Virus record (IMG/VR): IMGVR_UViG_3300018914_000025
Source of the DNA: a virus
Strand: one strand, 5' to 3'
Length of the DNA: 58,057 nucleotides
The translations under genes were made by a program, and so were the position numbers. A model generated the notes under the pieces. That model did not search any database and had not been told where the DNA came from. It saw only the letters and a program-made list of their open reading frames with translations. Positions 1 to 58,057 of the stretch are shown here, one piece after another; position 1 is the stretch's first letter; each line of letters opens with the position of its first letter.

Positions 1-127
1 AGCATTCTTCGCACAAGTATCTATGGACTTAGCCCATTCAATTTCCCTCCTAACTATTGTGTTTCGTCCACAATTCCAGCACATCCGTCACAAACATCAT
101 CCTGAGCAGCGCTATCGTCGAACTCAT
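1..127. repeat. Terminal direct repeat copy 1 (identical to 57931..58057); circular-assembly overlap
   Basis: Bases 1-127 recur base-for-base at 57931-58057 on direct reading. Confidence 0.95.
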
Positions 128-188
128 CCCCACAAGATGGGCAGATTTTTTTTCTTTCCTCATTGCCTATCCTCCCTCAATTCACCGA

Positions 189-1772
189 TTAAACCGTTAG
201 CGCCATCTGGCCGATCGGTTGCTTGTATCGTTCGAACGCCGCTGCTTTGCCGGTACCAGTGCAGTGTTCCGGCAGGTTTGCCCTGACCAGTGCCTCAGCG
301 AACGGCGGTGGCACTGAGTTTCCGCATCGTGCAACCTGCGCCGATTTCGGGTAAGATTTTCCGTCCGCATCCCGGTCGATGATGTAAGTGTCCGGGAATC
401 CCTGGGCGGCGAACAGCTCGTGTGGTTCCAGCATCCGCATGCCGATGTCGACAATTTGGTACTCACGGCCATGTACCGTGACCAACCCGAACCGATCTTT
501 GGTCACCACAGTATGTAACGGCTCGTCCAGTGTCTGACCGACTCCGGTCCCGTAGTACGCCATGAGGAACGCCCTGACTTCGCCGAAGTGATTCCCGCCG
601 GCCGTGATGGTCTGCAGTGGTTCCGCAAACGGCTGCCCAATGTTAGTCCCGCGCATCTTCACCAGATGGCTTGTCACGAGGGCGAACCGATTTCCGCCGG
701 CGGTTACGGTGTGCGCCGGTTCATCCAGTCGGGATCCCCGGGCCTCCCCCGGTGATGTCTCTCCGTAGTAACTGGAAAGGAACGCTGCGACCAGCTGACT
801 TTTCCCCATACCCCCAGCCGTAATGGTGCCGAGAGGCTCCTCCGCTTCCGGCGCGATAAATGGTTTTGGATTCTCGATCACAAACTTCTGAAGCCCCCGG
901 GCGATCCTACGCAGCGTGTTCTTCGCCAACGGTTTCTTCCGCTCGAAGATCGACGGGCACGGCAGCGACCAGTCGATGATCTCCGCAGCCGTTCGCCAAG
1001 GTTTCAGTTTCCCACTCTTCACCGCGGCGCTCTTCGGGTCTCCGTGCGTCGGCTCCGGCCAGACGATCGGTCGGCCATCACACCGGGCAACCAGGAAGAA
1101 CCGTTTGCGAATCGTCGGCGCGCCGTAGTCGCACGCCCGCAGCTCACGCCAATCAACCTGGTACCCTTGCCGACGGAGTGCGTTTACGAAGGTTCGGAAC
1201 GTTCTGCCCTTTTGATTCGGGTCCGGAATCATGAATCTTTGCTCCGTCGGTACATACTCGCCTGGCTCCGAAACAACTACGAGATCCTCTTCATCCTCGT
1301 CTCCAGGGATGATTTTCAACATCCGCCCGGTTTCTGGATCACACTTTGCGACAAGTGGCCCCCAGGTCGTGAACTCCTCGACGTTCTCCAGCATGATCAC
1401 CCGCGGCCGGACCGTTGCCGCCCACCGGAGTGCAACCCATGCGAGCCCGCGGATCTTCTTTTCCCGGGGCTTCCCGCCCTTTGCTTTGGAGAAGTGGGTG
1501 CAGTCCGGTGACAGCCAGCACAGCCCCACCGGGCGCCCCTGGGCTACCTCGCGAGGATCCACGTCCCACACTGATTCACAGTAGTGCTCCGTTTCTGGAT
1601 GGTTCGCGCGGTGCATTGCGATCGCTGCAGGGTCGTGGTTGATCGCGATATCAACCGATCTCCCTATGGCCATTTCAATTCCCGTCGATGCCCCGCCTCC
1701 GCCGGCAAAGTTGTCGACGATGATTTCTCTTGTAAAGTGCTTCTCCCGTGGATACCGCTGCCGCATACTCAT
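189..1772 (-). CDS. DNA (cytosine-5)-methyltransferase
   Basis: C5-MTase motifs in order: FAGGGGAS (I), SPDCTHFS (PC motif), MLENVEEF (ENV), RKRFFLVA, QGFP, GNSVPPPF. Start set at the ATG forming an ATGA overlap with the upstream ORF stop (ORF track extends to 1784). Confidence 0.9.
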   Translation of the reverse strand: MSMRQRYPREKHFTREIIVDNFAGGGGASTGIEMAIGRSVDIAINHDPAAIAMHRANHPETEHYCESVWDVDPREVAQGRPVGLCWLSPDCTHFSKAKGGKPREKKIRGLAWVALRWAATVRPRVIMLENVEEFTTWGPLVAKCDPETGRMLKIIPGDEDEEDLVVVSEPGEYVPTEQRFMIPDPNQKGRTFRTFVNALRRQGYQVDWRELRACDYGAPTIRKRFFLVARCDGRPIVWPEPTHGDPKSAAVKSGKLKPWRTAAEIIDWSLPCPSIFERKKPLAKNTLRRIARGLQKFVIENPKPFIAPEAEEPLGTITAGGMGKSQLVAAFLSSYYGETSPGEARGSRLDEPAHTVTAGGNRFALVTSHLVKMRGTNIGQPFAEPLQTITAGGNHFGEVRAFLMAYYGTGVGQTLDEPLHTVVTKDRFGLVTVHGREYQIVDIGMRMLEPHELFAAQGFPDTYIIDRDADGKSYPKSAQVARCGNSVPPPFAEALVRANLPEHCTGTGKAAAFERYKQPIGQMALTV

Positions 1773-2002
1773 CGACCCTCCCACTTCCTCTCTTCAGATC
1801 TCTGCTTCCGATACTCTTTTTGCAGCCCTGTGATCACCTGCAGCTGCTCGTTCATCCGCGCTGGATGATCGCAGTTCTCCTGGCACCACCGGACCTGCGA
1901 CACCCCGTTCTGCGGCGGGCAGAGCGTGCATTCGCGGCACTTATCGAGCATTTCCCCGAGCCTCAACCGGGCCGCCAGGAGGCGCTCCGCGACGTCCGTC
2001 AT
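1769..2002 (-). CDS. hypothetical small Cys-containing protein
   Basis: 77-aa ORF; 4-nt ATGA-type overlaps with both neighbouring genes suggest translational coupling. Confidence 0.55.
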   Translation of the reverse strand: MTDVAERLLAARLRLGEMLDKCRECTLCPPQNGVSQVRWCQENCDHPARMNEQLQVITGLQKEYRKQRSEERKWEGR

Positions 2003-2205
2003 CGAAACGCACCCCCTAGCTGCGCTCTCAACCGCTCCCGGATCTCCTCCGGCGACTCTTCCGATCGGAGCTCGATTTCCGGGATGGCCTCCAGATGCTC
2101 CACGTACATCCGAATCACGGCGGCCGCGCTCTGGTCCCTGACATCCTGGCTTGCTTCCAACCGCTGCAGGTGCTCGAAAACCTTGGCGCGAAGATCGATC
2201 TTCAT
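1999..2205 (-). CDS. hypothetical protein
   Basis: 68-aa ORF with 4-nt overlaps to both neighbours in a co-directional string. Confidence 0.55.
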   Translation of the reverse strand: MKIDLRAKVFEHLQRLEASQDVRDQSAAAVIRMYVEHLEAIPEIELRSEESPEEIRERLRAQLGGAFR

Positions 2206-2432
2206 TGCACGATCACCTCGTATTCCAGAATCACCGGGCAGTTCATAACCTCAGCGAGAGTGTTCCCCTCGGCATCTTTGATCGCATAATGCGTAAACAC
2301 ATGATCGTCATACTCCGTGCAATTATCCTGGATCTCCGCCACCGCCCGGCCGTTCATCGTGTCGCCTACCTGATAAACCAGCCATTTCGTTGAAAAGTGC
2401 GGTATTGCGAGGGCTCTGATTTTCCGTTTCAT
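2202..2432 (-). CDS. hypothetical protein
   Basis: 76-aa ORF, first gene after the intergenic region that holds palindrome site 1. Confidence 0.55.
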   Translation of the reverse strand: MKRKIRALAIPHFSTKWLVYQVGDTMNGRAVAEIQDNCTEYDDHVFTHYAIKDAEGNTLAEVMNCPVILEYEVIVQ

Positions 2433-2551
2433 AAAACCCGCCTCCTGTGCGCCTGATTTTCGCGTTTTTAACCCCTGGGGGTTAGCGCTATACCCGCCGA
2501 CCCCCGAAAATCGAAATTTGACCCGTTTCTGTCCGTCTGCGTATCATTCTC

Positions 2552-2566
2552 GATACGTTTCGTATC
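2552..2566. promoter_or_regulatory. GATAC-N5-GTATC palindrome, site 1 (GATACgtttcGTATC)
   Basis: Perfect half-sites in the intergenic region upstream of the 2432->189 gene string. Confidence 0.6.
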
Positions 2567-2593
2567 ATCGACTGCATCAAAACAGCTGCCCGG

Positions 2594-3271
2594 TTACTCC
2601 CCGGCTGTAGATCCGCTCTGAATCAAATACACGTTTCGCTGCTGCTTACCCCAACGCAGCGCTGTATCGAGATCCTCCACGTACAGGTCGATCTTCCGCC
2701 CTCGGACCGCGCCGCCCTTATCCTCGACAACGCGGAGCCCGATGCCCTCGATATACACCACGCTGCCCGGCGGCAGGATGCTGAGATCCGCTGCGATCGT
2801 CACGCCCTCCGCCGCAGGCCTACCGCTGTACGTGATCCCATATCCGGGGTCCCCCGGTCGCTTGCCGGTTGACTCGTAGCCTGCGGTGTACGCTGTTACT
2901 GTGAAAAGACCCAGATGAGTTCGATTACGGTGACCCCTGTCAGGAATCCGATGAGAAAACCCTTTAGCCGTGGGTTGCTTACCTGCGTGGACAGCGCCTG
3001 ACGCGCCTTGCGTTCTTTCAACCACGCTTTTAATATCTTGTCCCGTTCGGCGCGTGCCTGCGCCAACTCCTCCGCCAGCTTTCTCCGAACCGCGTCTCCC
3101 ATGTTCGCCCTCTCCTTTTTTGATTTCCGCAGAATTTGTTTGACTCGTTCCCGGTGCCGGTCTTGCTGATGCCGTTTGTACCCTTTCCGAACCTGGTGCT
3201 TTCCCATCGTAAGACCCCCATAGTGCGAGCAGCAGGTACGCTGCCGCCAGTATGCTCGTCCTTTTTGTCAT
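2594..3271 (-). CDS. Secreted or membrane-anchored 3D-domain protein (MltA/RlpA-like cell-wall-binding fold)
   Basis: C-terminus FTVTAYTAGYESTGKRPGDPGYGITYSG...IDLYV matches the 3D-domain pattern. N-terminus MTKRTSILAAAYLLLALWG looks like a signal or anchor. Its ATG forms an ATGA overlap with the Dam gene stop. Confidence 0.7.
   Translation of the reverse strand: MTKRTSILAAAYLLLALWGSYDGKAPGSERVQTASARPAPGTSQTNSAEIKKGEGEHGRRGSEKAGGGVGAGTRRTGQDIKSVVERTQGASGAVHAGKQPTAKGFSHRIPDRGHRNRTHLGLFTVTAYTAGYESTGKRPGDPGYGITYSGRPAAEGVTIAADLSILPPGSVVYIEGIGLRVVEDKGGAVRGRKIDLYVEDLDTALRWGKQQRNVYLIQSGSTAGE
2896..3207 (-). CDS. Alternative-frame ORF nested in the 3D-domain gene (charged coiled coil plus C-terminal TM helix)
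   Basis: 103-aa same-strand ORF with a GGGGG RBS about 8 nt upstream. Its sequence (AEELAQARAERDKILKAWLKERKARQAL...GFLIGFLTGVTVIELIWVF) looks more protein-like than the linker of the annotated frame. Confidence 0.3.
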   Translation of the reverse strand: MGKHQVRKGYKRHQQDRHRERVKQILRKSKKERANMGDAVRRKLAEELAQARAERDKILKAWLKERKARQALSTQVSNPRLKGFLIGFLTGVTVIELIWVFSQ

Positions 3272-3705
3272 GAACCCTCCTGTTTCGTGCCTCTGAAAAT
3301 CACAACAGCGCTGGGGAATGGTGCGTTCCACTTACTCCCCCCGAACTTTATTCGTCCTCGGATGAATCGAATTTCGCCCTTCATACAGTAGTCGTGCCAC
3401 CACCCGGCATCAGTACGAGCAGGTAACAAGCAAACAACAGTCGCACCCGCCTGAGAGGACTCATATGCTTTTTTGACCCACTTACTGATAGCACGTCCGT
3501 AAGGAGGATTCATCCAGCACACGCCGGTCCAATCCTGTTGCAGTCCATCTTTTTCCGGGGTGAAGTATTCCGCACATTTTGCGTTTTCTGGCAACGCACA
3601 AACGTCTAGCGTGAAGTGAAACTCTTGATTAAGTCTGTCAAAAAAATCTTGTGGGGTTGCCCAAACATCTGTATTTGAAGTGAACAAGCCTTTGTTTATT
3701 GCCAC
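3268..3705 (-). CDS. DNA N6-adenine methyltransferase (phage Dam type)
   Basis: WMNPPYGR catalytic motif in a small phage Dam-like protein. Start placed at a GTG 5 nt after AGGAGGGG, just past the upstream stop (ORF track ATG at 3747 is the alternative). Confidence 0.85.
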   Translation of the reverse strand: MAINKGLFTSNTDVWATPQDFFDRLNQEFHFTLDVCALPENAKCAEYFTPEKDGLQQDWTGVCWMNPPYGRAISKWVKKAYESSQAGATVVCLLPARTDAGWWHDYCMKGEIRFIRGRIKFGGSKWNAPFPSAVVIFRGTKQEGS

Positions 3706-3707
3706 AT

Positions 3708-4223
3708 TTACCCCTCCTGAAGAATTGCTTTGATCGCTTCCTGCCACTTTAATTTCGTGGGGTTGTCGCCCATGTACAGCCGGATGATGTTCTGCAACGC
3801 GATTTCGTTTTTCTGGATGAGGCCGCTGTTTACAAGCAGGGCGATCCAGTTATGCGGGGCGTACCGAGTAGCGTATTGAAAGAAACTGCGTTCTGATAAC
3901 GCACTCAGAGGCTCTACGGCTTTCAAGTAGATCAAGAACTGCACGGTGTAGTTAAAAAGATCGCCCACCGCGTTGTTGAGCCCTTCGCCTTTGACCTGCA
4001 GCTCGCCACGGGTCAACCAGGTGCGGATGCGGTCCAGCTTCTTCTCGACCTCCCACTCCCAGATCGGTCGGCCGTGCTTCATGAGACCCCTCATAAATCG
4101 CGAGTCGTAATCATGGTCTTTCTGAACGTGAATCTCTGTTTGCCGCGCCAGGAATTCGTCCCAGTCACGCGGCGGCTTATCCGCGGAGTATCGTGTTTTC
4201 GCTTCGGTATCCAAACTGCACAC
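3708..4223 (-). CDS. DUF1599/MazG-like helical protein (nucleotide-modification-associated), tentative
   Basis: Pattern KDHDYDSRF...KKLDRIRTW...DLFNYTVQFLIYL resembles DUF1599-type proteins; start uncertain. Confidence 0.4.
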   Translation of the reverse strand: MCSLDTEAKTRYSADKPPRDWDEFLARQTEIHVQKDHDYDSRFMRGLMKHGRPIWEWEVEKKLDRIRTWLTRGELQVKGEGLNNAVGDLFNYTVQFLIYLKAVEPLSALSERSFFQYATRYAPHNWIALLVNSGLIQKNEIALQNIIRLYMGDNPTKLKWQEAIKAILQEG

Positions 4224-4464
4224 CCCCTGGCGTATAATCGTGAAATTCCGCTGCTTCCTCCACCTTCAACTGCTGCAGGATGCGCTCGATGCGAACGTCC
4301 CCCAGCCCGAGCGTTTTGCGCGCCGCTTTGATCGTCATTTCAACCCCCAGCTGGTACGCAGCCTCTACCGCGACGCCCCACTCCTGCGGAGTAAACGACT
4401 TGCGCTGCGCGAGTTTCTGCGCGGCTTTTTCCCGCCGCCGGCGTTCTGCTCTGTTCATGCTCAT
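4177..4464 (-). CDS. hypothetical protein
   Basis: ORF starting MSMNRAERRR, with an ATGA overlap to the upstream gene stop. Confidence 0.5.
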   Translation of the reverse strand: MSMNRAERRRREKAAQKLAQRKSFTPQEWGVAVEAAYQLGVEMTIKAARKTLGLGDVRIERILQQLKVEEAAEFHDYTPGGVQFGYRSENTILRG

Positions 4465-4712
4465 CCCCACTTTCTGAAACAGGCGTCCAGCAGGCTTTTT
4501 GCGTAGCGCCCCATCGGACGGGTCTGCTGTGGCCCGGTTCGCTTGTCCCGGCGGTGGCGGCCCACCACCCAGGCAACGCGCAGCTGATTGAACTTCCCGG
4601 GAACCTTGGGCTGTACCCCGAAGGTCCCGACCACGATGCCCGGTTCGCGCTGGTGGATCATCGTGCTGATTTTCTTTGAATGCGTCTTCTTGGGAGCTGT
4701 AGTTCGTTGCAT
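4461..4712 (-). CDS. hypothetical basic protein
   Basis: Start at MQRTTAPKK preceded by AAGGAGAG; the longer ORF-track start would cover palindrome site 2. Confidence 0.5.
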   Translation of the reverse strand: MQRTTAPKKTHSKKISTMIHQREPGIVVGTFGVQPKVPGKFNQLRVAWVVGRHRRDKRTGPQQTRPMGRYAKSLLDACFRKWG

Positions 4713-4737
4713 TACAGTATCACTCTCCTTGTTGTTT

Positions 4738-4752
4738 GATACAATTCGTATC
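4738..4752. promoter_or_regulatory. GATAC-N5-GTATC palindrome, site 2 (GATACaattcGTATC)
   Basis: Perfect half-sites between the clamp-like gene and the next gene. Confidence 0.6.
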
Positions 4753-4770
4753 GCAATGAGCATACTTCTT

Positions 4771-5406
4771 CTAGCGTTTCACTGGCAGCAATAAAGCTGT
4801 GACGCCGTTGTCTGTCTTTAAAGCAAACGGACTCAATGGATTGTTGAAAACGATCTGAACGTGGTTCGGTTTGAAATCTTTAATCAGATTCAAAGCATCG
4901 ATCATGTATGAGGCATTGTAATAAACAGGTGTGTCACCCAGCGAATCCTGATCAATAACTGCGGGTAGTTCATGCTGGTACTCACTACGATCGTTTTTAG
5001 CCCCCATCAGGAACCGATCGGATCTTATCGCCATGTATGCGATAGGACCGTGCTTATCTTTCATCAACTCGGCTACCTTGTTGGCTTGAATCCACTCCCC
5101 AATGACCTCTTTTAACATCGCGGCACTGGAACATACCGTGACTGTCGTTCTCCATTCCACCGGGATAACTCGACTCGTATCAGGGTAATTACCATGAATC
5201 GGTGCTTTTGTCTTTACATCCAACACCACAGGCTCAGGGGCGGAATGCCCTTCTTCAATCACCACCAACCGGTGAGAATCTGTAACAATCAGAGATCCGT
5301 CAGGCGAGTGGTAAGCCCCTTTCAAAATAGGCCTTGCCTCACTTTTACCTGCAAATTTCACCGCGTGTTTCATCGCAATTTCATATCGTTCCCACTTCGT
5401 CAACAT
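4771..5406 (-). CDS. Sliding-clamp (DnaN)-like protein, short form
   Basis: RPILKGAYHSPDGSLIVTDSHRLVV resembles the DnaN N-terminal motif (..TDGHRLA). Start at MLTKWERY after GGAGG. The 211 aa length is well below a ~370-aa bacterial beta clamp. Confidence 0.5.
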   Translation of the reverse strand: MLTKWERYEIAMKHAVKFAGKSEARPILKGAYHSPDGSLIVTDSHRLVVIEEGHSAPEPVVLDVKTKAPIHGNYPDTSRVIPVEWRTTVTVCSSAAMLKEVIGEWIQANKVAELMKDKHGPIAYMAIRSDRFLMGAKNDRSEYQHELPAVIDQDSLGDTPVYYNASYMIDALNLIKDFKPNHVQIVFNNPLSPFALKTDNGVTALLLPVKR

Positions 5407-5419
5407 AAACCATTCCTCC

Positions 5420-5434
5420 GATACGTTTTGTATC
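5420..5434. promoter_or_regulatory. GATAC-N5-GTATC palindrome, site 3 (GATACgttttGTATC)
   Basis: Perfect half-sites between the polymerase stop and the clamp-like gene RBS. Confidence 0.6.
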
Positions 5435-5446
5435 ACGACGGGCGCA

Positions 5447-7828
5447 CTACACCCCTCGTTTTCCTTTCAGCCATTCCTCGACGTTCATTTTCTTGCCCCA
5501 GGCGTACCCGACGGACGCCTCGGCCTCGATCGGCACCGGGAAGTCCGGCAGCGGTGGCTTTTCCATCACAGACTTGATCCACGCGCAGGCTTTTTCCACT
5601 ACGTCCGGGTCGTCGTCCATTTCGAAGATGATCTCGTCATGGATCTGCGCGATCATGTCTGTTTTCCCGTGCTGGAGAGGACCGGTGCCCCGTGCGATCT
5701 CTTCGTACACCTCGTTCTGCGACCGCTTCATGATGTCTGCAGCCGACCCCTGGATCGGCGTGTTCGCTGCCTGCCGCGCAGCACTGGATCTGTCGTACTT
5801 GTTCGTGCTGTTGATCCCCGGCAGCATCCGGATGTAACCATAGATCGTCTGCACGTATCCATCCTCGCGGGCTTGCAGCGCGATCTCCTCCTGAAAGACT
5901 GGAATCTTCGGATACGATGCCTTTACCGCATTGACGATTGCCAGGCACTCATCCAGCGTCTTTCGGATCTTGTACTCGGTTTTGAACGTCTTTTGCAGGG
6001 CGTGCTCCGTGCCGCCGTAGCTGATTCCGAAGTTTCCGGCCTTCGCGTTCGTTCGCTCGACTTTCGTGATTTCGCTTTCTGGCTTTCCGGTCAGCGTCGA
6101 CGCTGTACGCTTGTGCATGTCCCCGCCGGTGCGGAAAATATCGATCATCACTTCATCGCCTGATTTCCAGGCCATCAGTCGCAGCTCGAAACCTGAGAAG
6201 TCGATGAAAAACAAGATTTTTCCGGGGCGCGGCACGTAGAAATTCCGGATTCCGAATTTGTCTTTGTCCAGCCGCGGCACGTTTTGGCCGTTCGGGTTGA
6301 AGCTGTTGCACCGCCCCGTCTCCGTAAACGGGCTGTACCCTGCGTGTATCCGGCCAGAGACCTCATTCAGGTACTTCTCTCGGCCAACGATGTGCGATGA
6401 CAGCAGCGTGCTGTACTTTTGGATGTTCTCCAGCTGGGTGATCAGCCGCAGCCCCTGCTCTTTGTACGGGTGCGGCGCCCGCCGGCGTATGCGTATCGCT
6501 TGCCGCTCCTCTTTGCTCAGGTCAGGGTCCTCGTCCGGATCTCTCGTTTCCCAGTCTTCCGGCAACTGTACTGCGAGGTACTTCTCTTCGTCGATCGTCT
6601 CCAGGTTGTTTTCGAGCATGAAGCGCATGTCGATCAGCGCTTCCTCATCCAGGCTGGGATCTCCGGTCTTTTCGCTCCACTTTGCGGCCGGCAGCTTCAT
6701 GTAATCGAAGATCAGGCTTTTGACCTCGCCCGTCTTCCCTGACTTCCCGGGGTTCAGGTCCAGATCGAATGTTTCTTTTGCGATCCGCTTGATCTCTTCG
6801 GCCGCCTGCTCCTGCATGATCTCGGCCTCTTCGCGTTTCTGCTGCGCGAGGTTCTGATCCCAACCCATGCCCCAGTACTCCATGAGCCCGATCACGCGGC
6901 CGAACGGCATTTCGATGTTATGGAGCCACTCCCAGTACATCGGGATCTGCTTCGCGACCTCTCCCCAGTACAGGTAGTGCTGGACGGCGTAGTCCGCGTC
7001 CTCCGCGCTGTAGATCAACCCGTCGCCCTGGGAAGCATCGATCTCGTCGAAGAACTTTGCACCGTGTTTCGCCAGCAGCTGTGAAAATTCATTCATTTCG
7101 ACTCCGAAGATCCGCTTTGTGGCCGGCTTCAGACCCCATCCTTTCGTCGGCTTCTTCGGGTCTTCAATTTTGTGCGGCGCCGCCACCTGCAGGCAACGTA
7201 CCCACATCACCAGAGGATCGGCCACCGGCATCATGATGTATTTCGCGTACTTGGCCGCGAACTTCGTTTCGAAAGCCAGGTTGACCGCGATTTTCACGAT
7301 CTTGTCGTTCCGGAAGAAGAACCGGTCCATGATGTCGAGGAACAGCCTTCGGGCTTCGTCTCGTGACAGCTGCGGCTCGAACACCTTCCCTACCTTGTGA
7401 CTGATCGGGACAACCCGGGATTCGTGCGGCGCCGCAGAGATTGATGCTGTGCATATGTCGGCTTTCCAGGGATCAAGAGGTGTTTTCAGGAACTCCTCTT
7501 TTCGCAGCATTTGTTCTTCCCAATCAAGTGCGAAATATTTTTGCCGTGTCTCTTCACTCGCGGCCGTCTCCCAGTCGAAGCCGCCGAGCCCCGTCTCCTG
7601 ACAACGCTGCAGGTACTCGATCAGCTCCTCTTTGGTGGTGATGGCCTTGTAGTCTTTCACCTGCTGCTGGGGCAGGGGCGGCCATTTGATGCCGAAGTCC
7701 CCGGGCTTACGCCTTTTTACCGTCTCCTCCAGCGTTTTGACAGGGATCTCTTTTCCGTCGAGCGTAACCTTCTTCGGCACTGTGCTGGCGAGCGTCTTCG
7801 GCTTTGCGAATAGTGATCCGAGATTCAT
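5447..7828 (-). CDS. Family A DNA polymerase with 3'-5' exonuclease domain
   Basis: Motif A DFSGFELRLMA, motif B RTNAKAGNFGISYG, motif C QIHDEIIFE; exo I-like FDWETA near the N-terminus. Confidence 0.95.
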   Translation of the reverse strand: MNLGSLFAKPKTLASTVPKKVTLDGKEIPVKTLEETVKRRKPGDFGIKWPPLPQQQVKDYKAITTKEELIEYLQRCQETGLGGFDWETAASEETRQKYFALDWEEQMLRKEEFLKTPLDPWKADICTASISAAPHESRVVPISHKVGKVFEPQLSRDEARRLFLDIMDRFFFRNDKIVKIAVNLAFETKFAAKYAKYIMMPVADPLVMWVRCLQVAAPHKIEDPKKPTKGWGLKPATKRIFGVEMNEFSQLLAKHGAKFFDEIDASQGDGLIYSAEDADYAVQHYLYWGEVAKQIPMYWEWLHNIEMPFGRVIGLMEYWGMGWDQNLAQQKREEAEIMQEQAAEEIKRIAKETFDLDLNPGKSGKTGEVKSLIFDYMKLPAAKWSEKTGDPSLDEEALIDMRFMLENNLETIDEEKYLAVQLPEDWETRDPDEDPDLSKEERQAIRIRRRAPHPYKEQGLRLITQLENIQKYSTLLSSHIVGREKYLNEVSGRIHAGYSPFTETGRCNSFNPNGQNVPRLDKDKFGIRNFYVPRPGKILFFIDFSGFELRLMAWKSGDEVMIDIFRTGGDMHKRTASTLTGKPESEITKVERTNAKAGNFGISYGGTEHALQKTFKTEYKIRKTLDECLAIVNAVKASYPKIPVFQEEIALQAREDGYVQTIYGYIRMLPGINSTNKYDRSSAARQAANTPIQGSAADIMKRSQNEVYEEIARGTGPLQHGKTDMIAQIHDEIIFEMDDDPDVVEKACAWIKSVMEKPPLPDFPVPIEAEASVGYAWGKKMNVEEWLKGKRGV

Positions 7829-7838
7829 GGAGTGCCTC

Positions 7839-8903
7839 CTACAGCAGGGCCTTCAGCAGATGGCGCATGTGCTCATTCTGTGACGTGAGGGCCTCGATTT
7901 TACGGGTCAGGGAGTCGACAACCTCTTTGTACGACTCAATTTCGACTACATGACGCTTTTTGATTTCCTGCAGCTCGTCCTTCAAATGATCGAAGCTGAT
8001 CTTCTCACGATTAGTGGGGCCCGCACTCGTAGTTTCAGATACAGCATCCGCGCTTTTCTTCAACAGCCCCCATCGCTTCTTCGCGTGGTAGACGGCCGCT
8101 TTTGTGACGTTACATAGTTTCGATATTTCCGCATCGGTTTTTCCTTCCGCGACTAGTCGCTCCAGGGTTTCTTTCTCCAATTTGGCTTTTGCCACTTCTT
8201 CTTCTCCTTTCACTCCACGGTATCTATTCAGCAACTCTCCGATTCTAGCTACTATTCTGGAAATGTGAGCCTGTGAGACTCCCATTTCCTTTGAAATTTC
8301 GTCCTGCGTCATTCCTGACATTTTAAGCCGAATGACCTTCTGATCTCTTTCATTCAGCGTTTGTAGGAACTCTGATACAAAAACAGAGGAATAGTCCTCC
8401 TCCACCGGTATTGTGTTGTAGACACTCGTTTTTTCGTTGTCCAGATGTTCGGGAGCAGCGTCAGCATAGACCAGGTTAGAGGCTTTGATGTATTTAAGCG
8501 CCGCCTCCACTTCACACATTGGCCGAACCAACCGCTCGGAGATCTCTTCTGCGCTCATCGATTCAAGCCCCTGGAGTTTTATTTGATTGGCGACCTCGTA
8601 AACCGGTCGGGAGGGCCGTAATAAAGCTCCTTTGTCGCGTAGAAATCTTAGAACCTCCCCCTGGATCATCGGAACCGCGTAGGTGGAGAATCTCTTTACT
8701 CCTTCAAACAACGTCGGGTCGTATCTGTCAAACGCCCGGATCAGTCCGACGCACCCCTCGCTGTAAATCTCGTCGTAATCAATACCTAAAGCTGCAGCAC
8801 GTCGCCTGAACTTTTGCGCCACCATGTGAACCAGTTTGAGGTGAGAAGGAATCACCTCGTCCTTATAGCCCAGGTGCGGGTTATAATCACGAATCGCTGA
8901 CAC
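7839..8903 (-). CDS. Sigma-70 family sigma factor with a C-terminal extension (extra HTH plus coiled coil)
   Basis: Region 2-like FSTYAVPMIQGEVLRFLRD and region 4.2-like MTQDEISKEMGVSQAHISRIVARI. About 130 further residues contain KLCNVTKAAVYHAKKRWG and a heptad-like tail. Confidence 0.85.
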   Translation of the reverse strand: MSAIRDYNPHLGYKDEVIPSHLKLVHMVAQKFRRRAAALGIDYDEIYSEGCVGLIRAFDRYDPTLFEGVKRFSTYAVPMIQGEVLRFLRDKGALLRPSRPVYEVANQIKLQGLESMSAEEISERLVRPMCEVEAALKYIKASNLVYADAAPEHLDNEKTSVYNTIPVEEDYSSVFVSEFLQTLNERDQKVIRLKMSGMTQDEISKEMGVSQAHISRIVARIGELLNRYRGVKGEEEVAKAKLEKETLERLVAEGKTDAEISKLCNVTKAAVYHAKKRWGLLKKSADAVSETTSAGPTNREKISFDHLKDELQEIKKRHVVEIESYKEVVDSLTRKIEALTSQNEHMRHLLKALL

Positions 8904-8914
8904 GTACTCACCCC

Positions 8915-11900
8915 CTAGTACTCGTCATCTATCTGATCAAAGATCCCGAGCTCGAAGCACTTCGCCACATACGCATGGAATCGGGGCGTTTTCTTGAATC
9001 CTCCTGTTGTCTTGACCACCATCCGCATCTTTGTCAGCAGGTTCACGATCGCCTTTGCCTCTTCTTTCTCAATCGCGAGCATCGCCTCAACGTCGCTGAC
9101 ACCCAGGTAGTTCTGCTGGGCAAACAGCTTGATGAAGTCGTAGAACTTGCCGTCATGCTTCAGCGTTTTCAGTCCACGCATTTCCTGCGTGAAGCGCTCG
9201 TATCGCTCGTCTGTCATTTCTTCCTCGCGGATCGCGAGCCGTGCGTAGTAGTTCAGGCCGCAGCCCGGTGCGTTGTAGATCGACTGCAGGTATGCTTCGA
9301 TGAACTCCACATGCCCCGGCCACACCACAATCCGCTCTCCCGACTCATCCACGCTGTGCGTGAGCGCCGCGAGCGCTACCGCCAGCCGCGCTATCTTGTT
9401 CCGCTGATCGGAAGGCGACACCAGTGGCACGTCGTTTGCGTTGCCGTAGATTTTGGAGAGGTTCGTGGACACCTGCAGGATCCGCTCAATTGAGTCACCC
9501 GCAAACACCACGTCATCCGGTGTCCGGGACCAGGCGAACAGGATATTGTTTTTCAGTGCTTCGGCTGTGAACTTCTGCGGGTAGAACCCCAGCTGCGCGT
9601 TATACTTTTCGGGACCGACGTCCGACGCGCGCATGAAGATCGCGAAGTCAAAACGACGGATGTCCTCGTTATTGAAAATGTCCTTCAGTGACTCTACGCC
9701 GTGCCCGTAGTCCGCCAGGCGCCGCCCCTTCGGCACGTTTCCGGATAGAATCGCCCGCACCCGGCAAGGCGTCTCCGCCGTTACAGCGCGTTTTACTTCG
9801 AGCTTTCCGTCGCTGCGGGCCAGCGTCATTTCGCCGTACTCGTCTTTCGTGATACCGGTATCCTCGTCAATCCAGATCAGCTCCCGGTCTGCCAGCGGCC
9901 AAGCCCCCCACACGATATACCAGGCGCCGGATGCTCCCGACTGCTCCATCTTGTAGGTCAGGCCTGTCCGGCTCGTCGACTCGGCGTTTACCCGCTGACC
10001 CAGCCGCACGAAGTTCATGATCGATTCGATCAGGGCTGACTTTCCGGTTCCTGTGTCGCCCACGATTTTCCCCTCAACCCAGCCCCTGATCGCTGTTGAG
10101 CTCCACGGTACTTTGAACCGCAGCACACTATGATATGTGAGCAGAACACCGAGGAGTGTCTCATCGCGTTCCACGATCCGGGTCACGTTGTACGTCAGGT
10201 CATCGCATAGCGTTTTGAGCTTCTGCTCGATCATTTCAGGGGTGTAGTTCTCCGGCTGGAAGCTCCGCAGCTGAGATTTGATTTCGTCCGTCAGCTGGAA
10301 CGATTCGACCACATCCTGCATCGGGGTCGCGTCTTTTACGATGATCGTCGACTCCTGATTTTTCGGATGCGGGAACACGTAACCGGTGATCTCGTAGTAC
10401 TTGTTTTCGGAGAGGTCGATACCGCCCACGCTGTACACGCGCCGCAGCACGTATTTTCCGGTAGATGGGTTTTCCTCCACCCGATCGGGCTCGGCCATCG
10501 GAATCACCAGCAGCTCCTCGACGTTCGTGGTTTCCACTTGCTCGACGTTGTACTTGTAGCACGACGGGATCCCGGAGATCTCCTTCAGTATCCCTTTGAT
10601 GTTGTCGTCCCCGACTCCGCACATCTGGATCAGCTCACGATCCTGGACACCGAGGTCTTTGTATGCCGTGTGACTCGGAATGTCGTACAGAGGGCAGTGG
10701 GTCTTCTTGCATCCGTCCCGACCCCAGCAGTGGTACTCGATGCGTTTGGTGACGATGTACGGAGTGTGCTTCTTCCCGGCGATCATGACACGGGTTTTGA
10801 TCAGCTTGCCGGTGAGATCCGCGTCACCTGTTTGTGAAAGGTGCAGGTTGATCGGCGCCTCTTCCGTGTCTTTCTTCCGCTTCACACAGGGGCAAAGGTC
10901 GCCGGCGCACGCGACGCGCTCGTACTCGTTGCTCCCGGGTGTTTTGGGGCCGTGCAGGCTCCGGATGAACGCGCAGCCGAATCGGTACTCATTGTCCTTG
11001 GAGTACACCGCGTCCACCACGCTGCGGGTATTGGCGATGCGCTGCTGTTTCTGATAGTGGCTGTTCGCGCTGGTGTGTTTTACGACCCACTCTTCGAGGA
11101 TCTTCAGCGTCTCTTCCTTGCTGTGACCTGCGTCTTTGTAGTAGCAGGCCAACTGCACGGTCGCCTGATTTCGATCCCCTTCCTTCTTCCAGCCTCCGTT
11201 CATGATGTCCTGAACGCATACAGGGGGGACGCCTTTCGTGAAGTGATACTCTTCTTTTTCGTGGCGGGCGTTTGCTGTCGCGGCGACCTCCAGGTACTCA
11301 CCGCGTTTATCTTTATAGAATTCTGCGGCCTTCTCTCGGAGACCGATCAGTTCTTTTCGTTGCTCATCTGTAAAGGGCAGGTCACGACGCGGCGCTTTCG
11401 CCAGCTCTTGGATCTGCTCGATCGTCATGGTGTCGAGTTCGGTTTTGCTCAGTTCGATTTTGTGAAGATTCGTTTTTTGATGCACGCTGTTCGGAAGCCG
11501 CAGCATCCGGGCGGATGTGTAGACCACCATGTCCAGCGAGGTGAGTTCGAGCCGGTGAATCAAGTACCCGGCGATGTGCTTGAAAATCTTGTGCAGGTTG
11601 TTTGATGGTTGAATACCAAAAACGCTGTAACTGATCAGGATGTGGAAGCCTTTGCTTCCTGAGAAGTAAATCTGCATGTCGGACTCTTGGACATCCAGTT
11701 CGTTGAGAAAGAAGTGTACCAGCTTTCGTGCGTCCGCCAGGCTGACAGAAGGATCTTCTGCGTGATCAAGGTCGAAGTACAGGGGGGCGATGAACGCCTC
11801 CCCTTTCTCCCGCACCTTGTTTGCAAAGCGCTGGATGGTAGCGAAGCAGTTGTAGTTGAATGCCACTTTCTGCTGCCACTCGGGAACGGCCGACTTCTCG

Positions 11901-12001
11901 ATCCGCTCCCATTCCCCGTTGCTTTTGCCCATTTGATCCGTAAACCTGACGTCCACGTACTTGAAGTCTTGAAGTTGTGGTTCCTTTTTTGCCCTTGCCA
12001 C
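8915..12001 (-). CDS. Fusion of archaeo-eukaryotic primase (AEP/prim-pol) and MCM-like AAA+ helicase
   Basis: AEP motifs FDLDH and YFSGSKGFHILI; Cys clusters (CAGDLCPC, HCWGRDGCKKTHC); Walker A GDTGTGKS, Walker B LIWIDED, and RRFDF resembling the MCM SRFD arginine-finger motif. Confidence 0.8.
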   Translation of the reverse strand: MARAKKEPQLQDFKYVDVRFTDQMGKSNGEWERIEKSAVPEWQQKVAFNYNCFATIQRFANKVREKGEAFIAPLYFDLDHAEDPSVSLADARKLVHFFLNELDVQESDMQIYFSGSKGFHILISYSVFGIQPSNNLHKIFKHIAGYLIHRLELTSLDMVVYTSARMLRLPNSVHQKTNLHKIELSKTELDTMTIEQIQELAKAPRRDLPFTDEQRKELIGLREKAAEFYKDKRGEYLEVAATANARHEKEEYHFTKGVPPVCVQDIMNGGWKKEGDRNQATVQLACYYKDAGHSKEETLKILEEWVVKHTSANSHYQKQQRIANTRSVVDAVYSKDNEYRFGCAFIRSLHGPKTPGSNEYERVACAGDLCPCVKRKKDTEEAPINLHLSQTGDADLTGKLIKTRVMIAGKKHTPYIVTKRIEYHCWGRDGCKKTHCPLYDIPSHTAYKDLGVQDRELIQMCGVGDDNIKGILKEISGIPSCYKYNVEQVETTNVEELLVIPMAEPDRVEENPSTGKYVLRRVYSVGGIDLSENKYYEITGYVFPHPKNQESTIIVKDATPMQDVVESFQLTDEIKSQLRSFQPENYTPEMIEQKLKTLCDDLTYNVTRIVERDETLLGVLLTYHSVLRFKVPWSSTAIRGWVEGKIVGDTGTGKSALIESIMNFVRLGQRVNAESTSRTGLTYKMEQSGASGAWYIVWGAWPLADRELIWIDEDTGITKDEYGEMTLARSDGKLEVKRAVTAETPCRVRAILSGNVPKGRRLADYGHGVESLKDIFNNEDIRRFDFAIFMRASDVGPEKYNAQLGFYPQKFTAEALKNNILFAWSRTPDDVVFAGDSIERILQVSTNLSKIYGNANDVPLVSPSDQRNKIARLAVALAALTHSVDESGERIVVWPGHVEFIEAYLQSIYNAPGCGLNYYARLAIREEEMTDERYERFTQEMRGLKTLKHDGKFYDFIKLFAQQNYLGVSDVEAMLAIEKEEAKAIVNLLTKMRMVVKTTGGFKKTPRFHAYVAKCFELGIFDQIDDEY

Positions 12002-12021
12002 GTAGACGCCCCCTTACTGTA

Positions 12022-12717
12022 TTACTCTGTGATTCCGTAGTCCGCTGGGTTGAACAGGCCAACCGGCTGGAAGGTGAGGCCGAGGTAAGACTCGTTGTCG
12101 GCATTTTTCCGCTCTTCCGAGTCGAGACGAACCACTACCCGGTTGATCCCCGTGCCTTTCGGGATATTCAGCGCTTTGAATTTGCCGTCGTACACCTTCA
12201 TCGCAAACTTGCCCCATGCAATGGTGTCTCCAGGCGCGAAGCTCATCAGGTAGATTTTCGGTCCCTCTTCGCCGGTCAGCGTTTGCACCGGAACCACCAG
12301 CGCATTGTAGCGCAGCTTGATGTCGTCTTCCGTGTAACGACTTGCAGCTTCCGGGTTTTCTGCGAGCCAGTTACGGAGCGCCTCGATGGCTTCTTCCTGC
12401 GTCTTCTCTGCTGTGATCAGCTCGCCTTTCTCCGGCGTGTTGTCTTTGCCCCAGAGCGTCCAGCGCTGCTCACCGTGGCCGACCACGACGTCGATCGTCT
12501 GGCCGTAGCTTACGGACTCGTCATCCTTCTCCACGAAGTTGCCCTTCTTGTTTAGCTTCAGCCATTCGCCCATCCGCACATAATCGAGATCCATGCCGGC
12601 ATTCGCTTCCATGAAGCCCTGCCGACGCTCCTCCAGCATGCGGGAAATATAGCTTTGGTTTGCTACTGCGACTGCTTTCGTTTCGTTCGTGGTTACAGCT
12701 GTTTGTTGGTTTTCCAT
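12022..12717 (-). CDS. hypothetical protein (replication module)
   Basis: 231-aa ORF in a co-directional string; no motif recognised. Confidence 0.55.
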   Translation of the reverse strand: MENQQTAVTTNETKAVAVANQSYISRMLEERRQGFMEANAGMDLDYVRMGEWLKLNKKGNFVEKDDESVSYGQTIDVVVGHGEQRWTLWGKDNTPEKGELITAEKTQEEAIEALRNWLAENPEAASRYTEDDIKLRYNALVVPVQTLTGEEGPKIYLMSFAPGDTIAWGKFAMKVYDGKFKALNIPKGTGINRVVVRLDSEERKNADNESYLGLTFQPVGLFNPADYGITE

Positions 12718-12738
12718 AGGTTTGTGACCTCCAAAGGG

Positions 12739-13362
12739 TTATTTTTTGAGAGTAATCAGTTCGGCGTAAGGCAGGGTTTCCATCCAGGCGGCGAAATCGC
12801 GCCACTCCTGCAGGCGGTGCAGCCTCCGGCTGTGGTACATGTTCTTCAGTACCTGGTAGTTTAGGGTGCAGGTTCGGCGGTAGTTGAAGGACTGTGGTAC
12901 ATGCTGAAGCAGCTTTCTCCACTCCGGCGACGGCTTCTTCTTACCTGTCGCCCACCATTCTTCGATTAATTGGTTAAGGTGTTCGATCAATAGTTGTTCT
13001 CGTATTCCTACTGAATCGAAGCTGAAGTCGTCTACCGTCAGATGCCGGCTGCCCATCTTGTGCATTTGTGACGTGCTGTTCTCGACCGTTCCGACTTTGT
13101 AGGTCGCCTGCTCACGCCACCAGTACTCCGGGGCTGTGATGTCCACGCTGACGAGGATCTGCCGCATGAATTTCGCGTGATCGTTTCCAGCACGCGCAAG
13201 TCCCAGGGCGAGCACATAGTCGTTCGGACCAAACTGGAATTCCAAGCCGTTCTCCGTCGGGATATATTGGCTGTCCATTTTGTCCCAAGACTCCCAGCTA
13301 TTCCGCATGCCACGGATCGCGTCGAGCCAGTTGTAGATTTTCAGGTGTTCAAACTGAATCAA
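12739..13362 (-). CDS. ThyX-like (Thy1-fold) protein without the canonical RHRxxS motif, tentative
   Basis: HAKFMRQILVSVDITAPEYWWREQATYKVGTVENSTSQMH parallels the ThyX core block layout, but the RHR/SQRY residues are replaced. Confidence 0.3.
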   Translation of the reverse strand: MIQFEHLKIYNWLDAIRGMRNSWESWDKMDSQYIPTENGLEFQFGPNDYVLALGLARAGNDHAKFMRQILVSVDITAPEYWWREQATYKVGTVENSTSQMHKMGSRHLTVDDFSFDSVGIREQLLIEHLNQLIEEWWATGKKKPSPEWRKLLQHVPQSFNYRRTCTLNYQVLKNMYHSRRLHRLQEWRDFAAWMETLPYAELITLKK

Positions 13363-13377
13363 TCTTTTTCACCCCCT

Positions 13378-14895
13378 TCACCAGCGAATGCCGCTGAGAA
13401 AATCTGCGATCTCGTCGCGTTCTGTTCTCGGCTTCTTTGGTACCTTCAGCCCCAGGCGTTTGTACACCGACCGGCGGCTGCTGTACTGGCTGCGGAACAC
13501 TCCGACGTTGTAGTCCACGTAGTCGAACCAGATCGCCTTTTTGTCGGGGTTCGCCGGGTCCGGCCGCATAATCCGGCCGATCTCTTGCTCCACCGCCGCT
13601 CCGTTTCGGCTGCCGGATGCATCCCCGCGTTTCGGTGTGACCATGTGCCCGATCGTCAGGTGTGGCATGTCCAGACCTTCCCGGGCAAGCTGCGTCGCGA
13701 TGAGGACGTCGACCTCTTTCCGATAGGCGGCATCGAGGATCTCCTTTCGCTCCTTCTTCGGCAGCTTCCCATGCACCACCGATACGCGCAATTTCCCTTT
13801 TGATACGTTTTGTATCATAGACTGCAGCAGATAGCCATACTCGACCCGTTCAGTCAGAACGATGCTGTAGTTTCCAGGCGCGTGCTTTACGATGTTCTCT
13901 GCTACCAGCTGGGCGCGCTTCTCGTCGTTGATCAGCGCCTCCATCAGGGCATTGTAGTTGAGGTCTTCCCCGCCGGCATCCACGCTGTCGATCTCGTTGC
14001 GGTCACTCGCCTGCTCGTAGTCGAATTCGGTGTACACGAACCGGATCTCCGGCTTGATCAGACGCCCTGACTCGTACAGTCCGTCACGCTTGATCTCGTA
14101 GACGATCGGACCCACCCCGGCGTACAGGTAGCACTCCAACTTGTCTTTTCGCTCCGGAGTCGCTGTGAGCCCCAGTACGTTGGCCGCCGGGAACTGCCCG
14201 GCCACTTCGAGAAACGCAGGTGCTGGGAAGTGGTGCGCCTCGTCGATCACCAGTGTTCCGATGATCGGTTTCAGCGTTTCGACCAGGTGTGGGTGTGCCT
14301 GCAGCGTTTGAACCGTTGCGACGATCAGCTTCCCGTCTCCCCACTCTTGCTTCCCGTCTCCGAGAATCCCGACTCTCCCGACGCCGAGCAAGTACCGCTC
14401 TGCGTTCTTCGCTGACTGATACATCAGGTCTTTTGTGTGGGTCAGCCAGAGCGCCGGCCGTCCCTTTTCCCAGATGTACCACATGCCCATCAGCGTCTTT
14501 CCGGACCCTGCGGGTGCGACCAGAACGCCGTTTTTCAAAAGGACGGCTTTGATCGCAGGGCGCTGGTCTTCCTTCGGGATGTACTTCGCGTTCCACTCCC
14601 CGAAGTCCACCTTCCACCCTTCCGTCAGCCGCTTTGTGACGACTTCGTGAGGGTTAATCCCGTGTTTCAGGAGGATGTCCACAAGGCTGACGTAGAACCC
14701 CCGCGGAACGATCAAGTCACCTCGGTCGTACGTGTAGAGCGTCAGCTTTTTATCGATGCCCCACGTCGGCCGCTTTTTCGACTTCCTTTCGATATACACG
14801 GGATTGTCCAGTGTCAGCGCTGCGGTGATCTCCTCCCGTAAGGGCACCGACGCTCCGCGAATCCGGATATTGTTGCTTACAAGTATCTGCAGCAC
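13378..14895 (-). CDS. SF2 DEAD/DEAH-box DNA helicase
   Basis: Walker A VAPAGSGKT, motif II VIDEAHHF, motif III GLTATP, then a C-terminal RecA-like domain. Confidence 0.85.
   Translation of the reverse strand: MLQILVSNNIRIRGASVPLREEITAALTLDNPVYIERKSKKRPTWGIDKKLTLYTYDRGDLIVPRGFYVSLVDILLKHGINPHEVVTKRLTEGWKVDFGEWNAKYIPKEDQRPAIKAVLLKNGVLVAPAGSGKTLMGMWYIWEKGRPALWLTHTKDLMYQSAKNAERYLLGVGRVGILGDGKQEWGDGKLIVATVQTLQAHPHLVETLKPIIGTLVIDEAHHFPAPAFLEVAGQFPAANVLGLTATPERKDKLECYLYAGVGPIVYEIKRDGLYESGRLIKPEIRFVYTEFDYEQASDRNEIDSVDAGGEDLNYNALMEALINDEKRAQLVAENIVKHAPGNYSIVLTERVEYGYLLQSMIQNVSKGKLRVSVVHGKLPKKERKEILDAAYRKEVDVLIATQLAREGLDMPHLTIGHMVTPKRGDASGSRNGAAVEQEIGRIMRPDPANPDKKAIWFDYVDYNVGVFRSQYSSRRSVYKRLGLKVPKKPRTERDEIADFLSGIRW
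13802..13816. promoter_or_regulatory. GATAC-N5-GTATC palindrome, site 4 (GATACgttttGTATC), intragenic
   Basis: Perfect half-sites inside the SF2 helicase ORF, where they encode ..IQNVS.. Confidence 0.5.
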
Positions 14896-15404
14896 TCCAC
14901 CACCCCTTTGAGATCGTATGTCGGCTCTGCTCGGCGAAGCCTCGGGATCGCGACCGCCAGGTACTTACCGGTTCGGGAGTGGTGTTCCAGCTCGTCGAGA
15001 GTGATGTACCAGCGCCCTTTCCGCTCCATGTACTTGATCGCTGGGATCAGGCGGATCGCAAACGCTTTGTCGAGCCCTTGCTCCGGATTGTGAAAGCTGA
15101 CGAACACCAGCCCCACATTCCGCTCGATTACTTCGTCGAAGTCGATGAGCCCGCGGACCTGATTCACTCTCAGAAAGGAGAGCTCGAACTTTTTCCCTTT
15201 CGTCCGCTTGTGCTCGGCGAGGATGTTCACGTCCTGCGTGATGATCAGTTCGTCTCCCGGGCGGGTTGTCGCCCCGTCGGGGATCCGCACGCGGTAGCAG
15301 TTGGGGATCTCAAACCAGCTGCGCCGCATTTCTGCCTGGAAGTCCTCGCCACGCTGCCGACGTTCCCGCTGCAGGTTTCGCTGGGTTTGGGTCTTGGGGT
15401 TCAT
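14877..15404 (-). CDS. PD-(D/E)XK-type nuclease (resolvase-like), tentative
   Basis: IITQDVNILAEHKRTKG fits a D..(E)xK nuclease core; sits between the helicase and SbcCD genes. Confidence 0.45.
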   Translation of the reverse strand: MNPKTQTQRNLQRERRQRGEDFQAEMRRSWFEIPNCYRVRIPDGATTRPGDELIITQDVNILAEHKRTKGKKFELSFLRVNQVRGLIDFDEVIERNVGLVFVSFHNPEQGLDKAFAIRLIPAIKYMERKGRWYITLDELEHHSRTGKYLAVAIPRLRRAEPTYDLKGVVECCRYL

Positions 15405-15407
15405 ACC

Positions 15408-15977
15408 CTATCTCCCCGCCAAGAAATTTAGCGTCGCGGCCTGCAGGCTTGCTTTCGCTCGCACGCTTTCACATGCGTCCTTTGTTGCGAACCAGCGATC
15501 ATTCGCCTGCATCGCGGCGACTTCCAGGGCTGCGAGTTGTGCTTCGACTTCTGCCAGCTGACGCCGCTCCTCGGCGCTCGCGTTTCGGCGGTAAGCGTCC
15601 CGCGCCGTCTCATTGGTGAGCGAGACCTTTTCGCCGTTTACGATTGCGTGCGCTTCTTTGCCCTCTCCGCGGATCTTCATGATCGCCTCGGATTCCGTCA
15701 ATTGGATCGCGGCTTCGAGTTGGGTTTTTCGCCGAAGCAGGTCAGCTTTTCCGCCAGACGCTTCAGACCTCAGGCGGCCGGCTTCCAGGATGTCACTGAC
15801 GCTCATATTCAGTTGCTCGAATGTATCACTTAGCTGCTTTGGGTGAATCACCGGTACATACTCGGCCGGGATCTGCCGGCCTGCAGACTGCAGCAGGATG
15901 TCTGCCGCCGCTTTCACTTGCTCGGGACCGTAGGTTTGGATCAGGTCTTGCAGCGCTTCTTTTGGGGATTGCATCAT
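15408..15977 (-). CDS. hypothetical protein
   Basis: 189-aa ORF with a 4-nt overlap to the upstream SbcD gene. Confidence 0.5.
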   Translation of the reverse strand: MMQSPKEALQDLIQTYGPEQVKAAADILLQSAGRQIPAEYVPVIHPKQLSDTFEQLNMSVSDILEAGRLRSEASGGKADLLRRKTQLEAAIQLTESEAIMKIRGEGKEAHAIVNGEKVSLTNETARDAYRRNASAEERRQLAEVEAQLAALEVAAMQANDRWFATKDACESVRAKASLQAATLNFLAGR

Positions 15978-16954
15978 ACCGTCAACCTCATTTCTTCGAT
16001 TTTTTCGAGTGCCAGGCGGACTACGCCGGGCGGCAAACCTTCCTGCTCACCGATCGTCTCGACGATCTGGTTCACGTCCAGCAACACCCGGGCACCGGTC
16101 TGCGTCTGAATCAGCGCGGCGAACTCTTCCATGTGATATTGCCGGGCCTGATCCGCTTCGATCTTACTGCGATCGAGCACTTCGCTGCCGGGCTTCGCGC
16201 TTTTCAGTGGGATTTTCTCCAGGTGCAGCCCCGTCTCTCTGTCGTAGGTGATCAGCAGCACCTGTATGGGCCTCTCAATCTCCTGCACGGACGCTGACAG
16301 GCGGGTCAGGCTGCCAATGTTGGCGAACACCTTGCCGTCCGCTCGGTGGTAAATATCGAACCCCAGATGATCGTGCCCGGTGAGCACCAGGTCGGCTTCC
16401 GTCTTTACGTTCCCGATGTACGTGTACCGGTCAAAAACAACGGGGTCGTGATCGAGCAGCATGCCGTGTGCGACGTGGATCTTGAACGAGTGCGGATTGT
16501 TGTTCTCTGGGCTGTAGCCGTAACCGTCTCGGTCAATCTTGTTCGTGTACGGGGTGAACGTGACCTGCACCTCGTCATTTCTGCCAAAGTACACGGCCTT
16601 CGCCGGGTCGTTGATGACGTGAAACTGCGGTACCAGGCGCTCCAGCAGGTGGAGCGACGTCCGCCAGTAGGTCTCCAGGTTGTAGCTGAAGAGGTCGTGG
16701 TTTCCGGCCGTCGTGTAGATCGGCACCGGGCTCTCCGCGAGCAGGTCCGCGAACTCCAGCAGTACGCTGTTGCTGGTGTCAGGACGGTCCCAGGTGTCTC
16801 CCGGTTCGAGCAGGGCATCCACCTGATGCTCTTTCGCCAGCTGGAAGATCTCCCGCATCTTTGCCTTTACCGCTTCTTTGTAGTCGTCGGTTCGGCTGCG
16901 TGGGCTGGTCCCGCGGAAGTGCGGGTCTCCGAAGTAGAGGAGTTTTACTGTCAT
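15974..16954 (-). CDS. sbcD: SbcD/Mre11-family metallophosphoesterase nuclease
   Basis: Calcineurin-like motifs in order: GDPHF, GDTWD, GNHD, HGM, GHDH. Confidence 0.85.
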   Translation of the reverse strand: MTVKLLYFGDPHFRGTSPRSRTDDYKEAVKAKMREIFQLAKEHQVDALLEPGDTWDRPDTSNSVLLEFADLLAESPVPIYTTAGNHDLFSYNLETYWRTSLHLLERLVPQFHVINDPAKAVYFGRNDEVQVTFTPYTNKIDRDGYGYSPENNNPHSFKIHVAHGMLLDHDPVVFDRYTYIGNVKTEADLVLTGHDHLGFDIYHRADGKVFANIGSLTRLSASVQEIERPIQVLLITYDRETGLHLEKIPLKSAKPGSEVLDRSKIEADQARQYHMEEFAALIQTQTGARVLLDVNQIVETIGEQEGLPPGVVRLALEKIEEMRLTV

Positions 16955-17229
16955 GACACAACCCCCTCACGGAGTTTCCGCCAGTGCTCCGGACTGTGTT
17001 TGCTTGTCTGCTGTACCCAGCCCTTCCCTTCGATGAAATCCTTTTTCCCTGCGTACACTTCGTCAGAATGATCGACATAGGACGGTTCCCCAGGGCAATC
17101 CGTAGTCAGCGATCCTTCAACTAGTCCGCATCTTATACATACCGCAAGGCCGCCGTCACACACGTTGCAGTGAGATTCTTTGCACGTGCCGTGACGTACC
17201 ACAAACTCGCAGGTAAAGTCGTGTTTCAT
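16951..17229 (-). CDS. Cys-rich small protein (putative zinc-binding)
   Basis: 92-aa ORF with CNVCDGGLAVCIRCG...DCPG; 4-nt overlaps on both sides. Confidence 0.5.
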   Translation of the reverse strand: MKHDFTCEFVVRHGTCKESHCNVCDGGLAVCIRCGLVEGSLTTDCPGEPSYVDHSDEVYAGKKDFIEGKGWVQQTSKHSPEHWRKLREGVVS

Positions 17230-17870
17230 ACCGCTGTCACCTCGCTTTTCCCGTTCTTCTGCGTCACTTCCAGCGACACGTCCCCGATCGTTGCCAGGTG
17301 AGCGTTATGCGTGATGAGCACGATCTGACGGCCGAACTTCTCGCTGTACTCCTTCAGGAAGTAGGCGACATTCGGCGCATACTCCTGTGATACATGTTTC
17401 CCTACTTCGTCGAGCATCAACGGCCCCTGAACCCCGGTCAACTCCCCGACCGCCAGCCGAAGCGCGAGGCTCACCACGTCGGCCACCCCGCCTCCCCGGT
17501 CGTAATCCGGCGGCTTCAACTGTGTTCGTACCCCTTCGCTTTCGAGGAAGTACTCAGCGACCGGCTGATTCCCTTTGACGTCGAGCTCGATTTCGAACCG
17601 GTAGTCCTTCCCGAACACGACTGACAGGGCGCTGGTGACGATCTCTTCGATTCGTGTCTTTGCCTGCTGCCGGGCGAAGTCGCTCGTTTTCTGCAAGAGG
17701 ATCTGCACCAGGTCATAAACCCCGAGCTTCTCCTCCGCGAACATCTTTCGCTGCAGGGCGTCCGCTCGCTGCTTCTCCAGCAGTTGTTTCTGCCCTTCCT
17801 TGGCAGCGATCCGCTGGGCTGCTTGTCTGACATCGGCTTTTGCTTTGTCGATGGCGTACATGGGGATCAC
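17226..17870 (-). CDS. SbcC/Rad50 C-terminal ATPase lobe (separate ORF)
   Basis: Signature-like RGGGVADVVSLALRLA, Walker B LMLDEVGKH, H-loop LITHN. Confidence 0.7.
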   Translation of the reverse strand: MIPMYAIDKAKADVRQAAQRIAAKEGQKQLLEKQRADALQRKMFAEEKLGVYDLVQILLQKTSDFARQQAKTRIEEIVTSALSVVFGKDYRFEIELDVKGNQPVAEYFLESEGVRTQLKPPDYDRGGGVADVVSLALRLAVGELTGVQGPLMLDEVGKHVSQEYAPNVAYFLKEYSEKFGRQIVLITHNAHLATIGDVSLEVTQKNGKSEVTAV

Positions 17871-18130
17871 TCCCCTTTCTTTGCCAGCATGTCCTGGACA
17901 ATAAGCTGGTTACAAAGATGTGTAAACTGAAGAAAATTTTTTTGATCTCCGGTCAGCTTGTTGTAAACCATCCCGCAACCCTTCACCAATCCGATAAAAA
18001 ACTCGGTTGCGTCGACCTCATCCAAGGTAAACTGATGATTTTCACTATCAGGGTCAAACAGGTCCATAAGGGCGTTATTTACAGCAAAAGCATACATCTC
18101 GTTTTTCGTAATGTTTTGCATATGATTCAC
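17867..18130 (-). CDS. hypothetical protein inserted between the SbcC pieces
   Basis: 87-aa ORF that is not coiled coil and is visibly more A/T-rich than its flanks; 4-nt overlaps. Confidence 0.45.
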   Translation of the reverse strand: MNHMQNITKNEMYAFAVNNALMDLFDPDSENHQFTLDEVDATEFFIGLVKGCGMVYNKLTGDQKNFLQFTHLCNQLIVQDMLAKKGE

Positions 18131-18360
18131 ACCCTCGGAATGAGACTTTCCACTCGCTGCAGATCCTGCTCGACCTGAGACTGCAGCTGTGCGATTACGT
18201 CCCCGATCGTATCCGGGGTCACGCCTTCTGCCATCATCTGCTGCTCGACTTCCTTCAGCTGTGCTTCGGCGTTCGCTTTTTGGGTTTCGGCTACCGTTTT
18301 TGCGGTGGCCGCTTTTTGCAGGTTGGTTTTCGCCAGATTGATTCGCATATTAATGTCCAC
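18127..18360 (-). CDS. Coiled-coil protein (possible returning coiled-coil arm of SbcC)
   Basis: 77-aa heptad-rich ORF immediately after the zinc-hook-bearing ORF. Confidence 0.45.
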   Translation of the reverse strand: MDINMRINLAKTNLQKAATAKTVAETQKANAEAQLKEVEQQMMAEGVTPDTIGDVIAQLQSQVEQDLQRVESLIPRV

Positions 18361-19768
18361 GGTGATTACCTCCCGTTATTGGTTGTTCGCAGATCGGGCA
18401 CACGGTCATGCCCGCCCAGATCTCGTCGAGTTCTTTTTGCGCTTGTGCTGCCGAAACGTCCGCAGCCTGAAGATGCCGCTCCGCGCTTTGCAGCGCGCTT
18501 TGTTTCGTGACGTACACGGTTCGTAGGGTACGCAATGATTCGAGGCGATTGCTGCTGGATTCCGCTTGCTGCAGCAGGCTCTCCGCTTCCGGGATCTTGC
18601 TGAACATTTCGACCCATTCACGCTGACGCTGTAACGCCGCGCGCGCCTCCGTGTGTCGTACCTGCAGGGTTCTCAGATTTGAAATGCGTTCCGCTGAACC
18701 CCCGACACTGTGAAGGACCGCTTCCGCAGCGTCCAAGTCCTTAGTCGCATGAAGAACGCCAGCCGCCCTACTTACATCATCTGAATGTTTTTGATATGAT
18801 GAGCGTAAGATATTAAGAGTAGACAACCTCTTGCTGTTTGCTTCGATGATCGACACCTCTGCTGCAATGTTGTCTACTTCCCGGTACCTGTCCAGTTCGT
18901 CGGAAAGCCTTGTTACTGTGGCGGTAACCTTTCCGTACTGGCGATAAAGGTCCAGCAGCGTGTCGTAGCGCTTCTGGGCTTTTTCTATGTCCTGCAGGTC
19001 TTCTTCCAAGTCTGGGATTACTGCCAGCTCTTCCAGGCGTCCGCCCAGCTCCTCCAGCAGTCTCGTCAGGTTCCAGTGCGTGATCTTGAAGTCCGAAAGC
19101 CGTTTGCTCTTGTCGTACGCCTTGTCGATCTCACTGACCAGGTACTCGCAGGCCTCCAGCTGTTGTTTGAGCACTTCCAGGTCGTTGAACTCCTGCAGCT
19201 GTGCATCGATCCGCTCGATGTCCTTCTCTGCCTGCGAGCGCTCCTGACGCGCTGCGTAGGTATCCTTTGCGACCGATTTTGTTGCCAGGTCGACCACTTC
19301 CGTACCGGCCAGCTTGCCGAGGATCTTGGCACCCGCACTCGCTGTCTCAGAGATCAAGAACGGCGCCTCCAGCTGGAACGCAAAATTCAACGCTGTTTCG
19401 AAGTCCCCGAATGTCTGCTTGGTGATCCCGAGAGCCTGCTTTACTTCCTCTGGTACTTCCGCCTTTTCGAAGGGCTCCGCGATCGTCGACAACTGATAGG
19501 TCGTCTTTCCTTTTCGGCGGGTCTTTGTTACCGTGACGCCGGTGTCCAGCAGGATCTCTACCTTCGCCTCCCCTACAGCCTCGTTCACAAACGCCTCCCC
19601 GGAGGGCTCCCCGAATGCTACCCATTTGAGCGCCCGGAGTATCGCCGTCTTCCCGCTGTCAGACGGTCCCGTGATCACGTTCAACCCTGGGCACAGCCGG
19701 ATGAAACTCGAAACATGTGACTGGAACCCCGTGATTCGGATTTCTTCAATCTGCGGCAAGGATCTCAC
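18350..19768 (-). CDS. sbcC: SbcC/Rad50 N-terminal ATPase lobe plus coiled coil, ending at the zinc hook
   Basis: Walker A ITGPSDSGKTAILRAL, a long coiled coil, and a CPIC (CxxC hook) 12 residues before the stop. Confidence 0.8.
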   Translation of the reverse strand: MRSLPQIEEIRITGFQSHVSSFIRLCPGLNVITGPSDSGKTAILRALKWVAFGEPSGEAFVNEAVGEAKVEILLDTGVTVTKTRRKGKTTYQLSTIAEPFEKAEVPEEVKQALGITKQTFGDFETALNFAFQLEAPFLISETASAGAKILGKLAGTEVVDLATKSVAKDTYAARQERSQAEKDIERIDAQLQEFNDLEVLKQQLEACEYLVSEIDKAYDKSKRLSDFKITHWNLTRLLEELGGRLEELAVIPDLEEDLQDIEKAQKRYDTLLDLYRQYGKVTATVTRLSDELDRYREVDNIAAEVSIIEANSKRLSTLNILRSSYQKHSDDVSRAAGVLHATKDLDAAEAVLHSVGGSAERISNLRTLQVRHTEARAALQRQREWVEMFSKIPEAESLLQQAESSSNRLESLRTLRTVYVTKQSALQSAERHLQAADVSAAQAQKELDEIWAGMTVCPICEQPITGGNHRGH

Positions 19769-19781
19769 CTCACTTCTGTTC

Positions 19782-19796
19782 GATAAAATTTGTATC
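19782..19796. promoter_or_regulatory. GATAC-N5-GTATC palindrome, site 5 (GATAAaatttGTATC, one mismatch)
   Basis: Lies 14 nt upstream of the SbcC N-terminal ORF start. Confidence 0.5.
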
Positions 19797-19877
19797 GATT
19801 TTTGAAACTTGCGAGACGATGTTCCGTATATCTCAGCAAGACCACCTCCTTTCGAGGTTACTTTTTATATCTTCTGC

Positions 19878-19892
19878 GATACTTTTTGTATC
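19878..19892. promoter_or_regulatory. GATAC-N5-GTATC palindrome, site 6 (GATACtttttGTATC)
   Basis: Perfect half-sites just downstream of the cro-like gene; the palindrome extends to GCGATAC..GTATCTTCGC. Confidence 0.6.
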
Positions 19893-19902
19893 TTCGCAGG
19901 CG

Positions 19903-20100
19903 TTAAAAAAGATCAGGGAACAGCTCTTCCTCTGATTTATCGTAGAATTTCGCCAGCTGCTTACTGAGTGCCCTGCTCGGGTTTCGGGTCCCGGCTTCCA
20001 GTTTTCTCAGATAAATTTCTGAGATATGGAGAGCTTGCGCGGCCGATGCCTGACTCAGATTTCGATTCAATCGGGCTTTTTTTAACGCTTCCCGCCTCAT
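19903..20100 (-). CDS. XRE-family HTH protein (Cro-like position)
   Basis: LKKARLNRNLSQASAAQALHISEIYLRKLEAG; divergent from the cI-like gene. Confidence 0.8.
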   Translation of the reverse strand: MRREALKKARLNRNLSQASAAQALHISEIYLRKLEAGTRNPSRALSKQLAKFYDKSEEELFPDLF

Positions 20101-20145
20101 AGCACACCTCCCTAGCTACAAATTGTGAAAATAACACTAGAAAAC

Positions 20146-20160
20146 GATACAAAATGTATC
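20146..20160. promoter_or_regulatory. GATAC-N5-GTATC palindrome, site 7 (GATACaaaatGTATC) in the divergent switch region
   Basis: Perfect half-sites directly abutting a TATAAT hexamer (20161-20166), between the divergent XRE genes. Confidence 0.65.
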
Positions 20161-20200
20161 TATAATGATAATCATGTACACATTGATCGGAGGGCTTATC

Positions 20201-20527
20201 ATGTTAGGTCAAAGACTGAAGGAATTGCGTGGATCTCGTACACAAGATGAAATTGCGGAAAAACTGGAGATTCCAAGGGCTCGGTACAGTCATTACGAGA
20301 ATGAGCGTAACAAACCGGAGCCTGAAATGCTTATCAAAATGGCGCTGCTGTTTGATACCAGCATTGATTACTTACTGGGGCTTACTGAGGAACGGTTCCC
20401 GACTTACCGCACCGCCGCTCATGACGATCGCGCCCGAGAAGATCGGGAATTCGTTCAGATATTCATGAACTTGTCTCCTGAGAAGAAACAGGCTCTTGTT
20501 CACCTGGTTAAGACCTTTGCTTGTTGA
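20201..20527 (+). CDS. XRE-family HTH repressor (cI-like position)
   Basis: MLGQRLKELRGSRTQDEIAEKLEIPRARYSHYENERNKPEPEMLIKMALLFDTSIDYLLG; GGAGGG RBS before this ATG (ORF track starts at 20165). Confidence 0.8.
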   Translation: MLGQRLKELRGSRTQDEIAEKLEIPRARYSHYENERNKPEPEMLIKMALLFDTSIDYLLGLTEERFPTYRTAAHDDRAREDREFVQIFMNLSPEKKQALVHLVKTFAC

Positions 20528-20690
20528 TGTTCTCTTCGATAACTTGGAAGTTGATTTCCGGATGCAGCTTCTCTAGCTCGTCCATTTCCTCAAACAGAGA
20601 ATTCATCTTCGCTTTCAGTTCTTCGATTTTGGCACGGAGGTTATTAACCTCTGTGCTTTTTTGTATGTATGATGCGATCGCGTTCTCCAT
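20508..20690 (-). CDS. Small coiled-coil protein in the aimX-equivalent position
   Basis: MENAIASYIQKSTEVNNLRAKIEELKAKMNSLFEEMDELEKL... after a GGGGG RBS; its 3' end overlaps the cI-like gene 3' end by 20 nt (convergent). Confidence 0.4.
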   Translation of the reverse strand: MENAIASYIQKSTEVNNLRAKIEELKAKMNSLFEEMDELEKLHPEINFQVIEENINKQRS

Positions 20691-20771
20691 GTTCAACCCC
20701 CAAATATACGAACGACTGTTCGTGTTTCTATTATCTCTAGTTATTGGAAGATCGTCAACCAATTTTTTGAG

Positions 20772-20787
20772 TTAACGGTTCCGTTAA
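20772..20787. promoter_or_regulatory. Perfect palindrome TTAACGGttCCGTTAA
   Basis: 7+2+7 palindrome between the pro-peptide terminator and the small downstream ORF. Confidence 0.35.
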
Positions 20788-20811
20788 TCTATCTGTCTCT
20801 ATCGTAACCCC

Positions 20812-20848
20812 ACTTTCCATCTTTACAAATAGCTAGAAGATGGAAAGT
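20812..20848. promoter_or_regulatory. 10-bp inverted repeat ACTTTCCATC-N17-GATGGAAAGT (candidate receptor operator)
   Basis: Perfect 10-bp arms with a 17-nt spacer and no T-tract on either side; lies downstream of the pro-peptide terminator. Confidence 0.4.
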
Positions 20849-20874
20849 TTCGTCACTCTTCGACATATTGTTTT

Positions 20875-20909
20875 TCCCAAAAGAGGAAGCATCGTACCGC
20901 GATGCTTCC
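20875..20909 (-). terminator. Rho-independent terminator after the pro-peptide gene
   Basis: Stem GGAAGCATCG/CGATGCTTCC (10 bp, 5-nt loop) followed on the minus strand by TCTTTTGGG. Confidence 0.75.
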
Positions 20910-20923
20910 TCCGTTCGGACTTC

Positions 20924-21076
20924 TTACCAACCGGGCCCCTCTTGGTTTGTTGTTACCGGAGTAGGCTCAGTGATCGGAAGTGGTGCGACGCCCCAGCCAG
21001 GTCCTTCTTGTGCAGAAGCGCTGACCGGAATAACGAGCGCGATCGCAAACAATACGAAAATCAAAAGTTTTTTCAT
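20924..21076 (-). CDS. Secreted signalling pro-peptide (50 aa) with two QEGPGW copies
   Basis: Hand translation: MKKLLIFVLFAIALVIPVSASAQEGPGWGVAPLPITEPTPVTTNQEGPGW*. AGGTGG RBS; signal peptide with an ASA-type cleavage site; terminator downstream; 74 nt after the RRNPP-like receptor. It falls below the ORF-track size cutoff. Confidence 0.7.
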   Translation of the reverse strand: MKKLLIFVLFAIALVIPVSASAQEGPGWGVAPLPITEPTPVTTNQEGPGW

Positions 21077-21124
21077 ACGATGCTACCACCTATCATGTGA
21101 ACTTGTTTCATGAAAATAGTAAAC

Positions 21125-21139
21125 GATACAATAAGCATC
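21125..21139. promoter_or_regulatory. GATAC-N5-GTATC palindrome, site 8a (GATACaataaGCATC, one mismatch)
   Basis: Between the receptor stop and the pro-peptide start. Confidence 0.5.
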
Positions 21140-21150
21140 GGTCAATCTAG

Positions 21151-22497
21151 TTATACGATACAAATTGTATCGTACTTTCTCGCCCTTTCGTACTCCTCCA
21201 TGGCAAATGTACATCTATCGATCTGTGCAGGTGTCGCGAAAGTAATATTTTTCAATAAAAGCGTCACACATCGGATAGTAACCACCGGCATCTTAAACCG
21301 GGCGGACAAGTCAATAGCATACAGCAGATCCTCAATAGCTGACCCCCCCATGCCAACATGAAAAAAATACTTTGACCTGTAATACCTGAAGTATGCAATG
21401 TATTTCGCGCTTAGTGGGTCGTTAAGCGAATGCAGCTGTCTAATTTCCGCATCAAAATCCGATAAAAATGCTGGGATCTGTTCATACTTTTCAAAATTTA
21501 CAAGGGACTTAATTACAGTTGTCAAATTTCTGCAACGGTTCGGCTGTTGCTTAATAAAGGCCATCAAGGCTTCAATGTTTTCCGTGTTTCCCGCAGAAAT
21601 CTCCACCGTCATTCGATTGACTGCAGCAAGGGAGCTGTAGAGATCACTTACTCCTTTTGAATACTCATCGATCAGCGCTAACGCTGTTTTGAAATCCTTT
21701 TTCTCTTCTGACACAGCGCCTAGATAGAAAAGTGCGCCTGCATACGATTCGACGTCCATACCGACCGCAATTCCAGCTAATTCCTTTGCGTATTTTTCCA
21801 CACCGCTCCAATGTTCGATTGCGTAAAATACCGCTAGAACACGTAGGTAAGCCTCCGTTTGCATTAGACCTTTCAGGTGTTTTAAATACTCTGTGAGTTT
21901 AACAGCTGCCTCATAAGCCGTGATCAAGTCATGATCCCTGACTATTAAAAAACTTCGATAAAAACTGACAGCGAGGTCTGGAGACATCCGATTTGACTCT
22001 TTCTCTATGACTTTGTTATAAAACCGCAGCGCCTCGTCATGATGACCTTTTCCGAACAGCGACTCCGCGATGGCGAAGATGATGTCGAGGTTTCCAGGGA
22101 TGGCTGTAAGCTCATTCATGGCCTCTTCTACAAGATCCGTCAAACCCAGCTCGTAGCATCGTACCACGAACTCCTCTGTTTTTTTGCGCAGCCGCTTCCC
22201 TCCCTTCCCCCAACACTCACCACTGAACAGGTGGTAAAAATACCCGGGTGGAAGTTCCAGCGCCTCTGTGACTGCATCCAGGACCTCCAGCGAGAATGTA
22301 CGACTGCCTCCCAGCATGCGGCTCAGATCCGACTGGCTCACATTTTTCTGCGCGGCAATGGAGACAGGCGACACCCCTCTTTCTCGCATCGCGTTTGTGA
22401 TTTCCTCCCGTAACGTGCTGTATCGGCGGTCACTCGTTAACGTCATCCCCAAAACAAAAAACCCCCTCGCTTGCCATCTTGTACACACATTATACAA
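21151..22497 (-). CDS. RRNPP-family (AimR/NprR/PlcR-like) peptide receptor: N-terminal HTH plus TPR-like repeats
   Basis: N-terminal XRE-type HTH (VSPVSIAAQKNVSQSDLSRMLGGSRTFSLEVLDAVTEAL), then about 370 aa of helix-repeat sequence rich in A/L/Y/E. The pro-peptide gene lies immediately downstream. The real start may be the internal MTLTSDRR (22446). Confidence 0.75.
   Translation of the reverse strand: MYNVCTRWQARGFFVLGMTLTSDRRYSTLREEITNAMRERGVSPVSIAAQKNVSQSDLSRMLGGSRTFSLEVLDAVTEALELPPGYFYHLFSGECWGKGGKRLRKKTEEFVVRCYELGLTDLVEEAMNELTAIPGNLDIIFAIAESLFGKGHHDEALRFYNKVIEKESNRMSPDLAVSFYRSFLIVRDHDLITAYEAAVKLTEYLKHLKGLMQTEAYLRVLAVFYAIEHWSGVEKYAKELAGIAVGMDVESYAGALFYLGAVSEEKKDFKTALALIDEYSKGVSDLYSSLAAVNRMTVEISAGNTENIEALMAFIKQQPNRCRNLTTVIKSLVNFEKYEQIPAFLSDFDAEIRQLHSLNDPLSAKYIAYFRYYRSKYFFHVGMGGSAIEDLLYAIDLSARFKMPVVTIRCVTLLLKNITFATPAQIDRCTFAMEEYERARKYDTICIV
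21157..21171. promoter_or_regulatory. GATAC-N5-GTATC palindrome, site 8b (GATACaaattGTATC)
   Basis: Perfect half-sites with extended arms TACGATAC..GTATCGTA; overlaps the last receptor codons (..DTICIV*). Confidence 0.6.
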
Positions 22498-22590
22498 GTG
22501 GCAATTGTTTACGAAAAGGGGTTTTTGCTCAAATGAAAAATATTTTTATCCTCATTCGTGAATACGAACGCCGTTTTTTCGTTTTTGTCT

Positions 22591-23328
22591 CTACCTTTTC
22601 AGCGTTTTCCGTACGGTCCCGACGCGATCGTCGGCCACTTTGATCCGGTTTCCGTTCGCGTCATCCGTGAAAGTGATCGTCTGGTCAAAACTGTGGTACT
22701 GGTCTATTTTGCTCAGGTTCGCGATGCAGGACCGGGACACTGTGATGAACCCGTGAGGCTCCAGATAGCCGCTGTACTGCCGCAGGGAAATGTCGGAAGG
22801 GTACACGTCTGCAGTGGTGTGGACGGTGATCTCCCGAGCTTTTGACTGGATGAACAGCACGTCGTCGATCGGCAGCTGCTGGACGGTCTCCCCTGCCACA
22901 GGAACATACACGCACCCGGCCGCTTCGAACCGGTCGTACATCAGTCGGCGCTGCACCCGCTGCAGAGCCCCCGGCAACGGGCTGTGATCATCGTACAGGT
23001 CGGTCTTGTCCACCACCTGGACCACCCCGATCTGCCGCAGTTCTGCCTGGTCTACAGCGTTTGTGTCCATCGTGACGACGATTGCCGGCATGCGGCCGCC
23101 GGATTTACGATACAACCTGTAGACGTCAAGTCCGGTCATACTGTCCTCATCCAGCTGGATGTCGAGGATCACAGCATCAAAATCTTCCGGTCGGTCTTCG
23201 ACGATCGCAAAGAACTCCCTCGAATTCCGTGCGATGTCAAACTGCTTGATCCCCAGCTGTTCAAGAAAGGCGGTTATTAACTTCTGGTGTGCAGGGTTGT
23301 CCTCCAGCACCAGGATTCGAAGATCCAT
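22591..23328 (-). CDS. Response regulator with LytTR DNA-binding domain (AgrA/ComE-like)
   Basis: Receiver domain (LVLEDN, AVILDIQL aspartate pocket) plus C-terminal LytTR-like LPIDDVLFIQSKAREITVHT...FITVSRSCIANLSKI. Confidence 0.9.
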   Translation of the reverse strand: MDLRILVLEDNPAHQKLITAFLEQLGIKQFDIARNSREFFAIVEDRPEDFDAVILDIQLDEDSMTGLDVYRLYRKSGGRMPAIVVTMDTNAVDQAELRQIGVVQVVDKTDLYDDHSPLPGALQRVQRRLMYDRFEAAGCVYVPVAGETVQQLPIDDVLFIQSKAREITVHTTADVYPSDISLRQYSGYLEPHGFITVSRSCIANLSKIDQYHSFDQTITFTDDANGNRIKVADDRVGTVRKTLKR

Positions 23329-23374
23329 CGCGATCCCTCCGGTTTATTAACTAAAAATAAATGACGACACTATG

Positions 23375-23389
23375 ATTGTACGATACAAT
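23375..23389. promoter_or_regulatory. Palindrome ATTGTAcgaTACAAT in a divergent intergenic region
   Basis: 6+3+6 palindrome between the response-regulator gene and the XRE gene at 23424. Confidence 0.35.
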
Positions 23390-23423
23390 GAGGAATACAT
23401 TTATTTCCTAACGGGAGGCACCC

Positions 23424-23660
23424 ATGCCCTATAGAGTAGGCCGGTGCCTGCTTGGATTGCGTCTCGCAGAGGCTGGGATGACCCCTGTACAACTCGCTGA
23501 AAAGGTTGGCATGAAACTTCCACAGATCTCGGCTTACATAAACAACAAACGGGTCATGTCCCTGCAGAACGCCCTGTCGATCGCGAGCGCCGTCGGCTGT
23601 CGTGTTGAAGATCTCTACGAGTTAGAGTACGTCAGCCCCAGAACCAAGCAGGAACCCTAA
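23424..23660 (+). CDS. XRE-family HTH protein
   Basis: LGLRLAEAGMTPVQLAEKVGMKLPQISAYINNKRVMSLQNALSIASAVG; GGGAGG RBS. Confidence 0.75.
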   Translation: MPYRVGRCLLGLRLAEAGMTPVQLAEKVGMKLPQISAYINNKRVMSLQNALSIASAVGCRVEDLYELEYVSPRTKQEP

Positions 23661-23714
23661 AGAGCAGCCGTTTGCGGCTGACTCCGGCCTACAGGTTAAC
23701 CAACCCGTTAACAC

Positions 23715-23895
23715 AAAATATATAATGCTCGGGATTTTGGGAGGGGGTACCTCCCCTGCACTCATTGTACCGTGTACAGGTGTATTGAAGAACCCCCCTC
23801 ACGAATCAGAGCTATTATATATTATATATATTATTAAATATAAAAATAAAATTATATATTATATAGTATATATCTATTACATGTAAAGTTCTTAC
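23715..23895. repeat. Imperfect inverted repeat, copy A (partner 56521..56701)
   Basis: Hand alignment with the reverse complement of 56521-56701. Shared blocks: AAAATATATAAT(C)GCTC-GATTTTGG-GGGGGTACC, GAACCCCCC, TTATATATTATATATA, TATATTATATAGTATATA, GTAAAG. Confidence 0.8.
23814..23880. other. ~67-bp almost pure A/T tract (candidate DNA-unwinding element)
   Basis: Read directly: ATTATATATTATATATATTATTAAATATAAAAATAAAATTATATATTATATAGTATATATCTATTAC. Confidence 0.6.
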
Positions 23896-23929
23896 TACAT
23901 ACAAGACACTGTACACAAGGGGTGCTGGG

Positions 23930-23990
23930 TTATCCACAATATCCACAACCGCTCTCGCTGAAAATAAAAAAGTTGTCCACAGGTGGACAA
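23930..23990. promoter_or_regulatory. DnaA-box cluster (4 boxes)
   Basis: TTATCCACA (23930, perfect consensus) abuts ATATCCACA (23939). TTGTCCACA (23973) faces TTGTCCACC on the other strand (23982-23990), together forming TTGTCCACAGGTGGACAA. Confidence 0.7.
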
Positions 23991-24290
23991 CTGGTAGAAT
24001 CTTCTGTTAGAATGAAGCCATCGAAAATTGAACGGGAAATGAGAAAGCCGACCGGTCTGATAAAGGGCTCCTACCCCCTAAATCAGCACCCGGACCACTG
24101 CTCGAACCAGTGACCAGGCTTTCCGATCGGCTACTTCTGTATCTATTTTACCCATTTTTCGTGATAGATACAAGGTTTTTGCCTCGGAAAAAGTATGTCA
24201 TTTTACGACATAGTGCCTAGTCACGCGACGCTGCATGTGCAGCTCTTGGGTGGCTAGGCTTTTTCTTTCCCCAGAAAGGGAGAGTAGAAC

Positions 24291-25232
24291 ATGTTGCAAC
24301 AACCACGCAAGCTCAAACGATTGGTCATCAAGGAGGAATTCCTGCAGCTCACCGGTGATTACATATCGGCGATCATCCTGCACCAATTCCTCTACTGGTC
24401 GAACTACGTCTACGAGGCTGACAAACTGGCGCTCGCTCAGTGGGAAAAAGAAAAAGCCGGCGGGCGCGAAACGAAAAAGCCCGAGATGCGGAACGGCTGG
24501 GTCTGGAAGAGCGCAAAGGAAATGAACGAGGAACTGTTGGAGATCGCCAGTGACAAAACGATCGAGCGCCGGATCAAAGGTTTGATCGAGCTCGGTGTGC
24601 TGGAGACCAGAAAAAATCCGAATAACCAGTGGGACAAGACCCTACAGTACCGGGTGCTGATCCCTGAACTTCAAAGGAAGCTGCAAGAGCTGGGTTACGC
24701 GCTGGAAGGATACCCGCTGCTCGTAGAATCTGCGCCGTTACCGAATCGTCAGGATGACGAATCGATTCAGAACGATGTTGACGAATCGATTGGACAGGAT
24801 GACGAATCAGTCGGACAACCTGTCTCCCCCATTGGACAAAATGACGAATCAATTGGACAGAATGACGAAGCAATAACAAATATTACTTCAAAAAGAACTA
24901 CAAAAGAGTCTTTCAAAAAATCTTTTGATGATGAATTAAATAAAAAAGAGGGGCAGGCCCCTCCCCCTGTTCGGCAGCTGAACGAAAAAATCATAAGCGC
25001 CTTTGAGGAAGTCGCGTTTACCCGTGGTTTTCCGCGAAAGTTCTTCCCGCAGGTTCGAGAAGCCTTGCTGCAGGCTGATTTCCTGCATGAATTCAGCGTG
25101 CTGTCTACAGCCTTAAACAAAACGATAAAAGCGATCGAGTCTGGATCCTGCACCGACCCGGCGGCCTACCTCCTAAAAGTTCTGGATAGCGATTACGATT
25201 CGTTCCGCCGATTGATGGGAGATCAGGTATAG
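24291..25232 (+). CDS. Putative replication initiator/organiser (winged-helix-like N-terminus, DESIGQ repeat linker)
   Basis: First gene after the DnaA-box/AT-rich element; carries internal 21-bp DNA iterons; N-terminus (..IERRIKGLIELGVLETRKNP..) looks like a wHTH. No catalytic motif recognised. Confidence 0.5.
   Translation: MLQQPRKLKRLVIKEEFLQLTGDYISAIILHQFLYWSNYVYEADKLALAQWEKEKAGGRETKKPEMRNGWVWKSAKEMNEELLEIASDKTIERRIKGLIELGVLETRKNPNNQWDKTLQYRVLIPELQRKLQELGYALEGYPLLVESAPLPNRQDDESIQNDVDESIGQDDESVGQPVSPIGQNDESIGQNDEAITNITSKRTTKESFKKSFDDELNKKEGQAPPPVRQLNEKIISAFEEVAFTRGFPRKFFPQVREALLQADFLHEFSVLSTALNKTIKAIESGSCTDPAAYLLKVLDSDYDSFRRLMGDQV
24756..24880. repeat. Iteron array inside the initiator-like gene (GACGAATCrrTyGGACA)
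   Basis: Copies start at 24756, 24780, 24801, 24843 and (degenerate) 24864, with a half-copy at 24831. Spacing is 24/21/42/21 bp. Confidence 0.75.
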
Positions 25233-25287
25233 TTCTCGCTTTCCGCGTCAATCCTTGTACCAAACGATTCGGAAAGGTCGGGATTGT

Positions 25288-25413
25288 ATGGCAAAGTGCG
25301 TACTTTGCGGAGAGAAGACATCAGCAAAAGGCTTTGCTGCACGCGGCGGGCAGTGCGTTCCGTGTCAGAAAGTGATGCGGAAGATGATCAACAGCCTAAA
25401 GAAACAGGGCTAA
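25288..25413 (+). CDS. Small zinc-ribbon protein (41 aa), tentative
   Basis: Hand translation: MAKCVLCGEKTSAKGFAARGGQCVPCQKVMRKMINSLKKQG* with two CxxC pairs and a GAAAGG RBS. Confidence 0.35.
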   Translation: MAKCVLCGEKTSAKGFAARGGQCVPCQKVMRKMINSLKKQG

Positions 25414-25739
25414 TCGAGAAACATATACTCGATCCGCTTGTTGTCCACGATCACGGGAGAGACGCGGTATTTCGGGTTTTTGTTGAACTTGTTCTGTACA
25501 TACTGCACGAAGTCCTGAGAGTTTACACAAGTCTTGATTATGTATTCTGCGAGGCTGGTTTTGGTCATCCCGCAGCTCGTCGCGAGCATTTCGAGTTTGG
25601 TGTGCGTGTCCGCGCAAAGACCCGGATTAACTCGGTGCTTTTTATCCGATCGGGTCTTTCTTACAGGTATGTGTTGGGCCTCCCCCACTCGTTTTTGCAC
25701 GGCAGATACCCCCTCTTTTGCTGCATATCTCAGTAACAC
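25410..25739 (-). CDS. Putative DNA-binding protein (ribbon-helix-helix-like), tentative
   Basis: 109-aa ORF; KKHRVNPGLCADTHTKLEMLATSCGMTKTSLAEYIIKTCV resembles a strand-helix-helix layout; palindrome in its upstream region. Confidence 0.35.
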   Translation of the reverse strand: MLLRYAAKEGVSAVQKRVGEAQHIPVRKTRSDKKHRVNPGLCADTHTKLEMLATSCGMTKTSLAEYIIKTCVNSQDFVQYVQNKFNKNPKYRVSPVIVDNKRIEYMFLD

Positions 25740-25746
25740 TGTTCAT

Positions 25747-25763
25747 GTGTTACGGTGTAACAC
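25747..25763. promoter_or_regulatory. Palindrome GTGTTACggtGTAACAC
   Basis: 7+3+7 perfect palindrome just upstream of the 25739 start. Confidence 0.4.
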
Positions 25764-25920
25764 TTTTACAGCATCCTATGAGGGGGTCCGCAGGGGTAGA
25801 ACAAAAAACCGCACCTCATCGGTACGGCTCGAAGAACTTTTCCCAGCTGTAATACCGGGCGGTGTTATGACGTCTTTCCCAGATACGATGCGCGAGATAC
25901 GCGAGCAGGATCGCGGTTTT

Positions 25921-26040
25921 CATGGTTTCAGCACCTCTCCTTCCCATGAATTGATGAGCGTAAGTGCTACTGTTTCGTCAAACCCATCTTCGTTTCGGGC
26001 GAGTTCAAGCAACAGGGAAATAAGCTCCCAATCAATCATA
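25921..26040 (-). CDS. Small ORF (39 aa) coupled to the replication-relaxation gene
   Basis: MIDWELISLLLELARNEDGFDETVALTLINSWEGEVLKP*. Its AAGGAGG RBS overlaps the upstream stop. The frame stays open and protein-like for 34 more codons after the TGA. Confidence 0.3.
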
Positions 26041-26053
26041 GTTTCACACCTCC

Positions 26054-26635
26054 TTAACCCGTTTTCCCCTGCTGCAGCAGGTCGGTGATGCTGCGGAGCT
26101 GATACACCCGGAACGGCAGGCCATCCGGCACCGGGATCCGGTACTCTGTCAGGATGATTAGCCAGGGAAACACCGGAAACAGACCTTTGTGGAACAGCGT
26201 GCGGTACCGGGCGAACTTATCCTGCCACACAGCCGGCGTGAACTGGTTACGTTGCACTTCGATAATCAGTGGCCGGCCTACCCAAACAGCGAACGCATCC
26301 GGCTCCGGTAACCCTTTTCCGTACTTCGGCTCCGGAACGAACGTCTCCGGCGGCCGCAGCTCCGCCAGCTGGTGGTACACGGCGGCGATCTCCAGATAGT
26401 GCGGGATCTTTTGAGAGTCCTTTTTGATTGGGGACGGCTTCACCGCGTAGACGAACGGAGCGCGCGTGGTGATCACTTCCACCTCCCCGCGGTCCCGCAG
26501 GCGGCGAAGTACCCGGTTGGCCGCGTTCACGCCGTCCCTGACACCTTTGAAATGCAGCTTGATGATGTCGTCCCGGGATAGGCACCGGAAGCGCTCCAGG
26601 TCTTTCAGGATTGCTTTGTCACGTTGTTGTCGCAT
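26054..26635 (-). CDS. Replication-relaxation family protein (Replic_Relax-like wHTH)
   Basis: N-terminus ILKDLERFRCLSRDDIIKLHF...ANRVLRRLRDRGEVEVI matches the family pattern; sits directly after an FtsK/SpoIIIE ATPase, as is typical. Confidence 0.65.
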   Translation of the reverse strand: MRQQRDKAILKDLERFRCLSRDDIIKLHFKGVRDGVNAANRVLRRLRDRGEVEVITTRAPFVYAVKPSPIKKDSQKIPHYLEIAAVYHQLAELRPPETFVPEPKYGKGLPEPDAFAVWVGRPLIIEVQRNQFTPAVWQDKFARYRTLFHKGLFPVFPWLIILTEYRIPVPDGLPFRVYQLRSITDLLQQGKTG

Positions 26636-28047
26636 GTGGCAGCAGCCTCCCCGTTCATGAGTTCTTCCACGAGTCTCCGCAGCTCGTCGCTTTCCTGTTT
26701 GGTCAGCTCAACCTCTGGCGTGATTTCCGGGTTGACCCGGACATACAGTGGTTTCTTTTTGTGGCCGGCATAGCGCCGCCGTACCTCATCCAGCTGGGCG
26801 CGCGCCTCCTGCGGCGAGATCCACGGCGTCTGAACTTCATCCATGTCCAGCGCTGCCTTCACGTAGCAGCGTCCCTTCACATTGATGTGTGCCGCATCCG
26901 GTGTACCCAGAAACATCGTGCTGTTCATGTCGTCGCTCATTCGGTAGGAGATCCGGACGTTCAGGTTGTTCTTCAGCTTACCGTCCATCACTTCCCGGTC
27001 AACCCGCTGCTGGGAGAGGATCAAGAAGATGCCGAGGCTTCGCCCCATCTGGCCGATCTCCTCCAGCACTTCATGCACCGCAGTCTCCCCTTCCAGACTG
27101 GCGACTTCATCGATGCACACCACGACAAACGGCAATCGCTCTCCGGTCATTTCCTCGTATTCCTGCTGATCGATTGCTCCGGCTTCATAAAACAGCTCCT
27201 GCCGGTACACCAGGATGTTGTGAACCTCGGCCAGCATGGCCGCCACTTCTGCCCGGCGAACTGCGATCTTCCCCTCAACGTGCGGCACGCTGCGGTACAT
27301 CCCGAACTCCGACATCTTCATATCGCCAAGGAACAGCCGGAGCCGATCCGGCGAATACGTCTGCAGCCAGCTGTTGAGCATACAGCGCAGGGCCGTTGAC
27401 TTCCCCCACCCGGTAACGCCCACCAGACCGACGTGCGGCTGCTTCTGCAGGTCGATCGCCACGCTGCCGCCGTCGGACTCCCCGACGTACAGCGCGAACC
27501 CGCCGGCGCTCTCCATCGCTTTCTGTGCGACCTCCAGCGAGTACGGAATCGTTCCGGGTAGCGCCACGGGAACTGCCAGCCGGTAACGCCCGGCGCCGTC
27601 GTTGATCAGTTTGGCTGTCGAACCGAACACATTTTGGAACACCCATGAGCGCTGTTCAATCATGGCCGGGTCCATCCCGGTCGGCAGCTTCAACGATACG
27701 GATATGCCCTGCTCGTTCTGCGTCACGCGCTCGATCGTCGGGAATACCCGGTACGGCTTCATCTTTCCGTCTCCCAGATCCCGGCGCTCTCTGGTCAGAT
27801 GGATGCCAGCCTGGATGAACGCGTCTGTGAGGCGCTCTTTTACCCGGACGGTTGGGTCAATCAGCCGCGGCAACCGGAGCGCGCCGTAGGCGGCCACAGA
27901 GGCCCCTGTGAGCGTTTTGGCGAGCAGATAGACACCATCAGCCACCCACCGGGTCGGTGCGCCCGCCAGCGTTCCTCCGAACAGCTCCAGAAACACATCC
28001 CGGCATAGATCCTCCAGCTCGTTGTCGAGCCACTTGAAAACATTCAC
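26605..28047 (-). CDS. FtsK/SpoIIIE-family DNA translocase ATPase
   Basis: Walker A GLVGVTGWGKST, Walker B FVVVCIDEVASL, followed by RSLGIFLILSQQR. Confidence 0.9.
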   Translation of the reverse strand: MNVFKWLDNELEDLCRDVFLELFGGTLAGAPTRWVADGVYLLAKTLTGASVAAYGALRLPRLIDPTVRVKERLTDAFIQAGIHLTRERRDLGDGKMKPYRVFPTIERVTQNEQGISVSLKLPTGMDPAMIEQRSWVFQNVFGSTAKLINDGAGRYRLAVPVALPGTIPYSLEVAQKAMESAGGFALYVGESDGGSVAIDLQKQPHVGLVGVTGWGKSTALRCMLNSWLQTYSPDRLRLFLGDMKMSEFGMYRSVPHVEGKIAVRRAEVAAMLAEVHNILVYRQELFYEAGAIDQQEYEEMTGERLPFVVVCIDEVASLEGETAVHEVLEEIGQMGRSLGIFLILSQQRVDREVMDGKLKNNLNVRISYRMSDDMNSTMFLGTPDAAHINVKGRCYVKAALDMDEVQTPWISPQEARAQLDEVRRRYAGHKKKPLYVRVNPEITPEVELTKQESDELRRLVEELMNGEAAATCDNNVTKQS

Positions 28048-28172
28048 ACAATTCAGCCCCCTTCGGCCCCGAACTCCCGCGGCGCGCTCCGCTTGCCACG
28101 TTCGTTCTTAACAAATAGTCGCTTCCTCGCTGTCATGCGGCTTTGAGGCTTGATTACTGCTGTAGGCTTATG

Positions 28173-28209
28173 GCGGTAGGTAGTGCATCAATTGGTGCGG
28201 TAGCTAGTG
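28173..28209. repeat. Two 13-bp direct repeats GCGGTAG(G/C)TAGTG, 24 bp apart
   Basis: Copies at 28173-28185 and 28197-28209 in the 268-bp non-coding region upstream of the FtsK-like gene. Confidence 0.5.
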
Positions 28210-28315
28210 TGGTAACAGCGTATGGGGGTCCGATTGTCCATAATTCCGATTTTTCTCGGGGATTCGCTGTATTTTTTTCGGATATTTGGTCAAGGCTGGC
28301 TACTGAGGTGATGAA

Positions 28316-28540
28316 ATGTTTGGACTCGGGAAGAAAAGATCAAAATTGGGAAAGTGGCTGGACGATCGGGGAATCAGACAATCATGGTTGGCGCAGCAAT
28401 CGAGGGTCAGCGAGGACACGATCACAGCTCTTTGCAGGGATGATCATAAGCTGCCGTCCGGTACGACGATGAAAAAGATTCTGCAGGCGCTCCGGAAGGT
28501 TGATCCGAAAGTGAAGCAGGAGGATTTCTGGACAATGTGA
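28316..28540 (+). CDS. Small HTH DNA-binding protein
   Basis: LGKWLDDRGIRQSWLAQQSRVSEDTITALCRD; terminator follows. Confidence 0.6.
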   Translation: MFGLGKKRSKLGKWLDDRGIRQSWLAQQSRVSEDTITALCRDDHKLPSGTTMKKILQALRKVDPKVKQEDFWTM

Positions 28541-28543
28541 AAG

Positions 28544-28571
28544 CCGATCAAATGATCGGTCTTTATTTTTT
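28544..28571 (+). terminator. Rho-independent terminator
   Basis: CCGATCA aa TGATCGG hairpin followed by TCTTTATTTTTT. Confidence 0.6.
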
Positions 28572-28698
28572 ATGGCAATTGTTTTGTAGTTTTAATAAAA
28601 CTATAATAAAAAACTGTTGCCAAATGCTTCTTGCGGGGGTAATATTGAATCAATAGTAGAATTTTAATAAAAATACATTGAATTCGGAGGGGTATTAC

Positions 28699-29715
28699 AT
28701 GATAGTTTTGGGGATCGACCACGGAAATGGAAATGTAAAGGGGTACAGCGCGGAAAAATCACTGCTGCTTCCGTCTGCTTACGCAAGACCAGAGGACTTC
28801 AGCGAGGAGGGGCTGGCAAAGAAAGAATTGGACCTGCATCAGTATAGCTCCGCTAAGTTTGAAGGGGAGACCTATCTGTGGGGCAAAGATGTGCTGGAGG
28901 CTAGCAAGCTCATTACTACATACGCAGCTCAAAATCGATATGCGGAAAAGTCGTACCGACTGCTTTCCGAGTTTGCGATCGCGTCTTTGCTGCCTTCAGG
29001 GCAAGGGAACACTTTTGACAATGTAATGCTGGTAACAGGCTGCCCAAGCCGTGAGAAGGGGACTAAATCGGAAGAGAATCTGAAAAACGTATTCGCTGGC
29101 GGTCATGTGGTAAAGGTTGACGGGCGCGATTTGGTCATCCATGTAACAAGCGTTGTTGTTCTCCCACAGCCTCTTGGAACGGTGGCGTCGTTGTATCTTG
29201 ATGTCCAGGGTTACGTTCTCGACGATAGCTACGAGGAGAGCTATGTAGCCGTCATCGACATCGGCAGTGGCACCACGGACATCGACGGCATCAAAGCGCT
29301 GAATCGTCAAATCGAGGATACCGATACTATTCCGATGGGCATGTTTGATGCTTATCAAAAGATTGCAGATTACGTCAATGATCAAATGCCGGAGGCGCTG
29401 GCGACGCCTGACAAAGTGGAGCGTCAAATTCTGAATGGCTCCGATTCGTATAAAGTTAGCCAACGAGCAAGTGTAGATATAACTGACATCAAATCGAAGG
29501 CGTTCCGAGAGCTTGCTGAGGATCTGACCAACGGCATAAACAAACGCTGGAAAAATCGGGCGAAGTTTGACAAACTGCTGCTCACTGGAGGCGGTGCGAA
29601 ACCGCTGGCTGACCACTTCAAGAATTGGGATAAAGATGTAATCGTAGTGGAGAATGCACAGCAAGCAAACGCCGCAGGGTTTTATCGATACGGAGTCATG
29701 ATGGCTAGGGGGTAA
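28699..29715 (+). CDS. parM: ParM/StbA-like actin-fold partition ATPase
   Basis: Phosphate-1 VLGIDHGNGNVKG, phosphate-2 VIDIGSGTTD, adenosine-motif LLLTGGGA; GGAGGGG RBS before this ATG. Confidence 0.85.
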   Translation: MIVLGIDHGNGNVKGYSAEKSLLLPSAYARPEDFSEEGLAKKELDLHQYSSAKFEGETYLWGKDVLEASKLITTYAAQNRYAEKSYRLLSEFAIASLLPSGQGNTFDNVMLVTGCPSREKGTKSEENLKNVFAGGHVVKVDGRDLVIHVTSVVVLPQPLGTVASLYLDVQGYVLDDSYEESYVAVIDIGSGTTDIDGIKALNRQIEDTDTIPMGMFDAYQKIADYVNDQMPEALATPDKVERQILNGSDSYKVSQRASVDITDIKSKAFRELAEDLTNGINKRWKNRAKFDKLLLTGGGAKPLADHFKNWDKDVIVVENAQQANAAGFYRYGVMMARG

Positions 29716-29718
29716 ATT

Positions 29719-29949
29719 ATGGCAAATCGCATTTACCAACTATCATTGAATGAGGATCTCGATAAGGACATACTGGAGATCTTGGACTCGTTGCCGCGAT
29801 CCCGAAAAGCTGAATGGGTCCGGCAAATGATTCGAAACGGGATGAAGCTTGAAAGAGGGGAACTGGCGGTAGTCCCCGCTGTACAGCCAACAATAAACCC
29901 AGATCCGCCGGTCCAGAAAAAGAAGGGGAAGCCCTTTGGAATAGAATAA
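29719..29949 (+). CDS. ParR-like ribbon-helix-helix partition adaptor, tentative
   Basis: 76-aa ORF 3 nt after parM; N-terminus RIYQLSLNEDLDKDILEIL fits a beta-strand plus helix; basic tail. Confidence 0.55.
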   Translation: MANRIYQLSLNEDLDKDILEILDSLPRSRKAEWVRQMIRNGMKLERGELAVVPAVQPTINPDPPVQKKKGKPFGIE

Positions 29950-29954
29950 GTCCT

Positions 29955-29985
29955 GAAACCCGGATCTCCCCGGGTTTTTTCTTTT
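29955..29985 (+). terminator. Rho-independent terminator after the partition genes
   Basis: GAAACCCGG..CCGGGTTT hairpin followed by TTTTTCTTTTTC. Confidence 0.8.
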
Positions 29986-30064
29986 TCAAAAATTGATGCA
30001 CTTTCGACAAAATTCGAGTATATTCGATATTGTTATTAACTTCGCGGAGGCGTTAACCTACAGC

Positions 30065-31405
30065 ATGAATATACTCAATTTTTTGTTCATTGCAGTGCCA
30101 GAAGGGCTAGTTTCAATCGCGCTGGGGATGTCCGTGTTCAACATGTCGGTAAGACAAAACGTGAAGGGGTGGCTTGCTGCAGGTGTTTTGTTCGGGGGCG
30201 GCAGCTTCACTCTGACAGCGATGCACGTTCCATATGAGCCGAAAATCTTCACGTTGTTCCTGTACTTGTGCCTGCTGGTGTACATCCTCGTCGTACGCAA
30301 GGTGTGGCTTGCTGTATTGATCTCCTGTACGGCGTACGCCGCGGTGAATGCCGCTGAGTTCATCATCCTGGAGGCGTTCAACGTATTCCGGATCAGCCTC
30401 GATGCGATCCTGGCGAATCCCGTGTACCTGTATTTGGCTGTATGGTCTTATCTCTTCATCCTACTCACCGTGACAATCGTTCTCCGAAAACTCCGCTTCG
30501 ACCTGCAAAACCTGTTTCCCAAGAAAGAGATCAACCGCTATCTGCTGTGGATGGTGTTGGCCGGGGGAGTGGAATTTTTCATCCTGTCAGTCCTTCTTAC
30601 TCGATACTTCCTGCAGCAAACGAACACATCAAGCATGCTCACAGTACTGAACGTCCCGGTACTGCTTGTAACGAGTTTTGTGCTCTTCATCGCGTTGATC
30701 TTCCTGTTCCGCAAGTACCTGATGCTGACCGTCGACAGGGCCGTGGAAGAGGCCGAGGCTCCGTACACGAAAAACCTGACCGATCTCTCTATTGCAGTCC
30801 GATCGATCAAACACGACTCCATGTCGCACTACCAGACGATCCTGGGATTCATCAAGCTGCGGCGGTATGACATGGTGGAAGAATACATACGGCACCTCGC
30901 TGACGAGGCCCGTGACCTGATCAAGATTGTGCAGGAGGTAAAAAACCCGGTTGTCGCAGCGCTGTTGTACGGGAAAATGCAACAGTTTACAGCTAATCAG
31001 ATCGACTTCCAGGTCCGGATACAAGAGGGCATTTCCCAGCTGGAGGGCTGGCGCGACATCGACATCGCCAAGGTGCTGGGGAACCTGCTGGATAACGCCG
31101 TGATGGCCGCTCTGAAGGTCGACGAGAGTGTCCGGTATATCCGGATGGAATGGGGCGTTGTCGGAGGGGATGAGTACCTGTACATCGAAAACAGTGGGCC
31201 GACGATCGGCCCCGATCAACTGGACCGGATCTTCGACCTCGGCTATACGACCCGCGAGTCGGGAAGGGGAGGGGTAGGCCTGGCTGTCGTAAAGGCCGTC
31301 GTCACCAAGTACAAGGGGACCGTCAAAGTTCGCTCGGAAGACGGACTGACGAGCTTCACAATCACAGTCCCAGCTGGGGAGAAAACAAAAACCGCTTCGG
31401 CATAG
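30065..31405 (+). CDS. AgrC/ComD-like (HPK10-type) membrane sensor histidine kinase
   Basis: About 6 predicted TM helices; H-box SIKHDSMSHYQTILGFI, N-box LGNLLDNAVMAA, G-box GRGGVGLAVVKAVV. Start at MNILNF after GCGGAGG (ORF track starts at 29993). Confidence 0.9.
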   Translation: MNILNFLFIAVPEGLVSIALGMSVFNMSVRQNVKGWLAAGVLFGGGSFTLTAMHVPYEPKIFTLFLYLCLLVYILVVRKVWLAVLISCTAYAAVNAAEFIILEAFNVFRISLDAILANPVYLYLAVWSYLFILLTVTIVLRKLRFDLQNLFPKKEINRYLLWMVLAGGVEFFILSVLLTRYFLQQTNTSSMLTVLNVPVLLVTSFVLFIALIFLFRKYLMLTVDRAVEEAEAPYTKNLTDLSIAVRSIKHDSMSHYQTILGFIKLRRYDMVEEYIRHLADEARDLIKIVQEVKNPVVAALLYGKMQQFTANQIDFQVRIQEGISQLEGWRDIDIAKVLGNLLDNAVMAALKVDESVRYIRMEWGVVGGDEYLYIENSGPTIGPDQLDRIFDLGYTTRESGRGGVGLAVVKAVVTKYKGTVKVRSEDGLTSFTITVPAGEKTKTASA

Positions 31406-31420
31406 GCCGGGCGGTTTTCT
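31388..31420. terminator. Bidirectional terminator between convergent units
   Basis: AAACCGC...GCGGTTT hairpin with T-runs on both strands (TTTTCTTC on plus, TTTTTGTTTTC on minus). Confidence 0.65.
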
Positions 31421-31762
31421 TCAAGTCTTTTCGACTTTCACGATTCGGGCAACGTCAATCCACCAGAAATCGTCATCGTTTACCAGCTTGATCTGCCGGC
31501 GAGAGGCGTCAATACGCTGTACCCATCCCCACGCGCGCTCAATGCGGCCAAGGTGCCCTTTGATCGGCTTGAACCAAGAGACGCTCACCGCGAAGTCGTG
31601 CCGCACCGAATCGTACAGCGTGAGGTTCATTTCGGCGAGCTCGTCGTCCTCCAGGATAGGCTGCGTGACCAGCGTCTTTTCATAAGCATGCTGCGCGAGC
31701 GCTTCGGCATGCTCCGGAAGGAAAAAGGCCATCGAGCCGAAGATGTCATCAATTTTTCCCAT
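31421..31762 (-). CDS. YolD-like protein
   Basis: FFLPEHAEAL...PILEDDELAEMNLTLYDS...VSVSWF...GRIERAWGWVQRID...IKLVND...IDVARIVKVE matches the YolD-like pattern. Confidence 0.6.
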   Translation of the reverse strand: MGKIDDIFGSMAFFLPEHAEALAQHAYEKTLVTQPILEDDELAEMNLTLYDSVRHDFAVSVSWFKPIKGHLGRIERAWGWVQRIDASRRQIKLVNDDDFWWIDVARIVKVEKT

Positions 31763-31946
31763 GACGTTCCTCCAGCCAGCCGATCGAAATCAAGTCGCGA
31801 ATGACTTCCTCCGGGCACTCAGACCGTCTACCAGAGCGAATATACTCCATCGCCACCAGATGCTGCGGCGTCAATACAGGCAGGAGCTCCAGACGGCCGT
31901 CAACAACAGCACTGATTCTTTCCATGAGACCACCCTTTACGAACAT
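31749..31946 (-). CDS. hypothetical protein
   Basis: 65-aa ORF overlapping the YolD-like gene start by 14 nt. Confidence 0.4.
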   Translation of the reverse strand: MFVKGGLMERISAVVDGRLELLPVLTPQHLVAMEYIRSGRRSECPEEVIRDLISIGWLEERHGKN

Positions 31947-31993
31947 TTGTTCCTATTGTAGACCACGGAAAGAAAAAAAGAAAGCCCCACTTT

Positions 31994-32299
31994 TCAGTGG
32001 GACCACCCGCCTCCGGGATCCAGTTGCATTTTGTCGTGGGGTGCGCCTCCGTTACCTTCTGGAGGACCGGAGAGCAGGGGAGTGTATCCCCGCCCTTCAT
32101 CCAAAAGCAAACGGCCATAACCAGGACCACCATCTGAAAACACGCGATCGTATCCGGGTCCGTCATCCAGCAAGAGTCGACCATACCCAGGACCGGAATC
32201 CAGAGAGACTCGATCGTGCCCGGGACCACCGTCAAGCTGCCAACCAGGGCCGCCATCGAGACTCCAGCCGGTCCCGCCTTCCATCCGTGCTTCTACCAT
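31994..32299 (-). CDS. Gly/Pro repeat protein with about 7 degenerate D-G-G-P-G-[WY] units
   Basis: MVEARMEGGTGWSLDGGPGWQLDGGPGHDRVSLDSGPGYGRLLLDDGPGYDRVFSDGGPGYGRLLLDEGRGY...DPGGGWSH; AAGGCGGTGA RBS; no signal peptide. Confidence 0.5.
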   Translation of the reverse strand: MVEARMEGGTGWSLDGGPGWQLDGGPGHDRVSLDSGPGYGRLLLDDGPGYDRVFSDGGPGYGRLLLDEGRGYTPLLSGPPEGNGGAPHDKMQLDPGGGWSH

Positions 32300-32353
32300 A
32301 CTATCACCGCCTTTTTTCTCTATCATACAGCTATGCCAGAAAATAGAAAAGAG

Positions 32354-32376
32354 CCCCCGGGAAAAAACCCCGGGGG
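32354..32376 (-). terminator. Rho-independent terminator after the lysis cassette
   Basis: Minus strand CCCCCGGGG-TTTTTT-CCCGGGGG followed by CTCTTTTCTATTTTC. Confidence 0.7.
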
Positions 32377-32381
32377 TCGGC

Positions 32382-32564
32382 TTACTTTTTACGAGAAACG
32401 TAGACAGCGCGCAGGGCGGCCGCTACAGCGATGAGCGCTGCGGCACCGTTGGCGATTACGTTGACGTCCGCGTCAGTGATGACATGGACACCAAAGGCGT
32501 CCAGGGACACTTTTACAGCGCCCAGGACGCCCGCAATTTTGAGAGCGAGATCCGCTTTTTTCAT
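32382..32564 (-). CDS. Small two-TM membrane protein (holin-like)
   Basis: 60 aa: LALKIAGVLGAVKVSL...VIANGAAALIAVAAALRAVYV with a basic C-terminus; adjacent to the endolysin. Confidence 0.45.
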   Translation of the reverse strand: MKKADLALKIAGVLGAVKVSLDAFGVHVITDADVNVIANGAAALIAVAAALRAVYVSRKK

Positions 32565-32575
32565 GGAGGATCCTC

Positions 32576-33193
32576 CTATCGATTTTGAGGTCGCTGGCCC
32601 GAGACTATCCGCAAGATGTCGGCGATCTCCCCGATCATTTTGCGCTTGCTCTCAGGTTCTTCGTAATACTCTTCTTTCAGCCAGGTGATATACTGATTCG
32701 CTTTCTCGACTGACAGGATCGGCGCTGGTGTCTCTTTGGCAAAATACTGCTGCAGATAGGCGATCGGATCCGTGTCAGACCCCCAGCCGCCGCTCGGTGA
32801 ACACTTCAGTCGAACCTCGTAATGCAGGTGCGGCCCCGTGCAGTGAGAAGGGGGCGTCATGCCCTGGTTGCCGATGATCTGGCCGTACGCTACGTGATCG
32901 CCGACCTTTACAGCGATGTGGTCAAGGTGAGCGTACATATGCTGCACGCCGTACTTGTCCTTGATGGCTACGACCTTTCCGAAGTTTCCGTATCCGGTGC
33001 CTGTAACGCCTGCAGGGATTTCGTCAGCAAAGATTACGACACCCGGGACAAACGCTTCGATCGGCGCGTTTCGACCTCCGGATTTCTTCACCAGATCAAT
33101 CCCGGTGTGTTTCTCTGACTTGCCACTGACCGGCGAAGTCCTGGGGCCGTATGGGCTGGTTACGCGATACGTGTTGAGAAGATCAAGACTCAT
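32576..33193 (-). CDS. Peptidase M23 endolysin
   Basis: M23 zinc motifs HTGIDL and HLHYEV; lies between holin-like genes. Confidence 0.8.
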   Translation of the reverse strand: MSLDLLNTYRVTSPYGPRTSPVSGKSEKHTGIDLVKKSGGRNAPIEAFVPGVVIFADEIPAGVTGTGYGNFGKVVAIKDKYGVQHMYAHLDHIAVKVGDHVAYGQIIGNQGMTPPSHCTGPHLHYEVRLKCSPSGGWGSDTDPIAYLQQYFAKETPAPILSVEKANQYITWLKEEYYEEPESKRKMIGEIADILRIVSGQRPQNR

Positions 33194-33567
33194 GGGGCGT
33201 TGCTCCCTTCTGTAGGGTATTCTTCAGGCTGCGCGGCTTTCTGTCGGCGTCTTGGTAAAATGTCGCCGAGGCGGGAGGCGGTGCGGTCCACAAAGTAACC
33301 GCCGAGAATCGTCCACATCCCCCAGCTGTACACTTCAAAGAATGTCACGTCCTTGTCTGTGAGCGTGCCGCCAAGCACCTTGCGAACCATCACCCATGAC
33401 ACAACGAAGTACGAGGATGTGAACAGGATCGCCAGAAAGTCGGTGATGGTGAGGCCGTCCCGGTCGTTCCAGAATCCACGCAGCTTTCCCGTTTTGACGG
33501 CGTAGGCAAGGGCAGCGAGCGACAGCAGGACGGCCAGCGCCGCCCCAATTTGACCGAATGTAACCAT
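33190..33567 (-). CDS. Holin (three-TM membrane protein)
   Basis: 125 aa with three hydrophobic helices and a charged C-terminus; 4-nt overlap with the endolysin gene. Confidence 0.55.
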   Translation of the reverse strand: MVTFGQIGAALAVLLSLAALAYAVKTGKLRGFWNDRDGLTITDFLAILFTSSYFVVSWVMVRKVLGGTLTDKDVTFFEVYSWGMWTILGGYFVDRTASRLGDILPRRRQKAAQPEEYPTEGSNAP

Positions 33568-33579
33568 GCTGCAGCCTCC

Positions 33580-33921
33580 TTACTTGCCGTTTTGTACGAT
33601 GACCGTTCCCAGCAGTGCCAGGATGATGGCACCGCCGACGAGTTTAACGAGCCACCCGGACCAATTTCGCTGCTGTTTTTTCACGTCGGCTACCTCATCC
33701 TCAATGGCCGATATTTTGTCTTCGAGGTTCTTCAGCTGTTGCTCGCGTGCGATGTTCAGCGCCTGGGACTCAACGCGGGTCAAGTACACCTGGTCCAGCG
33801 CTCCGAGGCGCACATTCAGTTGTTCAATGCTGGATTTGATCTCTGTCACTTGTTTCAATTGTTCTTCCATGCGCGCCAACCGCTCCAGCACCAAACTGTC
33901 GTTTTGTCGTCTATCTTCCAT
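33580..33921 (-). CDS. XhlA-like protein (coiled coil plus C-terminal TM)
   Basis: Coiled-coil N-terminus and TM WLVKLVGGAIILALLGTVIV; occupies the PBSX xhlA position ahead of the holin and lysin. Confidence 0.6.
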   Translation of the reverse strand: MEDRRQNDSLVLERLARMEEQLKQVTEIKSSIEQLNVRLGALDQVYLTRVESQALNIAREQQLKNLEDKISAIEDEVADVKKQQRNWSGWLVKLVGGAIILALLGTVIVQNGK

Positions 33922-33978
33922 CGGCCCTTGCTCCTTCCAAAAGAATAAAGCCCCCGATCGGTTCGGGGGCCGTCTGTA

Positions 33979-34239
33979 TTACGCGGTCGGGTAAGGCCCG
34001 ATCTTCGCTACAGTCTGATCATACTCTTGCTGGTTGATCCAGCTGTTTGCCCAGGCCTTATCCAGTTGTATGGTACGATTCTCGGCGGTCGCGTACGGGT
34101 CAATCGTGAAGTTGTCTGCAGCGTACTGCTTGATCTCTTCGTGGTACGTGGTGTTGACATCTGAGAACCGCTTTGTGCCGTCTACATAGATTTGAAAGGC
34201 GTACCCGCGCACCATCCGCTGTCGAACTGTTTCTGCCAT
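33979..34239 (-). CDS. hypothetical protein (post-fibre small gene)
   Basis: Start at MAETVRQ after AAGGAGG (ORF track extends to 34308). Confidence 0.5.
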   Translation of the reverse strand: MAETVRQRMVRGYAFQIYVDGTKRFSDVNTTYHEEIKQYAADNFTIDPYATAENRTIQLDKAWANSWINQQEYDQTVAKIGPYPTA

Positions 34240-34258
34240 TCCGCATTCCTCCTTTTGT

Positions 34259-34672
34259 CTACGCCAAGTCGTTGGAGACAAGGGTCTCCATGATGAACAA
34301 GACATCATCCTGCAGCGCCGAGTCGCGCTGTTTCAGGGCATCGTTTTCCGTTTTCAGCTTGGTGTTTTCTTTTTTCAGCGCTTGAAGTTCGGTTTCCAAC
34401 TCTTCCAGTTTGCTCGGCGATTGTGAGGGCATAATGTCCACTGTGATGAAGGTGGGAACACCGTCAACCAATTGCACCGAACACCCCCTATCTACCATCT
34501 GTCTATATTGTTCTTTCGTTATCTCCACATACCCATAGTCATCAAACGCACCCCCGTGGTTAGGAATTACGTTGTTATCAATCTCCCAGCGCGGAGAATA
34601 GCTTTCGTCAGGTGTTTCAATTGAAGTAGACATTATCCGGAAATCAGACTTTCGATAGACTACAAATTTCAT
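34259..34672 (-). CDS. hypothetical tail-fibre-associated protein with C-terminal coiled coil
   Basis: Start at MKFVVYRK after GGAGGTGG; 4-nt overlap with the fibre gene stop. Confidence 0.55.
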   Translation of the reverse strand: MKFVVYRKSDFRIMSTSIETPDESYSPRWEIDNNVIPNHGGAFDDYGYVEITKEQYRQMVDRGCSVQLVDGVPTFITVDIMPSQSPSKLEELETELQALKKENTKLKTENDALKQRDSALQDDVLFIMETLVSNDLA

Positions 34673-36261
34673 CCTTCCACCTCCCAATAACATGCACCAA
34701 CGCTAAGAGTCGCCGTCGATGTAGACCCGTTTCTAAATACGATGATAAGGTTAGAACCCGAAATATAAACTTCGGTCAAGCCTGTTGCGCTTGCGTTTAC
34801 TCCTTCGCTGATGTAGGTGTTTCTTGATCCTAATCTGGCGTCACCTAGCGCTTTTGAGTAAAACTGGGATGTGGGTGTACTCGTTACCTCTACCGACGTC
34901 GCTTTTGTGGAATCGGTATTGAAGTATACGGTTGCCCAGGTGCTGCTGGAACCGTGCCGAATGACAAGCCGCCCTTTCTTTCCAGCAAACCCAATAGGTA
35001 TTGTTTTTGTGTAAGTCGTATTCGCCGCAACTTGTGTGGTTGTATCCGACCAAAATCCTGATGCGTTTTGATTCACTTCTGCCCCCGCCTGGATTCCTTG
35101 CAACTTGGTGTAGTCGGCGGCACTCATAAACCCGGATGCGCTGGATGTGGCTACCGCGTGCGCCGCGCCTCCGGTGCCGACGTGTGCCGCAGGCGCGAAT
35201 TGCGTGGTGTCAACGGAAATCGTAATTTCATCCGTTGCAGAATCGGCGGTCATAAGGATAGCTGTTCCTTCTCTTAATGTCGCTGTATCCTGTTTGGAGT
35301 CTGCGGCCACGCTACCCTTAGATGTTCCGGCGTTGTTTTTAACGGCGATTGTTGCAAACGTGGTTACATCAGATGGGTCGACTCTGACCCACGGCCCCCA
35401 GACGGCTCCGTTGGTATTGCTTCCCACGGCCCTCTGCCAGACTTCCGATGTCGATGACCCATCGTGCACCGTCACCCGTTGTACTCCCCATGAGGGGGAT
35501 GCAGTCTTGTACGTCTCCACACAGAAGGAAGAGGTGGTTTTGCCCAACCAGGAATTGACGGAGCCCTGTGCATAAAAAACGGATACACCATCCGGATAGT
35601 CCGACATAGGTGCCGATTCCGTGAAGGCATTCAGTGCCAATCTATTAACCTGTTTACTGGTTACGTTGTGTGGGTTGTTCGTGGACGACAGGTGATTAGA
35701 TAGGTCCGTCCATAACTGTTTAATCGTTTTTACAGGATCGGTCTTCCAGTCTGTTTCTCCGGTGATCGCTTTAAATCGGTTGGCGAAGAACGAAAGGAAT
35801 TTCGGCCACTTCGCAGTGTTGCTCGATGGGACCTGAGCCTGATCTACTGTCAAAGTCTCATTCAGGATATTCCGGCGATCAGCATAAGAAAGCACCGTTG
35901 TAGCGTTTGTCGTGAAATACCAAAGGGGGCACACGCCGTCAGCAACCGCTTGTGACGTCGACTTCTTGATTGCGCCGTCAGTGTCCAGGTAGATGTACTG
36001 CCCTTGATTCGCGTTGAGCGCGATCGATCCGGCTGGAACAGAGAACCGCTGGCCCTTCACGTAAGCGACGCCAGCCGCCCAGGTTGCAGTCAACCCGGAA
36101 TAGTTGAAAGTCAGGCCGGAGACAACGAAGCTGCCGCCCAGTTCGTTCGCCAGGTCTTTGATTAGCTGGTGCGCATCTTCGATCCCTGTCTCAATTCGGT
36201 TATAGTCCGTTTCCATGACCGGATCGTCCGGGCCCCAGTTCTTCTTTGCTTGATAGGTCAT
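34669..36261 (-). CDS. Tail fibre / receptor-binding protein
   Basis: SGFMSAADYTKLQGI matches the phage fibre-repeat motif (G.MS..D..KL..I); lies after the baseplate genes. Confidence 0.75.
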   Translation of the reverse strand: MTYQAKKNWGPDDPVMETDYNRIETGIEDAHQLIKDLANELGGSFVVSGLTFNYSGLTATWAAGVAYVKGQRFSVPAGSIALNANQGQYIYLDTDGAIKKSTSQAVADGVCPLWYFTTNATTVLSYADRRNILNETLTVDQAQVPSSNTAKWPKFLSFFANRFKAITGETDWKTDPVKTIKQLWTDLSNHLSSTNNPHNVTSKQVNRLALNAFTESAPMSDYPDGVSVFYAQGSVNSWLGKTTSSFCVETYKTASPSWGVQRVTVHDGSSTSEVWQRAVGSNTNGAVWGPWVRVDPSDVTTFATIAVKNNAGTSKGSVAADSKQDTATLREGTAILMTADSATDEITISVDTTQFAPAAHVGTGGAAHAVATSSASGFMSAADYTKLQGIQAGAEVNQNASGFWSDTTTQVAANTTYTKTIPIGFAGKKGRLVIRHGSSSTWATVYFNTDSTKATSVEVTSTPTSQFYSKALGDARLGSRNTYISEGVNASATGLTEVYISGSNLIIVFRNGSTSTATLSVGACYWEVEG

Positions 36262-36545
36262 GTCGTTCCTCCTTTCGCCTCGATCGTAAAGGTGAAGTCA
36301 AATTGCTGGTTTGCGGGCATAGTGATGTTGACCGGCTTGTTGACGATCACCTTACCATCGGCCGTTTTCAGTTTCAGATTCGTCACCGCGGTCACATTTT
36401 GGATGGTTCCCGTCCGGACTGTCACGACCTTTCCAGCGACGGAAACCTGCGCCACCGGGACGTCCGTGCTATCGTTCAACGTCACCGTGGTGGCCCGGGC
36501 TTGAATGTCCTGGGCCACCAGTTGTAAATAGTCGTCATGTATCAT
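36258..36545 (-). CDS. hypothetical baseplate/fibre-associated protein
   Basis: 95-aa ORF with 4-nt overlaps on both sides. Confidence 0.55.
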   Translation of the reverse strand: MIHDDYLQLVAQDIQARATTVTLNDSTDVPVAQVSVAGKVVTVRTGTIQNVTAVTNLKLKTADGKVIVNKPVNITMPANQQFDFTFTIEAKGGTT

Positions 36546-37114
36546 ACAACGACCTCACTTCCTCTCATCATCGGAGCTAGACCTACGCGCATTTCCCGCA
36601 CGGTTCGGTACCGCTTGGTGGACATCGTAACGGTATCCACCAGCTGGATTGCTTCACTCCCTGTAAACCGAAGGTCGATTCCTACCGCGTGAACCGGGCG
36701 GATCTTCTCAAACGACGTCACCAGCTTGTTGAGATCGACCGTATCCTCTTGTTTGAAGGTGTACCGGATGCGTTTGGTAGTGAACAACTCCTCTACCGTC
36801 ACGATTTTCAGAGAGGAGGCGTCGAGCCCCAGATTTCGAAGTACGGCAGGCGTAAACGAAACCCGTGACCAATACTTTTCCATCAAGGCTTGACGTCGCT
36901 GATTATCCGGCATGAACTGCTTCCTTCCGAAGTAGATCCAGTCCCACACGTCCAGCGAATAGGTAGCCGTCATCGGGAAAAACTGATCGCGCAGCTCGTT
37001 GATCTTTTTCTGCTGCTCGGACAATTCAAGATCAGCCGCCTCGAAGTGGTACTCCGCGATCTTGTTTTCGTACCAGTAGGGCGGCAGCATCCGTCGGTAT
37101 TTTTCTATGATCAT
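36542..37114 (-). CDS. XkdU-like (DUF2313) baseplate protein
   Basis: N-terminus MIIEKYRRMLPPYWYEN and its position after baseplate J, as in PBSX. Confidence 0.6.
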   Translation of the reverse strand: MIIEKYRRMLPPYWYENKIAEYHFEAADLELSEQQKKINELRDQFFPMTATYSLDVWDWIYFGRKQFMPDNQRRQALMEKYWSRVSFTPAVLRNLGLDASSLKIVTVEELFTTKRIRYTFKQEDTVDLNKLVTSFEKIRPVHAVGIDLRFTGSEAIQLVDTVTMSTKRYRTVREMRVGLAPMMRGSEVVV

Positions 37115-37926
37115 GTGCTCACCACCAAATTGAGGGAGACAACCTGCCCACTCGGCACGGTTACGTTTGCAGTGCCGCCGTTCAGCGTGTAATTGGAGTA
37201 GTCCTCCACCCCATCCACAAAAAAGAGCGCCGAGATCTGTTGATACACCAGATTCGAGCGCCCTTTGATGTATTCTTTTATGCGGCTGGTCAACAGCGCG
37301 GTAACATCGCTCAGGACTGCTCCTGCAGTCAGGATCAGGGTCACGGAAACCGTCAGGGTAAACACGGTCGCCGGATGAACCTGCAGGTCATGGAGCGCGA
37401 TACGTTTTGGCTCCAGCGCGGCTTTTACTTGATCGGCAAACGCCTGCGTCGCTGGCTGACCATTGATGTCCGTGATGTAAATGTCGATCGAAAGGTCATG
37501 CCGCTGCTTTTCAAGTGCAATCGCTCCACCCACTCCGTTGACCGCCATCGCCCACGCCTCATAGTCCTGACGCCGGCCGTTTCCTTCTTCAGTACGGGCA
37601 CGTTGGATCAGACGCTCCCGATATGGGTCATCAAGCTCCCCGTCCTTCCGGGGGAGGCCAAGAAAAACGCCGTGTGCATCGAGGTATTCTCCATCAGCCC
37701 AGGGGAGAAACCCTTGCAGGAATGCGTATTCCAGCAGTTGCTGCTGCTCACTGATTTCCTTCGCGACTGGGTACAGCAGGTCGTAAAAAATCTCCCCCTC
37801 TTCCGTGGCTGGGGGCGTTTCTCCGCGCGCTTGTGCGATCTCCGTCAGGTTGTTTACGATCCGCTGGTAAACTTCGTCAGGTGTTTCCCGTATCAAAGGC
37901 ATTTCAGGTTTTACAATCGGCGCCAT
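37111..37926 (-). CDS. Baseplate J-like protein (XkdT position)
   Basis: Size and synteny; EIFYDLLYPVAKE...LDAHG pattern. Confidence 0.6.
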   Translation of the reverse strand: MAPIVKPEMPLIRETPDEVYQRIVNNLTEIAQARGETPPATEEGEIFYDLLYPVAKEISEQQQLLEYAFLQGFLPWADGEYLDAHGVFLGLPRKDGELDDPYRERLIQRARTEEGNGRRQDYEAWAMAVNGVGGAIALEKQRHDLSIDIYITDINGQPATQAFADQVKAALEPKRIALHDLQVHPATVFTLTVSVTLILTAGAVLSDVTALLTSRIKEYIKGRSNLVYQQISALFFVDGVEDYSNYTLNGGTANVTVPSGQVVSLNLVVST

Positions 37927-38348
37927 GCACTCACCTCCGTTTTCAACGTGCCGCGTACTCCTTCGATCTGGAGAGAGAAGCGAATGGAGTTTTCTTCAAA
38001 GCGAATGTCCAGCACCTCCGCGCGGTCAACCTCACTATGCGCCTCCAGTGCTTCCTCCGCCTGTGTCTTGATCACCGGCAAAGAAATAAGTGAGCGCATT
38101 TTTCCGATGTCACTCAGGAAGTCCACTCCTACTTTGTCGGTGTAGATCTCGTATGCAAAGCGCTTAGTGTTCAAGATTTTCTTTGCGATCTCCTCCAGGT
38201 ACTCCTGATAAGTCTCGGTTTTCAGAAGCCTGCCGTCCGGACCTGCGATAAATTGGCGCGTAGCCCAATCCATTTTGTAGGTCCACGGGATCGGCGGATT
38301 TTCAGGCGAGGCGAGATCCGCGTCGGTGATGTTCAATTCCGGAAACAT
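37911..38348 (-). CDS. XkdS-like (DUF2634) baseplate protein
   Basis: 145 aa; synteny with the PBSX tail module. Confidence 0.5.
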   Translation of the reverse strand: MFPELNITDADLASPENPPIPWTYKMDWATRQFIAGPDGRLLKTETYQEYLEEIAKKILNTKRFAYEIYTDKVGVDFLSDIGKMRSLISLPVIKTQAEEALEAHSEVDRAEVLDIRFEENSIRFSLQIEGVRGTLKTEVSAWRRL

Positions 38349-38597
38349 CTACCCCACCTCCCCCAGTACCAAGTACTGTCCGCTCGTGCAACGAAGCAGC
38401 GCGTACCGCTTCCCTACGTCCAGTACGGTGATCTCGTCTCTTTTCATCTTGACGATCTCTTCCGGTTCCAACGGTTCAGGATCTTCGTCCAACTTGATCG
38501 ACAGGGGGGAAGCCGAGATCAGTGTGCCGAATTCTACCTGTGTGTCTGTGATGCCGCGGCGGGCTTCCCCCAATATCATCGAAACAGCTTCATGCAC
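38349..38597 (-). CDS. XkdR-like (DUF2577) small tail protein
   Basis: 82 aa; synteny. Confidence 0.5.
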   Translation of the reverse strand: MHEAVSMILGEARRGITDTQVEFGTLISASPLSIKLDEDPEPLEPEEIVKMKRDEITVLDVGKRYALLRCTSGQYLVLGEVG

Positions 38598-38598
38598 G

Positions 38599-39549
38599 TT
38601 ACCCCCTCCTCTCCAGCTGCAGATCCATCGTGTACTCCCCGCCCTTCCAGTGGGCGTTGCAGGACGTCACGATCCAGTCGGTTGTCGTTTTGTTGTCTTT
38701 TTCGAGTATCTTGATCATCCACCCGGCGCGGATCTTCGCCGCACCGGGGTCCGAATGATGCACCGTGATCGATCGGGTTTTCGGGATCTTCGAGAGCGTA
38801 CTCAATTGTCGTGATGCGATCCCGCTCAGATCGGTGCTCTCGCCCGCGTCGATGATCTTGTGCATGCGACCGATCTGCTTGACGAGCTTGCTGTCTTCTT
38901 TCGTTACGCTGCCAAGCTGCTGATCCCCCTTGTACCGCTCCACGGTGACGACCGTGTACACACCCTCCAGGTTTTCGCCGGTGCTGCTCTTCTCCAGCAT
39001 GGTTGCCCGCAGGATTGGGACGTAAGTGTTCCCTCCTTCCGGAAGGACATACAATTTGTCGCGCTGGGCCTGCACGAAGTAGCGTATGCCGGTTTTCTCG
39101 TACGCCTGCTCCGTAAGGCTGGTGTACAGCGCGGAGTAGGATTGAGTCGGCAGACGGTCCTTTACGGTGAACCCGAACGCCGGACAACTGAAGTTTATGC
39201 CCGTCGCTTTGATGATCCGCTCCAGCTCCTTTCCTGCGTCACCGTTCAGCCTTGGTCGGCTCACGTCGTTCTGGGCCAGATACCAGGCGATCTCATACGC
39301 ATTGGCCTGCAGGTCGAGCGTTTTGTCATCACGTTCCGGGCGGATGATCGTCCCGTGAAAAAACTGGTCTCTCTCGTTCAAGTCCTTCGCAAACAGCATT
39401 AGGAATCCGGCAGCCTCCAGCTGTGGGGCTTCTTTGATCCGGATGTCACAGGTTTGGGCGATCTGGCCGCGGGATGACGACCATGATAATTCCAGAGCAG
39501 AAGGGGTGAGTTCGATTCGCGTTGATCCTTTGCCGTAGATTGCTCTCAT
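38599..39549 (-). CDS. XkdQ-like tail/baseplate hub protein
   Basis: 316 aa; synteny downstream of the tape measure. Confidence 0.55.
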   Translation of the reverse strand: MRAIYGKGSTRIELTPSALELSWSSSRGQIAQTCDIRIKEAPQLEAAGFLMLFAKDLNERDQFFHGTIIRPERDDKTLDLQANAYEIAWYLAQNDVSRPRLNGDAGKELERIIKATGINFSCPAFGFTVKDRLPTQSYSALYTSLTEQAYEKTGIRYFVQAQRDKLYVLPEGGNTYVPILRATMLEKSSTGENLEGVYTVVTVERYKGDQQLGSVTKEDSKLVKQIGRMHKIIDAGESTDLSGIASRQLSTLSKIPKTRSITVHHSDPGAAKIRAGWMIKILEKDNKTTTDWIVTSCNAHWKGGEYTMDLQLERRG

Positions 39550-39562
39550 GCTCTCACCTCAA

Positions 39563-40156
39563 TCATGACAGTCGACTAGCACGAAACGCGGCCAGCTTCG
39601 ACTCGATGCGGCGTTTCTGCTCCGCCTGAATCGCTTGACTTACAAGGGAGCCGGTGGTGGTCGTTTTTTTCGCTTTCTTGCCGGAAGTGTTCGGGCGTTT
39701 TTTTGACATTTGCCCTATGATTTTCGAAACTTCCAGCAGGGTTTTTGAGTTGGTCCAGATGATGAACTCCTCTTTGATGAAAAGAGGCAGCTCGATCGTT
39801 CCGTGGAAATCCACGTTCCTCCCTACGAACCTGCCGTCACAAGGGCCGACGATGACATTCCAGGCGAGGTCTAGCTCGTCGATCGTGAGCAGCACTTCAG
39901 ATCCGCTCAGGCGGTCCAATCCCGCCAGCCACGGGCGCGGCCCCTGGTAACCTTCCACCTCGATGTAGTCAGCTGTCGGATCCCCCGGTAGGACAAAATC
40001 AAAGGAGACGACCTTTGGCCGCCTCCCTGTGGGTCTTGTCTTTGAGGTTAACACGATCGAGGTAGTGGTCTCTGTCTCGTTACCGAAGCCGCGGAACTGG
40101 ATCTCTCCGGGAGTGACGGGAAATGTCAGGCGATACTTACCCTGTAGTCGAATCAC
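39563..40156 (-). CDS. Tail protein (XkdP position, no LysM seen)
   Basis: 197 aa; 4-nt overlap with the tape-measure gene. Confidence 0.5.
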   Translation of the reverse strand: MIRLQGKYRLTFPVTPGEIQFRGFGNETETTTSIVLTSKTRPTGRRPKVVSFDFVLPGDPTADYIEVEGYQGPRPWLAGLDRLSGSEVLLTIDELDLAWNVIVGPCDGRFVGRNVDFHGTIELPLFIKEEFIIWTNSKTLLEVSKIIGQMSKKRPNTSGKKAKKTTTTGSLVSQAIQAEQKRRIESKLAAFRASRLS

Positions 40157-42441
40157 TTCGGAACACCCCCCATACGAGTTGGGACGCCGCCGCTGGTATC
40201 AATCGCTCTGATGAACGCTTTCTGAACATCGTTGGTGATCTTGTTCTGCACGAGTGGCGAATCAAGCATCTTCAGCATGCTGGGCACGTCTTGGAGAACG
40301 CCGTCCGCGCGCAGTTCGATTTTGATTTCTGGGTTCATGGTGACGGTCGGCGGCTTGTTTGCTACGACAGGAGTGGATGCTACTGGCACCGGTGGTTTTT
40401 CCGCAGGCTGTCGACCCCACCAGTCCTTCGCTTTATCGAATATCGCACCACCGCCCCAGGCACCGAGTACGCCACCAACAGCAGCGCCGACGGCGGTGCC
40501 TATGCCCGGGATGATTGAACCGAGAGCAGCCCCGGCGGCCGCTCCGCCCAGCCCACCGGCCGCCTCTGATCCAACCTTTCCGGCGGCTTCGGCTTTATCT
40601 TCTGCCGTCAGGATCTGGCCGGCACCAATCAGGGCGCCGAGGTACGGCAGTTTTTTGATGGCCGATCCGCCAAAAGTTTTCAGCGATTCTCTCGTCGGAA
40701 GCATGCCGGTGATTCGGTCTTTCATGCCGCCAAGAAGCCCTTTTTTGACGGTTTCTTCAACCGGAGCCAGACCGTCAAGCGCGCGCTTTGCGTCTGCTGA
40801 TGACATCCATTTACGAGCAGGGACATCCGGTACATCCTTTTTCCACATCTTCGGATTCCACCATTTCTTTTTGCCGCCGATGTCCGGCCCGCCGTCCCCG
40901 CCCATTGACTTTGCGGCGGCCTCCAGTGCCCGGGCTGCCCGCAGGTGGGCGGTGGCGGATTTAATCAGTAACAAACCACCACCAATAATCGCAGCCGAGG
41001 CAGCTGCGATCTCAATTCCGTATCGAGTAGTGTCAGACATGTTATTGAAGACATTAGCCAAAGCTGTAGCCTTTTCGGATAGGAAGGCAAGGGCTGGAGT
41101 AGCATCCTGAGCTACCTTTGAACCAAAATCCATTACAGCCTGTTTTGCTTCGTTTTGCGCCTTTTGATACTCGAAAAGAGGGTTGTTCTCGGTCGCGAGT
41201 TTGTATGCCCGGTTCATTTCGTCCCCGATTTCAGGTCTGATTTGACCGGTCGCCAGTTTTCCGGCGTACTCCAGCAGGGGGGCGAAGTGTCTTCCCAGGT
41301 CCTCCCCCGGACCCGCGCCGAGCTCGTTCAAGATCTGCTGTCTGACGTTCTTGTCTTGGATGGTGGCGAGTGTCAGCATCATGCGACCCATCGCCGCCTG
41401 GTTATCTGCTCGGTTCTCCGAATGAATGAGTTTGTTTATTTCTGCGGCTTCTTTGGTGGCTAGTTCCAAGGCTTTTTCTGCCTTCATGCCCTGTGTTTCG
41501 TACCCGGTTTTCAGTACGTTCGTCAGGTCGCCTTGGTTTGTCAGCTTGAGCGTGGTCTCTTTCAGCGAATCAAACGCTTTGTCGTCTGACCAGATCCCCA
41601 TTTTTCCGATCTGACCTACAAGGGCGGCCATCTTTTCCGGCGTGTCCAGGAATTTGCTCGTCTGAACACTGTACTCAATGATGGAATCGACAAACTCTTC
41701 CTTGAAGTCCTTCAAATTGTTTGCCATGTACTGCAAGGAGTTGCCAAGTCGCTTTGCGTCATCCACCCCAGTATTCTCCCGGAGAACGGCCATCATTTTC
41801 AGATGTTCCTCTGGAGCGTACCGGGTGGTCACACCCAACTTTGTGGCTGCTTCCGCGTATGCGCCGGCATTTTTGCCGTTATACTTCTCACTTTTTGAGA
41901 TTGTTGCCATAGCTTCCGCTCGGTTCATGTACGGATTGTTTAAGAGAAGTTCCTTCGTCTTCTGATCAAACGTTTGCATTTCTTGCTCAGTTTTGCCTTT
42001 TACTGAATACAGCGCGCGTTCGCGGAATGCTGCCTCTGCTTCTGACATCATGTTGCCGACATTTGAACCGATTGTAATGGCTGCCGCAATACCACCCAGA
42101 GCAAGAAGCTGCTGACGAATGTCGGTGATTTCCTGAGTGGCCTGATTGTCTACCTCTACCCGGGGCTTTTCGTTCATGCTACCCAGCCGATTCAGTTCCG
42201 ATCGAAGGTCATGGATCTCTCGCTGCGCGCGTTCCAGATCACGTACCATGTCTCTTGACATCTTCTCTGAGGCATCTGCCATACGTCCAATACCCTGCAA
42301 GGCTTTTCTTGTTTCATCATCAAGACCGCCCATCGCTTGACGGGATTTTTGTACTTCGCGCTGAACTTTCACCAGTTCCGGTGATATTTGATTTCTTGCT
42401 TCAAGCAAAGCTGTAATTTTTGACACCTTACTCACCCCCAC
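40153..42441 (-). CDS. Tail tape measure protein
   Basis: 762 aa, helical, with Gly/Ala-rich hydrophobic stretches (GGLGGAAAGAALGSIIPGIGTAVGAAVGGVLGAWGGG); position after the chaperone genes. Confidence 0.85.
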   Translation of the reverse strand: MGVSKVSKITALLEARNQISPELVKVQREVQKSRQAMGGLDDETRKALQGIGRMADASEKMSRDMVRDLERAQREIHDLRSELNRLGSMNEKPRVEVDNQATQEITDIRQQLLALGGIAAAITIGSNVGNMMSEAEAAFRERALYSVKGKTEQEMQTFDQKTKELLLNNPYMNRAEAMATISKSEKYNGKNAGAYAEAATKLGVTTRYAPEEHLKMMAVLRENTGVDDAKRLGNSLQYMANNLKDFKEEFVDSIIEYSVQTSKFLDTPEKMAALVGQIGKMGIWSDDKAFDSLKETTLKLTNQGDLTNVLKTGYETQGMKAEKALELATKEAAEINKLIHSENRADNQAAMGRMMLTLATIQDKNVRQQILNELGAGPGEDLGRHFAPLLEYAGKLATGQIRPEIGDEMNRAYKLATENNPLFEYQKAQNEAKQAVMDFGSKVAQDATPALAFLSEKATALANVFNNMSDTTRYGIEIAAASAAIIGGGLLLIKSATAHLRAARALEAAAKSMGGDGGPDIGGKKKWWNPKMWKKDVPDVPARKWMSSADAKRALDGLAPVEETVKKGLLGGMKDRITGMLPTRESLKTFGGSAIKKLPYLGALIGAGQILTAEDKAEAAGKVGSEAAGGLGGAAAGAALGSIIPGIGTAVGAAVGGVLGAWGGGAIFDKAKDWWGRQPAEKPPVPVASTPVVANKPPTVTMNPEIKIELRADGVLQDVPSMLKMLDSPLVQNKITNDVQKAFIRAIDTSGGVPTRMGGVPK

Positions 42442-42488
42442 ATCGTATTACATGGTAAAATGTTCCTAAAAACTACGGAGGGAACGGC

Positions 42489-42710
42489 ATGGATTTCCTG
42501 AAAGCTATTCCGACGTTTTTTTACTTCCTTTTCCGGCTCTTTATTAAAATGGCGATGTATTTTTGGTTAATCGTTTTTCTCGGTATCATTACAGCTATCA
42601 TCACGTCAGTTATGGTTGGGATGTTCAAAATGCCCGAAGTCCTCAGCTGGGTTTTAGCTGGTTCTTTTGTTGGGCTAACCTATCTCGGATACCGACTCAA
42701 TAAAAAGTGA
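42489..42710 (+). CDS. Small three-TM membrane protein, antisense insert in the tail operon
   Basis: MDFLKAIPTFFYFLFRLFIKMAMYFWLIVFLGIITAIITSVMVGMF...; GGAGGGAA RBS; TGGTAAAAT extended -10-like box upstream. Confidence 0.55.
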   Translation: MDFLKAIPTFFYFLFRLFIKMAMYFWLIVFLGIITAIITSVMVGMFKMPEVLSWVLAGSFVGLTYLGYRLNKK

Positions 42711-42744
42711 CTCTCTCCCCAGCCGTCACCCGCTCGGGAGAGAG
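42711..42744. terminator. Hairpin CTCTCTCCC-N16-GGGAGAGAG between convergent genes
   Basis: 9-bp stem; the minus-strand side is followed by TCACTTTTTATT. Confidence 0.3.
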
Positions 42745-42751
42745 GGAGAAG

Positions 42752-43299
42752 CTATTCGTTTCGTTGCTTCTCCATCTCCTCGATCTCGTAGACCTGGCAC
42801 GCCATGATAAACAGCTTTTGCTTGTACGGATCCACGTCGATGTCGAGAAGGTCCGACGGCAGCCCCCTGCCTTTCAGGTAGGCGTAACACATGTGCCAGG
42901 CTTCACCGTCGGTCCTTATCAGTTTTTTGCTTCTTCCACCGCATCCGCCTCAGTCTGCCCCGTGTTCACTCGGCGGACAGCATCCAGCAGCTTCGTGTAC
43001 CCTTCTGGGTTGTGCTCAAACAGCTTGGCCGGAAGCTCGAACTTGTCCGCCGCACCGTAGGCTTTCAGCAGCTCAGGATCTTTCCATGGAAAATCGTGCT
43101 CGGTGGCCTTCACGATCCGGGCATCGTTATAGCGATACCAGTCGATCTTGTCGCCTCGATCCGCCATCCGCTCACATTGTCGGAGCTCAATCAGTGTCAG
43201 TTGGCGGACTTTCCACTCGTCACCGTCAATATCGACGGTGATTTCTTTGCGTTGTACCGGTTCAGAGGCTTTCGCCAGAAACTTTTCCAACTTGCTCAT
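42752..43299 (-). CDS. Tail assembly chaperone, -1 frameshift fusion product (gpGT-like)
   Basis: A -1 slip at A_AAA_AAC enters an open frame: LIRTDGEAWHMCYAYLKGRGLPSDLLDIDVDPYKQKLFIMACQVYEIEEMEKQRNE*. Confidence 0.6.
42919..43299 (-). CDS. Tail assembly chaperone (XkdN / gpG-like)
   Basis: 126 aa between the tube and tape-measure genes; ends at a slippery heptamer. Confidence 0.7.
   Translation of the reverse strand: MSKLEKFLAKASEPVQRKEITVDIDGDEWKVRQLTLIELRQCERMADRGDKIDWYRYNDARIVKATEHDFPWKDPELLKAYGAADKFELPAKLFEHNPEGYTKLLDAVRRVNTGQTEADAVEEAKN
42922..42928 (-). promoter_or_regulatory. Slippery heptamer A_AAA_AAC (programmed -1 frameshift site)
   Basis: Read on the minus strand as GCA AAA AAC TGA, with the heptamer immediately before the zero-frame stop. 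Confidence 0.6.
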
Positions 43300-43310
43300 A
43301 TGCTCATCCC

Positions 43311-43757
43311 CTATTCTTCGTAATCAGGCAGTTTGTCGATGAAGTCAGCCGGCTTGTTGCTGCGACCCTTGATCTCGTATGTGGCGTTATCGTTGCCTTC
43401 CGCCTTGGCCTCCCAAAGCGTGATCTCCTCTGGGTTGAGGTAGATGTCGGAGATCCGCACGCGCTCCGCGTTGCCCGTTTCTTTGTCTAGGGTTTCACCG
43501 ATGATGAACGGAAGGACCGGCGTTTTGCCTTTCGTCAACTGATCTACGCAGTAGTATTTCAGCGCGGCGTTGACCGAGGAGATCCGGAGCGTAACTTCGT
43601 TGTACCAGCTGTCAACGGTCTGGACAGGTCCTTTCTGCAACCGGTTCACGTCGCCGTACTGTACTTTCAGCACGACCCGCCCTTCCAGCGTTCCTTCGAT
43701 GGGATCACCGTTGTCGTCGTACACCTGGCAGTTTTTTAGCTTGATGTCGCGTTGCAT
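43311..43757 (-). CDS. Tail tube protein (XkdM-like)
   Basis: 148 aa immediately after the sheath gene. Confidence 0.7.
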   Translation of the reverse strand: MQRDIKLKNCQVYDDNGDPIEGTLEGRVVLKVQYGDVNRLQKGPVQTVDSWYNEVTLRISSVNAALKYYCVDQLTKGKTPVLPFIIGETLDKETGNAERVRISDIYLNPEEITLWEAKAEGNDNATYEIKGRSNKPADFIDKLPDYEE

Positions 43758-43760
43758 CTA

Positions 43761-45101
43761 TTACAGCACCTCCCACTCGACGTCAAAGTTTTCGATGGCA
43801 TCCAGAGGTCTCGCCGACAGTTTGAAGCCGCGGCGGTCGCCGGTTCCGTTTTTCTTGTCCGTGAAGGACCATCCGGCATCAATTGCGCCTTGCTCTTCAC
43901 GTATCTCCATGTACTTTTTCACCGCACCGACAAAGGTAGCGCCGCCCAGGTCGTTGTTGTCCAGCTTCCCTTTGTACTTCTTACCTACAGCGGTGATGTC
44001 GTTCACGATCTGATCGAGCGTCATGGAAACACGGATCTTCCCGTAGTCCTCACGATCATTCGGCCCCAGCGTGGAAAGCGTATTTACGGCGCTCTCGATG
44101 ATGTACACGTCCCCGTCGCGTGTAGCGATCAGCGTACCGGTACTGAGTGCGTTCAGGATCTCACTGTGCCCCCAGTCCTTTTTGGTTTTCTTCAGGGGGA
44201 CAATGACAGCTGTCAGGGACTGATCTGCAGGTGTGGCAGCGAGCATGCCCGCCACCCAGGCGGCCCACTGCGTGCTGTTGTAGTCCTTTCCGTTGTTGTG
44301 GGTGCCCGCGATCGCGCAGTTGACCACGTACCGCGCATTCATGGATACGGAGCGTTCCGTGTGCTTTGTCATGTCAGCGTCATCGGCCTCTTTACCGCCG
44401 ATTACCAGCGTGCTCAATTTTTTCGAGAGAGTGCGACGATCCGCGATGAACTGTTTCGCCGCTGCTTGAACCGCCGCGTCATCAGACGGGAGATACATCG
44501 CATCAAAGTCCGATCCGGAAACCGCGTTGAAGATTTTCGTAAAGTCCGCAGCTGTCAGTGGGGCGTTTCCGGAGGTCCCGTTCGTAAATTGCGCGTCTGC
44601 GACGTCGCTGACCGACGTGTCCCCCAGCTTCTTCGCACGCACAAAGTCAGAAGAAGCTGTTTTCGTCACCAGCTCTGTAGCATCGGCAAACGAGAACTTC
44701 TCCAGGATGCCTGTTGCGTCTTTTACCTGCAGCTCCTTTTTCCCGGGCTCTGCGGAAGAAGCAAGGATCGTCACGCGCAGGTTGTTTCCGTAGGTTCCGG
44801 GGTAACGGGCCGCGATTTCGATTGCGCCGTCCTGCACGTACTTTGCAGCAGTCTCGTTCCCGTTTGTTACACGGTATCCGAGGACTGTAGCACCGCCCTC
44901 TGCAGCCAGCTCGATGGTATCGACCAGACCGAGCGTTTCTTTATAGCGCTCTTCGTATCCCGTCATCCGTACGATGGTGTTGGGGGCTCCCCACTCAGCC
45001 TGATAGGGGACGAGCACGACACCGCTTTTCGGGAGCACGCGCTCTTGCGCCTTTGCAATGAGGTCGACCGTGACCCCCGGTCTTTGCCGCTGAATCGTCA
45101 T
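43761..45101 (-). CDS. Contractile tail sheath protein (XkdK-like)
   Basis: 446 aa; position before the tube gene; N-terminus QRQRPGVTVDL typical of sheath proteins. Confidence 0.8.
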   Translation of the reverse strand: MTIQRQRPGVTVDLIAKAQERVLPKSGVVLVPYQAEWGAPNTIVRMTGYEERYKETLGLVDTIELAAEGGATVLGYRVTNGNETAAKYVQDGAIEIAARYPGTYGNNLRVTILASSAEPGKKELQVKDATGILEKFSFADATELVTKTASSDFVRAKKLGDTSVSDVADAQFTNGTSGNAPLTAADFTKIFNAVSGSDFDAMYLPSDDAAVQAAAKQFIADRRTLSKKLSTLVIGGKEADDADMTKHTERSVSMNARYVVNCAIAGTHNNGKDYNSTQWAAWVAGMLAATPADQSLTAVIVPLKKTKKDWGHSEILNALSTGTLIATRDGDVYIIESAVNTLSTLGPNDREDYGKIRVSMTLDQIVNDITAVGKKYKGKLDNNDLGGATFVGAVKKYMEIREEQGAIDAGWSFTDKKNGTGDRRGFKLSARPLDAIENFDVEWEVL

Positions 45102-45304
45102 CGGTTGTCACCGCCTTTGTATTTGCTCAATCTTTGTTTGACCTCATCCTCGGAGACCAACTGTCCGGCCGTTACACCAAAAAGAGCGCCGGCCACCTCA
45201 AACCTTTCGGCTTTCAGGTATGCAGCGCTCTCGATCCAGTCCTGTTTGGTGCGCTTGATCTCAGAGGATTCGACGGCCTTTGGTTTTGGTGCCATCAGGT
45301 CCAT
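45098..45304 (-). CDS. hypothetical head-tail protein
   Basis: 68 aa; 4-nt overlap with the sheath gene. Confidence 0.5.
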   Translation of the reverse strand: MDLMAPKPKAVESSEIKRTKQDWIESAAYLKAERFEVAGALFGVTAGQLVSEDEVKQRLSKYKGGDNR

Positions 45305-45747
45305 TCCCCCTCAATGTCAAATGTGTTGATTTTCTCGGCAGTATCCTTCGGAATCGATACGGTGTACTCGTATCGGAAGGTGATCTCGGTCCTGTCTTTC
45401 CGCTCCGTACGAACACGGAATGACGTGCTGTCTATGTTGATGTAGAGCCCGTCCGTCTTCCCCCGAAAGCTATACCGCTCTTTTCGAAGAAGCTGCCGCA
45501 GGGGTTCGCTGCTGATCGGCTGGTACACTCCGTTCACCTTCGGGTGATGGAGCACGATACCGGCATCCGCGATCACTTTGTAGGACGTGAGCGTATTCCC
45601 TCTTTCCGTGACGCTCTGCGTTTGAATGAACGCGATTGGCGGATTGAACTTCGCGGCCAGCCACTCGTCGAGACTGTCCAGGATGGAGAGCTCCGGATAC
45701 GCCTCGTTTACCAGATCGATCATGCAAGAGAGTTCGCGGTCCATCAC
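45295..45747 (-). CDS. Tail completion / head-tail joining protein (XkdJ position)
   Basis: 150 aa; synteny. Confidence 0.5.
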   Translation of the reverse strand: MMDRELSCMIDLVNEAYPELSILDSLDEWLAAKFNPPIAFIQTQSVTERGNTLTSYKVIADAGIVLHHPKVNGVYQPISSEPLRQLLRKERYSFRGKTDGLYINIDSTSFRVRTERKDRTEITFRYEYTVSIPKDTAEKINTFDIEGEWT

Positions 45748-46226
45748 TTCACCAGCCTTTCCAGTTCTGCCTGCAGCAGTTTTTCGATGAGAGCCTGCAT
45801 GCCACCCCTGAAGTTCTCCAGAGCGATGTCGAAGTATTTGCGTCCGATGAAGGAACGGGGCCGGGCCCAGAACCCAGTTTTTGCGCTCGGATCGTAAACG
45901 AACCCGCCCTCGGCCTTCCAGTACCCCGGAACGAAATAGCCTTTCTCGATCGTGTATCCGTCGTTCATGTACTCCGCGTAGGTCAGGTTTGAACCGACTT
46001 CGAGCGTTAGGGTGTTGCGGTCTCCGTCAAACTCCCAGACGTTACTCTCGCCGCCCTGCGTGAATGATTGCCACAGGGCACCGGTGTCGATGATGTCCTG
46101 TCTGCGGATCTCCTCCACGACATGATTCAAAAGTTCTTCCCCGAGCACGTACACGATCCGTTGCAAGAGCTCGGGGAGATCTTTATCGAAAGCCTTCAGC
46201 CGGGCTTCAAACTGCTGGAAGTTCAC
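45744..46226 (-). CDS. HK97 gp10-like head-tail joining protein (XkdI position)
   Basis: 160 aa; synteny; 4-nt overlaps. Confidence 0.5.
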   Translation of the reverse strand: MNFQQFEARLKAFDKDLPELLQRIVYVLGEELLNHVVEEIRRQDIIDTGALWQSFTQGGESNVWEFDGDRNTLTLEVGSNLTYAEYMNDGYTIEKGYFVPGYWKAEGGFVYDPSAKTGFWARPRSFIGRKYFDIALENFRGGMQALIEKLLQAELERLVK

Positions 46227-46549
46227 TGCTCAGATCCCCGCTTTCCCTGTATAGCCGTGACCGCCAGAAACTGCCGGCCGGGCTTGACGTCTACAACGAC
46301 AAAAACGCCGCGGGTCCCCAGCGTCAGACGATCGCCTATACGAACGTCCTCCGTAATGGGGCACCCCAGCGACGCTTTGAACTCCCATTCCACCGGATCA
46401 GTACCCTGCCGATTCCATGAGCTTTGCACGTCTCGAACGCAGCAGCAGATGATGCGAGGCGGTGCGTCCGTTGACGTCACCCGGTTACGATTGTCCGTGA
46501 TGGTTTCGGTGCGTTGGAGCGTAATCTGTTCGGTCATCCGATGGATCAT
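46223..46549 (-). CDS. Head-tail adaptor (XkdH position)
   Basis: Start set at MIHRMTEQ, which forms an ATGA overlap with the upstream stop (ORF track extends to 46606). Confidence 0.5.
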   Translation of the reverse strand: MIHRMTEQITLQRTETITDNRNRVTSTDAPPRIICCCVRDVQSSWNRQGTDPVEWEFKASLGCPITEDVRIGDRLTLGTRGVFVVVDVKPGRQFLAVTAIQGKRGSEQ

Positions 46550-46926
46550 AGCAGGCTCACCTTCAGTTGCCCGCCGTCCCGTGTCTCCGCTGTGAAGGCC
46601 AGCCATTGCCGGAGCATCGAATCAACAAGGGGGCTGCCGGTGGTGATCGTTGCACGCTCAATTGACCAGGAGTATCCTTGATCAGACTCGGCTGTAATCC
46701 CGCGGGCTTCCGCACCCAGCGTTGCTTCGTTATCGGTCAATGCCATCGCTTCAACCAAACGGAAATGCGCGATCTCCAGCCGGGTATCGCTTTCGTCGAA
46801 CGGTCGGGAAGTGAAGAGCTCAATGCGGACTTTGGCCTCGTCAATCAGGTAAGAAAGCCGCTCAGGCGTTTTATCCTGAACGGCTTTCGTGATGCTCTGC
46901 TGCTTAACCTTATCAGGAGTCAGCAT
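46546..46926 (-). CDS. gp6-like head-tail connector
   Basis: 126 aa; LSYLIDEAKVRIELFTSRPF pattern and its position after the capsid gene. Confidence 0.55.
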   Translation of the reverse strand: MLTPDKVKQQSITKAVQDKTPERLSYLIDEAKVRIELFTSRPFDESDTRLEIAHFRLVEAMALTDNEATLGAEARGITAESDQGYSWSIERATITTGSPLVDSMLRQWLAFTAETRDGGQLKVSLL

Positions 46927-46931
46927 AGAGT

Positions 46932-47120
46932 CTACTCCTGCTCAGACTTCTTCGGTCGGCCAGTAGGCTTCTCTTCTTCGGTTTTGATAACCTCGAAGTC
47001 AGCCCGATTCTTCAACTTTTCAAGCGTCTCCGTATTGACCTTTACTGGTTGATCCTTCAGGAATCGGTACCCGTACATCTTTACGGAGTGGTTCGTGCCG
47101 ACAAACTTAACGTATGCCAT
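46932..47120 (-). CDS. hypothetical small head protein
   Basis: 62-aa ORF abutting the capsid gene. Confidence 0.5.
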   Translation of the reverse strand: MAYVKFVGTNHSVKMYGYRFLKDQPVKVNTETLEKLKNRADFEVIKTEEEKPTGRPKKSEQE

Positions 47121-48055
47121 TAGAACACCACCCCTTCGACGTAGGCCACGGCCGCCGGCTCTTCGAAGATTGGGTCGAAGTCGGAGTGGATCGCGTAGAA
47201 ACGCTTGTCAGCGTAGATCGCTTCCCGGCCTTCCGTGGTCTTACGGATCTGCATGTCGTAGGTGTGAACCATGACGAAGTTCGGCTGGTAGGTGTAGAGG
47301 ATTGCGCCCTCTTTCATGTGCGGCACCTCTACCACATCGTAGGAGTTGATTTTCTTCACGCCGCCCGTGATCTGCAGCTGAACAGCCGCGCTGTTGTCCA
47401 TTTCAGCCAGCTTTTGCAGGCGTTGGCTGAAGGTGTTCGGGTGCATGAAGAACTTGAAGGTTCCGCCGGAACGGTACCGGGTCGGGATAGCACGCTCCAG
47501 CTCGAACAGGATGCCCGTTTTCTCCGCAGTGGAGAGGGTAGCCCAATCCAGATAGTTACCGTTCGTTTTCGCCAGCTTCAACCAGCCGTCATTGATTTTC
47601 AGGAAGTCGTAGTCCGGGTCAGTATTGGGAGTCGCTGTGTCACCGTTGAAGCCGATGTCCTGCATGTTGTCCCCGTAGTTAAGGGTCATATGACGCAGGA
47701 TAATATCCTCCGCGTTTTGACCGCGTACGCGCTGTGTTTGACGGATGAATTCCTCCGTGATCTCAAACGGCAGCACAACAGGCGTGACCGAGTACGGTAC
47801 TTGCGGGAATACCGGCGCCTTTGTGTTGGTAGCCGCCACGTTTTCCGCTTTCGGTCGGAGGTTACGTCCCGTCACACCGATCTTGTCGATCGTCCCCTGT
47901 GCAGACGTGCGGGTTTCATGACGGATCCCGCGCAGAAAGTCCGTAGAATCATAAGCCAATTCCATGAACTTGTTGACTTCTTTGTAGTTGAGAGCAGTCG
48001 AATCAAGCGACGTTACGACGGTAGATTTCGCGATAAATTCTTGGTTAGCTGTCAT
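47120..48055 (-). CDS. Major capsid protein (XkdG position)
   Basis: 311 aa following the XkdF-like protease/scaffold gene. Confidence 0.75.
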   Translation of the reverse strand: MTANQEFIAKSTVVTSLDSTALNYKEVNKFMELAYDSTDFLRGIRHETRTSAQGTIDKIGVTGRNLRPKAENVAATNTKAPVFPQVPYSVTPVVLPFEITEEFIRQTQRVRGQNAEDIILRHMTLNYGDNMQDIGFNGDTATPNTDPDYDFLKINDGWLKLAKTNGNYLDWATLSTAEKTGILFELERAIPTRYRSGGTFKFFMHPNTFSQRLQKLAEMDNSAAVQLQITGGVKKINSYDVVEVPHMKEGAILYTYQPNFVMVHTYDMQIRKTTEGREAIYADKRFYAIHSDFDPIFEEPAAVAYVEGVVF

Positions 48056-48069
48056 GTGGGTTGTCCTCC

Positions 48070-49263
48070 TTACAGCTTGCCCGCAAACAGGCCGGCTTCT
48101 TTTTGGATTTGGTCAGGATCTTCTGGCGGTTGGGCACTGATACCGCGTGCGCTCTTGATCAGCTGCACATCTTTGTTCAGGGCTTCCAGTTGCTTGGTGA
48201 TCGGCTCCAGCGCTTTCGTGATGTCATCGGCTGCGGCTGGGGTTTCCTCCGCTTGGCCAGCGCCTTTCTTCAGCTCTGCTACTTCGCCAGTGAGCGTCTT
48301 CACCTGTTCTACCAGTGGTTCCAGTGCTTTTTGGATGTCTTCAGCTTTCATGTCGTTGTCCTCCTTGTCTTCTACCTCGGAAAGGATTTCCGAGAGCGCT
48401 GCTTGCGCGTTTTTGAGTTTTTCCAGGCGTGCGGCAGAGATCTTCTTCCCAGCCTTTTCGATTTCCGCCGGCGGTTCCCCGATCGACTTCATGATGTTGT
48501 CACTGGTGAGCAGCTCTTGCAGGATGCTCGCCAGATCTTCAATGGCCTCCCGGATAACCGCTGCGTCGGTTTCGAATTCGTACCGGTCTGTCTGCCAGTT
48601 ATAGCGACGTACGACCCGCTCGAAAGCGTACCAGGCCTCCCAGAACCCGGCTTCCTTCCGGGACTGCTCAAAGCGATCCTTGACCGCTCCTTTTCGGATG
48701 CCTGTCAGGTCGGCGAGCGCCTTTGCGATTGAACGCAAAAGCCCCTTCTCTACCGCATCACTCTCGGTAGCAGAAGAGGCTTCATCCAATTTCACGCGCT
48801 TGCCGATCCCCCACATTGAGAAACCGGTGATCTCCCCTTTTTCGATGGCCGACCAGGTGTCTTCATTCGTGACTTTTACCCCGGCCACCCAGGAGCCTTT
48901 CTTGATCGTCTGATCTCCCAGCTGCATGTCGCAGGGGGCAATGTACGATTCGACCACGAAGCCCTCGTCGGCCTCCAGGTCGTGCTGTTTGTCGATGTTG
49001 TAGATGCTTTTCGCTTGCATGAAACCGTGCGCGGCTTTCTCGATCTCCTCGGCGGTCATCATGTCCCCGTGCGCGTCCACGACGTCCGGCTGGTACACCA
49101 CACCGTATACGATCTGCTTCGGCTTGTCGGCTTTCGCGATCACGATGCTTTTCTGCACCGGCTCCCCGCCTTCTTCCTTGATGATGGCGAACGGTACACC
49201 GTTGGCGCCTTTATCAACCAGGGAAATGTGGGTGATTTTCGCGTCCTTCAATTCGTACGGCAT
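48070..49263 (-). CDS. XkdF-like prohead protease/scaffold protein
   Basis: N-terminus ITHISLVDKGANGVPFAIIKE is characteristic of XkdF-type domains; coiled-coil C-terminal half. Confidence 0.7.
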   Translation of the reverse strand: MPYELKDAKITHISLVDKGANGVPFAIIKEEGGEPVQKSIVIAKADKPKQIVYGVVYQPDVVDAHGDMMTAEEIEKAAHGFMQAKSIYNIDKQHDLEADEGFVVESYIAPCDMQLGDQTIKKGSWVAGVKVTNEDTWSAIEKGEITGFSMWGIGKRVKLDEASSATESDAVEKGLLRSIAKALADLTGIRKGAVKDRFEQSRKEAGFWEAWYAFERVVRRYNWQTDRYEFETDAAVIREAIEDLASILQELLTSDNIMKSIGEPPAEIEKAGKKISAARLEKLKNAQAALSEILSEVEDKEDNDMKAEDIQKALEPLVEQVKTLTGEVAELKKGAGQAEETPAAADDITKALEPITKQLEALNKDVQLIKSARGISAQPPEDPDQIQKEAGLFAGKL

Positions 49264-49341
49264 TCCTCGTTCACCTCCTTTCCACAGTGAATTTTCTTCG
49301 TCAGGAATAGCATAAACACCGCCTGCCTTTCCGGAAATGAA

Positions 49342-49365
49342 AAAGACGTCACGATTGCGACGTCT
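49342..49365 (-). terminator. Rho-independent terminator after the candidate immunity gene
   Basis: AAGACGTC-N8-GACGTCTT hairpin followed on the minus strand by TTTCATTTCC; spans the gene stop. Confidence 0.55.
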
Positions 49366-49636
49366 TGATTTTATCGAGGTTTTCCGATACTACTTCACGA
49401 AGCCGCTTTTCCTCGATTAGATGGGGATCGGCTTCTCGTACCTTCGGCTCGGGTTGATAGTAGGCGGCCACATCCCGAATTGCATCCAGGAACGCATAGC
49501 AGGGATCGTCAAACAGGTCCTCTTCATGATCAAACAGGTAACCCTCGTATTCATCGACGAACACGTCAGCCTGCAGATCCCCTGAGAGGAACTTTTCTGC
49601 TAACGCTATCAAGTGCTGCGTATGCTTATTCGTCAT
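49349..49636 (-). CDS. Small acidic protein, candidate immunity partner of the MuF C-terminal domain
   Basis: 95 aa; overlaps the MuF gene stop by 11 nt; acidic (DEYEGYLFDHEEDLFDDPCYAFLDAIRD). Confidence 0.5.
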   Translation of the reverse strand: MTNKHTQHLIALAEKFLSGDLQADVFVDEYEGYLFDHEEDLFDDPCYAFLDAIRDVAAYYQPEPKVREADPHLIEEKRLREVVSENLDKIKTSQS

Positions 49637-50795
49637 CCTCTATCAACTCCTTCCATTCAGCCTTCGGTCTCTTTGTGGGGACAAAGTTTTTAATCTCTCC
49701 GTTGTCGGCGGCAAAGTGAACCGAGACACCGTTTAAGAACTTCACGACCGTCCCGTTGGCTTCCAAGTATGTTTTCCCGTTTTGAATCGCATCAATTACG
49801 TCATCGACAGACTTTATCCGGCCGTTATTGATGTGCCCGTGCAAACGGTTGAGCGCGTGCTCTAGCGCGTGATACCCGGTGTCTTCTTTGATGCGCTCGT
49901 GTGTACCCGTCAACTTTTGCCGGTAGGTTTCACTGTGCCCGGGATGACGAACTTCGAACACGTCTTCGACGATAACCGATTGCATGGTACATCGACAGTT
50001 TATGATCTGTCGGGTACTCCCATTCGGATCTCCTGGAAACATCAAGTCCTCACGGCCAACACGAAACGGTTTGTCGATAGGCATTGTTTGGCCGTTCGCT
50101 ACCCGGTGGTCAGCGCGTGTGCGCTTGTTGTTCGCGGATCTCCAGCGTTTTTTCTTCACGACACCCGACTGTCTCCATCCTTCGAGCTTGCCCCCATTCG
50201 CTGCCGCTGTAGTCATCGTGCGCGAAATTCGCAGCGCGCGCGTCATACTGAAGGGGCCTACCTCACCGCTAGCAGCCTGTCTGCTTACTTCTTTTACCAG
50301 TATAGCACGTTCTGCGGGTGTCTTGCCTCCCTCAATTGCTGCGCTGAAGGCATTCAGCAGATGCGTACGTGAGGTTTCATTCATGTCAGGAACAAGTTTT
50401 TCCAGGTGTTTCGTGAATTTCGCGGCCGCCTTGTTCGCAGTGTTCCACTTCGCCTCATCATTCACCGCCACAGCCTCGGATTTTCCGGCAAGCTCGAACA
50501 GAGGGAGAAAGGCTTTTTTCATCGCCTCTTTGAACTTATCCTGAAAGAGTTCACTTGACTGCACCCGCAGAATAACTTTCAGTAACTCATCTGGATCCGT
50601 CAGCAGATCATCGCTCAGTTCCTGTATAGCCGCGTCCAACTCGGCTCCCTGCAGTTGTAACAGCTCGGCGATCGCGTCCTCGCCTTCCTTGTACAACTTC
50701 TCCAGCGTCATCCGCTCTGCGTTTGTCAGATCAAGGCTATCGAGGAAGTCGTCATCTTCTGCCTTCACGATAAATTCCAGACACGCCCTACACAT
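49626..50795 (-). CDS. SPP1 gp7 / Mu F-like minor head protein with about 110 extra C-terminal residues
   Basis: MuF core ends at the typical ..PGDPNGSTRQIINCRCTM; an unrelated C-terminal domain follows. Confidence 0.8.
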   Translation of the reverse strand: MCRACLEFIVKAEDDDFLDSLDLTNAERMTLEKLYKEGEDAIAELLQLQGAELDAAIQELSDDLLTDPDELLKVILRVQSSELFQDKFKEAMKKAFLPLFELAGKSEAVAVNDEAKWNTANKAAAKFTKHLEKLVPDMNETSRTHLLNAFSAAIEGGKTPAERAILVKEVSRQAASGEVGPFSMTRALRISRTMTTAAANGGKLEGWRQSGVVKKKRWRSANNKRTRADHRVANGQTMPIDKPFRVGREDLMFPGDPNGSTRQIINCRCTMQSVIVEDVFEVRHPGHSETYRQKLTGTHERIKEDTGYHALEHALNRLHGHINNGRIKSVDDVIDAIQNGKTYLEANGTVVKFLNGVSVHFAADNGEIKNFVPTKRPKAEWKELIEDDE

Positions 50796-52287
50796 GATGA
50801 TTCGCCACCGTTACCCGCAGGAGTCGTTTTGCGATTGCAGCGACCTCTTCCTGTGGGTCTACTGGAGCCATACCCATATTTACGCTCATCGCGGCAGTAA
50901 GTTTCGCAACAGGCGTGTCGAGGTATCCAGGCTCGTAGTCCTCTTCGTTGATCGGTCGCCCCATGACTTCCTCTGCAATCGGAATCAGGTCGCGTACGCG
51001 GAGCACGCCGCGGTCTGCCAGATAGTCCAGCAGGTGTTTGCGTTCTTCCGGATCTCGAATCTCCGGCCCGCGCAGTTTGACCTTTACGCGATGAATGCCG
51101 ATGGCCGGCAGCAGTGCTTTGTTGAACACCTTGTCGGCGATCCAGTTCCGATACGGGATGAACACCTGCTCCTCCGTGATCTGTCGGGCAGTGTTGGCCG
51201 TGGCCCGGTTGTAATCCGACGACATGCCGGCGTAGATTGGCGGCAGGCGGAACTGCGAGAGCGCCTTTTCGCGCTGCTTGGCGTCGTACTCCTGGAAAAG
51301 ACCGTCCTGCTGGAGAACATCCTGCAGCTTCTCGAAGCGCGCGGTCGGCTTCAGTACCTTCGTATCCTCACCCTGCAGGACCTCTGTTCCGAACACCTCA
51401 ATCAGCATCCAGGCGCCGTCGTTCTCCGGGTTGGACGCCGCTTTGATCTGCTCCACCGACTCCTGCGTGAGCGTGCCCCCCTCCGCCACTACAGCGATCG
51501 GGACCTTCTTTCCGCTCTTGAAATACTTGTAGTTCAGCTCCTCTGCCATCCGGGAGCCGAGTATCCCCGGGGTGTTCCCCACCCATCGCGGCTCCGCATA
51601 AACGGACGTCGCGTCATTCAGCTTCAGGTGTAGGATCTGCGAGACATCCGGTCGACTCAACGGCAAAAACTGCTCGAACTCCACTTTCTGCGTCTTTTTC
51701 TTCTGGACGTACTTGCGTGTCCGGACCGGCATCAGCACTTCTTTCACTTCGCCGCTTTTGCTGAGATACGGGATGCGAAGATTTTCTTGGATCTGGGTTT
51801 CGGCTGCCGCGCGTATGTACTCGGAGTCCGCCGGGTAAACCGTCGGCGTATCCGCTCCGGCCGCCCAGGTGACCTCCAGATACCCGTTCCCGGTGCTTTC
51901 CAGCTCCCGAACTAGGTGCTTGACGATCTCCTCGGGCGTCGTCAGGGGGTTCATGATCTGCAGGAACTCTTCCGCCCGCGCCCACTCTTCGTCAGCCAGG
52001 GCTTTCTGCTTCGGGTCATCCAGGTCGATTCGCTCGTCGTACTCCAGCTGGATGCCAAAGTCCGCGACGTTCGTCGCGTACGCTTCGATACACTGCGGCA
52101 AGATGTTCGACTGGCTCACGATGGCTTTCAGCTGGTTCGGGGAGTAATCCGGCTGCACCAGCCCGTCATAGTCGCCCAGGAATACGTCCTCGATCTGGCG
52201 CGTCGCGGCTCCCTTGTTGCTGTTGTCGGCCTTGAAAATCGTGACCCGTACGTCGTTTCCGTGCGGCCGTTGTTTCGGTTCGCTCAT
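50788..52287 (-). CDS. Portal protein
   Basis: 499 aa directly after the large terminase gene. Confidence 0.85.
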   Translation of the reverse strand: MSEPKQRPHGNDVRVTIFKADNSNKGAATRQIEDVFLGDYDGLVQPDYSPNQLKAIVSQSNILPQCIEAYATNVADFGIQLEYDERIDLDDPKQKALADEEWARAEEFLQIMNPLTTPEEIVKHLVRELESTGNGYLEVTWAAGADTPTVYPADSEYIRAAAETQIQENLRIPYLSKSGEVKEVLMPVRTRKYVQKKKTQKVEFEQFLPLSRPDVSQILHLKLNDATSVYAEPRWVGNTPGILGSRMAEELNYKYFKSGKKVPIAVVAEGGTLTQESVEQIKAASNPENDGAWMLIEVFGTEVLQGEDTKVLKPTARFEKLQDVLQQDGLFQEYDAKQREKALSQFRLPPIYAGMSSDYNRATANTARQITEEQVFIPYRNWIADKVFNKALLPAIGIHRVKVKLRGPEIRDPEERKHLLDYLADRGVLRVRDLIPIAEEVMGRPINEEDYEPGYLDTPVAKLTAAMSVNMGMAPVDPQEEVAAIAKRLLRVTVANHHV

Positions 52288-52290
52288 GTC

Positions 52291-53967
52291 CTACCTCCTT
52301 TCCTTGACGCTGATGCGCTTCGTCACGCTGCGTCGTTCAGTGTTTACTGCTGCACGTTTCTTTTTGCTCGCGCTGACGGCCATTTCCAGAGCGTCCGGCC
52401 CGTCATCTTTTTTCGCTTTCGGGAAACCCTCCAGCTGTTCCAGAAACACCCGCGGCAACCCCTTGGCAAACCGCAGGTACTTGTTTTTGATGTCCGGTTG
52501 CAGGCGTGTGATCCTCAGTTCCTTGTCAGATGTTTGTTTCAGCTCCGAAATCGGCAGGTAAACGCCGTCTCTCATCGCTCGTTTTTTAATCTCATGGGCA
52601 AAGAACTCCTGAAACTGCACCGTCTCAACGACGAATTCCTCGTATTTCAAACCGTGCTCTGCGTAAAACTTCGCTCTTGAAAGCATGTCTTGGATGATTT
52701 TATCTGGGTGCCGAACTTCCAGATCCGCAAAAATACACCAGAGCTGCCCAGTTCTCTTGTGTTTTGCCACGTCCACGATCGCAGAATAGTCGCCGTTCTT
52801 CGCTTTTTTCCCGAGCGAAGGGTCGCATGCTCCGTAAATCAAAAAATCCCGCCTCAGTTCTTCCAAGGTGGGACCCGGTTCCGGTTCAATCAAGCCGTGG
52901 AACAAGCATTGCGACTTGTCGATCGGATCATTCTGCAGCTCGGAATAGAAAGCTGTCTCTGAAGCCAGCCGTGCGAGCATCAGGCTGTAGTAGGTGTGCT
53001 TTTCGGGCCACAGCACCTCTGTACCGCGCAGCATTTCCTCTCGGTTCGCAGTAAAGAACGCCTCGGCATCAGCCATTCGATTCGGGTTGTCTAGATCGAG
53101 AGCGATCCTTCGCCATTCATCCCAGAGATCCTCCCGCTCGGCAAAAGAGATAACCGCACGGTACACTTTGCTATCAAACAGGGGATTGTCGATGATCCTC
53201 TTCAGCACTGAATCGCTTTCCAGAATGGTTCCCATTACCACGATGTCCGTCAGCGACTTACCGCCCAACCCGGTACCACCGGCGCGCATTACAGCTTTCA
53301 GGAACCATTCCTCGTATGCCCAGCGCTTCTGCTCATCGGACTTGACGTTTTTGTCGTTCTCGATGTCATCCAGGATAATCAAGTCCGGCCGGTAGTTTTT
53401 GTACTTCAGACCGCGGATCTTACCGCCAATACCTTTCGCAATCAGACATACGCCGTTCGACGTCTCCATTTCGGTCACGTTCCACGTAGGGCCGCGGAGG
53501 TCGCCAAAGTCTTCCCGAATCCGCTCGTTTTCGTCCAATTCGGTCTGAATCGCATCGAGGTACCCGCTTGCCTGGTCCTCAGAGTCCGACGTCAAGACGA
53601 TAAAATGTCGCAGCTCGTAGCAGGTGCAATACAACGGCAGCCCCAGCGTCAACTGTGTTGACTTGGCATGCTCCCGGGGAGCCGCCCGAACAAGCCGCGT
53701 ACCGCCGCCTCTCTCCACCAGCTTATGCAGGTCTGAAAACACTTCAAGATGATGCCGCGAAAACGGCTGATAGAAATAATGGGGGAGGTAGGCTTTGCAG
53801 AAATACTCCATGTCCAATTCAGCCAATTGTCTCCGCAGGCCCTTCTTCCCTGTCAGCTGGACGTTAGGAGCACTGAGCAAGCCGTCGATCGTCTCATCGT
53901 CAAAGTGCCGTTTGAGATATTCGTTTAACTGCTCCAGTTCCCACGTTTCCAACCTCTGTACCTCCAA
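52291..53967 (-). CDS. Terminase large subunit
   Basis: ATPase motifs AAPREHAKST and LIILDD; C-terminal nuclease half; position before the portal gene. Confidence 0.9.
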   Translation of the reverse strand: MEVQRLETWELEQLNEYLKRHFDDETIDGLLSAPNVQLTGKKGLRRQLAELDMEYFCKAYLPHYFYQPFSRHHLEVFSDLHKLVERGGGTRLVRAAPREHAKSTQLTLGLPLYCTCYELRHFIVLTSDSEDQASGYLDAIQTELDENERIREDFGDLRGPTWNVTEMETSNGVCLIAKGIGGKIRGLKYKNYRPDLIILDDIENDKNVKSDEQKRWAYEEWFLKAVMRAGGTGLGGKSLTDIVVMGTILESDSVLKRIIDNPLFDSKVYRAVISFAEREDLWDEWRRIALDLDNPNRMADAEAFFTANREEMLRGTEVLWPEKHTYYSLMLARLASETAFYSELQNDPIDKSQCLFHGLIEPEPGPTLEELRRDFLIYGACDPSLGKKAKNGDYSAIVDVAKHKRTGQLWCIFADLEVRHPDKIIQDMLSRAKFYAEHGLKYEEFVVETVQFQEFFAHEIKKRAMRDGVYLPISELKQTSDKELRITRLQPDIKNKYLRFAKGLPRVFLEQLEGFPKAKKDDGPDALEMAVSASKKKRAAVNTERRSVTKRISVKERR

Positions 53968-53992
53968 ATTAAAAAGCAGGGATGAACCCTGC

Positions 53993-54694
53993 TTATGTCT
54001 TGTTATGTAATTCTCTCCAGCACCAGAAGGTAGAAAATTTTACCGCGTTGTTCGCGCTCCTGCGGTTGTTGCTGCACCAATATACATACTGCTCGTACTG
54101 GTCCGGTGCTATTCCGTGAAGGTTTGCGAGGTACTCGATCAATACCTGCCACCTCTCGGAATCTATCTTACGGGCGACCTCCGGCTTCTTTACCCACTCA
54201 AAAGGGTTTTGATTGTCCTTATCCATGTTTAACAAACTGGACATCGGAACCATGTTCCCTTTATAGGTACCACCGTGCCCCCAGGATACCGGTATGAAGT
54301 GATCAAACTCGATGTCGATCTTCTCCCCGGTAAGCGCACAGCCGCCGAAGTGGTCGTATATTTCTTTAGCTACTTTCTGGTTCCAATAGTAAGGCAGTAA
54401 ACTCTCTGATTTGGACCGTTTCGCTTTTGTAAAACCTCTTTGTACGGCTTTATCGGCGCCGTGCGCTGAATCCTGCAAAGTTTCCGCATACGCCAGTGCA
54501 TCCATCTCTCGACCGAAAGCTATATACTCCGGATCATCTGAAAAACTTAGCCGATCTACCGATTTTTGCAGTTGGGCCATTTCATACTCATGTAAGCCGG
54601 CTTTTACGCTTTCTAGTCCGTACCGTTTTACTAATTCAAGAAATGCAGCAAATTCGGGCGAGTCAACCGAAGGCCGAGATCTTCGATTCATCAC
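53993..54694 (-). CDS. HNH endonuclease
   Basis: EFDHFIPVSWGHGGTYKGNMVPMSSLLN (H-N-H core) in a 233-aa protein next to terL. Confidence 0.8.
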   Translation of the reverse strand: MMNRRSRPSVDSPEFAAFLELVKRYGLESVKAGLHEYEMAQLQKSVDRLSFSDDPEYIAFGREMDALAYAETLQDSAHGADKAVQRGFTKAKRSKSESLLPYYWNQKVAKEIYDHFGGCALTGEKIDIEFDHFIPVSWGHGGTYKGNMVPMSSLLNMDKDNQNPFEWVKKPEVARKIDSERWQVLIEYLANLHGIAPDQYEQYVYWCSNNRRSANNAVKFSTFWCWRELHNKT

Positions 54695-55248
54695 TTACCG
54701 CCTATCTTTTTGATGTATCTGTACAAGGTGGCTTTGCTTATGCCGGTAGCCTCCACGATCTCGGGAACGCTCATGTTTCCAGCGTTGTATAGTTGGACCG
54801 CGGCCTCAATTTTGCGCTTGTCTGCTTTTGGTCTTCCGCCCACACGCCCGCGTGCGCGCGCCGCTTTCAGACCAGCCTGGGTGCGTTCGGCAATGATGTC
54901 ACGTTCCAGCTCGGCGATGCTCGCCATCGTTCGGAAGAAGAACTTTCCGACTGGCGTGGTGGTGTCGATGCCATCGACCAGGGAGATAAATTCAATACCG
55001 TTCTCCTCCAGCTGTTTCGTCAATTCCAGCAGTTTGAAAGTGGAGCGTCCCAGACGGTCGAGCTTGTAGACAACAAGCGCGTCACCCGGCCGTAATTGAT
55101 CGAGCAGCCGTGCCAGTTCCGGTCGATCGTCTCGCTTGCCGCTCATCTTTTCGGTGAAGATTTTCTCACACCCGGCCGCCTTCAGAGCATCCAGCTGTGA
55201 ATCCAGATTCTGGTCCAAGGTACTGACCCGAGCATAACCGAATTTCAT
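54691..55248 (-). CDS. Small serine recombinase (resolvase/invertase family)
   Basis: MKFGYARVSTLDQ catalytic-serine motif, DRLGRS, and a C-terminal HTH (VPEIVEATGISKATLYRYI); about 185 aa. Confidence 0.9.
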   Translation of the reverse strand: MKFGYARVSTLDQNLDSQLDALKAAGCEKIFTEKMSGKRDDRPELARLLDQLRPGDALVVYKLDRLGRSTFKLLELTKQLEENGIEFISLVDGIDTTTPVGKFFFRTMASIAELERDIIAERTQAGLKAARARGRVGGRPKADKRKIEAAVQLYNAGNMSVPEIVEATGISKATLYRYIKKIGGK

Positions 55249-55344
55249 AGCGCCCAACCCCCAACCCTATATTTGTTGAGTTAAGAGTATCAAAAATGTT
55301 ACGTTTTGGCAACTATGAAATGAGACTATTTTTTGATTCTAAAA

Positions 55345-55388
55345 ATACGGTCAAACCGAGGCCGTAGGCCTCAAAATTTGAACCGTAT
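55345..55388. promoter_or_regulatory. 44-bp imperfect palindrome upstream of the recombinase gene (candidate res/crossover site)
   Basis: ATACGGTCAAACCGAGGCCgtaGGCCTCAAAATTTGAACCGTAT; outer 7-bp and inner 6-bp arms are perfect. Confidence 0.4.
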
Positions 55389-55402
55389 CAGAAAGAATCG
55401 TT

Positions 55403-55990
55403 TTAGATACTGTCCGGGTCAGGCGTCTCGCCGGCGGTCTCTTTCTTCCGCAGCTCCCGCAGCCGGTTCACGATCTGCGCGTCTTCCTCGGGGTCTCGGT
55501 TGATCTTAATCTCCTGCTTGTCGGTAAACAGGGCCAGGTGTCGGCCAATCAACTCCAGGGCCTTTTGCGGATCCGTGCGTTTGATCACCAAACCGTGCTG
55601 CCCTTCCCTGATCTCCGTGATCAGCGTACCGTCTACCTCGGAGGCGTCCTTCAGCCTTAATACCCGGTGCTGCTCGTAAATGGGCTCTCCTTCGGGAGTC
55701 TCTCCCACCTTTACGAATTTTTCGTCCCAGTAAACGAAGTCCCGAATATCAGAGAAAGCCTGCCGTGCGAGTTGATGCAGTACCCGATCGGCGGTAATCT
55801 CCGTTCGCTTCGCGCGTTCTGCCATAGCCTTCTGGATGGCTTCTTGGATATAAGGTTTTCCAAGGTTTTCGCTACCGATTACAGAGGCCGTAACGGGGCT
55901 GTAACCAGCACGGATAGCCGCCTGTGTAGCGTTCAGATCAATCAGGTACTCTTGAACAAAGGCTTTTTGTTTCGGTGTTAAATCTGCCAT
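55403..55990 (-). CDS. Terminase small subunit (P27/Terminase_2 type)
   Basis: LTPKQKAFVQEYLIDLNATQAAIRAGYS is the hallmark N-terminus. Confidence 0.9.
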   Translation of the reverse strand: MADLTPKQKAFVQEYLIDLNATQAAIRAGYSPVTASVIGSENLGKPYIQEAIQKAMAERAKRTEITADRVLHQLARQAFSDIRDFVYWDEKFVKVGETPEGEPIYEQHRVLRLKDASEVDGTLITEIREGQHGLVIKRTDPQKALELIGRHLALFTDKQEIKINRDPEEDAQIVNRLRELRKKETAGETPDPDSI

Positions 55991-56086
55991 TTCACCACCC
56001 CCTGTCTACCAAAATAAAAAACCCGCCGCATTTCGCGAGCGAGTTCGTCTGTTCTGCATAGTAAATCCAACTTACCATAAATATAC

Positions 56087-56101
56087 GATAATATTCGTAT
56101 A
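56087..56101. promoter_or_regulatory. Degenerate GATAC-N5-GTATC-like palindrome (GATAAtattcGTATA)
   Basis: Two mismatches; lies within TATACGAtaatatTCGTATA between the ArpU-like gene and terS. Confidence 0.3.
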
Positions 56102-56105
56102 GCTG

Positions 56106-56504
56106 TCAAGGGTTTTCGCTACAGATTTTATCATAGACGGCCTTAACAGCCAGGGCCTTGCCGTTTACGTGCCGGTAGATGTGGTCGATCGCCTGATTAC
56201 AGCGTGTGCGGTACTTCTGCTCCGACATCCCCAGCGCTTGCAAGGTCTTCTTCAGAGGCGGTTTGATGATCCAGCGTGCCTTCACCACCAGTTGCAACTC
56301 CCGGGGCAGGGCCTTGATCGCTGCGTCCAGCATGATCTTGTTCAGGTGTGTGCTGGTAACGCCGTCGTACGGCTTCGGACCGCTGTTACACGGAAGCGCA
56401 TCGACAGGAGAGTCTCGCATCTGCAGCGATTGGTAGTTCTCCAGCCAGAAACGCACAACCTTCTTCGAAACATAACCCTCTACACGTATAGACAGAAAAA
56501 CCAC
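56106..56504 (-). CDS. ArpU/RinA-like late-gene transcriptional activator (sigma region-4-like), tentative
   Basis: 132 aa immediately upstream of terS; LPRELQLVVKARWI...TLQALGMSEQKYRTRCNQAIDHI resembles ArpU-family proteins. Confidence 0.5.
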   Translation of the reverse strand: MVFLSIRVEGYVSKKVVRFWLENYQSLQMRDSPVDALPCNSGPKPYDGVTSTHLNKIMLDAAIKALPRELQLVVKARWIIKPPLKKTLQALGMSEQKYRTRCNQAIDHIYRHVNGKALAVKAVYDKICSENP

Positions 56505-56520
56505 CTCCTGTAAGTAAAGT

Positions 56521-56701
56521 ACTCTTTACTTAATAGTATTATATACTATATAATATAATATTTATAATTTATAATATATAATATTATATATAATATATAA
56601 GAGAGAGTTTTCGCAGGGGGGGTTCATCATTACACACACTGTACGTGTACTTTGTACTAGGTGGGTACCCCCCTCCAAAATCGGAGCGATTATATATTTT
56701 T
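56521..56701. repeat. Imperfect inverted repeat, copy B (partner 23715..23895), includes a ~75-bp A/T tract
   Basis: Its reverse complement aligns by hand with 23715-23895; the A/T tract spans about 56523-56600. Confidence 0.8.
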
Positions 56702-56783
56702 TCTCTCAACCGCTGCAAACCACCGAAACCCGCCTACGATTGGAACGTATTAACAGGAAGTCCAATTAAAGGGGGTTTTCTCT

Positions 56784-57350
56784 ATGAAAGACAAGAACAT
56801 GTTTTTCACAAGCATCATCAATCTGGAGCTGTGGGACAAAGCCGGCTGGAAAGCAGCTGTATTCGGCGGCTCTCCTGACAGACCGCCTGTTCTCGGCATC
56901 GGATTCACAAACAAAGCCGCTGCAGAGCAGATTTTCAAGGAATGGCGGCAGCGTTTCGGAGCTGTAGACACCCACGACGAAATCCGAGTCTCGATCATCG
57001 AAGGTCCCATCCCTGGGGAAGACGACGGCTACACGGTTCACATCAACACGGACGTCGACGGCCTGATCCGCCGCACCCAGGCAGAAGGTCGCGACATCAC
57101 AGACGATCTGATCACCGTGATCGGACGATTCATCCGCATGAATCCCGCACCCGGCTCCAAGAACCTGGAGGCCTTCAAAAAGGAGTACGAAAAGCATCAG
57201 TCGTATTACTTGGTGCCTTGTTTCTTCGACCGTGCTGGCGTGGCGCTGATGTTCGACTACGCGATCGCGAAAAAGAAGATCCTGTTCCGGCAGTCAGCAG
57301 ACGTCACTCCGAACGACCTGGATTACGTCGTGTTCAGAACTCAACAGTAG
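56784..57350 (+). CDS. hypothetical protein (isolated plus-strand gene)
   Basis: 188-aa ORF with an AAAGGGGG RBS and a terminator downstream; no motif recognised. Confidence 0.6.
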   Translation: MKDKNMFFTSIINLELWDKAGWKAAVFGGSPDRPPVLGIGFTNKAAAEQIFKEWRQRFGAVDTHDEIRVSIIEGPIPGEDDGYTVHINTDVDGLIRRTQAEGRDITDDLITVIGRFIRMNPAPGSKNLEAFKKEYEKHQSYYLVPCFFDRAGVALMFDYAIAKKKILFRQSADVTPNDLDYVVFRTQQ

Positions 57351-57355
57351 ACCCA

Positions 57356-57385
57356 AGAGAGGCGAGGTTCGACCCCCGCCTCTCT
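57356..57385 (+). terminator. Rho-independent terminator
   Basis: AGAGAGGCG-N12-CGCCTCTCT followed by TTGTGT. Confidence 0.55.
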
Positions 57386-57419
57386 TTGTGTCGGCCTACT
57401 TTCCTGATGTAATGTTTTG

Positions 57420-57635
57420 TTAAATGTAGACGTCCCTCGGCTGGGCCCCGCGGTATGGGGAAACCAGACCCTCCTGCTCCATTCGCTCGATCAAACGCGC
57501 TGCATAGGTGTACCCGCATCTCAGCTTCCGCTGTAACATTGTGGCCGAGCACTGCTTTGTTTCCTTTACGATCTCTACGGCCCTTTGGTATGTGCCTTCA
57601 AAATCTTCTGGATACATGCGCTGGTATTCATTCAT
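57420..57635 (-). CDS. Stand-alone FtsK-gamma-like winged-helix protein
   Basis: CSATMLQRKLRCGYTYAARLIERMEQEGLVSP matches the FtsK gamma domain pattern (S.LQRR..IGY.RAARLID.ME..G.V); GGAGGG RBS before MNEYQ. Confidence 0.75.
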   Translation of the reverse strand: MNEYQRMYPEDFEGTYQRAVEIVKETKQCSATMLQRKLRCGYTYAARLIERMEQEGLVSPYRGAQPRDVYI

Positions 57636-57670
57636 CCTGATTCCCTCCATTTAACAAATCGTGTGTGGTG

Positions 57671-57781
57671 TTAAGCCCAGATCAGCCAGCCAAGAAATAG
57701 CCCTGCGCTGAGTCCTGCCAAGCCTACTGAAGCCGCCAATACAAGAATTACTTTTGCGATGCCTTCTCCAAATTCCAGCAT
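57671..57781 (-). CDS. Small single-TM peptide (36 aa), tentative
   Basis: Hand translation: MLEFGEGIAKVILVLAASVGLAGLSAGLFLGWLIWA*; AAAGGGGA RBS. Confidence 0.35.
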   Translation of the reverse strand: MLEFGEGIAKVILVLAASVGLAGLSAGLFLGWLIWA

Positions 57782-57802
57782 CTTAGGTTCCCCTTTCCTG
57801 AA

Positions 57803-57946
57803 TTACCGCTGTGTTAAATTTGACCGTTCCTCATCTGCTCCACGCGATTTCATGTCTTTGCCACAATCAGGGCATTCGATTACGATCACGCTTACAGCAG
57901 TTGAACTTCCCCTCACCTTGAGGGAAACCCAGCATTCTTCGCACAA
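57803..57946 (-). CDS. Small zinc-ribbon ORF (CEEC...CPDC), TTG start, tentative
   Basis: Hand translation: (M)CEECWVSLKVRGSSTAVSVIVIECPDCGKDMKSRGADEERSNLTQR*; start and RBS are weak. Confidence 0.25.
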   Translation of the reverse strand: MCEECWVSLKVRGSSTAVSVIVIECPDCGKDMKSRGADEERSNLTQR

Positions 57947-58057
57947 GTATCTATGGACTTAGCCCATTCAATTTCCCTCCTAACTATTGTGTTTCGTCCA
58001 CAATTCCAGCACATCCGTCACAAACATCATCCTGAGCAGCGCTATCGTCGAACTCAT
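57931..58057. repeat. Terminal direct repeat copy 2 (identical to 1..127)
   Basis: Direct comparison with bases 1-127. Confidence 0.95.

What the first reader, a model, noticed from the sequence alone, without database searches (positions are those of the whole stretch)
30065..31405. Orphan AgrC-like histidine kinase with no agrB/agrD in the replicon: possible eavesdropping on a host autoinducing peptide
The ORF has about six N-terminal TM helices and an HPK10-type core: H-box SIKHDSMSHYQ, N-box LGNLLDNAV and G-box GRGGVGLAV. This is the AgrC/ComD sensor class, which detects extracellular peptides. No AgrB-like membrane peptidase or AgrD-like precursor was found anywhere in the 57.9 kb. The ligand would therefore have to come from the host or its neighbours. 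The gene sits just after the ParM/ParR-like operon, behind its own terminator, and not next to its likely LytTR partner.
Basis: partly seen in the sequence, partly recalled or inferred. Interest (0 to 1): 0.72.

Follow-up and report, generated by a model that had tools for sequence, protein, structure and literature searches.

The report
Phage-plasmid carries receptor-only AgrC kinase
A circular 57.9-kb Brevibacillus virus that also behaves as a plasmid carries an intact peptide-pheromone receptor kinase without the genes that make the pheromone, so it most likely listens to its host's quorum signal when deciding what to do.

Summary
The ORF is real: 30065-31405 (+), 446 aa, about seven membrane helices fused to an intact kinase core. 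No agrB or agrD lies anywhere in the replicon, which is a circular 57,930-bp myovirus-type phage-plasmid.

Profiles call the core SPOB_a + HATPase_c. Its closest relatives (35-47% identity) are Brevibacillus chromosomal kinases, nearly all in an agrC-agrB-agrD cluster between hprK and uvrAB.

New findings:
- Orphan copies of this kinase occupy the same slot in other Brevibacillus phage-plasmids: behind the partition genes and, in most of them, beside yolD and the lysis genes.
- The window's kinase is a chimera. Its catalytic domain belongs to the phage-plasmid lineage. Its sensor domain clusters with chromosomal AgrCs whose AgrD peptides carry a Cys ring.
- The LytTR response regulator, 6.7 kb away, sits in the lysis-lysogeny switch region. 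Directly downstream lies an arbitrium-like receptor and a secreted propeptide. It co-occurs with the kinase in 3 of 4 fully read replicons.

Eavesdropping on a host peptide is the best-supported reading, but the ligand, the partner and the output are all inferred. I rate it a new variant of a known kind, interest about 0.7.

The parts
30065..31405 (+). Orphan AgrC-type sensor histidine kinase, 446 aa. Residues 1-215 form a 7-TM sensor, about 216-300 a helical linker plus Spo0B-like DHp (H250), and 301-446 the catalytic ATP-binding domain.
   Evidence: Chimera analysis.
29955..29988 (+). Terminator-like hairpin plus T-run that closes the parM/parR operon upstream of the kinase.
30004..30033 (+). 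Promoter-like site (TCGACA-N16/18-GATATT/TATTGT). It is overlapped by three TTCGA repeats at exact 10-bp spacing (30003, 30013, 30023). GGAGG lies at 30046-30050.
   Evidence: This is a consensus match only, and the repeats are not conserved in relatives.
22591..23328 (-). LytTR-family response regulator, 245 aa, with a canonical receiver domain. It is the likely phospho-acceptor of the kinase.
   Evidence: It co-occurs with the kinase on the HD3.3A and S8 phage-plasmids.
21151..22452 (-). HTH + TPR protein, 433 aa, with RRNPP/AimR-like architecture. It starts 138 bp downstream of the response regulator on the same strand.
20924..21076 (-). 50-aa propeptide with a Sec signal sequence and the hexapeptide QEGPGW twice, once at the C-terminus. 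This is arbitrium/Phr-like.
21154..21174 (.). Perfect 21-bp palindrome TACGATACAA-T-TTGTATCGTA upstream of the propeptide gene. The half-site recurs at 20143, 21122, 23106 and 23379, so this is a candidate operator of the switch region.
   Evidence: 9 matches against 2 expected; 6 of them in 20.1-23.4 kb.
28699..29949 (+). ParM-like actin ATPase (28699-29715) and a ParR-like 76-aa protein (29719-29949). This is the plasmid partition module directly upstream of the kinase.
31421..31762 (-). YolD-like gene convergent with the kinase. It marks the right border of the slot where the kinase sits in related phage-plasmids.

Best explanation
The gene encodes a functional membrane receptor kinase of the Brevibacillus AgrC lineage. 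It is carried as a receptor-only module on a circular myovirus-type phage-plasmid. The element makes no AgrB or AgrD. I therefore infer that the 7-TM sensor binds a cyclic autoinducing peptide made by the Brevibacillus host population, most likely the Cys-ring class (ring C-[I/M/V]-x-x-L) produced by the clade whose AgrC sensors it resembles.

I infer that ligand binding changes autophosphorylation at H250. I infer that the phosphate then goes to the element's own LytTR response regulator (22591-23328), which sits in the lysis-lysogeny switch region in line with an arbitrium-like receptor and propeptide. On this reading the element would combine 'how many hosts are around' (host AIP) with 'how many of my own kind are around' (its own peptide). 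It would use both to set lysogeny maintenance, induction or copy number.

Shown here:
- the anatomy of the protein;
- family membership by context;
- absence of agrBD;
- the chimeric origin of the kinase;
- conservation of the slot and of the HK + RR pair across related elements.

Inferred:
- the ligand;
- HK-to-RR phosphotransfer;
- the regulatory output.
For: 1. The kinase is intact. All 53 family-invariant residues are retained, including H250, N340, N344, the G1 and G2 boxes.

2. The 7-TM sensor is continuous with the DHp helix, as in AgrC.

3. Homologues at 35-47% identity are almost all chromosomal Brevibacillus genes followed by AgrB (PF04647) and a 41-50-aa AgrD-like ORF.

4. No agrB or agrD occurs in the window or in three related phage-plasmids.

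5. Domain trees disagree with each other.
   - For the sensor, the sister clade is chromosomal in 299 of 300 bootstraps.
   - For the catalytic domain, the kinase groups with phage-plasmid kinases in 259 of 300.
   - It also shares with the phage-plasmid group a one-residue insertion and a C-terminal tail.

6. Sensor identity to Cys-class hosts is 33-46%, against 26-31% to Lys-class hosts. Chromosomal pairs with identical predicted rings can be as low as 41% identical in the sensor, so 46% does not exclude a shared ligand.

7. The best sensor match, P0003, comes from ENA analysis ERZ27286114. The phage contig is in ERZ27286111.

8. The same architecture occurs on two plasmids: cro/cI, HTH-TPR, LytTR RR, then Rep, FtsK, partition genes and the kinase. 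These are NZ_CP085875.1 and the circular NZ_CP150492.1. On NZ_CP150492.1 the partition system is TubZ-type, yet the kinase keeps its slot.

9. Kinase and regulator divergence run in parallel across the three elements: 42/41/49% for the kinase and 34/35/49% for the regulator.
Against: - No experiment and no expression data are available.
- The sensor is only 44-46% identical to the nearest host AgrC. In staphylococci such divergence usually means a different specificity (my own knowledge of agr groups).
- The other phage-plasmid kinases have sensors only about 30% identical to the AgrC of their own host species, for example the S8-type kinase against B. borstelensis AgrC.
- One complete relative, DP1.3A, keeps the regulator, receptor and peptide but has no kinase. 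The regulator therefore does not strictly need this kinase.
- Kinase and regulator are 6.7 kb apart and in separate transcription units.
- The element makes a secreted peptide of its own that could in principle be the ligand.
- The host of this particular contig is not established.
Confidence: 0.5

Rival explanations
1. Host manipulation (lysogenic conversion). The kinase plugs into the host's agr regulon rather than the phage's own circuitry. It would phosphorylate or dephosphorylate the unidentified host regulator used by the chromosomal AgrC, or act as a sink for AIP. Carriers would then respond differently to quorum signals in sporulation, motility or secondary metabolism.
For: - Brevibacillus chromosomal agrCBD loci have no adjacent response regulator, so the host partner is unlinked and could be shared.
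- The DHp region of the window kinase is about equally similar to chromosomal and phage-plasmid kinases.
- The gene looks like a moron. It has its own terminator and promoter and sits among plasmid-maintenance genes likely expressed in the carrier state.
- The precedent, phiCDHM1, carries agr genes and was proposed to influence host behaviour (PMC3901668).
Against: - A LytTR regulator is conserved on the same elements and lies in the switch region.
- The catalytic domain, and in the other elements the DHp as well, form a phage-plasmid-specific lineage. This suggests long co-evolution with an element-borne partner.
Confidence: 0.2
2. Closed phage-to-phage loop. The kinase senses the element's own Sec-exported peptide (QEGPGW type) from outside the cell, in parallel with the intracellular HTH-TPR receptor. 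Nothing would be eavesdropped from the host.
For: - The propeptide, HTH-TPR and LytTR genes are contiguous, and a regulator needs a kinase.
- Kinase and peptide module co-occur in the window and in S8.
- Sensor domains of the phage-plasmid kinases are hypervariable, and so are the peptides: EGPGW, DGPGW, DIGERP.
Against: - The window's sensor is phylogenetically a chromosomal AgrC sensor, a type that goes with AgrB-processed AgrD peptides.
- DP1.3A has a near-identical peptide type (EDGPGW) and receptor but no kinase.
- No signal-peptide propeptide was found next to the HD3.3A receptor, although that element has a kinase.
- An HTH + TPR protein with an adjacent propeptide is by itself the complete architecture of an RRNPP system (PMC10075063).
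Confidence: 0.1
3. The kinase senses a non-peptide cue such as membrane or envelope stress, a lipid or a metabolite. Its relation to agr is only ancestral.
For: - The phage-plasmid clade's sensors are far from any host AgrC, at 19-43% identity.
- The kinases in the chromosomal slots of L044 and L045 also lack AgrB, so kinases of this family can exist without a linked pheromone.
Against: - The window's sensor specifically regroups with agr-linked sensors.
- Sensor identity tracks AgrD ring identity across the family.
Confidence: 0.1
4. The gene is a passenger, a recently captured fragment of a host agr locus with no function for the element.
For: - It has chromosomal relatives.
- It is accessory, since it is absent from DP1.3A.
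Against: - All catalytic and family-invariant residues are intact.
- The catalytic domain belongs to a lineage found on at least four other phage-plasmid-type contigs or plasmids, in the same slot next to different partition systems.
- The element was recovered with 100% identity from several metagenomes.
Confidence: 0.05

Closest known systems
Chromosomal AgrC of the Brevibacillus agrC-agrB-agrD locus (for example B. humidisoli CP087263.1, Brevibacillus sp. H7, B. agri)
   Same: Homologous over the full length at 35-47% identity. It shares the same 7-TM sensor, the SPOB_a + HATPase_c/HATPase_c_5 core and the invariant residues.
   Different: The window's copy has no agrB or agrD beside it. 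It sits on a phage-plasmid between the partition and lysis modules. It is a chimera of a chromosomal-type sensor with a phage-plasmid-type catalytic domain.
agr3 genes of Clostridioides difficile phage phiCDHM1 (Hargreaves et al. 2014, PMC3901668)
   Same: A temperate myovirus carrying an AgrC-type kinase that was apparently acquired from the host.
   Different: phiCDHM1 carries agrD + agrB + agrC and no regulator, so it can 'talk'. This element carries only the receptor plus a LytTR regulator, so it can only 'listen'. No detectable similarity appeared in the phage collection at E <= 1e-5.
Phage-encoded receptors for host autoinducers: VqmA-Phi of vibriophage VP882 and LuxR of Aeromonas phage ARM81ld (reviewed in PMC7790227; the protein names and the plasmid-like lifestyle are from my own knowledge)
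   Same: The logic is the same. A plasmid-like prophage carries a receptor without the synthase and could tie lysis-lysogeny to host density.
   Different: Those are cytoplasmic one-component transcription factors for small molecules in Gram-negative hosts. This is a membrane two-component kinase for a presumed peptide in a Gram-positive host, and it is not homologous to them.
Staphylococcus aureus AgrC (PDB 6e52, 4bxi)
   Same: A polytopic sensor joined by a continuous helix to DHp-CA. Among PDB sequences, only 6e52 aligns across both DHp and CA (residues 224-413, E 2.5e-4). The AgrC chimeras 6e52/6e95 have the highest query TM-scores among the 50 listed fold hits (0.35-0.36).
   Different: Sequence similarity is marginal. 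Here the DHp is Spo0B/CitA-like and the ATP-binding domain has a full set of canonical boxes. The gene order in the host genus is C-B-D with no agrA.
CitA/DcuS/MalK kinases
   Same: These are the best NCBIfam hits for the cytoplasmic half (residues 244-439, 107 bits), and they share the SPOB_a-type DHp.
   Different: The score is far below the family cut-off (107 against 520). There is no periplasmic Cache/PAS sensor. Instead there is a 7-TM sensor, and the neighbourhood regulator is LytTR rather than CitB-type.

Membership tests
AgrC-type quorum-sensing receptor kinase | Polytopic (6-7 TM) N-terminal sensor with no large extracytoplasmic domain, joined by a helix to the DHp | tested here: met
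   There are seven hydrophobic helices in residues 2-215. The helix at 197-264 is continuous into the DHp. Sensor pLDDT is mostly 80-92.
AgrC-type quorum-sensing receptor kinase | Intact phospho-accepting His and ATP-binding boxes | tested here: met
   H250, N340/N344, ENSGPTI and GGVGL lie in invariant columns of a 17-sequence family alignment.
AgrC-type quorum-sensing receptor kinase | HPK10-type core: profile match to HATPase_c_5 rather than canonical HATPase_c, and a non-HisKA DHp | tested here: inconclusive
   HATPase_c scores 60.8 bits, HATPase_c_5 43.8 bits and SPOB_a 34.2 bits. The DHp alone hits only Spo0B, at E 0.07. The agr-linked chromosomal relatives give the same mixed pattern.
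AgrC-type quorum-sensing receptor kinase | Genetic linkage to agrB and agrD | tested here: not met
   This feature fails for this gene. No PF04647 hit and no tblastn hit occur in the replicon. It is met for the family: about 28 of 33 loci have AgrB directly downstream, and an AgrD-like ORF follows in 23 of the 25 loci checked.
AgrC-type quorum-sensing receptor kinase | LytTR-family partner response regulator | tested here: inconclusive
   A LytTR regulator lies in the same replicon, 6.7 kb away. Regulator and kinase co-occur on 3 of 4 fully read related replicons. Phosphotransfer was not testable.
AgrC-type quorum-sensing receptor kinase | Ligand is an AgrB-processed cyclic peptide | not testable with these tools
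   The only evidence is indirect. The sensor clusters with kinases whose cognate AgrD carries a Cys ring.
CitA/DcuS/MalK sensor kinases | Whole-protein score above the NCBIfam cut-off, and a periplasmic Cache/PAS sensor between two TM helices | tested here: not met
   The score is 107.5 bits against a cut-off of 520, and the match covers only residues 244-439. No PAS or Cache domain is found, and there are 7 TM helices.
Phage-plasmid | Circular replicon with virion, lysis and packaging genes plus plasmid partition and replication genes, and no requirement for integration | tested here: met
   - Phage genes: portal, MuF, capsid, sheath, baseplate, terminase, M23 lysin.
- Plasmid genes: ParM/ParR, a Rep-like gene, FtsK, Replic_Relax.
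- The only recombinase is a 185-aa resolvase.
- A 127-bp end overlap and independent assemblies that cross both junctions show circularity.
- Relatives are deposited as circular plasmids.
RRNPP/arbitrium-type system (neighbouring module) | HTH + TPR receptor next to a small secreted propeptide whose C-terminus is the signal | tested here: inconclusive
   - HTH and TPR hits are sub-threshold.
- The model is all-helical, with only generic TPR fold matches and no AimR/NprR hit.
- The propeptide has a signal sequence and a duplicated C-terminal hexapeptide. This layout is conserved in two relatives with different hexapeptides.

The most novel reading that the evidence does not exclude
Brevibacillus phage-plasmids form a lineage that has domesticated a receptor-only AgrC/LytTR two-component system. 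Its sensor domain is exchanged by recombination with host agrC alleles to track the pheromone dialect of the current host. The element would then compute its lysis-lysogeny or copy-number decision from two extracellular peptides at once: the host's AIP through the membrane kinase, and its own arbitrium-like hexapeptide through the cytoplasmic HTH-TPR receptor. As far as I could find, this would be the first membrane two-component eavesdropping device described in a virus of Gram-positive bacteria.
Probability: 0.3. Interest if true: 0.85.

Novelty: new variant of a known kind. Interest (0 to 1): 0.7.

Why it matters
Viruses that read bacterial quorum signals are known from a few Gram-negative cases that use cytoplasmic receptors. 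Phage-to-phage peptide signalling (arbitrium) is known in Bacilli. The only agr genes reported on a phage (phiCDHM1) include the signal-making genes, and their role is still unknown.

A receptor-only AgrC kinase with a LytTR regulator wired into the switch region, beside an arbitrium-like system, would show something new. It would mean a single element can listen both to its host and to its own kind.

The system is directly testable with isolates that already exist. Brevibacillus sp. HD3.3A and B. borstelensis S8 carry related plasmids. The chimeric sensor also suggests a simple evolutionary route, domain swapping with host agrC, by which such elements could retune to new hosts.

Tried and rejected
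- Nucleotide search of 20 kb of the window against 50,697 phage records found no match.
- Protein search of the kinase against the same phages found only four partial catalytic-domain hits.
- A regex scan for AgrD-like motifs ([CS]x4-6 EPxP) in all six frames gave only hits inside long ORFs or out of context.
- My first two NJ scripts failed. In one, NaN distances from the Kimura correction gave meaningless clades. The other crashed on empty sets. Only one search is used.
- Fold search of the HTH-TPR model gave generic TPR superhelices (LGN, OGT) and no AimR, NprR or PlcR. The RRNPP assignment therefore rests on architecture and the propeptide only.
- Fold search of the kinase model found no match for the sensor domain, only cytoplasmic kinase domains.
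- The PADLOC scan found no defence-system membership for the kinase, regulator or YolD.
- Host assignment failed.
  - P0005 comes from an unrelated JGI project.
  - P0023, from a sibling JGI sample, has a Lys-class AgrD and only 33% sensor identity.
  - P0003 is linked to the phage contig only by neighbouring ENA accession numbers.
- The TTCGA x3 repeat upstream of the kinase is not conserved in relatives, so I rejected it as a regulator site.
- The CitA/DcuS classification suggested by NCBIfam was rejected, because only the core matches and the score is far below the cut-off.
Full report
**1. The observation**

The ORF at 30065-31405 (+) is real and encodes 446 aa. Homologues start at the same methionine, and a GGAGG lies 14 nt upstream.

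Pfam finds SPOB_a at residues 234-288, HATPase_c at 333-437 (60.8 bits) and, overlapping it, HATPase_c_5 (43.8 bits). They fall in invariant columns of a 17-member family alignment: K249-H250-D251, N340/N344, E375-I381 and G402-L406.

Hydropathy gives about seven hydrophobic segments in residues 1-215. An AlphaFold model built on the family alignment has mean pLDDT 79, with sensor blocks mostly 80-92. It shows helices at 2-24, 30-52, 57-76, 80-107, 119-142, 155-186 and 197-264. The last helix runs without a break into the DHp.

A terminator-like hairpin at 29955-29978 follows the parR-like gene. A promoter-like site at 30004-30033 precedes the kinase.

**2. The replicon**

Pre-computed gene calls and Pfam hits for the same contig cover nearly the whole window. 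The one uncovered stretch, about 17.8-20.1 kb, holds only an AAA/SMC-like ORF and small ORFs. The genes fall into these groups:
- Replication and transcription: DNA polymerase A, primase-MCM, a sigma factor, a cytosine methylase.
- Virion, packaging and lysis: small terminase, portal, MuF, capsid, sheath, baseplate, an M23 lysin.
- Plasmid functions: ParM/ParR, a Rep-like protein (PHROG replication-initiator hits), FtsK/SpoIIIE, Replic_Relax.
- Recombination: only a 185-aa resolvase.

The window's ends overlap by 127 bp, and independent assemblies cross both junctions. The molecule is therefore a 57,930-bp circle. It is a myovirus-type phage-plasmid.

No gene has an AgrB hit. tblastn of two Brevibacillus AgrB and two AgrD sequences against all six frames gave nothing better than E about 0.9.

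**3. What family the kinase belongs to**

A search of 5.8 billion proteins returned, apart from the identical sequence, about 48 full-length or fragmentary relatives at 35-47% identity. All named ones but two are labelled Brevibacillus.

Every chromosomal locus I opened has the same layout: hprK | kinase - AgrB (PF04647) - small ORF | holin - HD - uvrA - uvrB. In a scan of one genome per GTDB species, 33 loci encode a relative. About 28 of them have this layout.

The small ORFs are AgrD-like, for example MLKKFAVLSCSFFALLSSMNLMGIMCMNSLHEPKPPHLRGE. The family is therefore agrC in the functional-genomic sense.

By sequence profile, however, it is not a textbook HPK10 kinase. The best NCBIfam match is the cytoplasmic half of DcuS/MalK, at 107 bits against a cut-off of 520. 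The DHp alone matches only Spo0B in the PDB. S. aureus AgrC (6e52) matches at E 2.5e-4, although it is the only PDB sequence that aligns across both DHp and CA. The agr-linked chromosomal relatives give the same mixed Pfam pattern. The label is thus a property of the lineage, not a reason to doubt the phage copy.

**4. A phage-plasmid clade of orphan kinases**

Four homologues (P0021, P0022, P0025, P0031) share 58-61% identity with the window's catalytic domain but only 19-26% with its sensor. A fifth, P0026, groups with them in the catalytic-domain tree at 50% identity, with 23% in the sensor.

- P0031 (B. centrosporus) lies on a 32-kb contig. The gene order is Rep-like, FtsK, HTH, ParM-like, ParR-like, kinase, integrase, YolD, lysin.
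- P0022 (B. reuszeri NIT02) lies on a 31-kb contig with Replic_Relax (73% identity), FtsK (63%) and YolD relatives of the window's genes.
- tblastn against PLSDB found full-length copies on two plasmids. These are NZ_CP085875.1 (Brevibacillus sp. HD3.3A, 61.6 kb, kinase like P0021) and NZ_CP150492.1 (B. borstelensis S8, 64.2 kb, circular, kinase like P0026).

Both plasmids are phage-plasmids with tail, baseplate, tape-measure, portal, terminase and lysis genes. Both have the window's regulatory layout: cro/cI-like HTH pair, an HTH regulator of 405-417 aa, a LytTR regulator, an HTH, then Rep, FtsK and partition genes, and last the kinase.

On S8 the partition system is tubulin-like rather than ParM, yet the kinase occupies the same slot next to yolD. 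None of these elements has agrB or agrD.

A fourth complete relative, NZ_CP085877.1 (DP1.3A, 44.6 kb, circular), has the LytTR regulator (59% identity to the window's) and the HTH-TPR protein (47%). It has no kinase between parR and yolD or anywhere else.

**5. The window's kinase is a chimera**

NJ trees with 300 bootstraps were computed separately by domain.
- For the sensor (residues 1-205), the sister group is purely chromosomal in 299 of 300 replicates. The kinase never groups with the phage-plasmid kinases. The nearest clade is P0002/3/5/6/8/L015.
- For the catalytic domain (301-446), the window groups with the phage-plasmid kinases in 259 of 300 replicates.

The alignment shows shared derived characters with that group: a one-residue insertion before the N-box and a C-terminal tail (AGEKTKTASA against AEKGSQK...). 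Sliding-window identity places the switch between residues about 210 and 300.

The chromosomal clade that donated the sensor type has Cys-ring AgrDs: CISNL, CMNSL, CVGEL. Sensor identity to Cys-class kinases is 33-46%, against 26-31% to Lys-class kinases.

Across chromosomal pairs, sensor identity rises with the number of identical ring residues. Pairs with identical predicted rings can still be only 41-50% identical in the sensor. The 44-46% seen here therefore neither proves nor excludes a shared ligand.

**6. The likely partner and its surroundings**

The LytTR regulator (22591-23328, -) has a canonical receiver domain and a LytTR domain. Its only close relatives are on the DP1.3A phage-plasmid and a short metagenomic contig. 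A phage family of unknown function, phrog_8810, matches it end to end.

It lies in what looks like the switch region. The genes, in window order, are:
- a cro-like gene at 19903-20100 (-);
- a cI-like gene at 20201-20527 (+);
- a 60-aa ORF at 20508-20690 (-);
- a 50-aa propeptide at 20924-21076 (-);
- a 433-aa HTH+TPR protein at 21151-22452 (-);
- the regulator itself;
- a divergent HTH at 23424-23660 (+).

The propeptide has a Sec-type signal sequence and carries QEGPGW twice, once at the C-terminus. DP1.3A has EDGPGW twice and S8 has DIGERP twice. That is the architecture of RRNPP/arbitrium systems. The fold search, though, returned only generic TPR proteins.

The motif TACGATACAA occurs 9 times against 2 expected. 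Six occurrences lie in 20.1-23.4 kb. They include a perfect 21-bp palindrome just upstream of the propeptide gene and a site in the regulator/HTH intergenic region.

Kinase and regulator divergence run in parallel across the three elements that have both: 42/41/49% and 34/35/49%. The element backbone shows the same pattern (FtsK 63/66/75%), so this is weak evidence for a specific pairing.

**7. Mechanism**

The best-supported reading is that the kinase is a receptor for a peptide the element does not make. That peptide is most probably a host AIP of the Cys class. The kinase would then signal through the element's LytTR regulator into the switch region, alongside the element's own peptide system.

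Shown here are the anatomy, the family context, the absence of agrBD, the chimeric origin, and the conserved slot and co-occurrence. Inferred are the ligand, the phosphotransfer and the output.

The main caveats are these:
- Sensor identity to any host AgrC is modest.
- The sister phage-plasmid kinases have sensors unlike their own hosts' AgrC.
- One relative has the regulator but no kinase.
- The element has a secreted peptide of its own.
- The host of this contig is unknown. P0003, the best sensor match, comes from ENA analysis ERZ27286114 and the phage from ERZ27286111, which is suggestive only.

**8. Comparison with what is known**

The only phage agr genes in the literature I could search are those of phiCDHM1. 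It carries agrD, agrB and agrC but no regulator, and was proposed to signal to the host community (PMC3901668; PMC7790227).

Receptor-only eavesdropping is reviewed for phage-encoded cytoplasmic receptors in Gram-negative hosts (PMC7790227). 'Eavesdropper' RRNPP receptors without propeptides have been inferred on mobile elements (PMC9765709).

Four targeted full-text searches found no description of a phage- or phage-plasmid-borne receptor-only AgrC/LytTR system, nor of these Brevibacillus elements. The phage sequence collection holds no relative of the kinase. I therefore rate it a new variant of a known kind.

**9. Verdict**

It is strengthened by the family context, the conserved phage-plasmid slot and the chimeric sensor, but it remains functionally untested. 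Interest is 0.7.

Noticed in passing
window 20924-22452 (-): An arbitrium-like module sits directly downstream of the LytTR gene. It consists of a 433-aa HTH+TPR protein and a 50-aa Sec-signal propeptide carrying QEGPGW twice. Related phage-plasmids have the same layout with EDGPGW x2 (DP1.3A) and DIGERP x2 (S8). The fold search gave only generic TPR matches.
   Followed up: partly
window 20143-23388, palindrome at 21154-21174: The motif TACGATACAA is over-represented, with 9 matches against 2 expected. Six matches cluster in the switch region. They include a perfect 21-bp palindrome upstream of the propeptide gene, and sites in the cro/cI and regulator/HTH intergenic regions. This is a candidate operator for an unidentified regulator.
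   Followed up: partly
L002, L023-L026, L029-L031, L034-L037, L039, L042, L060 (downstream of AgrB): Many Brevibacillus chromosomal AgrD peptides have Lys where the ring-forming Cys or Ser should be (for example ...AGVLKGGFL|YEPIPP). Another clade has the usual Cys (...GIMCISNL|HEPKPP). A Lys at that position would imply a lactam-type or linear AIP. I know of no description of this.
   Followed up: partly
L001-L003, L009-L011, L015-L047: The Brevibacillus agr locus has the order agrC-agrB-agrD. It is wedged between hprK and a holin-HD-uvrAB block, with no response regulator beside it. The host partner of AgrC is therefore unlinked and unknown.
   Followed up: partly
L056 (NZ_CP085877.1, Brevibacillus sp. 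DP1.3A plasmid): This is a complete 44.6-kb circular phage-plasmid with the LytTR regulator, HTH-TPR receptor and propeptide but no histidine kinase at all. Its regulator must be orphan, or served by a host kinase, possibly the host AgrC.
   Followed up: partly
window 1-127 and 57931-58057: The two ends of the window are identical over 127 bp, an assembly overlap. Independent contigs span both junctions, so the replicon is a 57,930-bp circle.
   Followed up: yes
window 20001-22000: GC content drops to 0.43 here, against about 0.54 for the replicon. The dip lies over the propeptide/receptor region and suggests a module of foreign origin or under different constraints.
   Followed up: no
window 30003-30027: Three TTCGA pentamers at exact 10-bp spacing overlap the promoter-like site upstream of the kinase. 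The repeat is not conserved upstream of the kinase in HD3.3A, S8, L014 or L022. HD3.3A and S8 instead share an AACACTA...TAGTGTT-like element there.
   Followed up: partly
L044, L045 (chromosomal hprK-kinase-holin slot): Two chromosomal loci keep a divergent kinase of this family (31-35% identity) in the conserved slot but lack AgrB. B. ginsengisoli has a second kinase elsewhere on the same contig, with AgrB upstream of it (L041).
   Followed up: no
window 7839-8903 (-) and 5447-12001 (-): The phage-plasmid encodes its own sigma-70-family factor (354 aa) next to DNA polymerase A and a primase-MCM fusion, in addition to a plasmid-type Rep-like protein at 24291-25232.
   Followed up: no

What the first reader, a model, noticed from the sequence alone, without database searches (positions are those of the whole stretch)
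31994..32299. Cytoplasmic repeat protein built from D-G-G-P-G-[WY] units that echo the QEGPGW signalling motif, next to the lysis cassette
The 101-aa ORF has its own RBS and lies just after the lysis-operon terminator. It contains about seven degenerate units: EGGTGW, DGGPGW, DGGPGH, DSGPGY, DDGPGY, DGGPGY, EGRGY and PGGGW. Their core matches the (E)GPGW at both ends of the secreted pro-peptide at 20924-21076. It has no signal peptide. Three explanations are possible. It could be a coincidental low-complexity sequence. It could be an intracellular mimic or sponge for the receptor. Or it could be a lysis-released polyprecursor that extracellular proteases convert into receptor ligands, which would make it a signal of lysis. 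I know of no described equivalent.
Basis: inference. Interest (0 to 1): 0.6.

Follow-up and report, generated by a model that had tools for sequence, protein, structure and literature searches.

The report
Leaderless array of phage signal peptides
This small prophage gene encodes a protein with no export signal, built from a string of six-residue units that match the secreted "talk" peptides of one clade of Brevibacillus phage receptors, so it may supply or imitate those signals from inside the cell.

Summary
A 101-aa minus-strand ORF (32299..31994) has an RBS and a terminator on each side, and carries eight G-x-G-[W/Y/H] units (0.3 expected; 0 of 100,000 shuffles reach eight).

It is a real gene:
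- It belongs to an unnamed Brevibacillus-prophage family of about 35 proteins (HMM built without it: E 1.5e-7; dN/dS 0.2-0.3).
- The gene always lies after the endolysin.
- The protein is acidic, rich in Gly, Pro and Trp, and folds with low confidence (pLDDT about 45).

The echo of QEGPGW is not chance. It extends to the whole family:
- The family has two unit classes, [DQE]xGxGW and DxGER[GP].
- These match the duplicated hexapeptides of pro-peptides next to the receptor clade that includes the window's receptor: QEGPGW, EDGPGW, HGGIGW, DGGERP, DIGERG, DFGERS.
- Of nine such peptides, four occur exactly in the family and two at 5/6. The null probability of an exact match is 4e-4.
- Twelve chromosomal HGxGG-type peptides match no better than chance.

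The gene and the receptor cassette occur independently of each other. The closest complete relative has the cassette but not the gene.

Best reading (0.45): a leaderless poly-ligand cut into receptor-binding hexapeptides, acting mainly on other phages' receptors. Binding, processing and expression are untested.

The parts
31994..32299 (-). Coding sequence of the 101-aa leaderless repeat protein. Layout: M-EGGTGW-SL-DGGPGW-QL-DGGPGH-DRVSL-DSGPGY-GRLLL-DDGPGY-DRVFS-DGGPGY-GRLLL-DEGRGY-...-GPPEGN-...-DPGGGW-SH.
   Evidence: A family HMM built without this member scores E 1.5e-7, the best of 1095 six-frame ORFs in the window. dN/dS is 0.2-0.3 across the family.
32303..32311 (-). Ribosome-binding site GGCGGTGAT, 3 nt before the ATG.
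   Evidence: Read from the sequence. Conserved as G(A/C)GGTGAT in 12 of 14 homologous loci.
32322..32329 (-). Conserved TGTATGAT, a -10-like element (TATGAT), about 20 nt before the start codon.
   Evidence: Identical in 13 of 14 family loci despite divergent coding sequence. The promoter scan did not call it, because the -35 is weak. Promoter function is inferred.
32337..32376 (-). Upstream terminator: a G+C hairpin (32376..32354) followed by the conserved T-tract CTTTTCTATTTTCTGG (32352..32337). It closes the lysis operon.
   Evidence: In homologues the stem sequence differs, but a hairpin is kept in front of the same T-tract.
31983..32004 (-). Downstream terminator hairpin. Its 5' arm is made of the last codons and the stop (..CCCAC TGA AAAGTGGGG + T-run).
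   Evidence: The same CTCCAC-TAA-AAAGTGGGG layout occurs in 12 of 14 loci. This partly explains the conserved C-terminal Leu-His.
20924..21076 (-). Secreted pro-peptide of the phage's RRNPP cassette: signal peptide, QEGPGW, a 21-residue linker, QEGPGW, stop.
   Evidence: Relatives carry EDGPGW twice.
21151..22452 (-). RRNPP-type receptor (HTH plus TPR). The called product is 433 aa.
   Evidence: In the receptor tree it groups with receptors whose peptides match the repeat units.

Best explanation
The ORF encodes a member of a previously undescribed protein family restricted to Brevibacillus prophages. The proteins are leaderless, acidic and probably disordered. They consist of 6 to about 20 hexapeptide units separated by 2-5-residue linkers that usually end in Leu, Phe or Met. 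The units come in the same two forms, [D/Q/E/H]-x-G-x-G-W and D-x-G-E-R-[G/P], that one clade of phage and phage-plasmid RRNPP receptors uses as secreted signals. That clade includes this window's receptor. This much is shown.

The rest is inferred. The protein most likely acts as a poly-ligand. It would be expressed from its own insulated cassette and cut after the hydrophobic and aromatic residues that bracket each unit. Cutting could be done by cytoplasmic proteases in the lysogen, or by extracellular proteases after lysis. The resulting hexapeptides would occupy RRNPP receptors. Each protein mixes units that belong to different receptor subclades, and the gene mostly sits in prophages without such a receptor. 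The main targets are therefore probably receptors of other phages, either incoming or in neighbouring cells. Occupying them would imitate a high-signal state and bias the lysis-lysogeny or induction decision in favour of the resident prophage.
For: 1. It is a real gene.
- The family HMM scores E 1.5e-7.
- About 35 homologues exist, all annotated as hypothetical proteins of Brevibacillus.
- dN/dS is 0.2-0.3.
- The RBS, the -10-like element and both flanking terminators are conserved.

2. The units match real signals.
- Nine distinct C-terminal hexapeptides were collected from pro-peptides next to this receptor clade.
- Four occur exactly in family proteins: QEGPGW, EDGPGW, DGGERP and DIGERG.
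- Two match at 5 of 6 positions: HGGIGW against DGGIGW, and DFGERS against DLGERS.
- For random hexapeptides with the family's own composition, P(exact) is 4e-4 and P(5/6 or better) is 0.02-0.03.
- Twelve chromosomal HGxGG-type peptides reach only 3-4 of 6, as chance predicts.
- An 8-mer, DGPGWAMK, is shared between a relative's pro-peptide and five family members.

3. Receptors follow the peptides.
- Receptors with unit-like peptides are separated from HGxGG-type receptors by one branch with 100/100 support.
- The GER-type and GPGW-type receptors each form a clade.
- At least seven of these systems lie on phages, prophages or phage-plasmids.

4. The layout suits a precursor.
- There are 139 W-type and 90 GER-type units in 33 proteins.
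- The residue just before a unit is L, F or M in 62-63% of cases.
- In the pro-peptides the residue before the C-terminal copy is L, F, Y, M or W in most cases.

5. Precedents exist.
- Extracellular proteases release several pheromones from tandemly duplicated phage Phr pro-peptides (PMC11343458).
- Non-cognate arbitrium peptides repress foreign AimR receptors and push incoming phages towards lysogeny (PMC13220667).
Against: - No expression data exist. The window comes from a biocrust metagenome.
- No binding or processing has been shown.
- RRNPP receptors normally bind free peptides of 5-10 residues, so the idea needs cleavage at unit borders, which is only suggested by the flanking residues.
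- The window's own copy is the least signal-like member. It has Tyr or His in place of Trp in four units, no GER units and no exact QEGPGW.
- The C-terminus of the family (..LH) is not a unit.
- The alternating hydrophobic linkers would also suit a beta-hairpin repeat fold that the predictors may have missed because the alignment is shallow and the repeats are out of register.
- Gene and receptor co-occur in only two elements, the window and the G054 prophage. No ecological link between producers and targets has been shown.
Confidence: 0.45

Rival explanations
1. Shared origin only. The pro-peptide genes of this receptor clade were assembled from units of the repeat gene, or the repeat gene from pro-peptide units. 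Today the repeat protein does something unrelated. It could be a disordered multivalent Trp-motif binder of another partner, or a small beta-hairpin repeat protein. It would be carried as ordinary prophage cargo in the slot after the endolysin.
For: - The gene and the receptor cassette occur independently. Emery, G026:C2 (G061), G024 and G055 have the cassette without the gene.
- B. fortis, G003, G007 and others have the gene without a clade receptor nearby.
- The conserved N-terminus M[T/A]YHILKD, the GPPEG units and the C-terminal LH have no counterpart among the known signals.
- The slot is a general cargo site holding varied genes.
Against: Exact identity of several hexapeptides in two independent unit classes is hard to keep by ancestry alone at 35-50% overall identity, unless the units are under the same selection. 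If the units equal the ligands, fragments of the protein would be ligands anyway.
Confidence: 0.3
2. Own-signal booster or lysis reporter. The protein accumulates late, is released by lysis, and is cut into peptides that feed this phage's own receptor in neighbouring cells.
For: - The gene lies directly after the lysis cassette in every locus.
- It has no signal peptide.
- The unit grammar matches the phage's own peptide class, for example DGGPGW against QEGPGW.
- Extracellular processing of multi-copy pro-peptides is known (PMC11343458).
Against: - A terminator separates the gene from the lysis operon, and the gene has its own conserved leader.
- The closest complete relative keeps the receptor and pro-peptide cassette without this gene.
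- Neither the window nor the G054 protein contains the phage's own hexapeptide exactly.
- Mixed unit classes are not needed for a single receptor.
Confidence: 0.1
3. Intact-protein sponge. The undigested disordered protein binds RRNPP receptors through its internal units.
For: The motif match is the same as above. The protein is cytoplasmic and multivalent.
Against: In solved RRNPP complexes the peptide termini are held inside a closed TPR pocket (general knowledge of the family, not tested here). An internal unit in a chain would not fit easily.
Confidence: 0.08
4. Coincidence. A low-complexity Gly/Pro-rich ORF happens to resemble the peptide.
For: On its own, the family HMM scores the window pro-peptide only at E 0.8.
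Against: Four exact and two 5/6 matches among nine clade peptides, against 4e-4 per peptide expected. The chromosomal controls sit at the null level. The gene is under purifying selection.
Confidence: 0.02

Closest known systems
Tandemly duplicated Phr pro-peptides of phage Rap-Phr systems (phi105 and phi3T; PMC11343458)
   Same: Several copies or near-copies of a mature hexapeptide lie in one polypeptide, separated by short spacers (LKLA in Phr-phi105). They are released by proteolysis. Up to 8 copies have been reported.
   Different: Those have a Sec signal peptide, lie next to their receptor gene and serve one receptor. This family has no signal peptide, is not linked to a receptor gene, carries 6 to about 20 units of at least two receptor classes, and sits after the endolysin.
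Double-headed pro-peptides of the window's own RRNPP clade (window 21076..20924; phage Emery gp61; G054, G024)
   Same: The hexapeptides are identical or nearly identical: QEGPGW, EDGPGW, HGGIGW, DGGERP, DIGERG. A hydrophobic residue precedes the C-terminal copy.
   Different: The pro-peptides are 43-54 aa with a signal peptide, exactly two copies and a Pro-rich linker. The repeat proteins have many different units and hydrophobic linkers.
Arbitrium crosstalk between phages (PMC13220667)
   Same: The proposed logic is the same. Peptides from a resident element act on non-cognate receptors of other phages and favour their lysogeny.
   Different: There the peptides come from ordinary secreted AimP of a complete AimR-AimP system. 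Here a dedicated leaderless multi-unit protein is proposed, and nothing has been tested.
Leaderless communication peptides (LCP/SIP with RopB; PMC10518010)
   Same: A quorum-sensing ligand made without a signal peptide.
   Different: LCPs are single short peptides encoded beside their Rgg-type receptor. They are not repeat arrays and are not phage cargo.
AloR-AloP systems of Paenibacillaceae (PMC7425212)
   Same: The receptors have the same architecture (HTH plus TPR), and the signals are C-terminal 6-aa peptides.
   Different: Chromosomal Alo-type peptides in Brevibacillus end in HG[VIMFA]GG and do not match the repeat units. Their receptors form a separate clade.

Membership tests
New Brevibacillus-prophage GER/GxGW repeat family (unnamed) | Sequence match to a profile built from the other members | tested here: met
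   The HMM built without the window member scores E 1.5e-7 and ranks it first of 1095 six-frame ORFs. Identity to members is 31-46%.
New Brevibacillus-prophage GER/GxGW repeat family (unnamed) | Conserved cassette: upstream terminator T-tract, TGTATGAT, RBS, stop codon inside the terminator, and a position after the endolysin | tested here: met
New Brevibacillus-prophage GER/GxGW repeat family (unnamed) | N-terminal M[T/A]YHILKD, DxGER[GP] units and C-terminal ..LH | tested here: not met
   The window member starts MVEARM, has no GER unit (DEGRGY is the nearest) and ends WSH. It is an atypical member.
RRNPP pro-peptide (Phr/AimP/AloP type) | N-terminal Sec signal peptide | tested here: not met
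   No hydrophobic N-terminal segment in any member. No signal-peptide predictor was available.
RRNPP pro-peptide (Phr/AimP/AloP type) | Gene directly next to its receptor gene | tested here: not met
   The gene is 9.5 kb from the receptor in the window and 42 kb away in G054. No receptor lies near it in the other loci, apart from G009, where a receptor about 3.3 kb away has its own unrelated pro-peptide.
RRNPP pro-peptide (Phr/AimP/AloP type) | Contains the mature peptide sequence of a receptor | tested here: met
   At family level, QEGPGW, EDGPGW, DGGERP and DIGERG occur exactly. The window member itself has only near matches.
RRNPP pro-peptide (Phr/AimP/AloP type) | Processed to a peptide that binds the receptor | not testable with these tools
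   Needs peptidomics and binding assays.
Moron (autonomous prophage cargo cassette) | Flanked by terminators, with its own promoter, and inserted between conserved modules | tested here: inconclusive
   Both terminators are present. In the relative G061 the endolysin and the orf65 homologue are only 113 nt apart with no such gene between them. The promoter is only a conserved -10-like element.
Known repeat families (RTX/HemolysinCabind, CW_binding_1, other Pfam, PHROG and NCBIfam models) | Profile match | tested here: not met
   No family at E up to 1 in Pfam, up to 0.1 in PHROGs, and up to 1 in NCBIfam.

The most novel reading that the evidence does not exclude
The family is a prophage-encoded, broad-spectrum signal jammer. 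A lysogen makes a leaderless string of many phages' communication peptides inside the cell. Any incoming or neighbouring RRNPP-guided phage then reads a false high-signal state and is steered away from killing the host. This would be a defence, or competition, strategy based on counterfeit phage signals.
Probability: 0.3. Interest if true: 0.9.

Novelty: categorically new. Interest (0 to 1): 0.75.

Why it matters
Phage peptide communication is understood as receptor and pro-peptide pairs, and crosstalk between such pairs has only recently been shown. A separate, leaderless gene that strings together the signal peptides of several receptor lineages would be a new kind of player. It could be a source of counterfeit or shared signals.

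The finding also gives a directly testable link between an orphan prophage gene family and a defined receptor clade. It provides a ready list of candidate ligands for at least ten uncharacterised phage receptors. It suggests that other orphan repeat proteins in prophages may hide ligand arrays.

Tried and rejected
**Searches that gave nothing**
- Pfam, PHROGs and NCBIfam gave no family.
- A single-sequence search of the 5.8-billion protein set found nothing.
- phmmer against 1.84 billion representatives returned only unrelated repeat proteins.
- tblastn and blastn against the phage collection, and IMG/VR with the single protein, found nothing.
- The family appeared only through genome contigs and profile searches.

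**Structure and binding**
- AlphaFold2 on two alignments gave pLDDT 46 and 45. The ESM Atlas model has pLDDT 0.42. No fold search was therefore worthwhile.
- Co-folding of the receptor TPR domain with the repeat protein gave no verdict. It is not evidence either way.

**Expression**
- No RNA holder is listed. Only four DNA runs from one biocrust study hold the stretch.

**Pattern scans of 60 Brevibacillaceae genomes**
- The 30 fetched GPGW-stop hits were noise. One unfetched hit, at G026:C2:8775, later proved to be the EDGPGW pro-peptide.
- GGxGW-stop mostly hit the C-terminus of a conserved housekeeping gene.
- GERP-stop was too noisy to use.
- QEGPGW-stop in IMG/VR gave noise.

**Co-variation test**
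The only complete relative with a GPGW cassette lacks the gene.
- Family members from Logan samples did not come from the sample that holds the L084 cassette.

**Ideas considered and dropped**
- RTX-like calcium roll: no profile hit, and the Asp is out of register.
- Choline or cell-wall binding repeats: no profile hit.
- RiPP precursor: no conserved enzyme gene nearby.
- DNA mimic: the protein is acidic but not predicted to fold.
- GW-type Argonaute hook or colicin TolB-box mimic: a resemblance recalled from memory only.
- Trp-sensing leader peptide: dN/dS shows that the protein sequence itself is under selection.

Full report
**1. The observation**

The reported ORF lies on the minus strand at 32299..31994 (101 aa). 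The ORF lister starts it at an upstream ATG (32326). That ATG sits in a leader conserved at the DNA level in all homologues. The second ATG is preceded by GGCGGTGAT at the right distance.

Terminator-like hairpins flank the gene at 32376..32354 and 32004..31983. Upstream, on the same strand, lie the following genes:
- an XhlA-like gene;
- a holin-like gene;
- an M23 endolysin (32576-33193);
- a 60-aa holin-like gene.

TRF finds a 33-nt period. The motif G[PTRG]G[WYH] occurs eight times against 0.3 expected from composition, and none of 100,000 shuffles reaches eight. The pro-peptide at 21076..20924 is a signal peptide followed by QEGPGW, a linker and QEGPGW at the C-terminus.

**2. A real gene in an undescribed family**

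Single-sequence searches failed or returned unrelated repeat proteins. A scan of species genomes found one relative in a Brevibacillus fortis prophage. Profile searches then found more:
- members in 8 of 60 Brevibacillaceae species genomes;
- 32 database proteins, every one with a source name being a 'hypothetical protein' of Brevibacillus, none with a Pfam domain.

An HMM built without the window member scores the window ORF at E 1.5e-7, the best of 1095 six-frame ORFs. Pairwise dN/dS is 0.2-0.3. One genome carries two identical frameshifted copies.

Family properties:
- length 68-204 aa;
- pI 4.1-5.1;
- Gly 17%, Pro 10%, Asp plus Glu 15.5%, Trp 4.8%;
- Trp-to-Trp spacing mostly 8-11 residues.

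AlphaFold2 gives pLDDT 46 and 45 on two alignments, and the ESM Atlas model is equally poor. The protein is therefore either disordered or has a fold the predictors cannot see.

**3. A conserved, insulated cassette in a fixed place**

In every locus the gene follows the endolysin, either directly or after one or two cargo genes. The endolysin types differ: M23, GH25, Amidase_2 and glucosaminidase/Amidase_3.

Across 14 loci the non-coding parts are better conserved than the coding sequence:
- an upstream hairpin whose stem varies but which always precedes GCTTTTCTATTTTCTGG;
- then TGTATGAT;
- then an RBS;
- at the 3' end, CTC-CAC-TAA-AAAGTGGGG plus a T-run, so the last two codons (Leu-His) form one arm of the terminator.

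The closest complete relative is G026:C2, a 44,610-bp contig matching IMG/VR record G061 in length and in the receptor-region sequence. It has only 113 nt between the endolysin and the next gene, and no such cassette. The gene is therefore mobile cargo.

**4. The echo is general and far beyond chance**

A receptor homologue with 47% identity (L084, L097, G026:C2) is followed by a pro-peptide carrying EDGPGW twice. Its EDGPGWAMK context shares the 8-mer DGPGWAMK with five family members.

In genome G054 a prophage carries an integrase, a receptor and a pro-peptide of the form signal peptide, DGGERP, linker, DGGERP. At its other end, after the endolysin, it carries a family member. DGGERP belongs to the second unit class of the family.

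Phage Emery gp61 is a signal peptide followed by HGGIGW, a linker and HGGIGW.

A survey of receptors in 60 genomes added more C-terminal peptides:
- DIGERG, present twice in its pro-peptide;
- DFGERS;
- EEGPRW;
- WLGTGW;
- DFGMNW;
- GYGEGW and SVGEGW.

The first nine distinct clade peptides collected (GYGEGW and SVGEGW, found later, were not scored) were compared with the family's 2589 distinct 6-mers:

| Peptide set | Exact match | 5 of 6 | 4 of 6 | 3 of 6 |
|---|---|---|---|---|
| Nine clade peptides | 4 | 2 | 3 | 0 |
| Twelve chromosomal HGxGG-type peptides | 0 | 0 | 3 | 9 |

Random hexapeptides with the family's own composition match exactly with probability 4e-4, and at 5 of 6 or better with probability 0.02-0.03. 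The chromosomal peptides sit on that null distribution.

A maximum-likelihood tree of 32 receptors puts all receptors with unit-like peptides on one side of a branch with 100/100 support. All HGxGG-type receptors lie on the other side. The GER-type and GPGW-type receptors each form a clade.

At least seven of the unit-like systems lie on phages, prophages or phage-plasmids related to the window.

**5. What the distribution says**

The gene and the receptor cassette occur independently.
- Cassette without the gene: Emery, G026:C2, G024 and G055.
- Gene without a clade receptor found: B. fortis, G003, G007, G009 and G011. G009 has a receptor 3 kb away, but it is of the chromosomal type, with an unrelated pro-peptide, and lies next to an NRPS gene.
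- Both in one element: only the window and the G054 prophage. In neither does the repeat protein contain the phage's own hexapeptide exactly. With two cases this carries little weight.

Each protein mixes GER-type, GxGW-type and GPPEG units.

**6. Mechanism**

*Shown:* a conserved leaderless protein built from units that equal the signals of one RRNPP receptor clade.

*Inferred:* it is a poly-ligand. Three points support this.
- Units are bracketed by residues that common proteases prefer. L, F or M precedes the unit in 62-63% of cases, and Trp ends the W-type units.
- The pro-peptides show similar residues before their C-terminal copy.
- Extracellular proteolysis of multi-copy phage pro-peptides is documented (PMC11343458).

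Non-cognate peptides are known to repress foreign arbitrium receptors and to favour lysogeny of incoming phages (PMC13220667). A resident prophage making a mixed set of such peptides would therefore plausibly bias other phages' decisions. The peptides could arise in the cytoplasm or after lysis.

The main rival is that the match reflects shared origin only and the protein has another role. The data cannot exclude a beta-hairpin repeat fold. Coincidence is excluded.

**7. Comparison and novelty**

The nearest known things are listed below. None is a leaderless, receptor-unlinked, multi-specificity array.
- Multi-copy Phr pro-peptides.
- The clade's own double-headed pro-peptides.
- Leaderless communication peptides (PMC10518010).
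- Alo systems (PMC7425212).

Full-text searches found no description of such a protein. Earlier notes of this scan hold nothing similar.

**8. Verdict**

Function rests on inference, and the binding, processing and expression tests are listed as next steps.

Noticed in passing
window 31940-31953 (box), 31955-31960 (-10), 31421-31925 (genes), minus strand: A LexA/Cheo-type box, CGAACATTTGTTCC, lies next to a TACAAT -10, directly after the repeat gene's terminator. It precedes a small ORF and a YolD-like gene. The same arrangement, often with two boxes around TATAAT, follows the repeat gene in most homologous loci. This looks like an SOS-controlled small-wHTH/YolD module.
   Followed up: partly
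window 31749-31946, minus strand: The mechanical start of the 65-aa ORF (31946) falls inside the LexA box. Homologues begin at the equivalent of Met8 (MERISAV.., 31925), after AAAGGGTGG. The true product is probably 58 aa.
   Followed up: partly
window 31994-32004 and homologous loci: The last two codons and the stop of the repeat gene form the 5' arm of its terminator (CTCCAC-TAA-AAAGTGGGG). The conserved C-terminal Leu-His may therefore be constrained by RNA structure as much as by the protein. In P0019 the stop is lost and the terminator is translated (..EKVGLFFF).
   Followed up: partly
G026:C2 (L196), which matches IMG/VR record G061 (L099-L101) in length (44,610 bp) and in the receptor-region sequence: A separate 44.6-kb contig of a Brevibacillus genome shares with the window the XRE, LytTR and receptor/pro-peptide module, the ParM/ParR genes and the orf65/YolD genes. 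This supports a lineage of phage-plasmids. It lacks the repeat gene, and no homologue of the window's AgrC-like kinase turned up in the ORF comparison at E 1e-8.
   Followed up: partly
L162-L173, L093, L095: Receptors and peptides diversify together. One subclade uses D-x-G-E-R-[G/P/S]. Another uses x-x-G-P-G-W. Others use G-I-G-W, G-T-G-W, G-E-G-W or G-P-R-W. Many of these pro-peptides are 'double-headed', with one copy right after the signal-peptidase site and one at the C-terminus.
   Followed up: partly
L027 7794-9308; L090 1299-2473; L091 514-2521; L029 10231-12116; L086 8927-9739: The slot between the endolysin and the repeat gene holds changing cargo. Examples are a roughly 290-aa protein paired with a DUF4325 or STAS-like protein, a 344/293-aa pair, and a DUF3800 protein. 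It looks like a hot spot for accessory genes, perhaps defence genes.
   Followed up: no
G009:C1 3106023-3106372 and 5663924-5664273 (L024, L025): Two identical copies of a family member carry the same frameshift. This points to a duplicated prophage region with a decayed gene.
   Followed up: no
L024 11334-11795; L027 13818-14543; L029 8568-9395; L092 5527-6375; L094 10769-11635: A gene or gene fragment for an ATP-dependent DNA ligase recurs just beyond the repeat/YolD block in several prophages. It could be the attachment target or conserved cargo.
   Followed up: no
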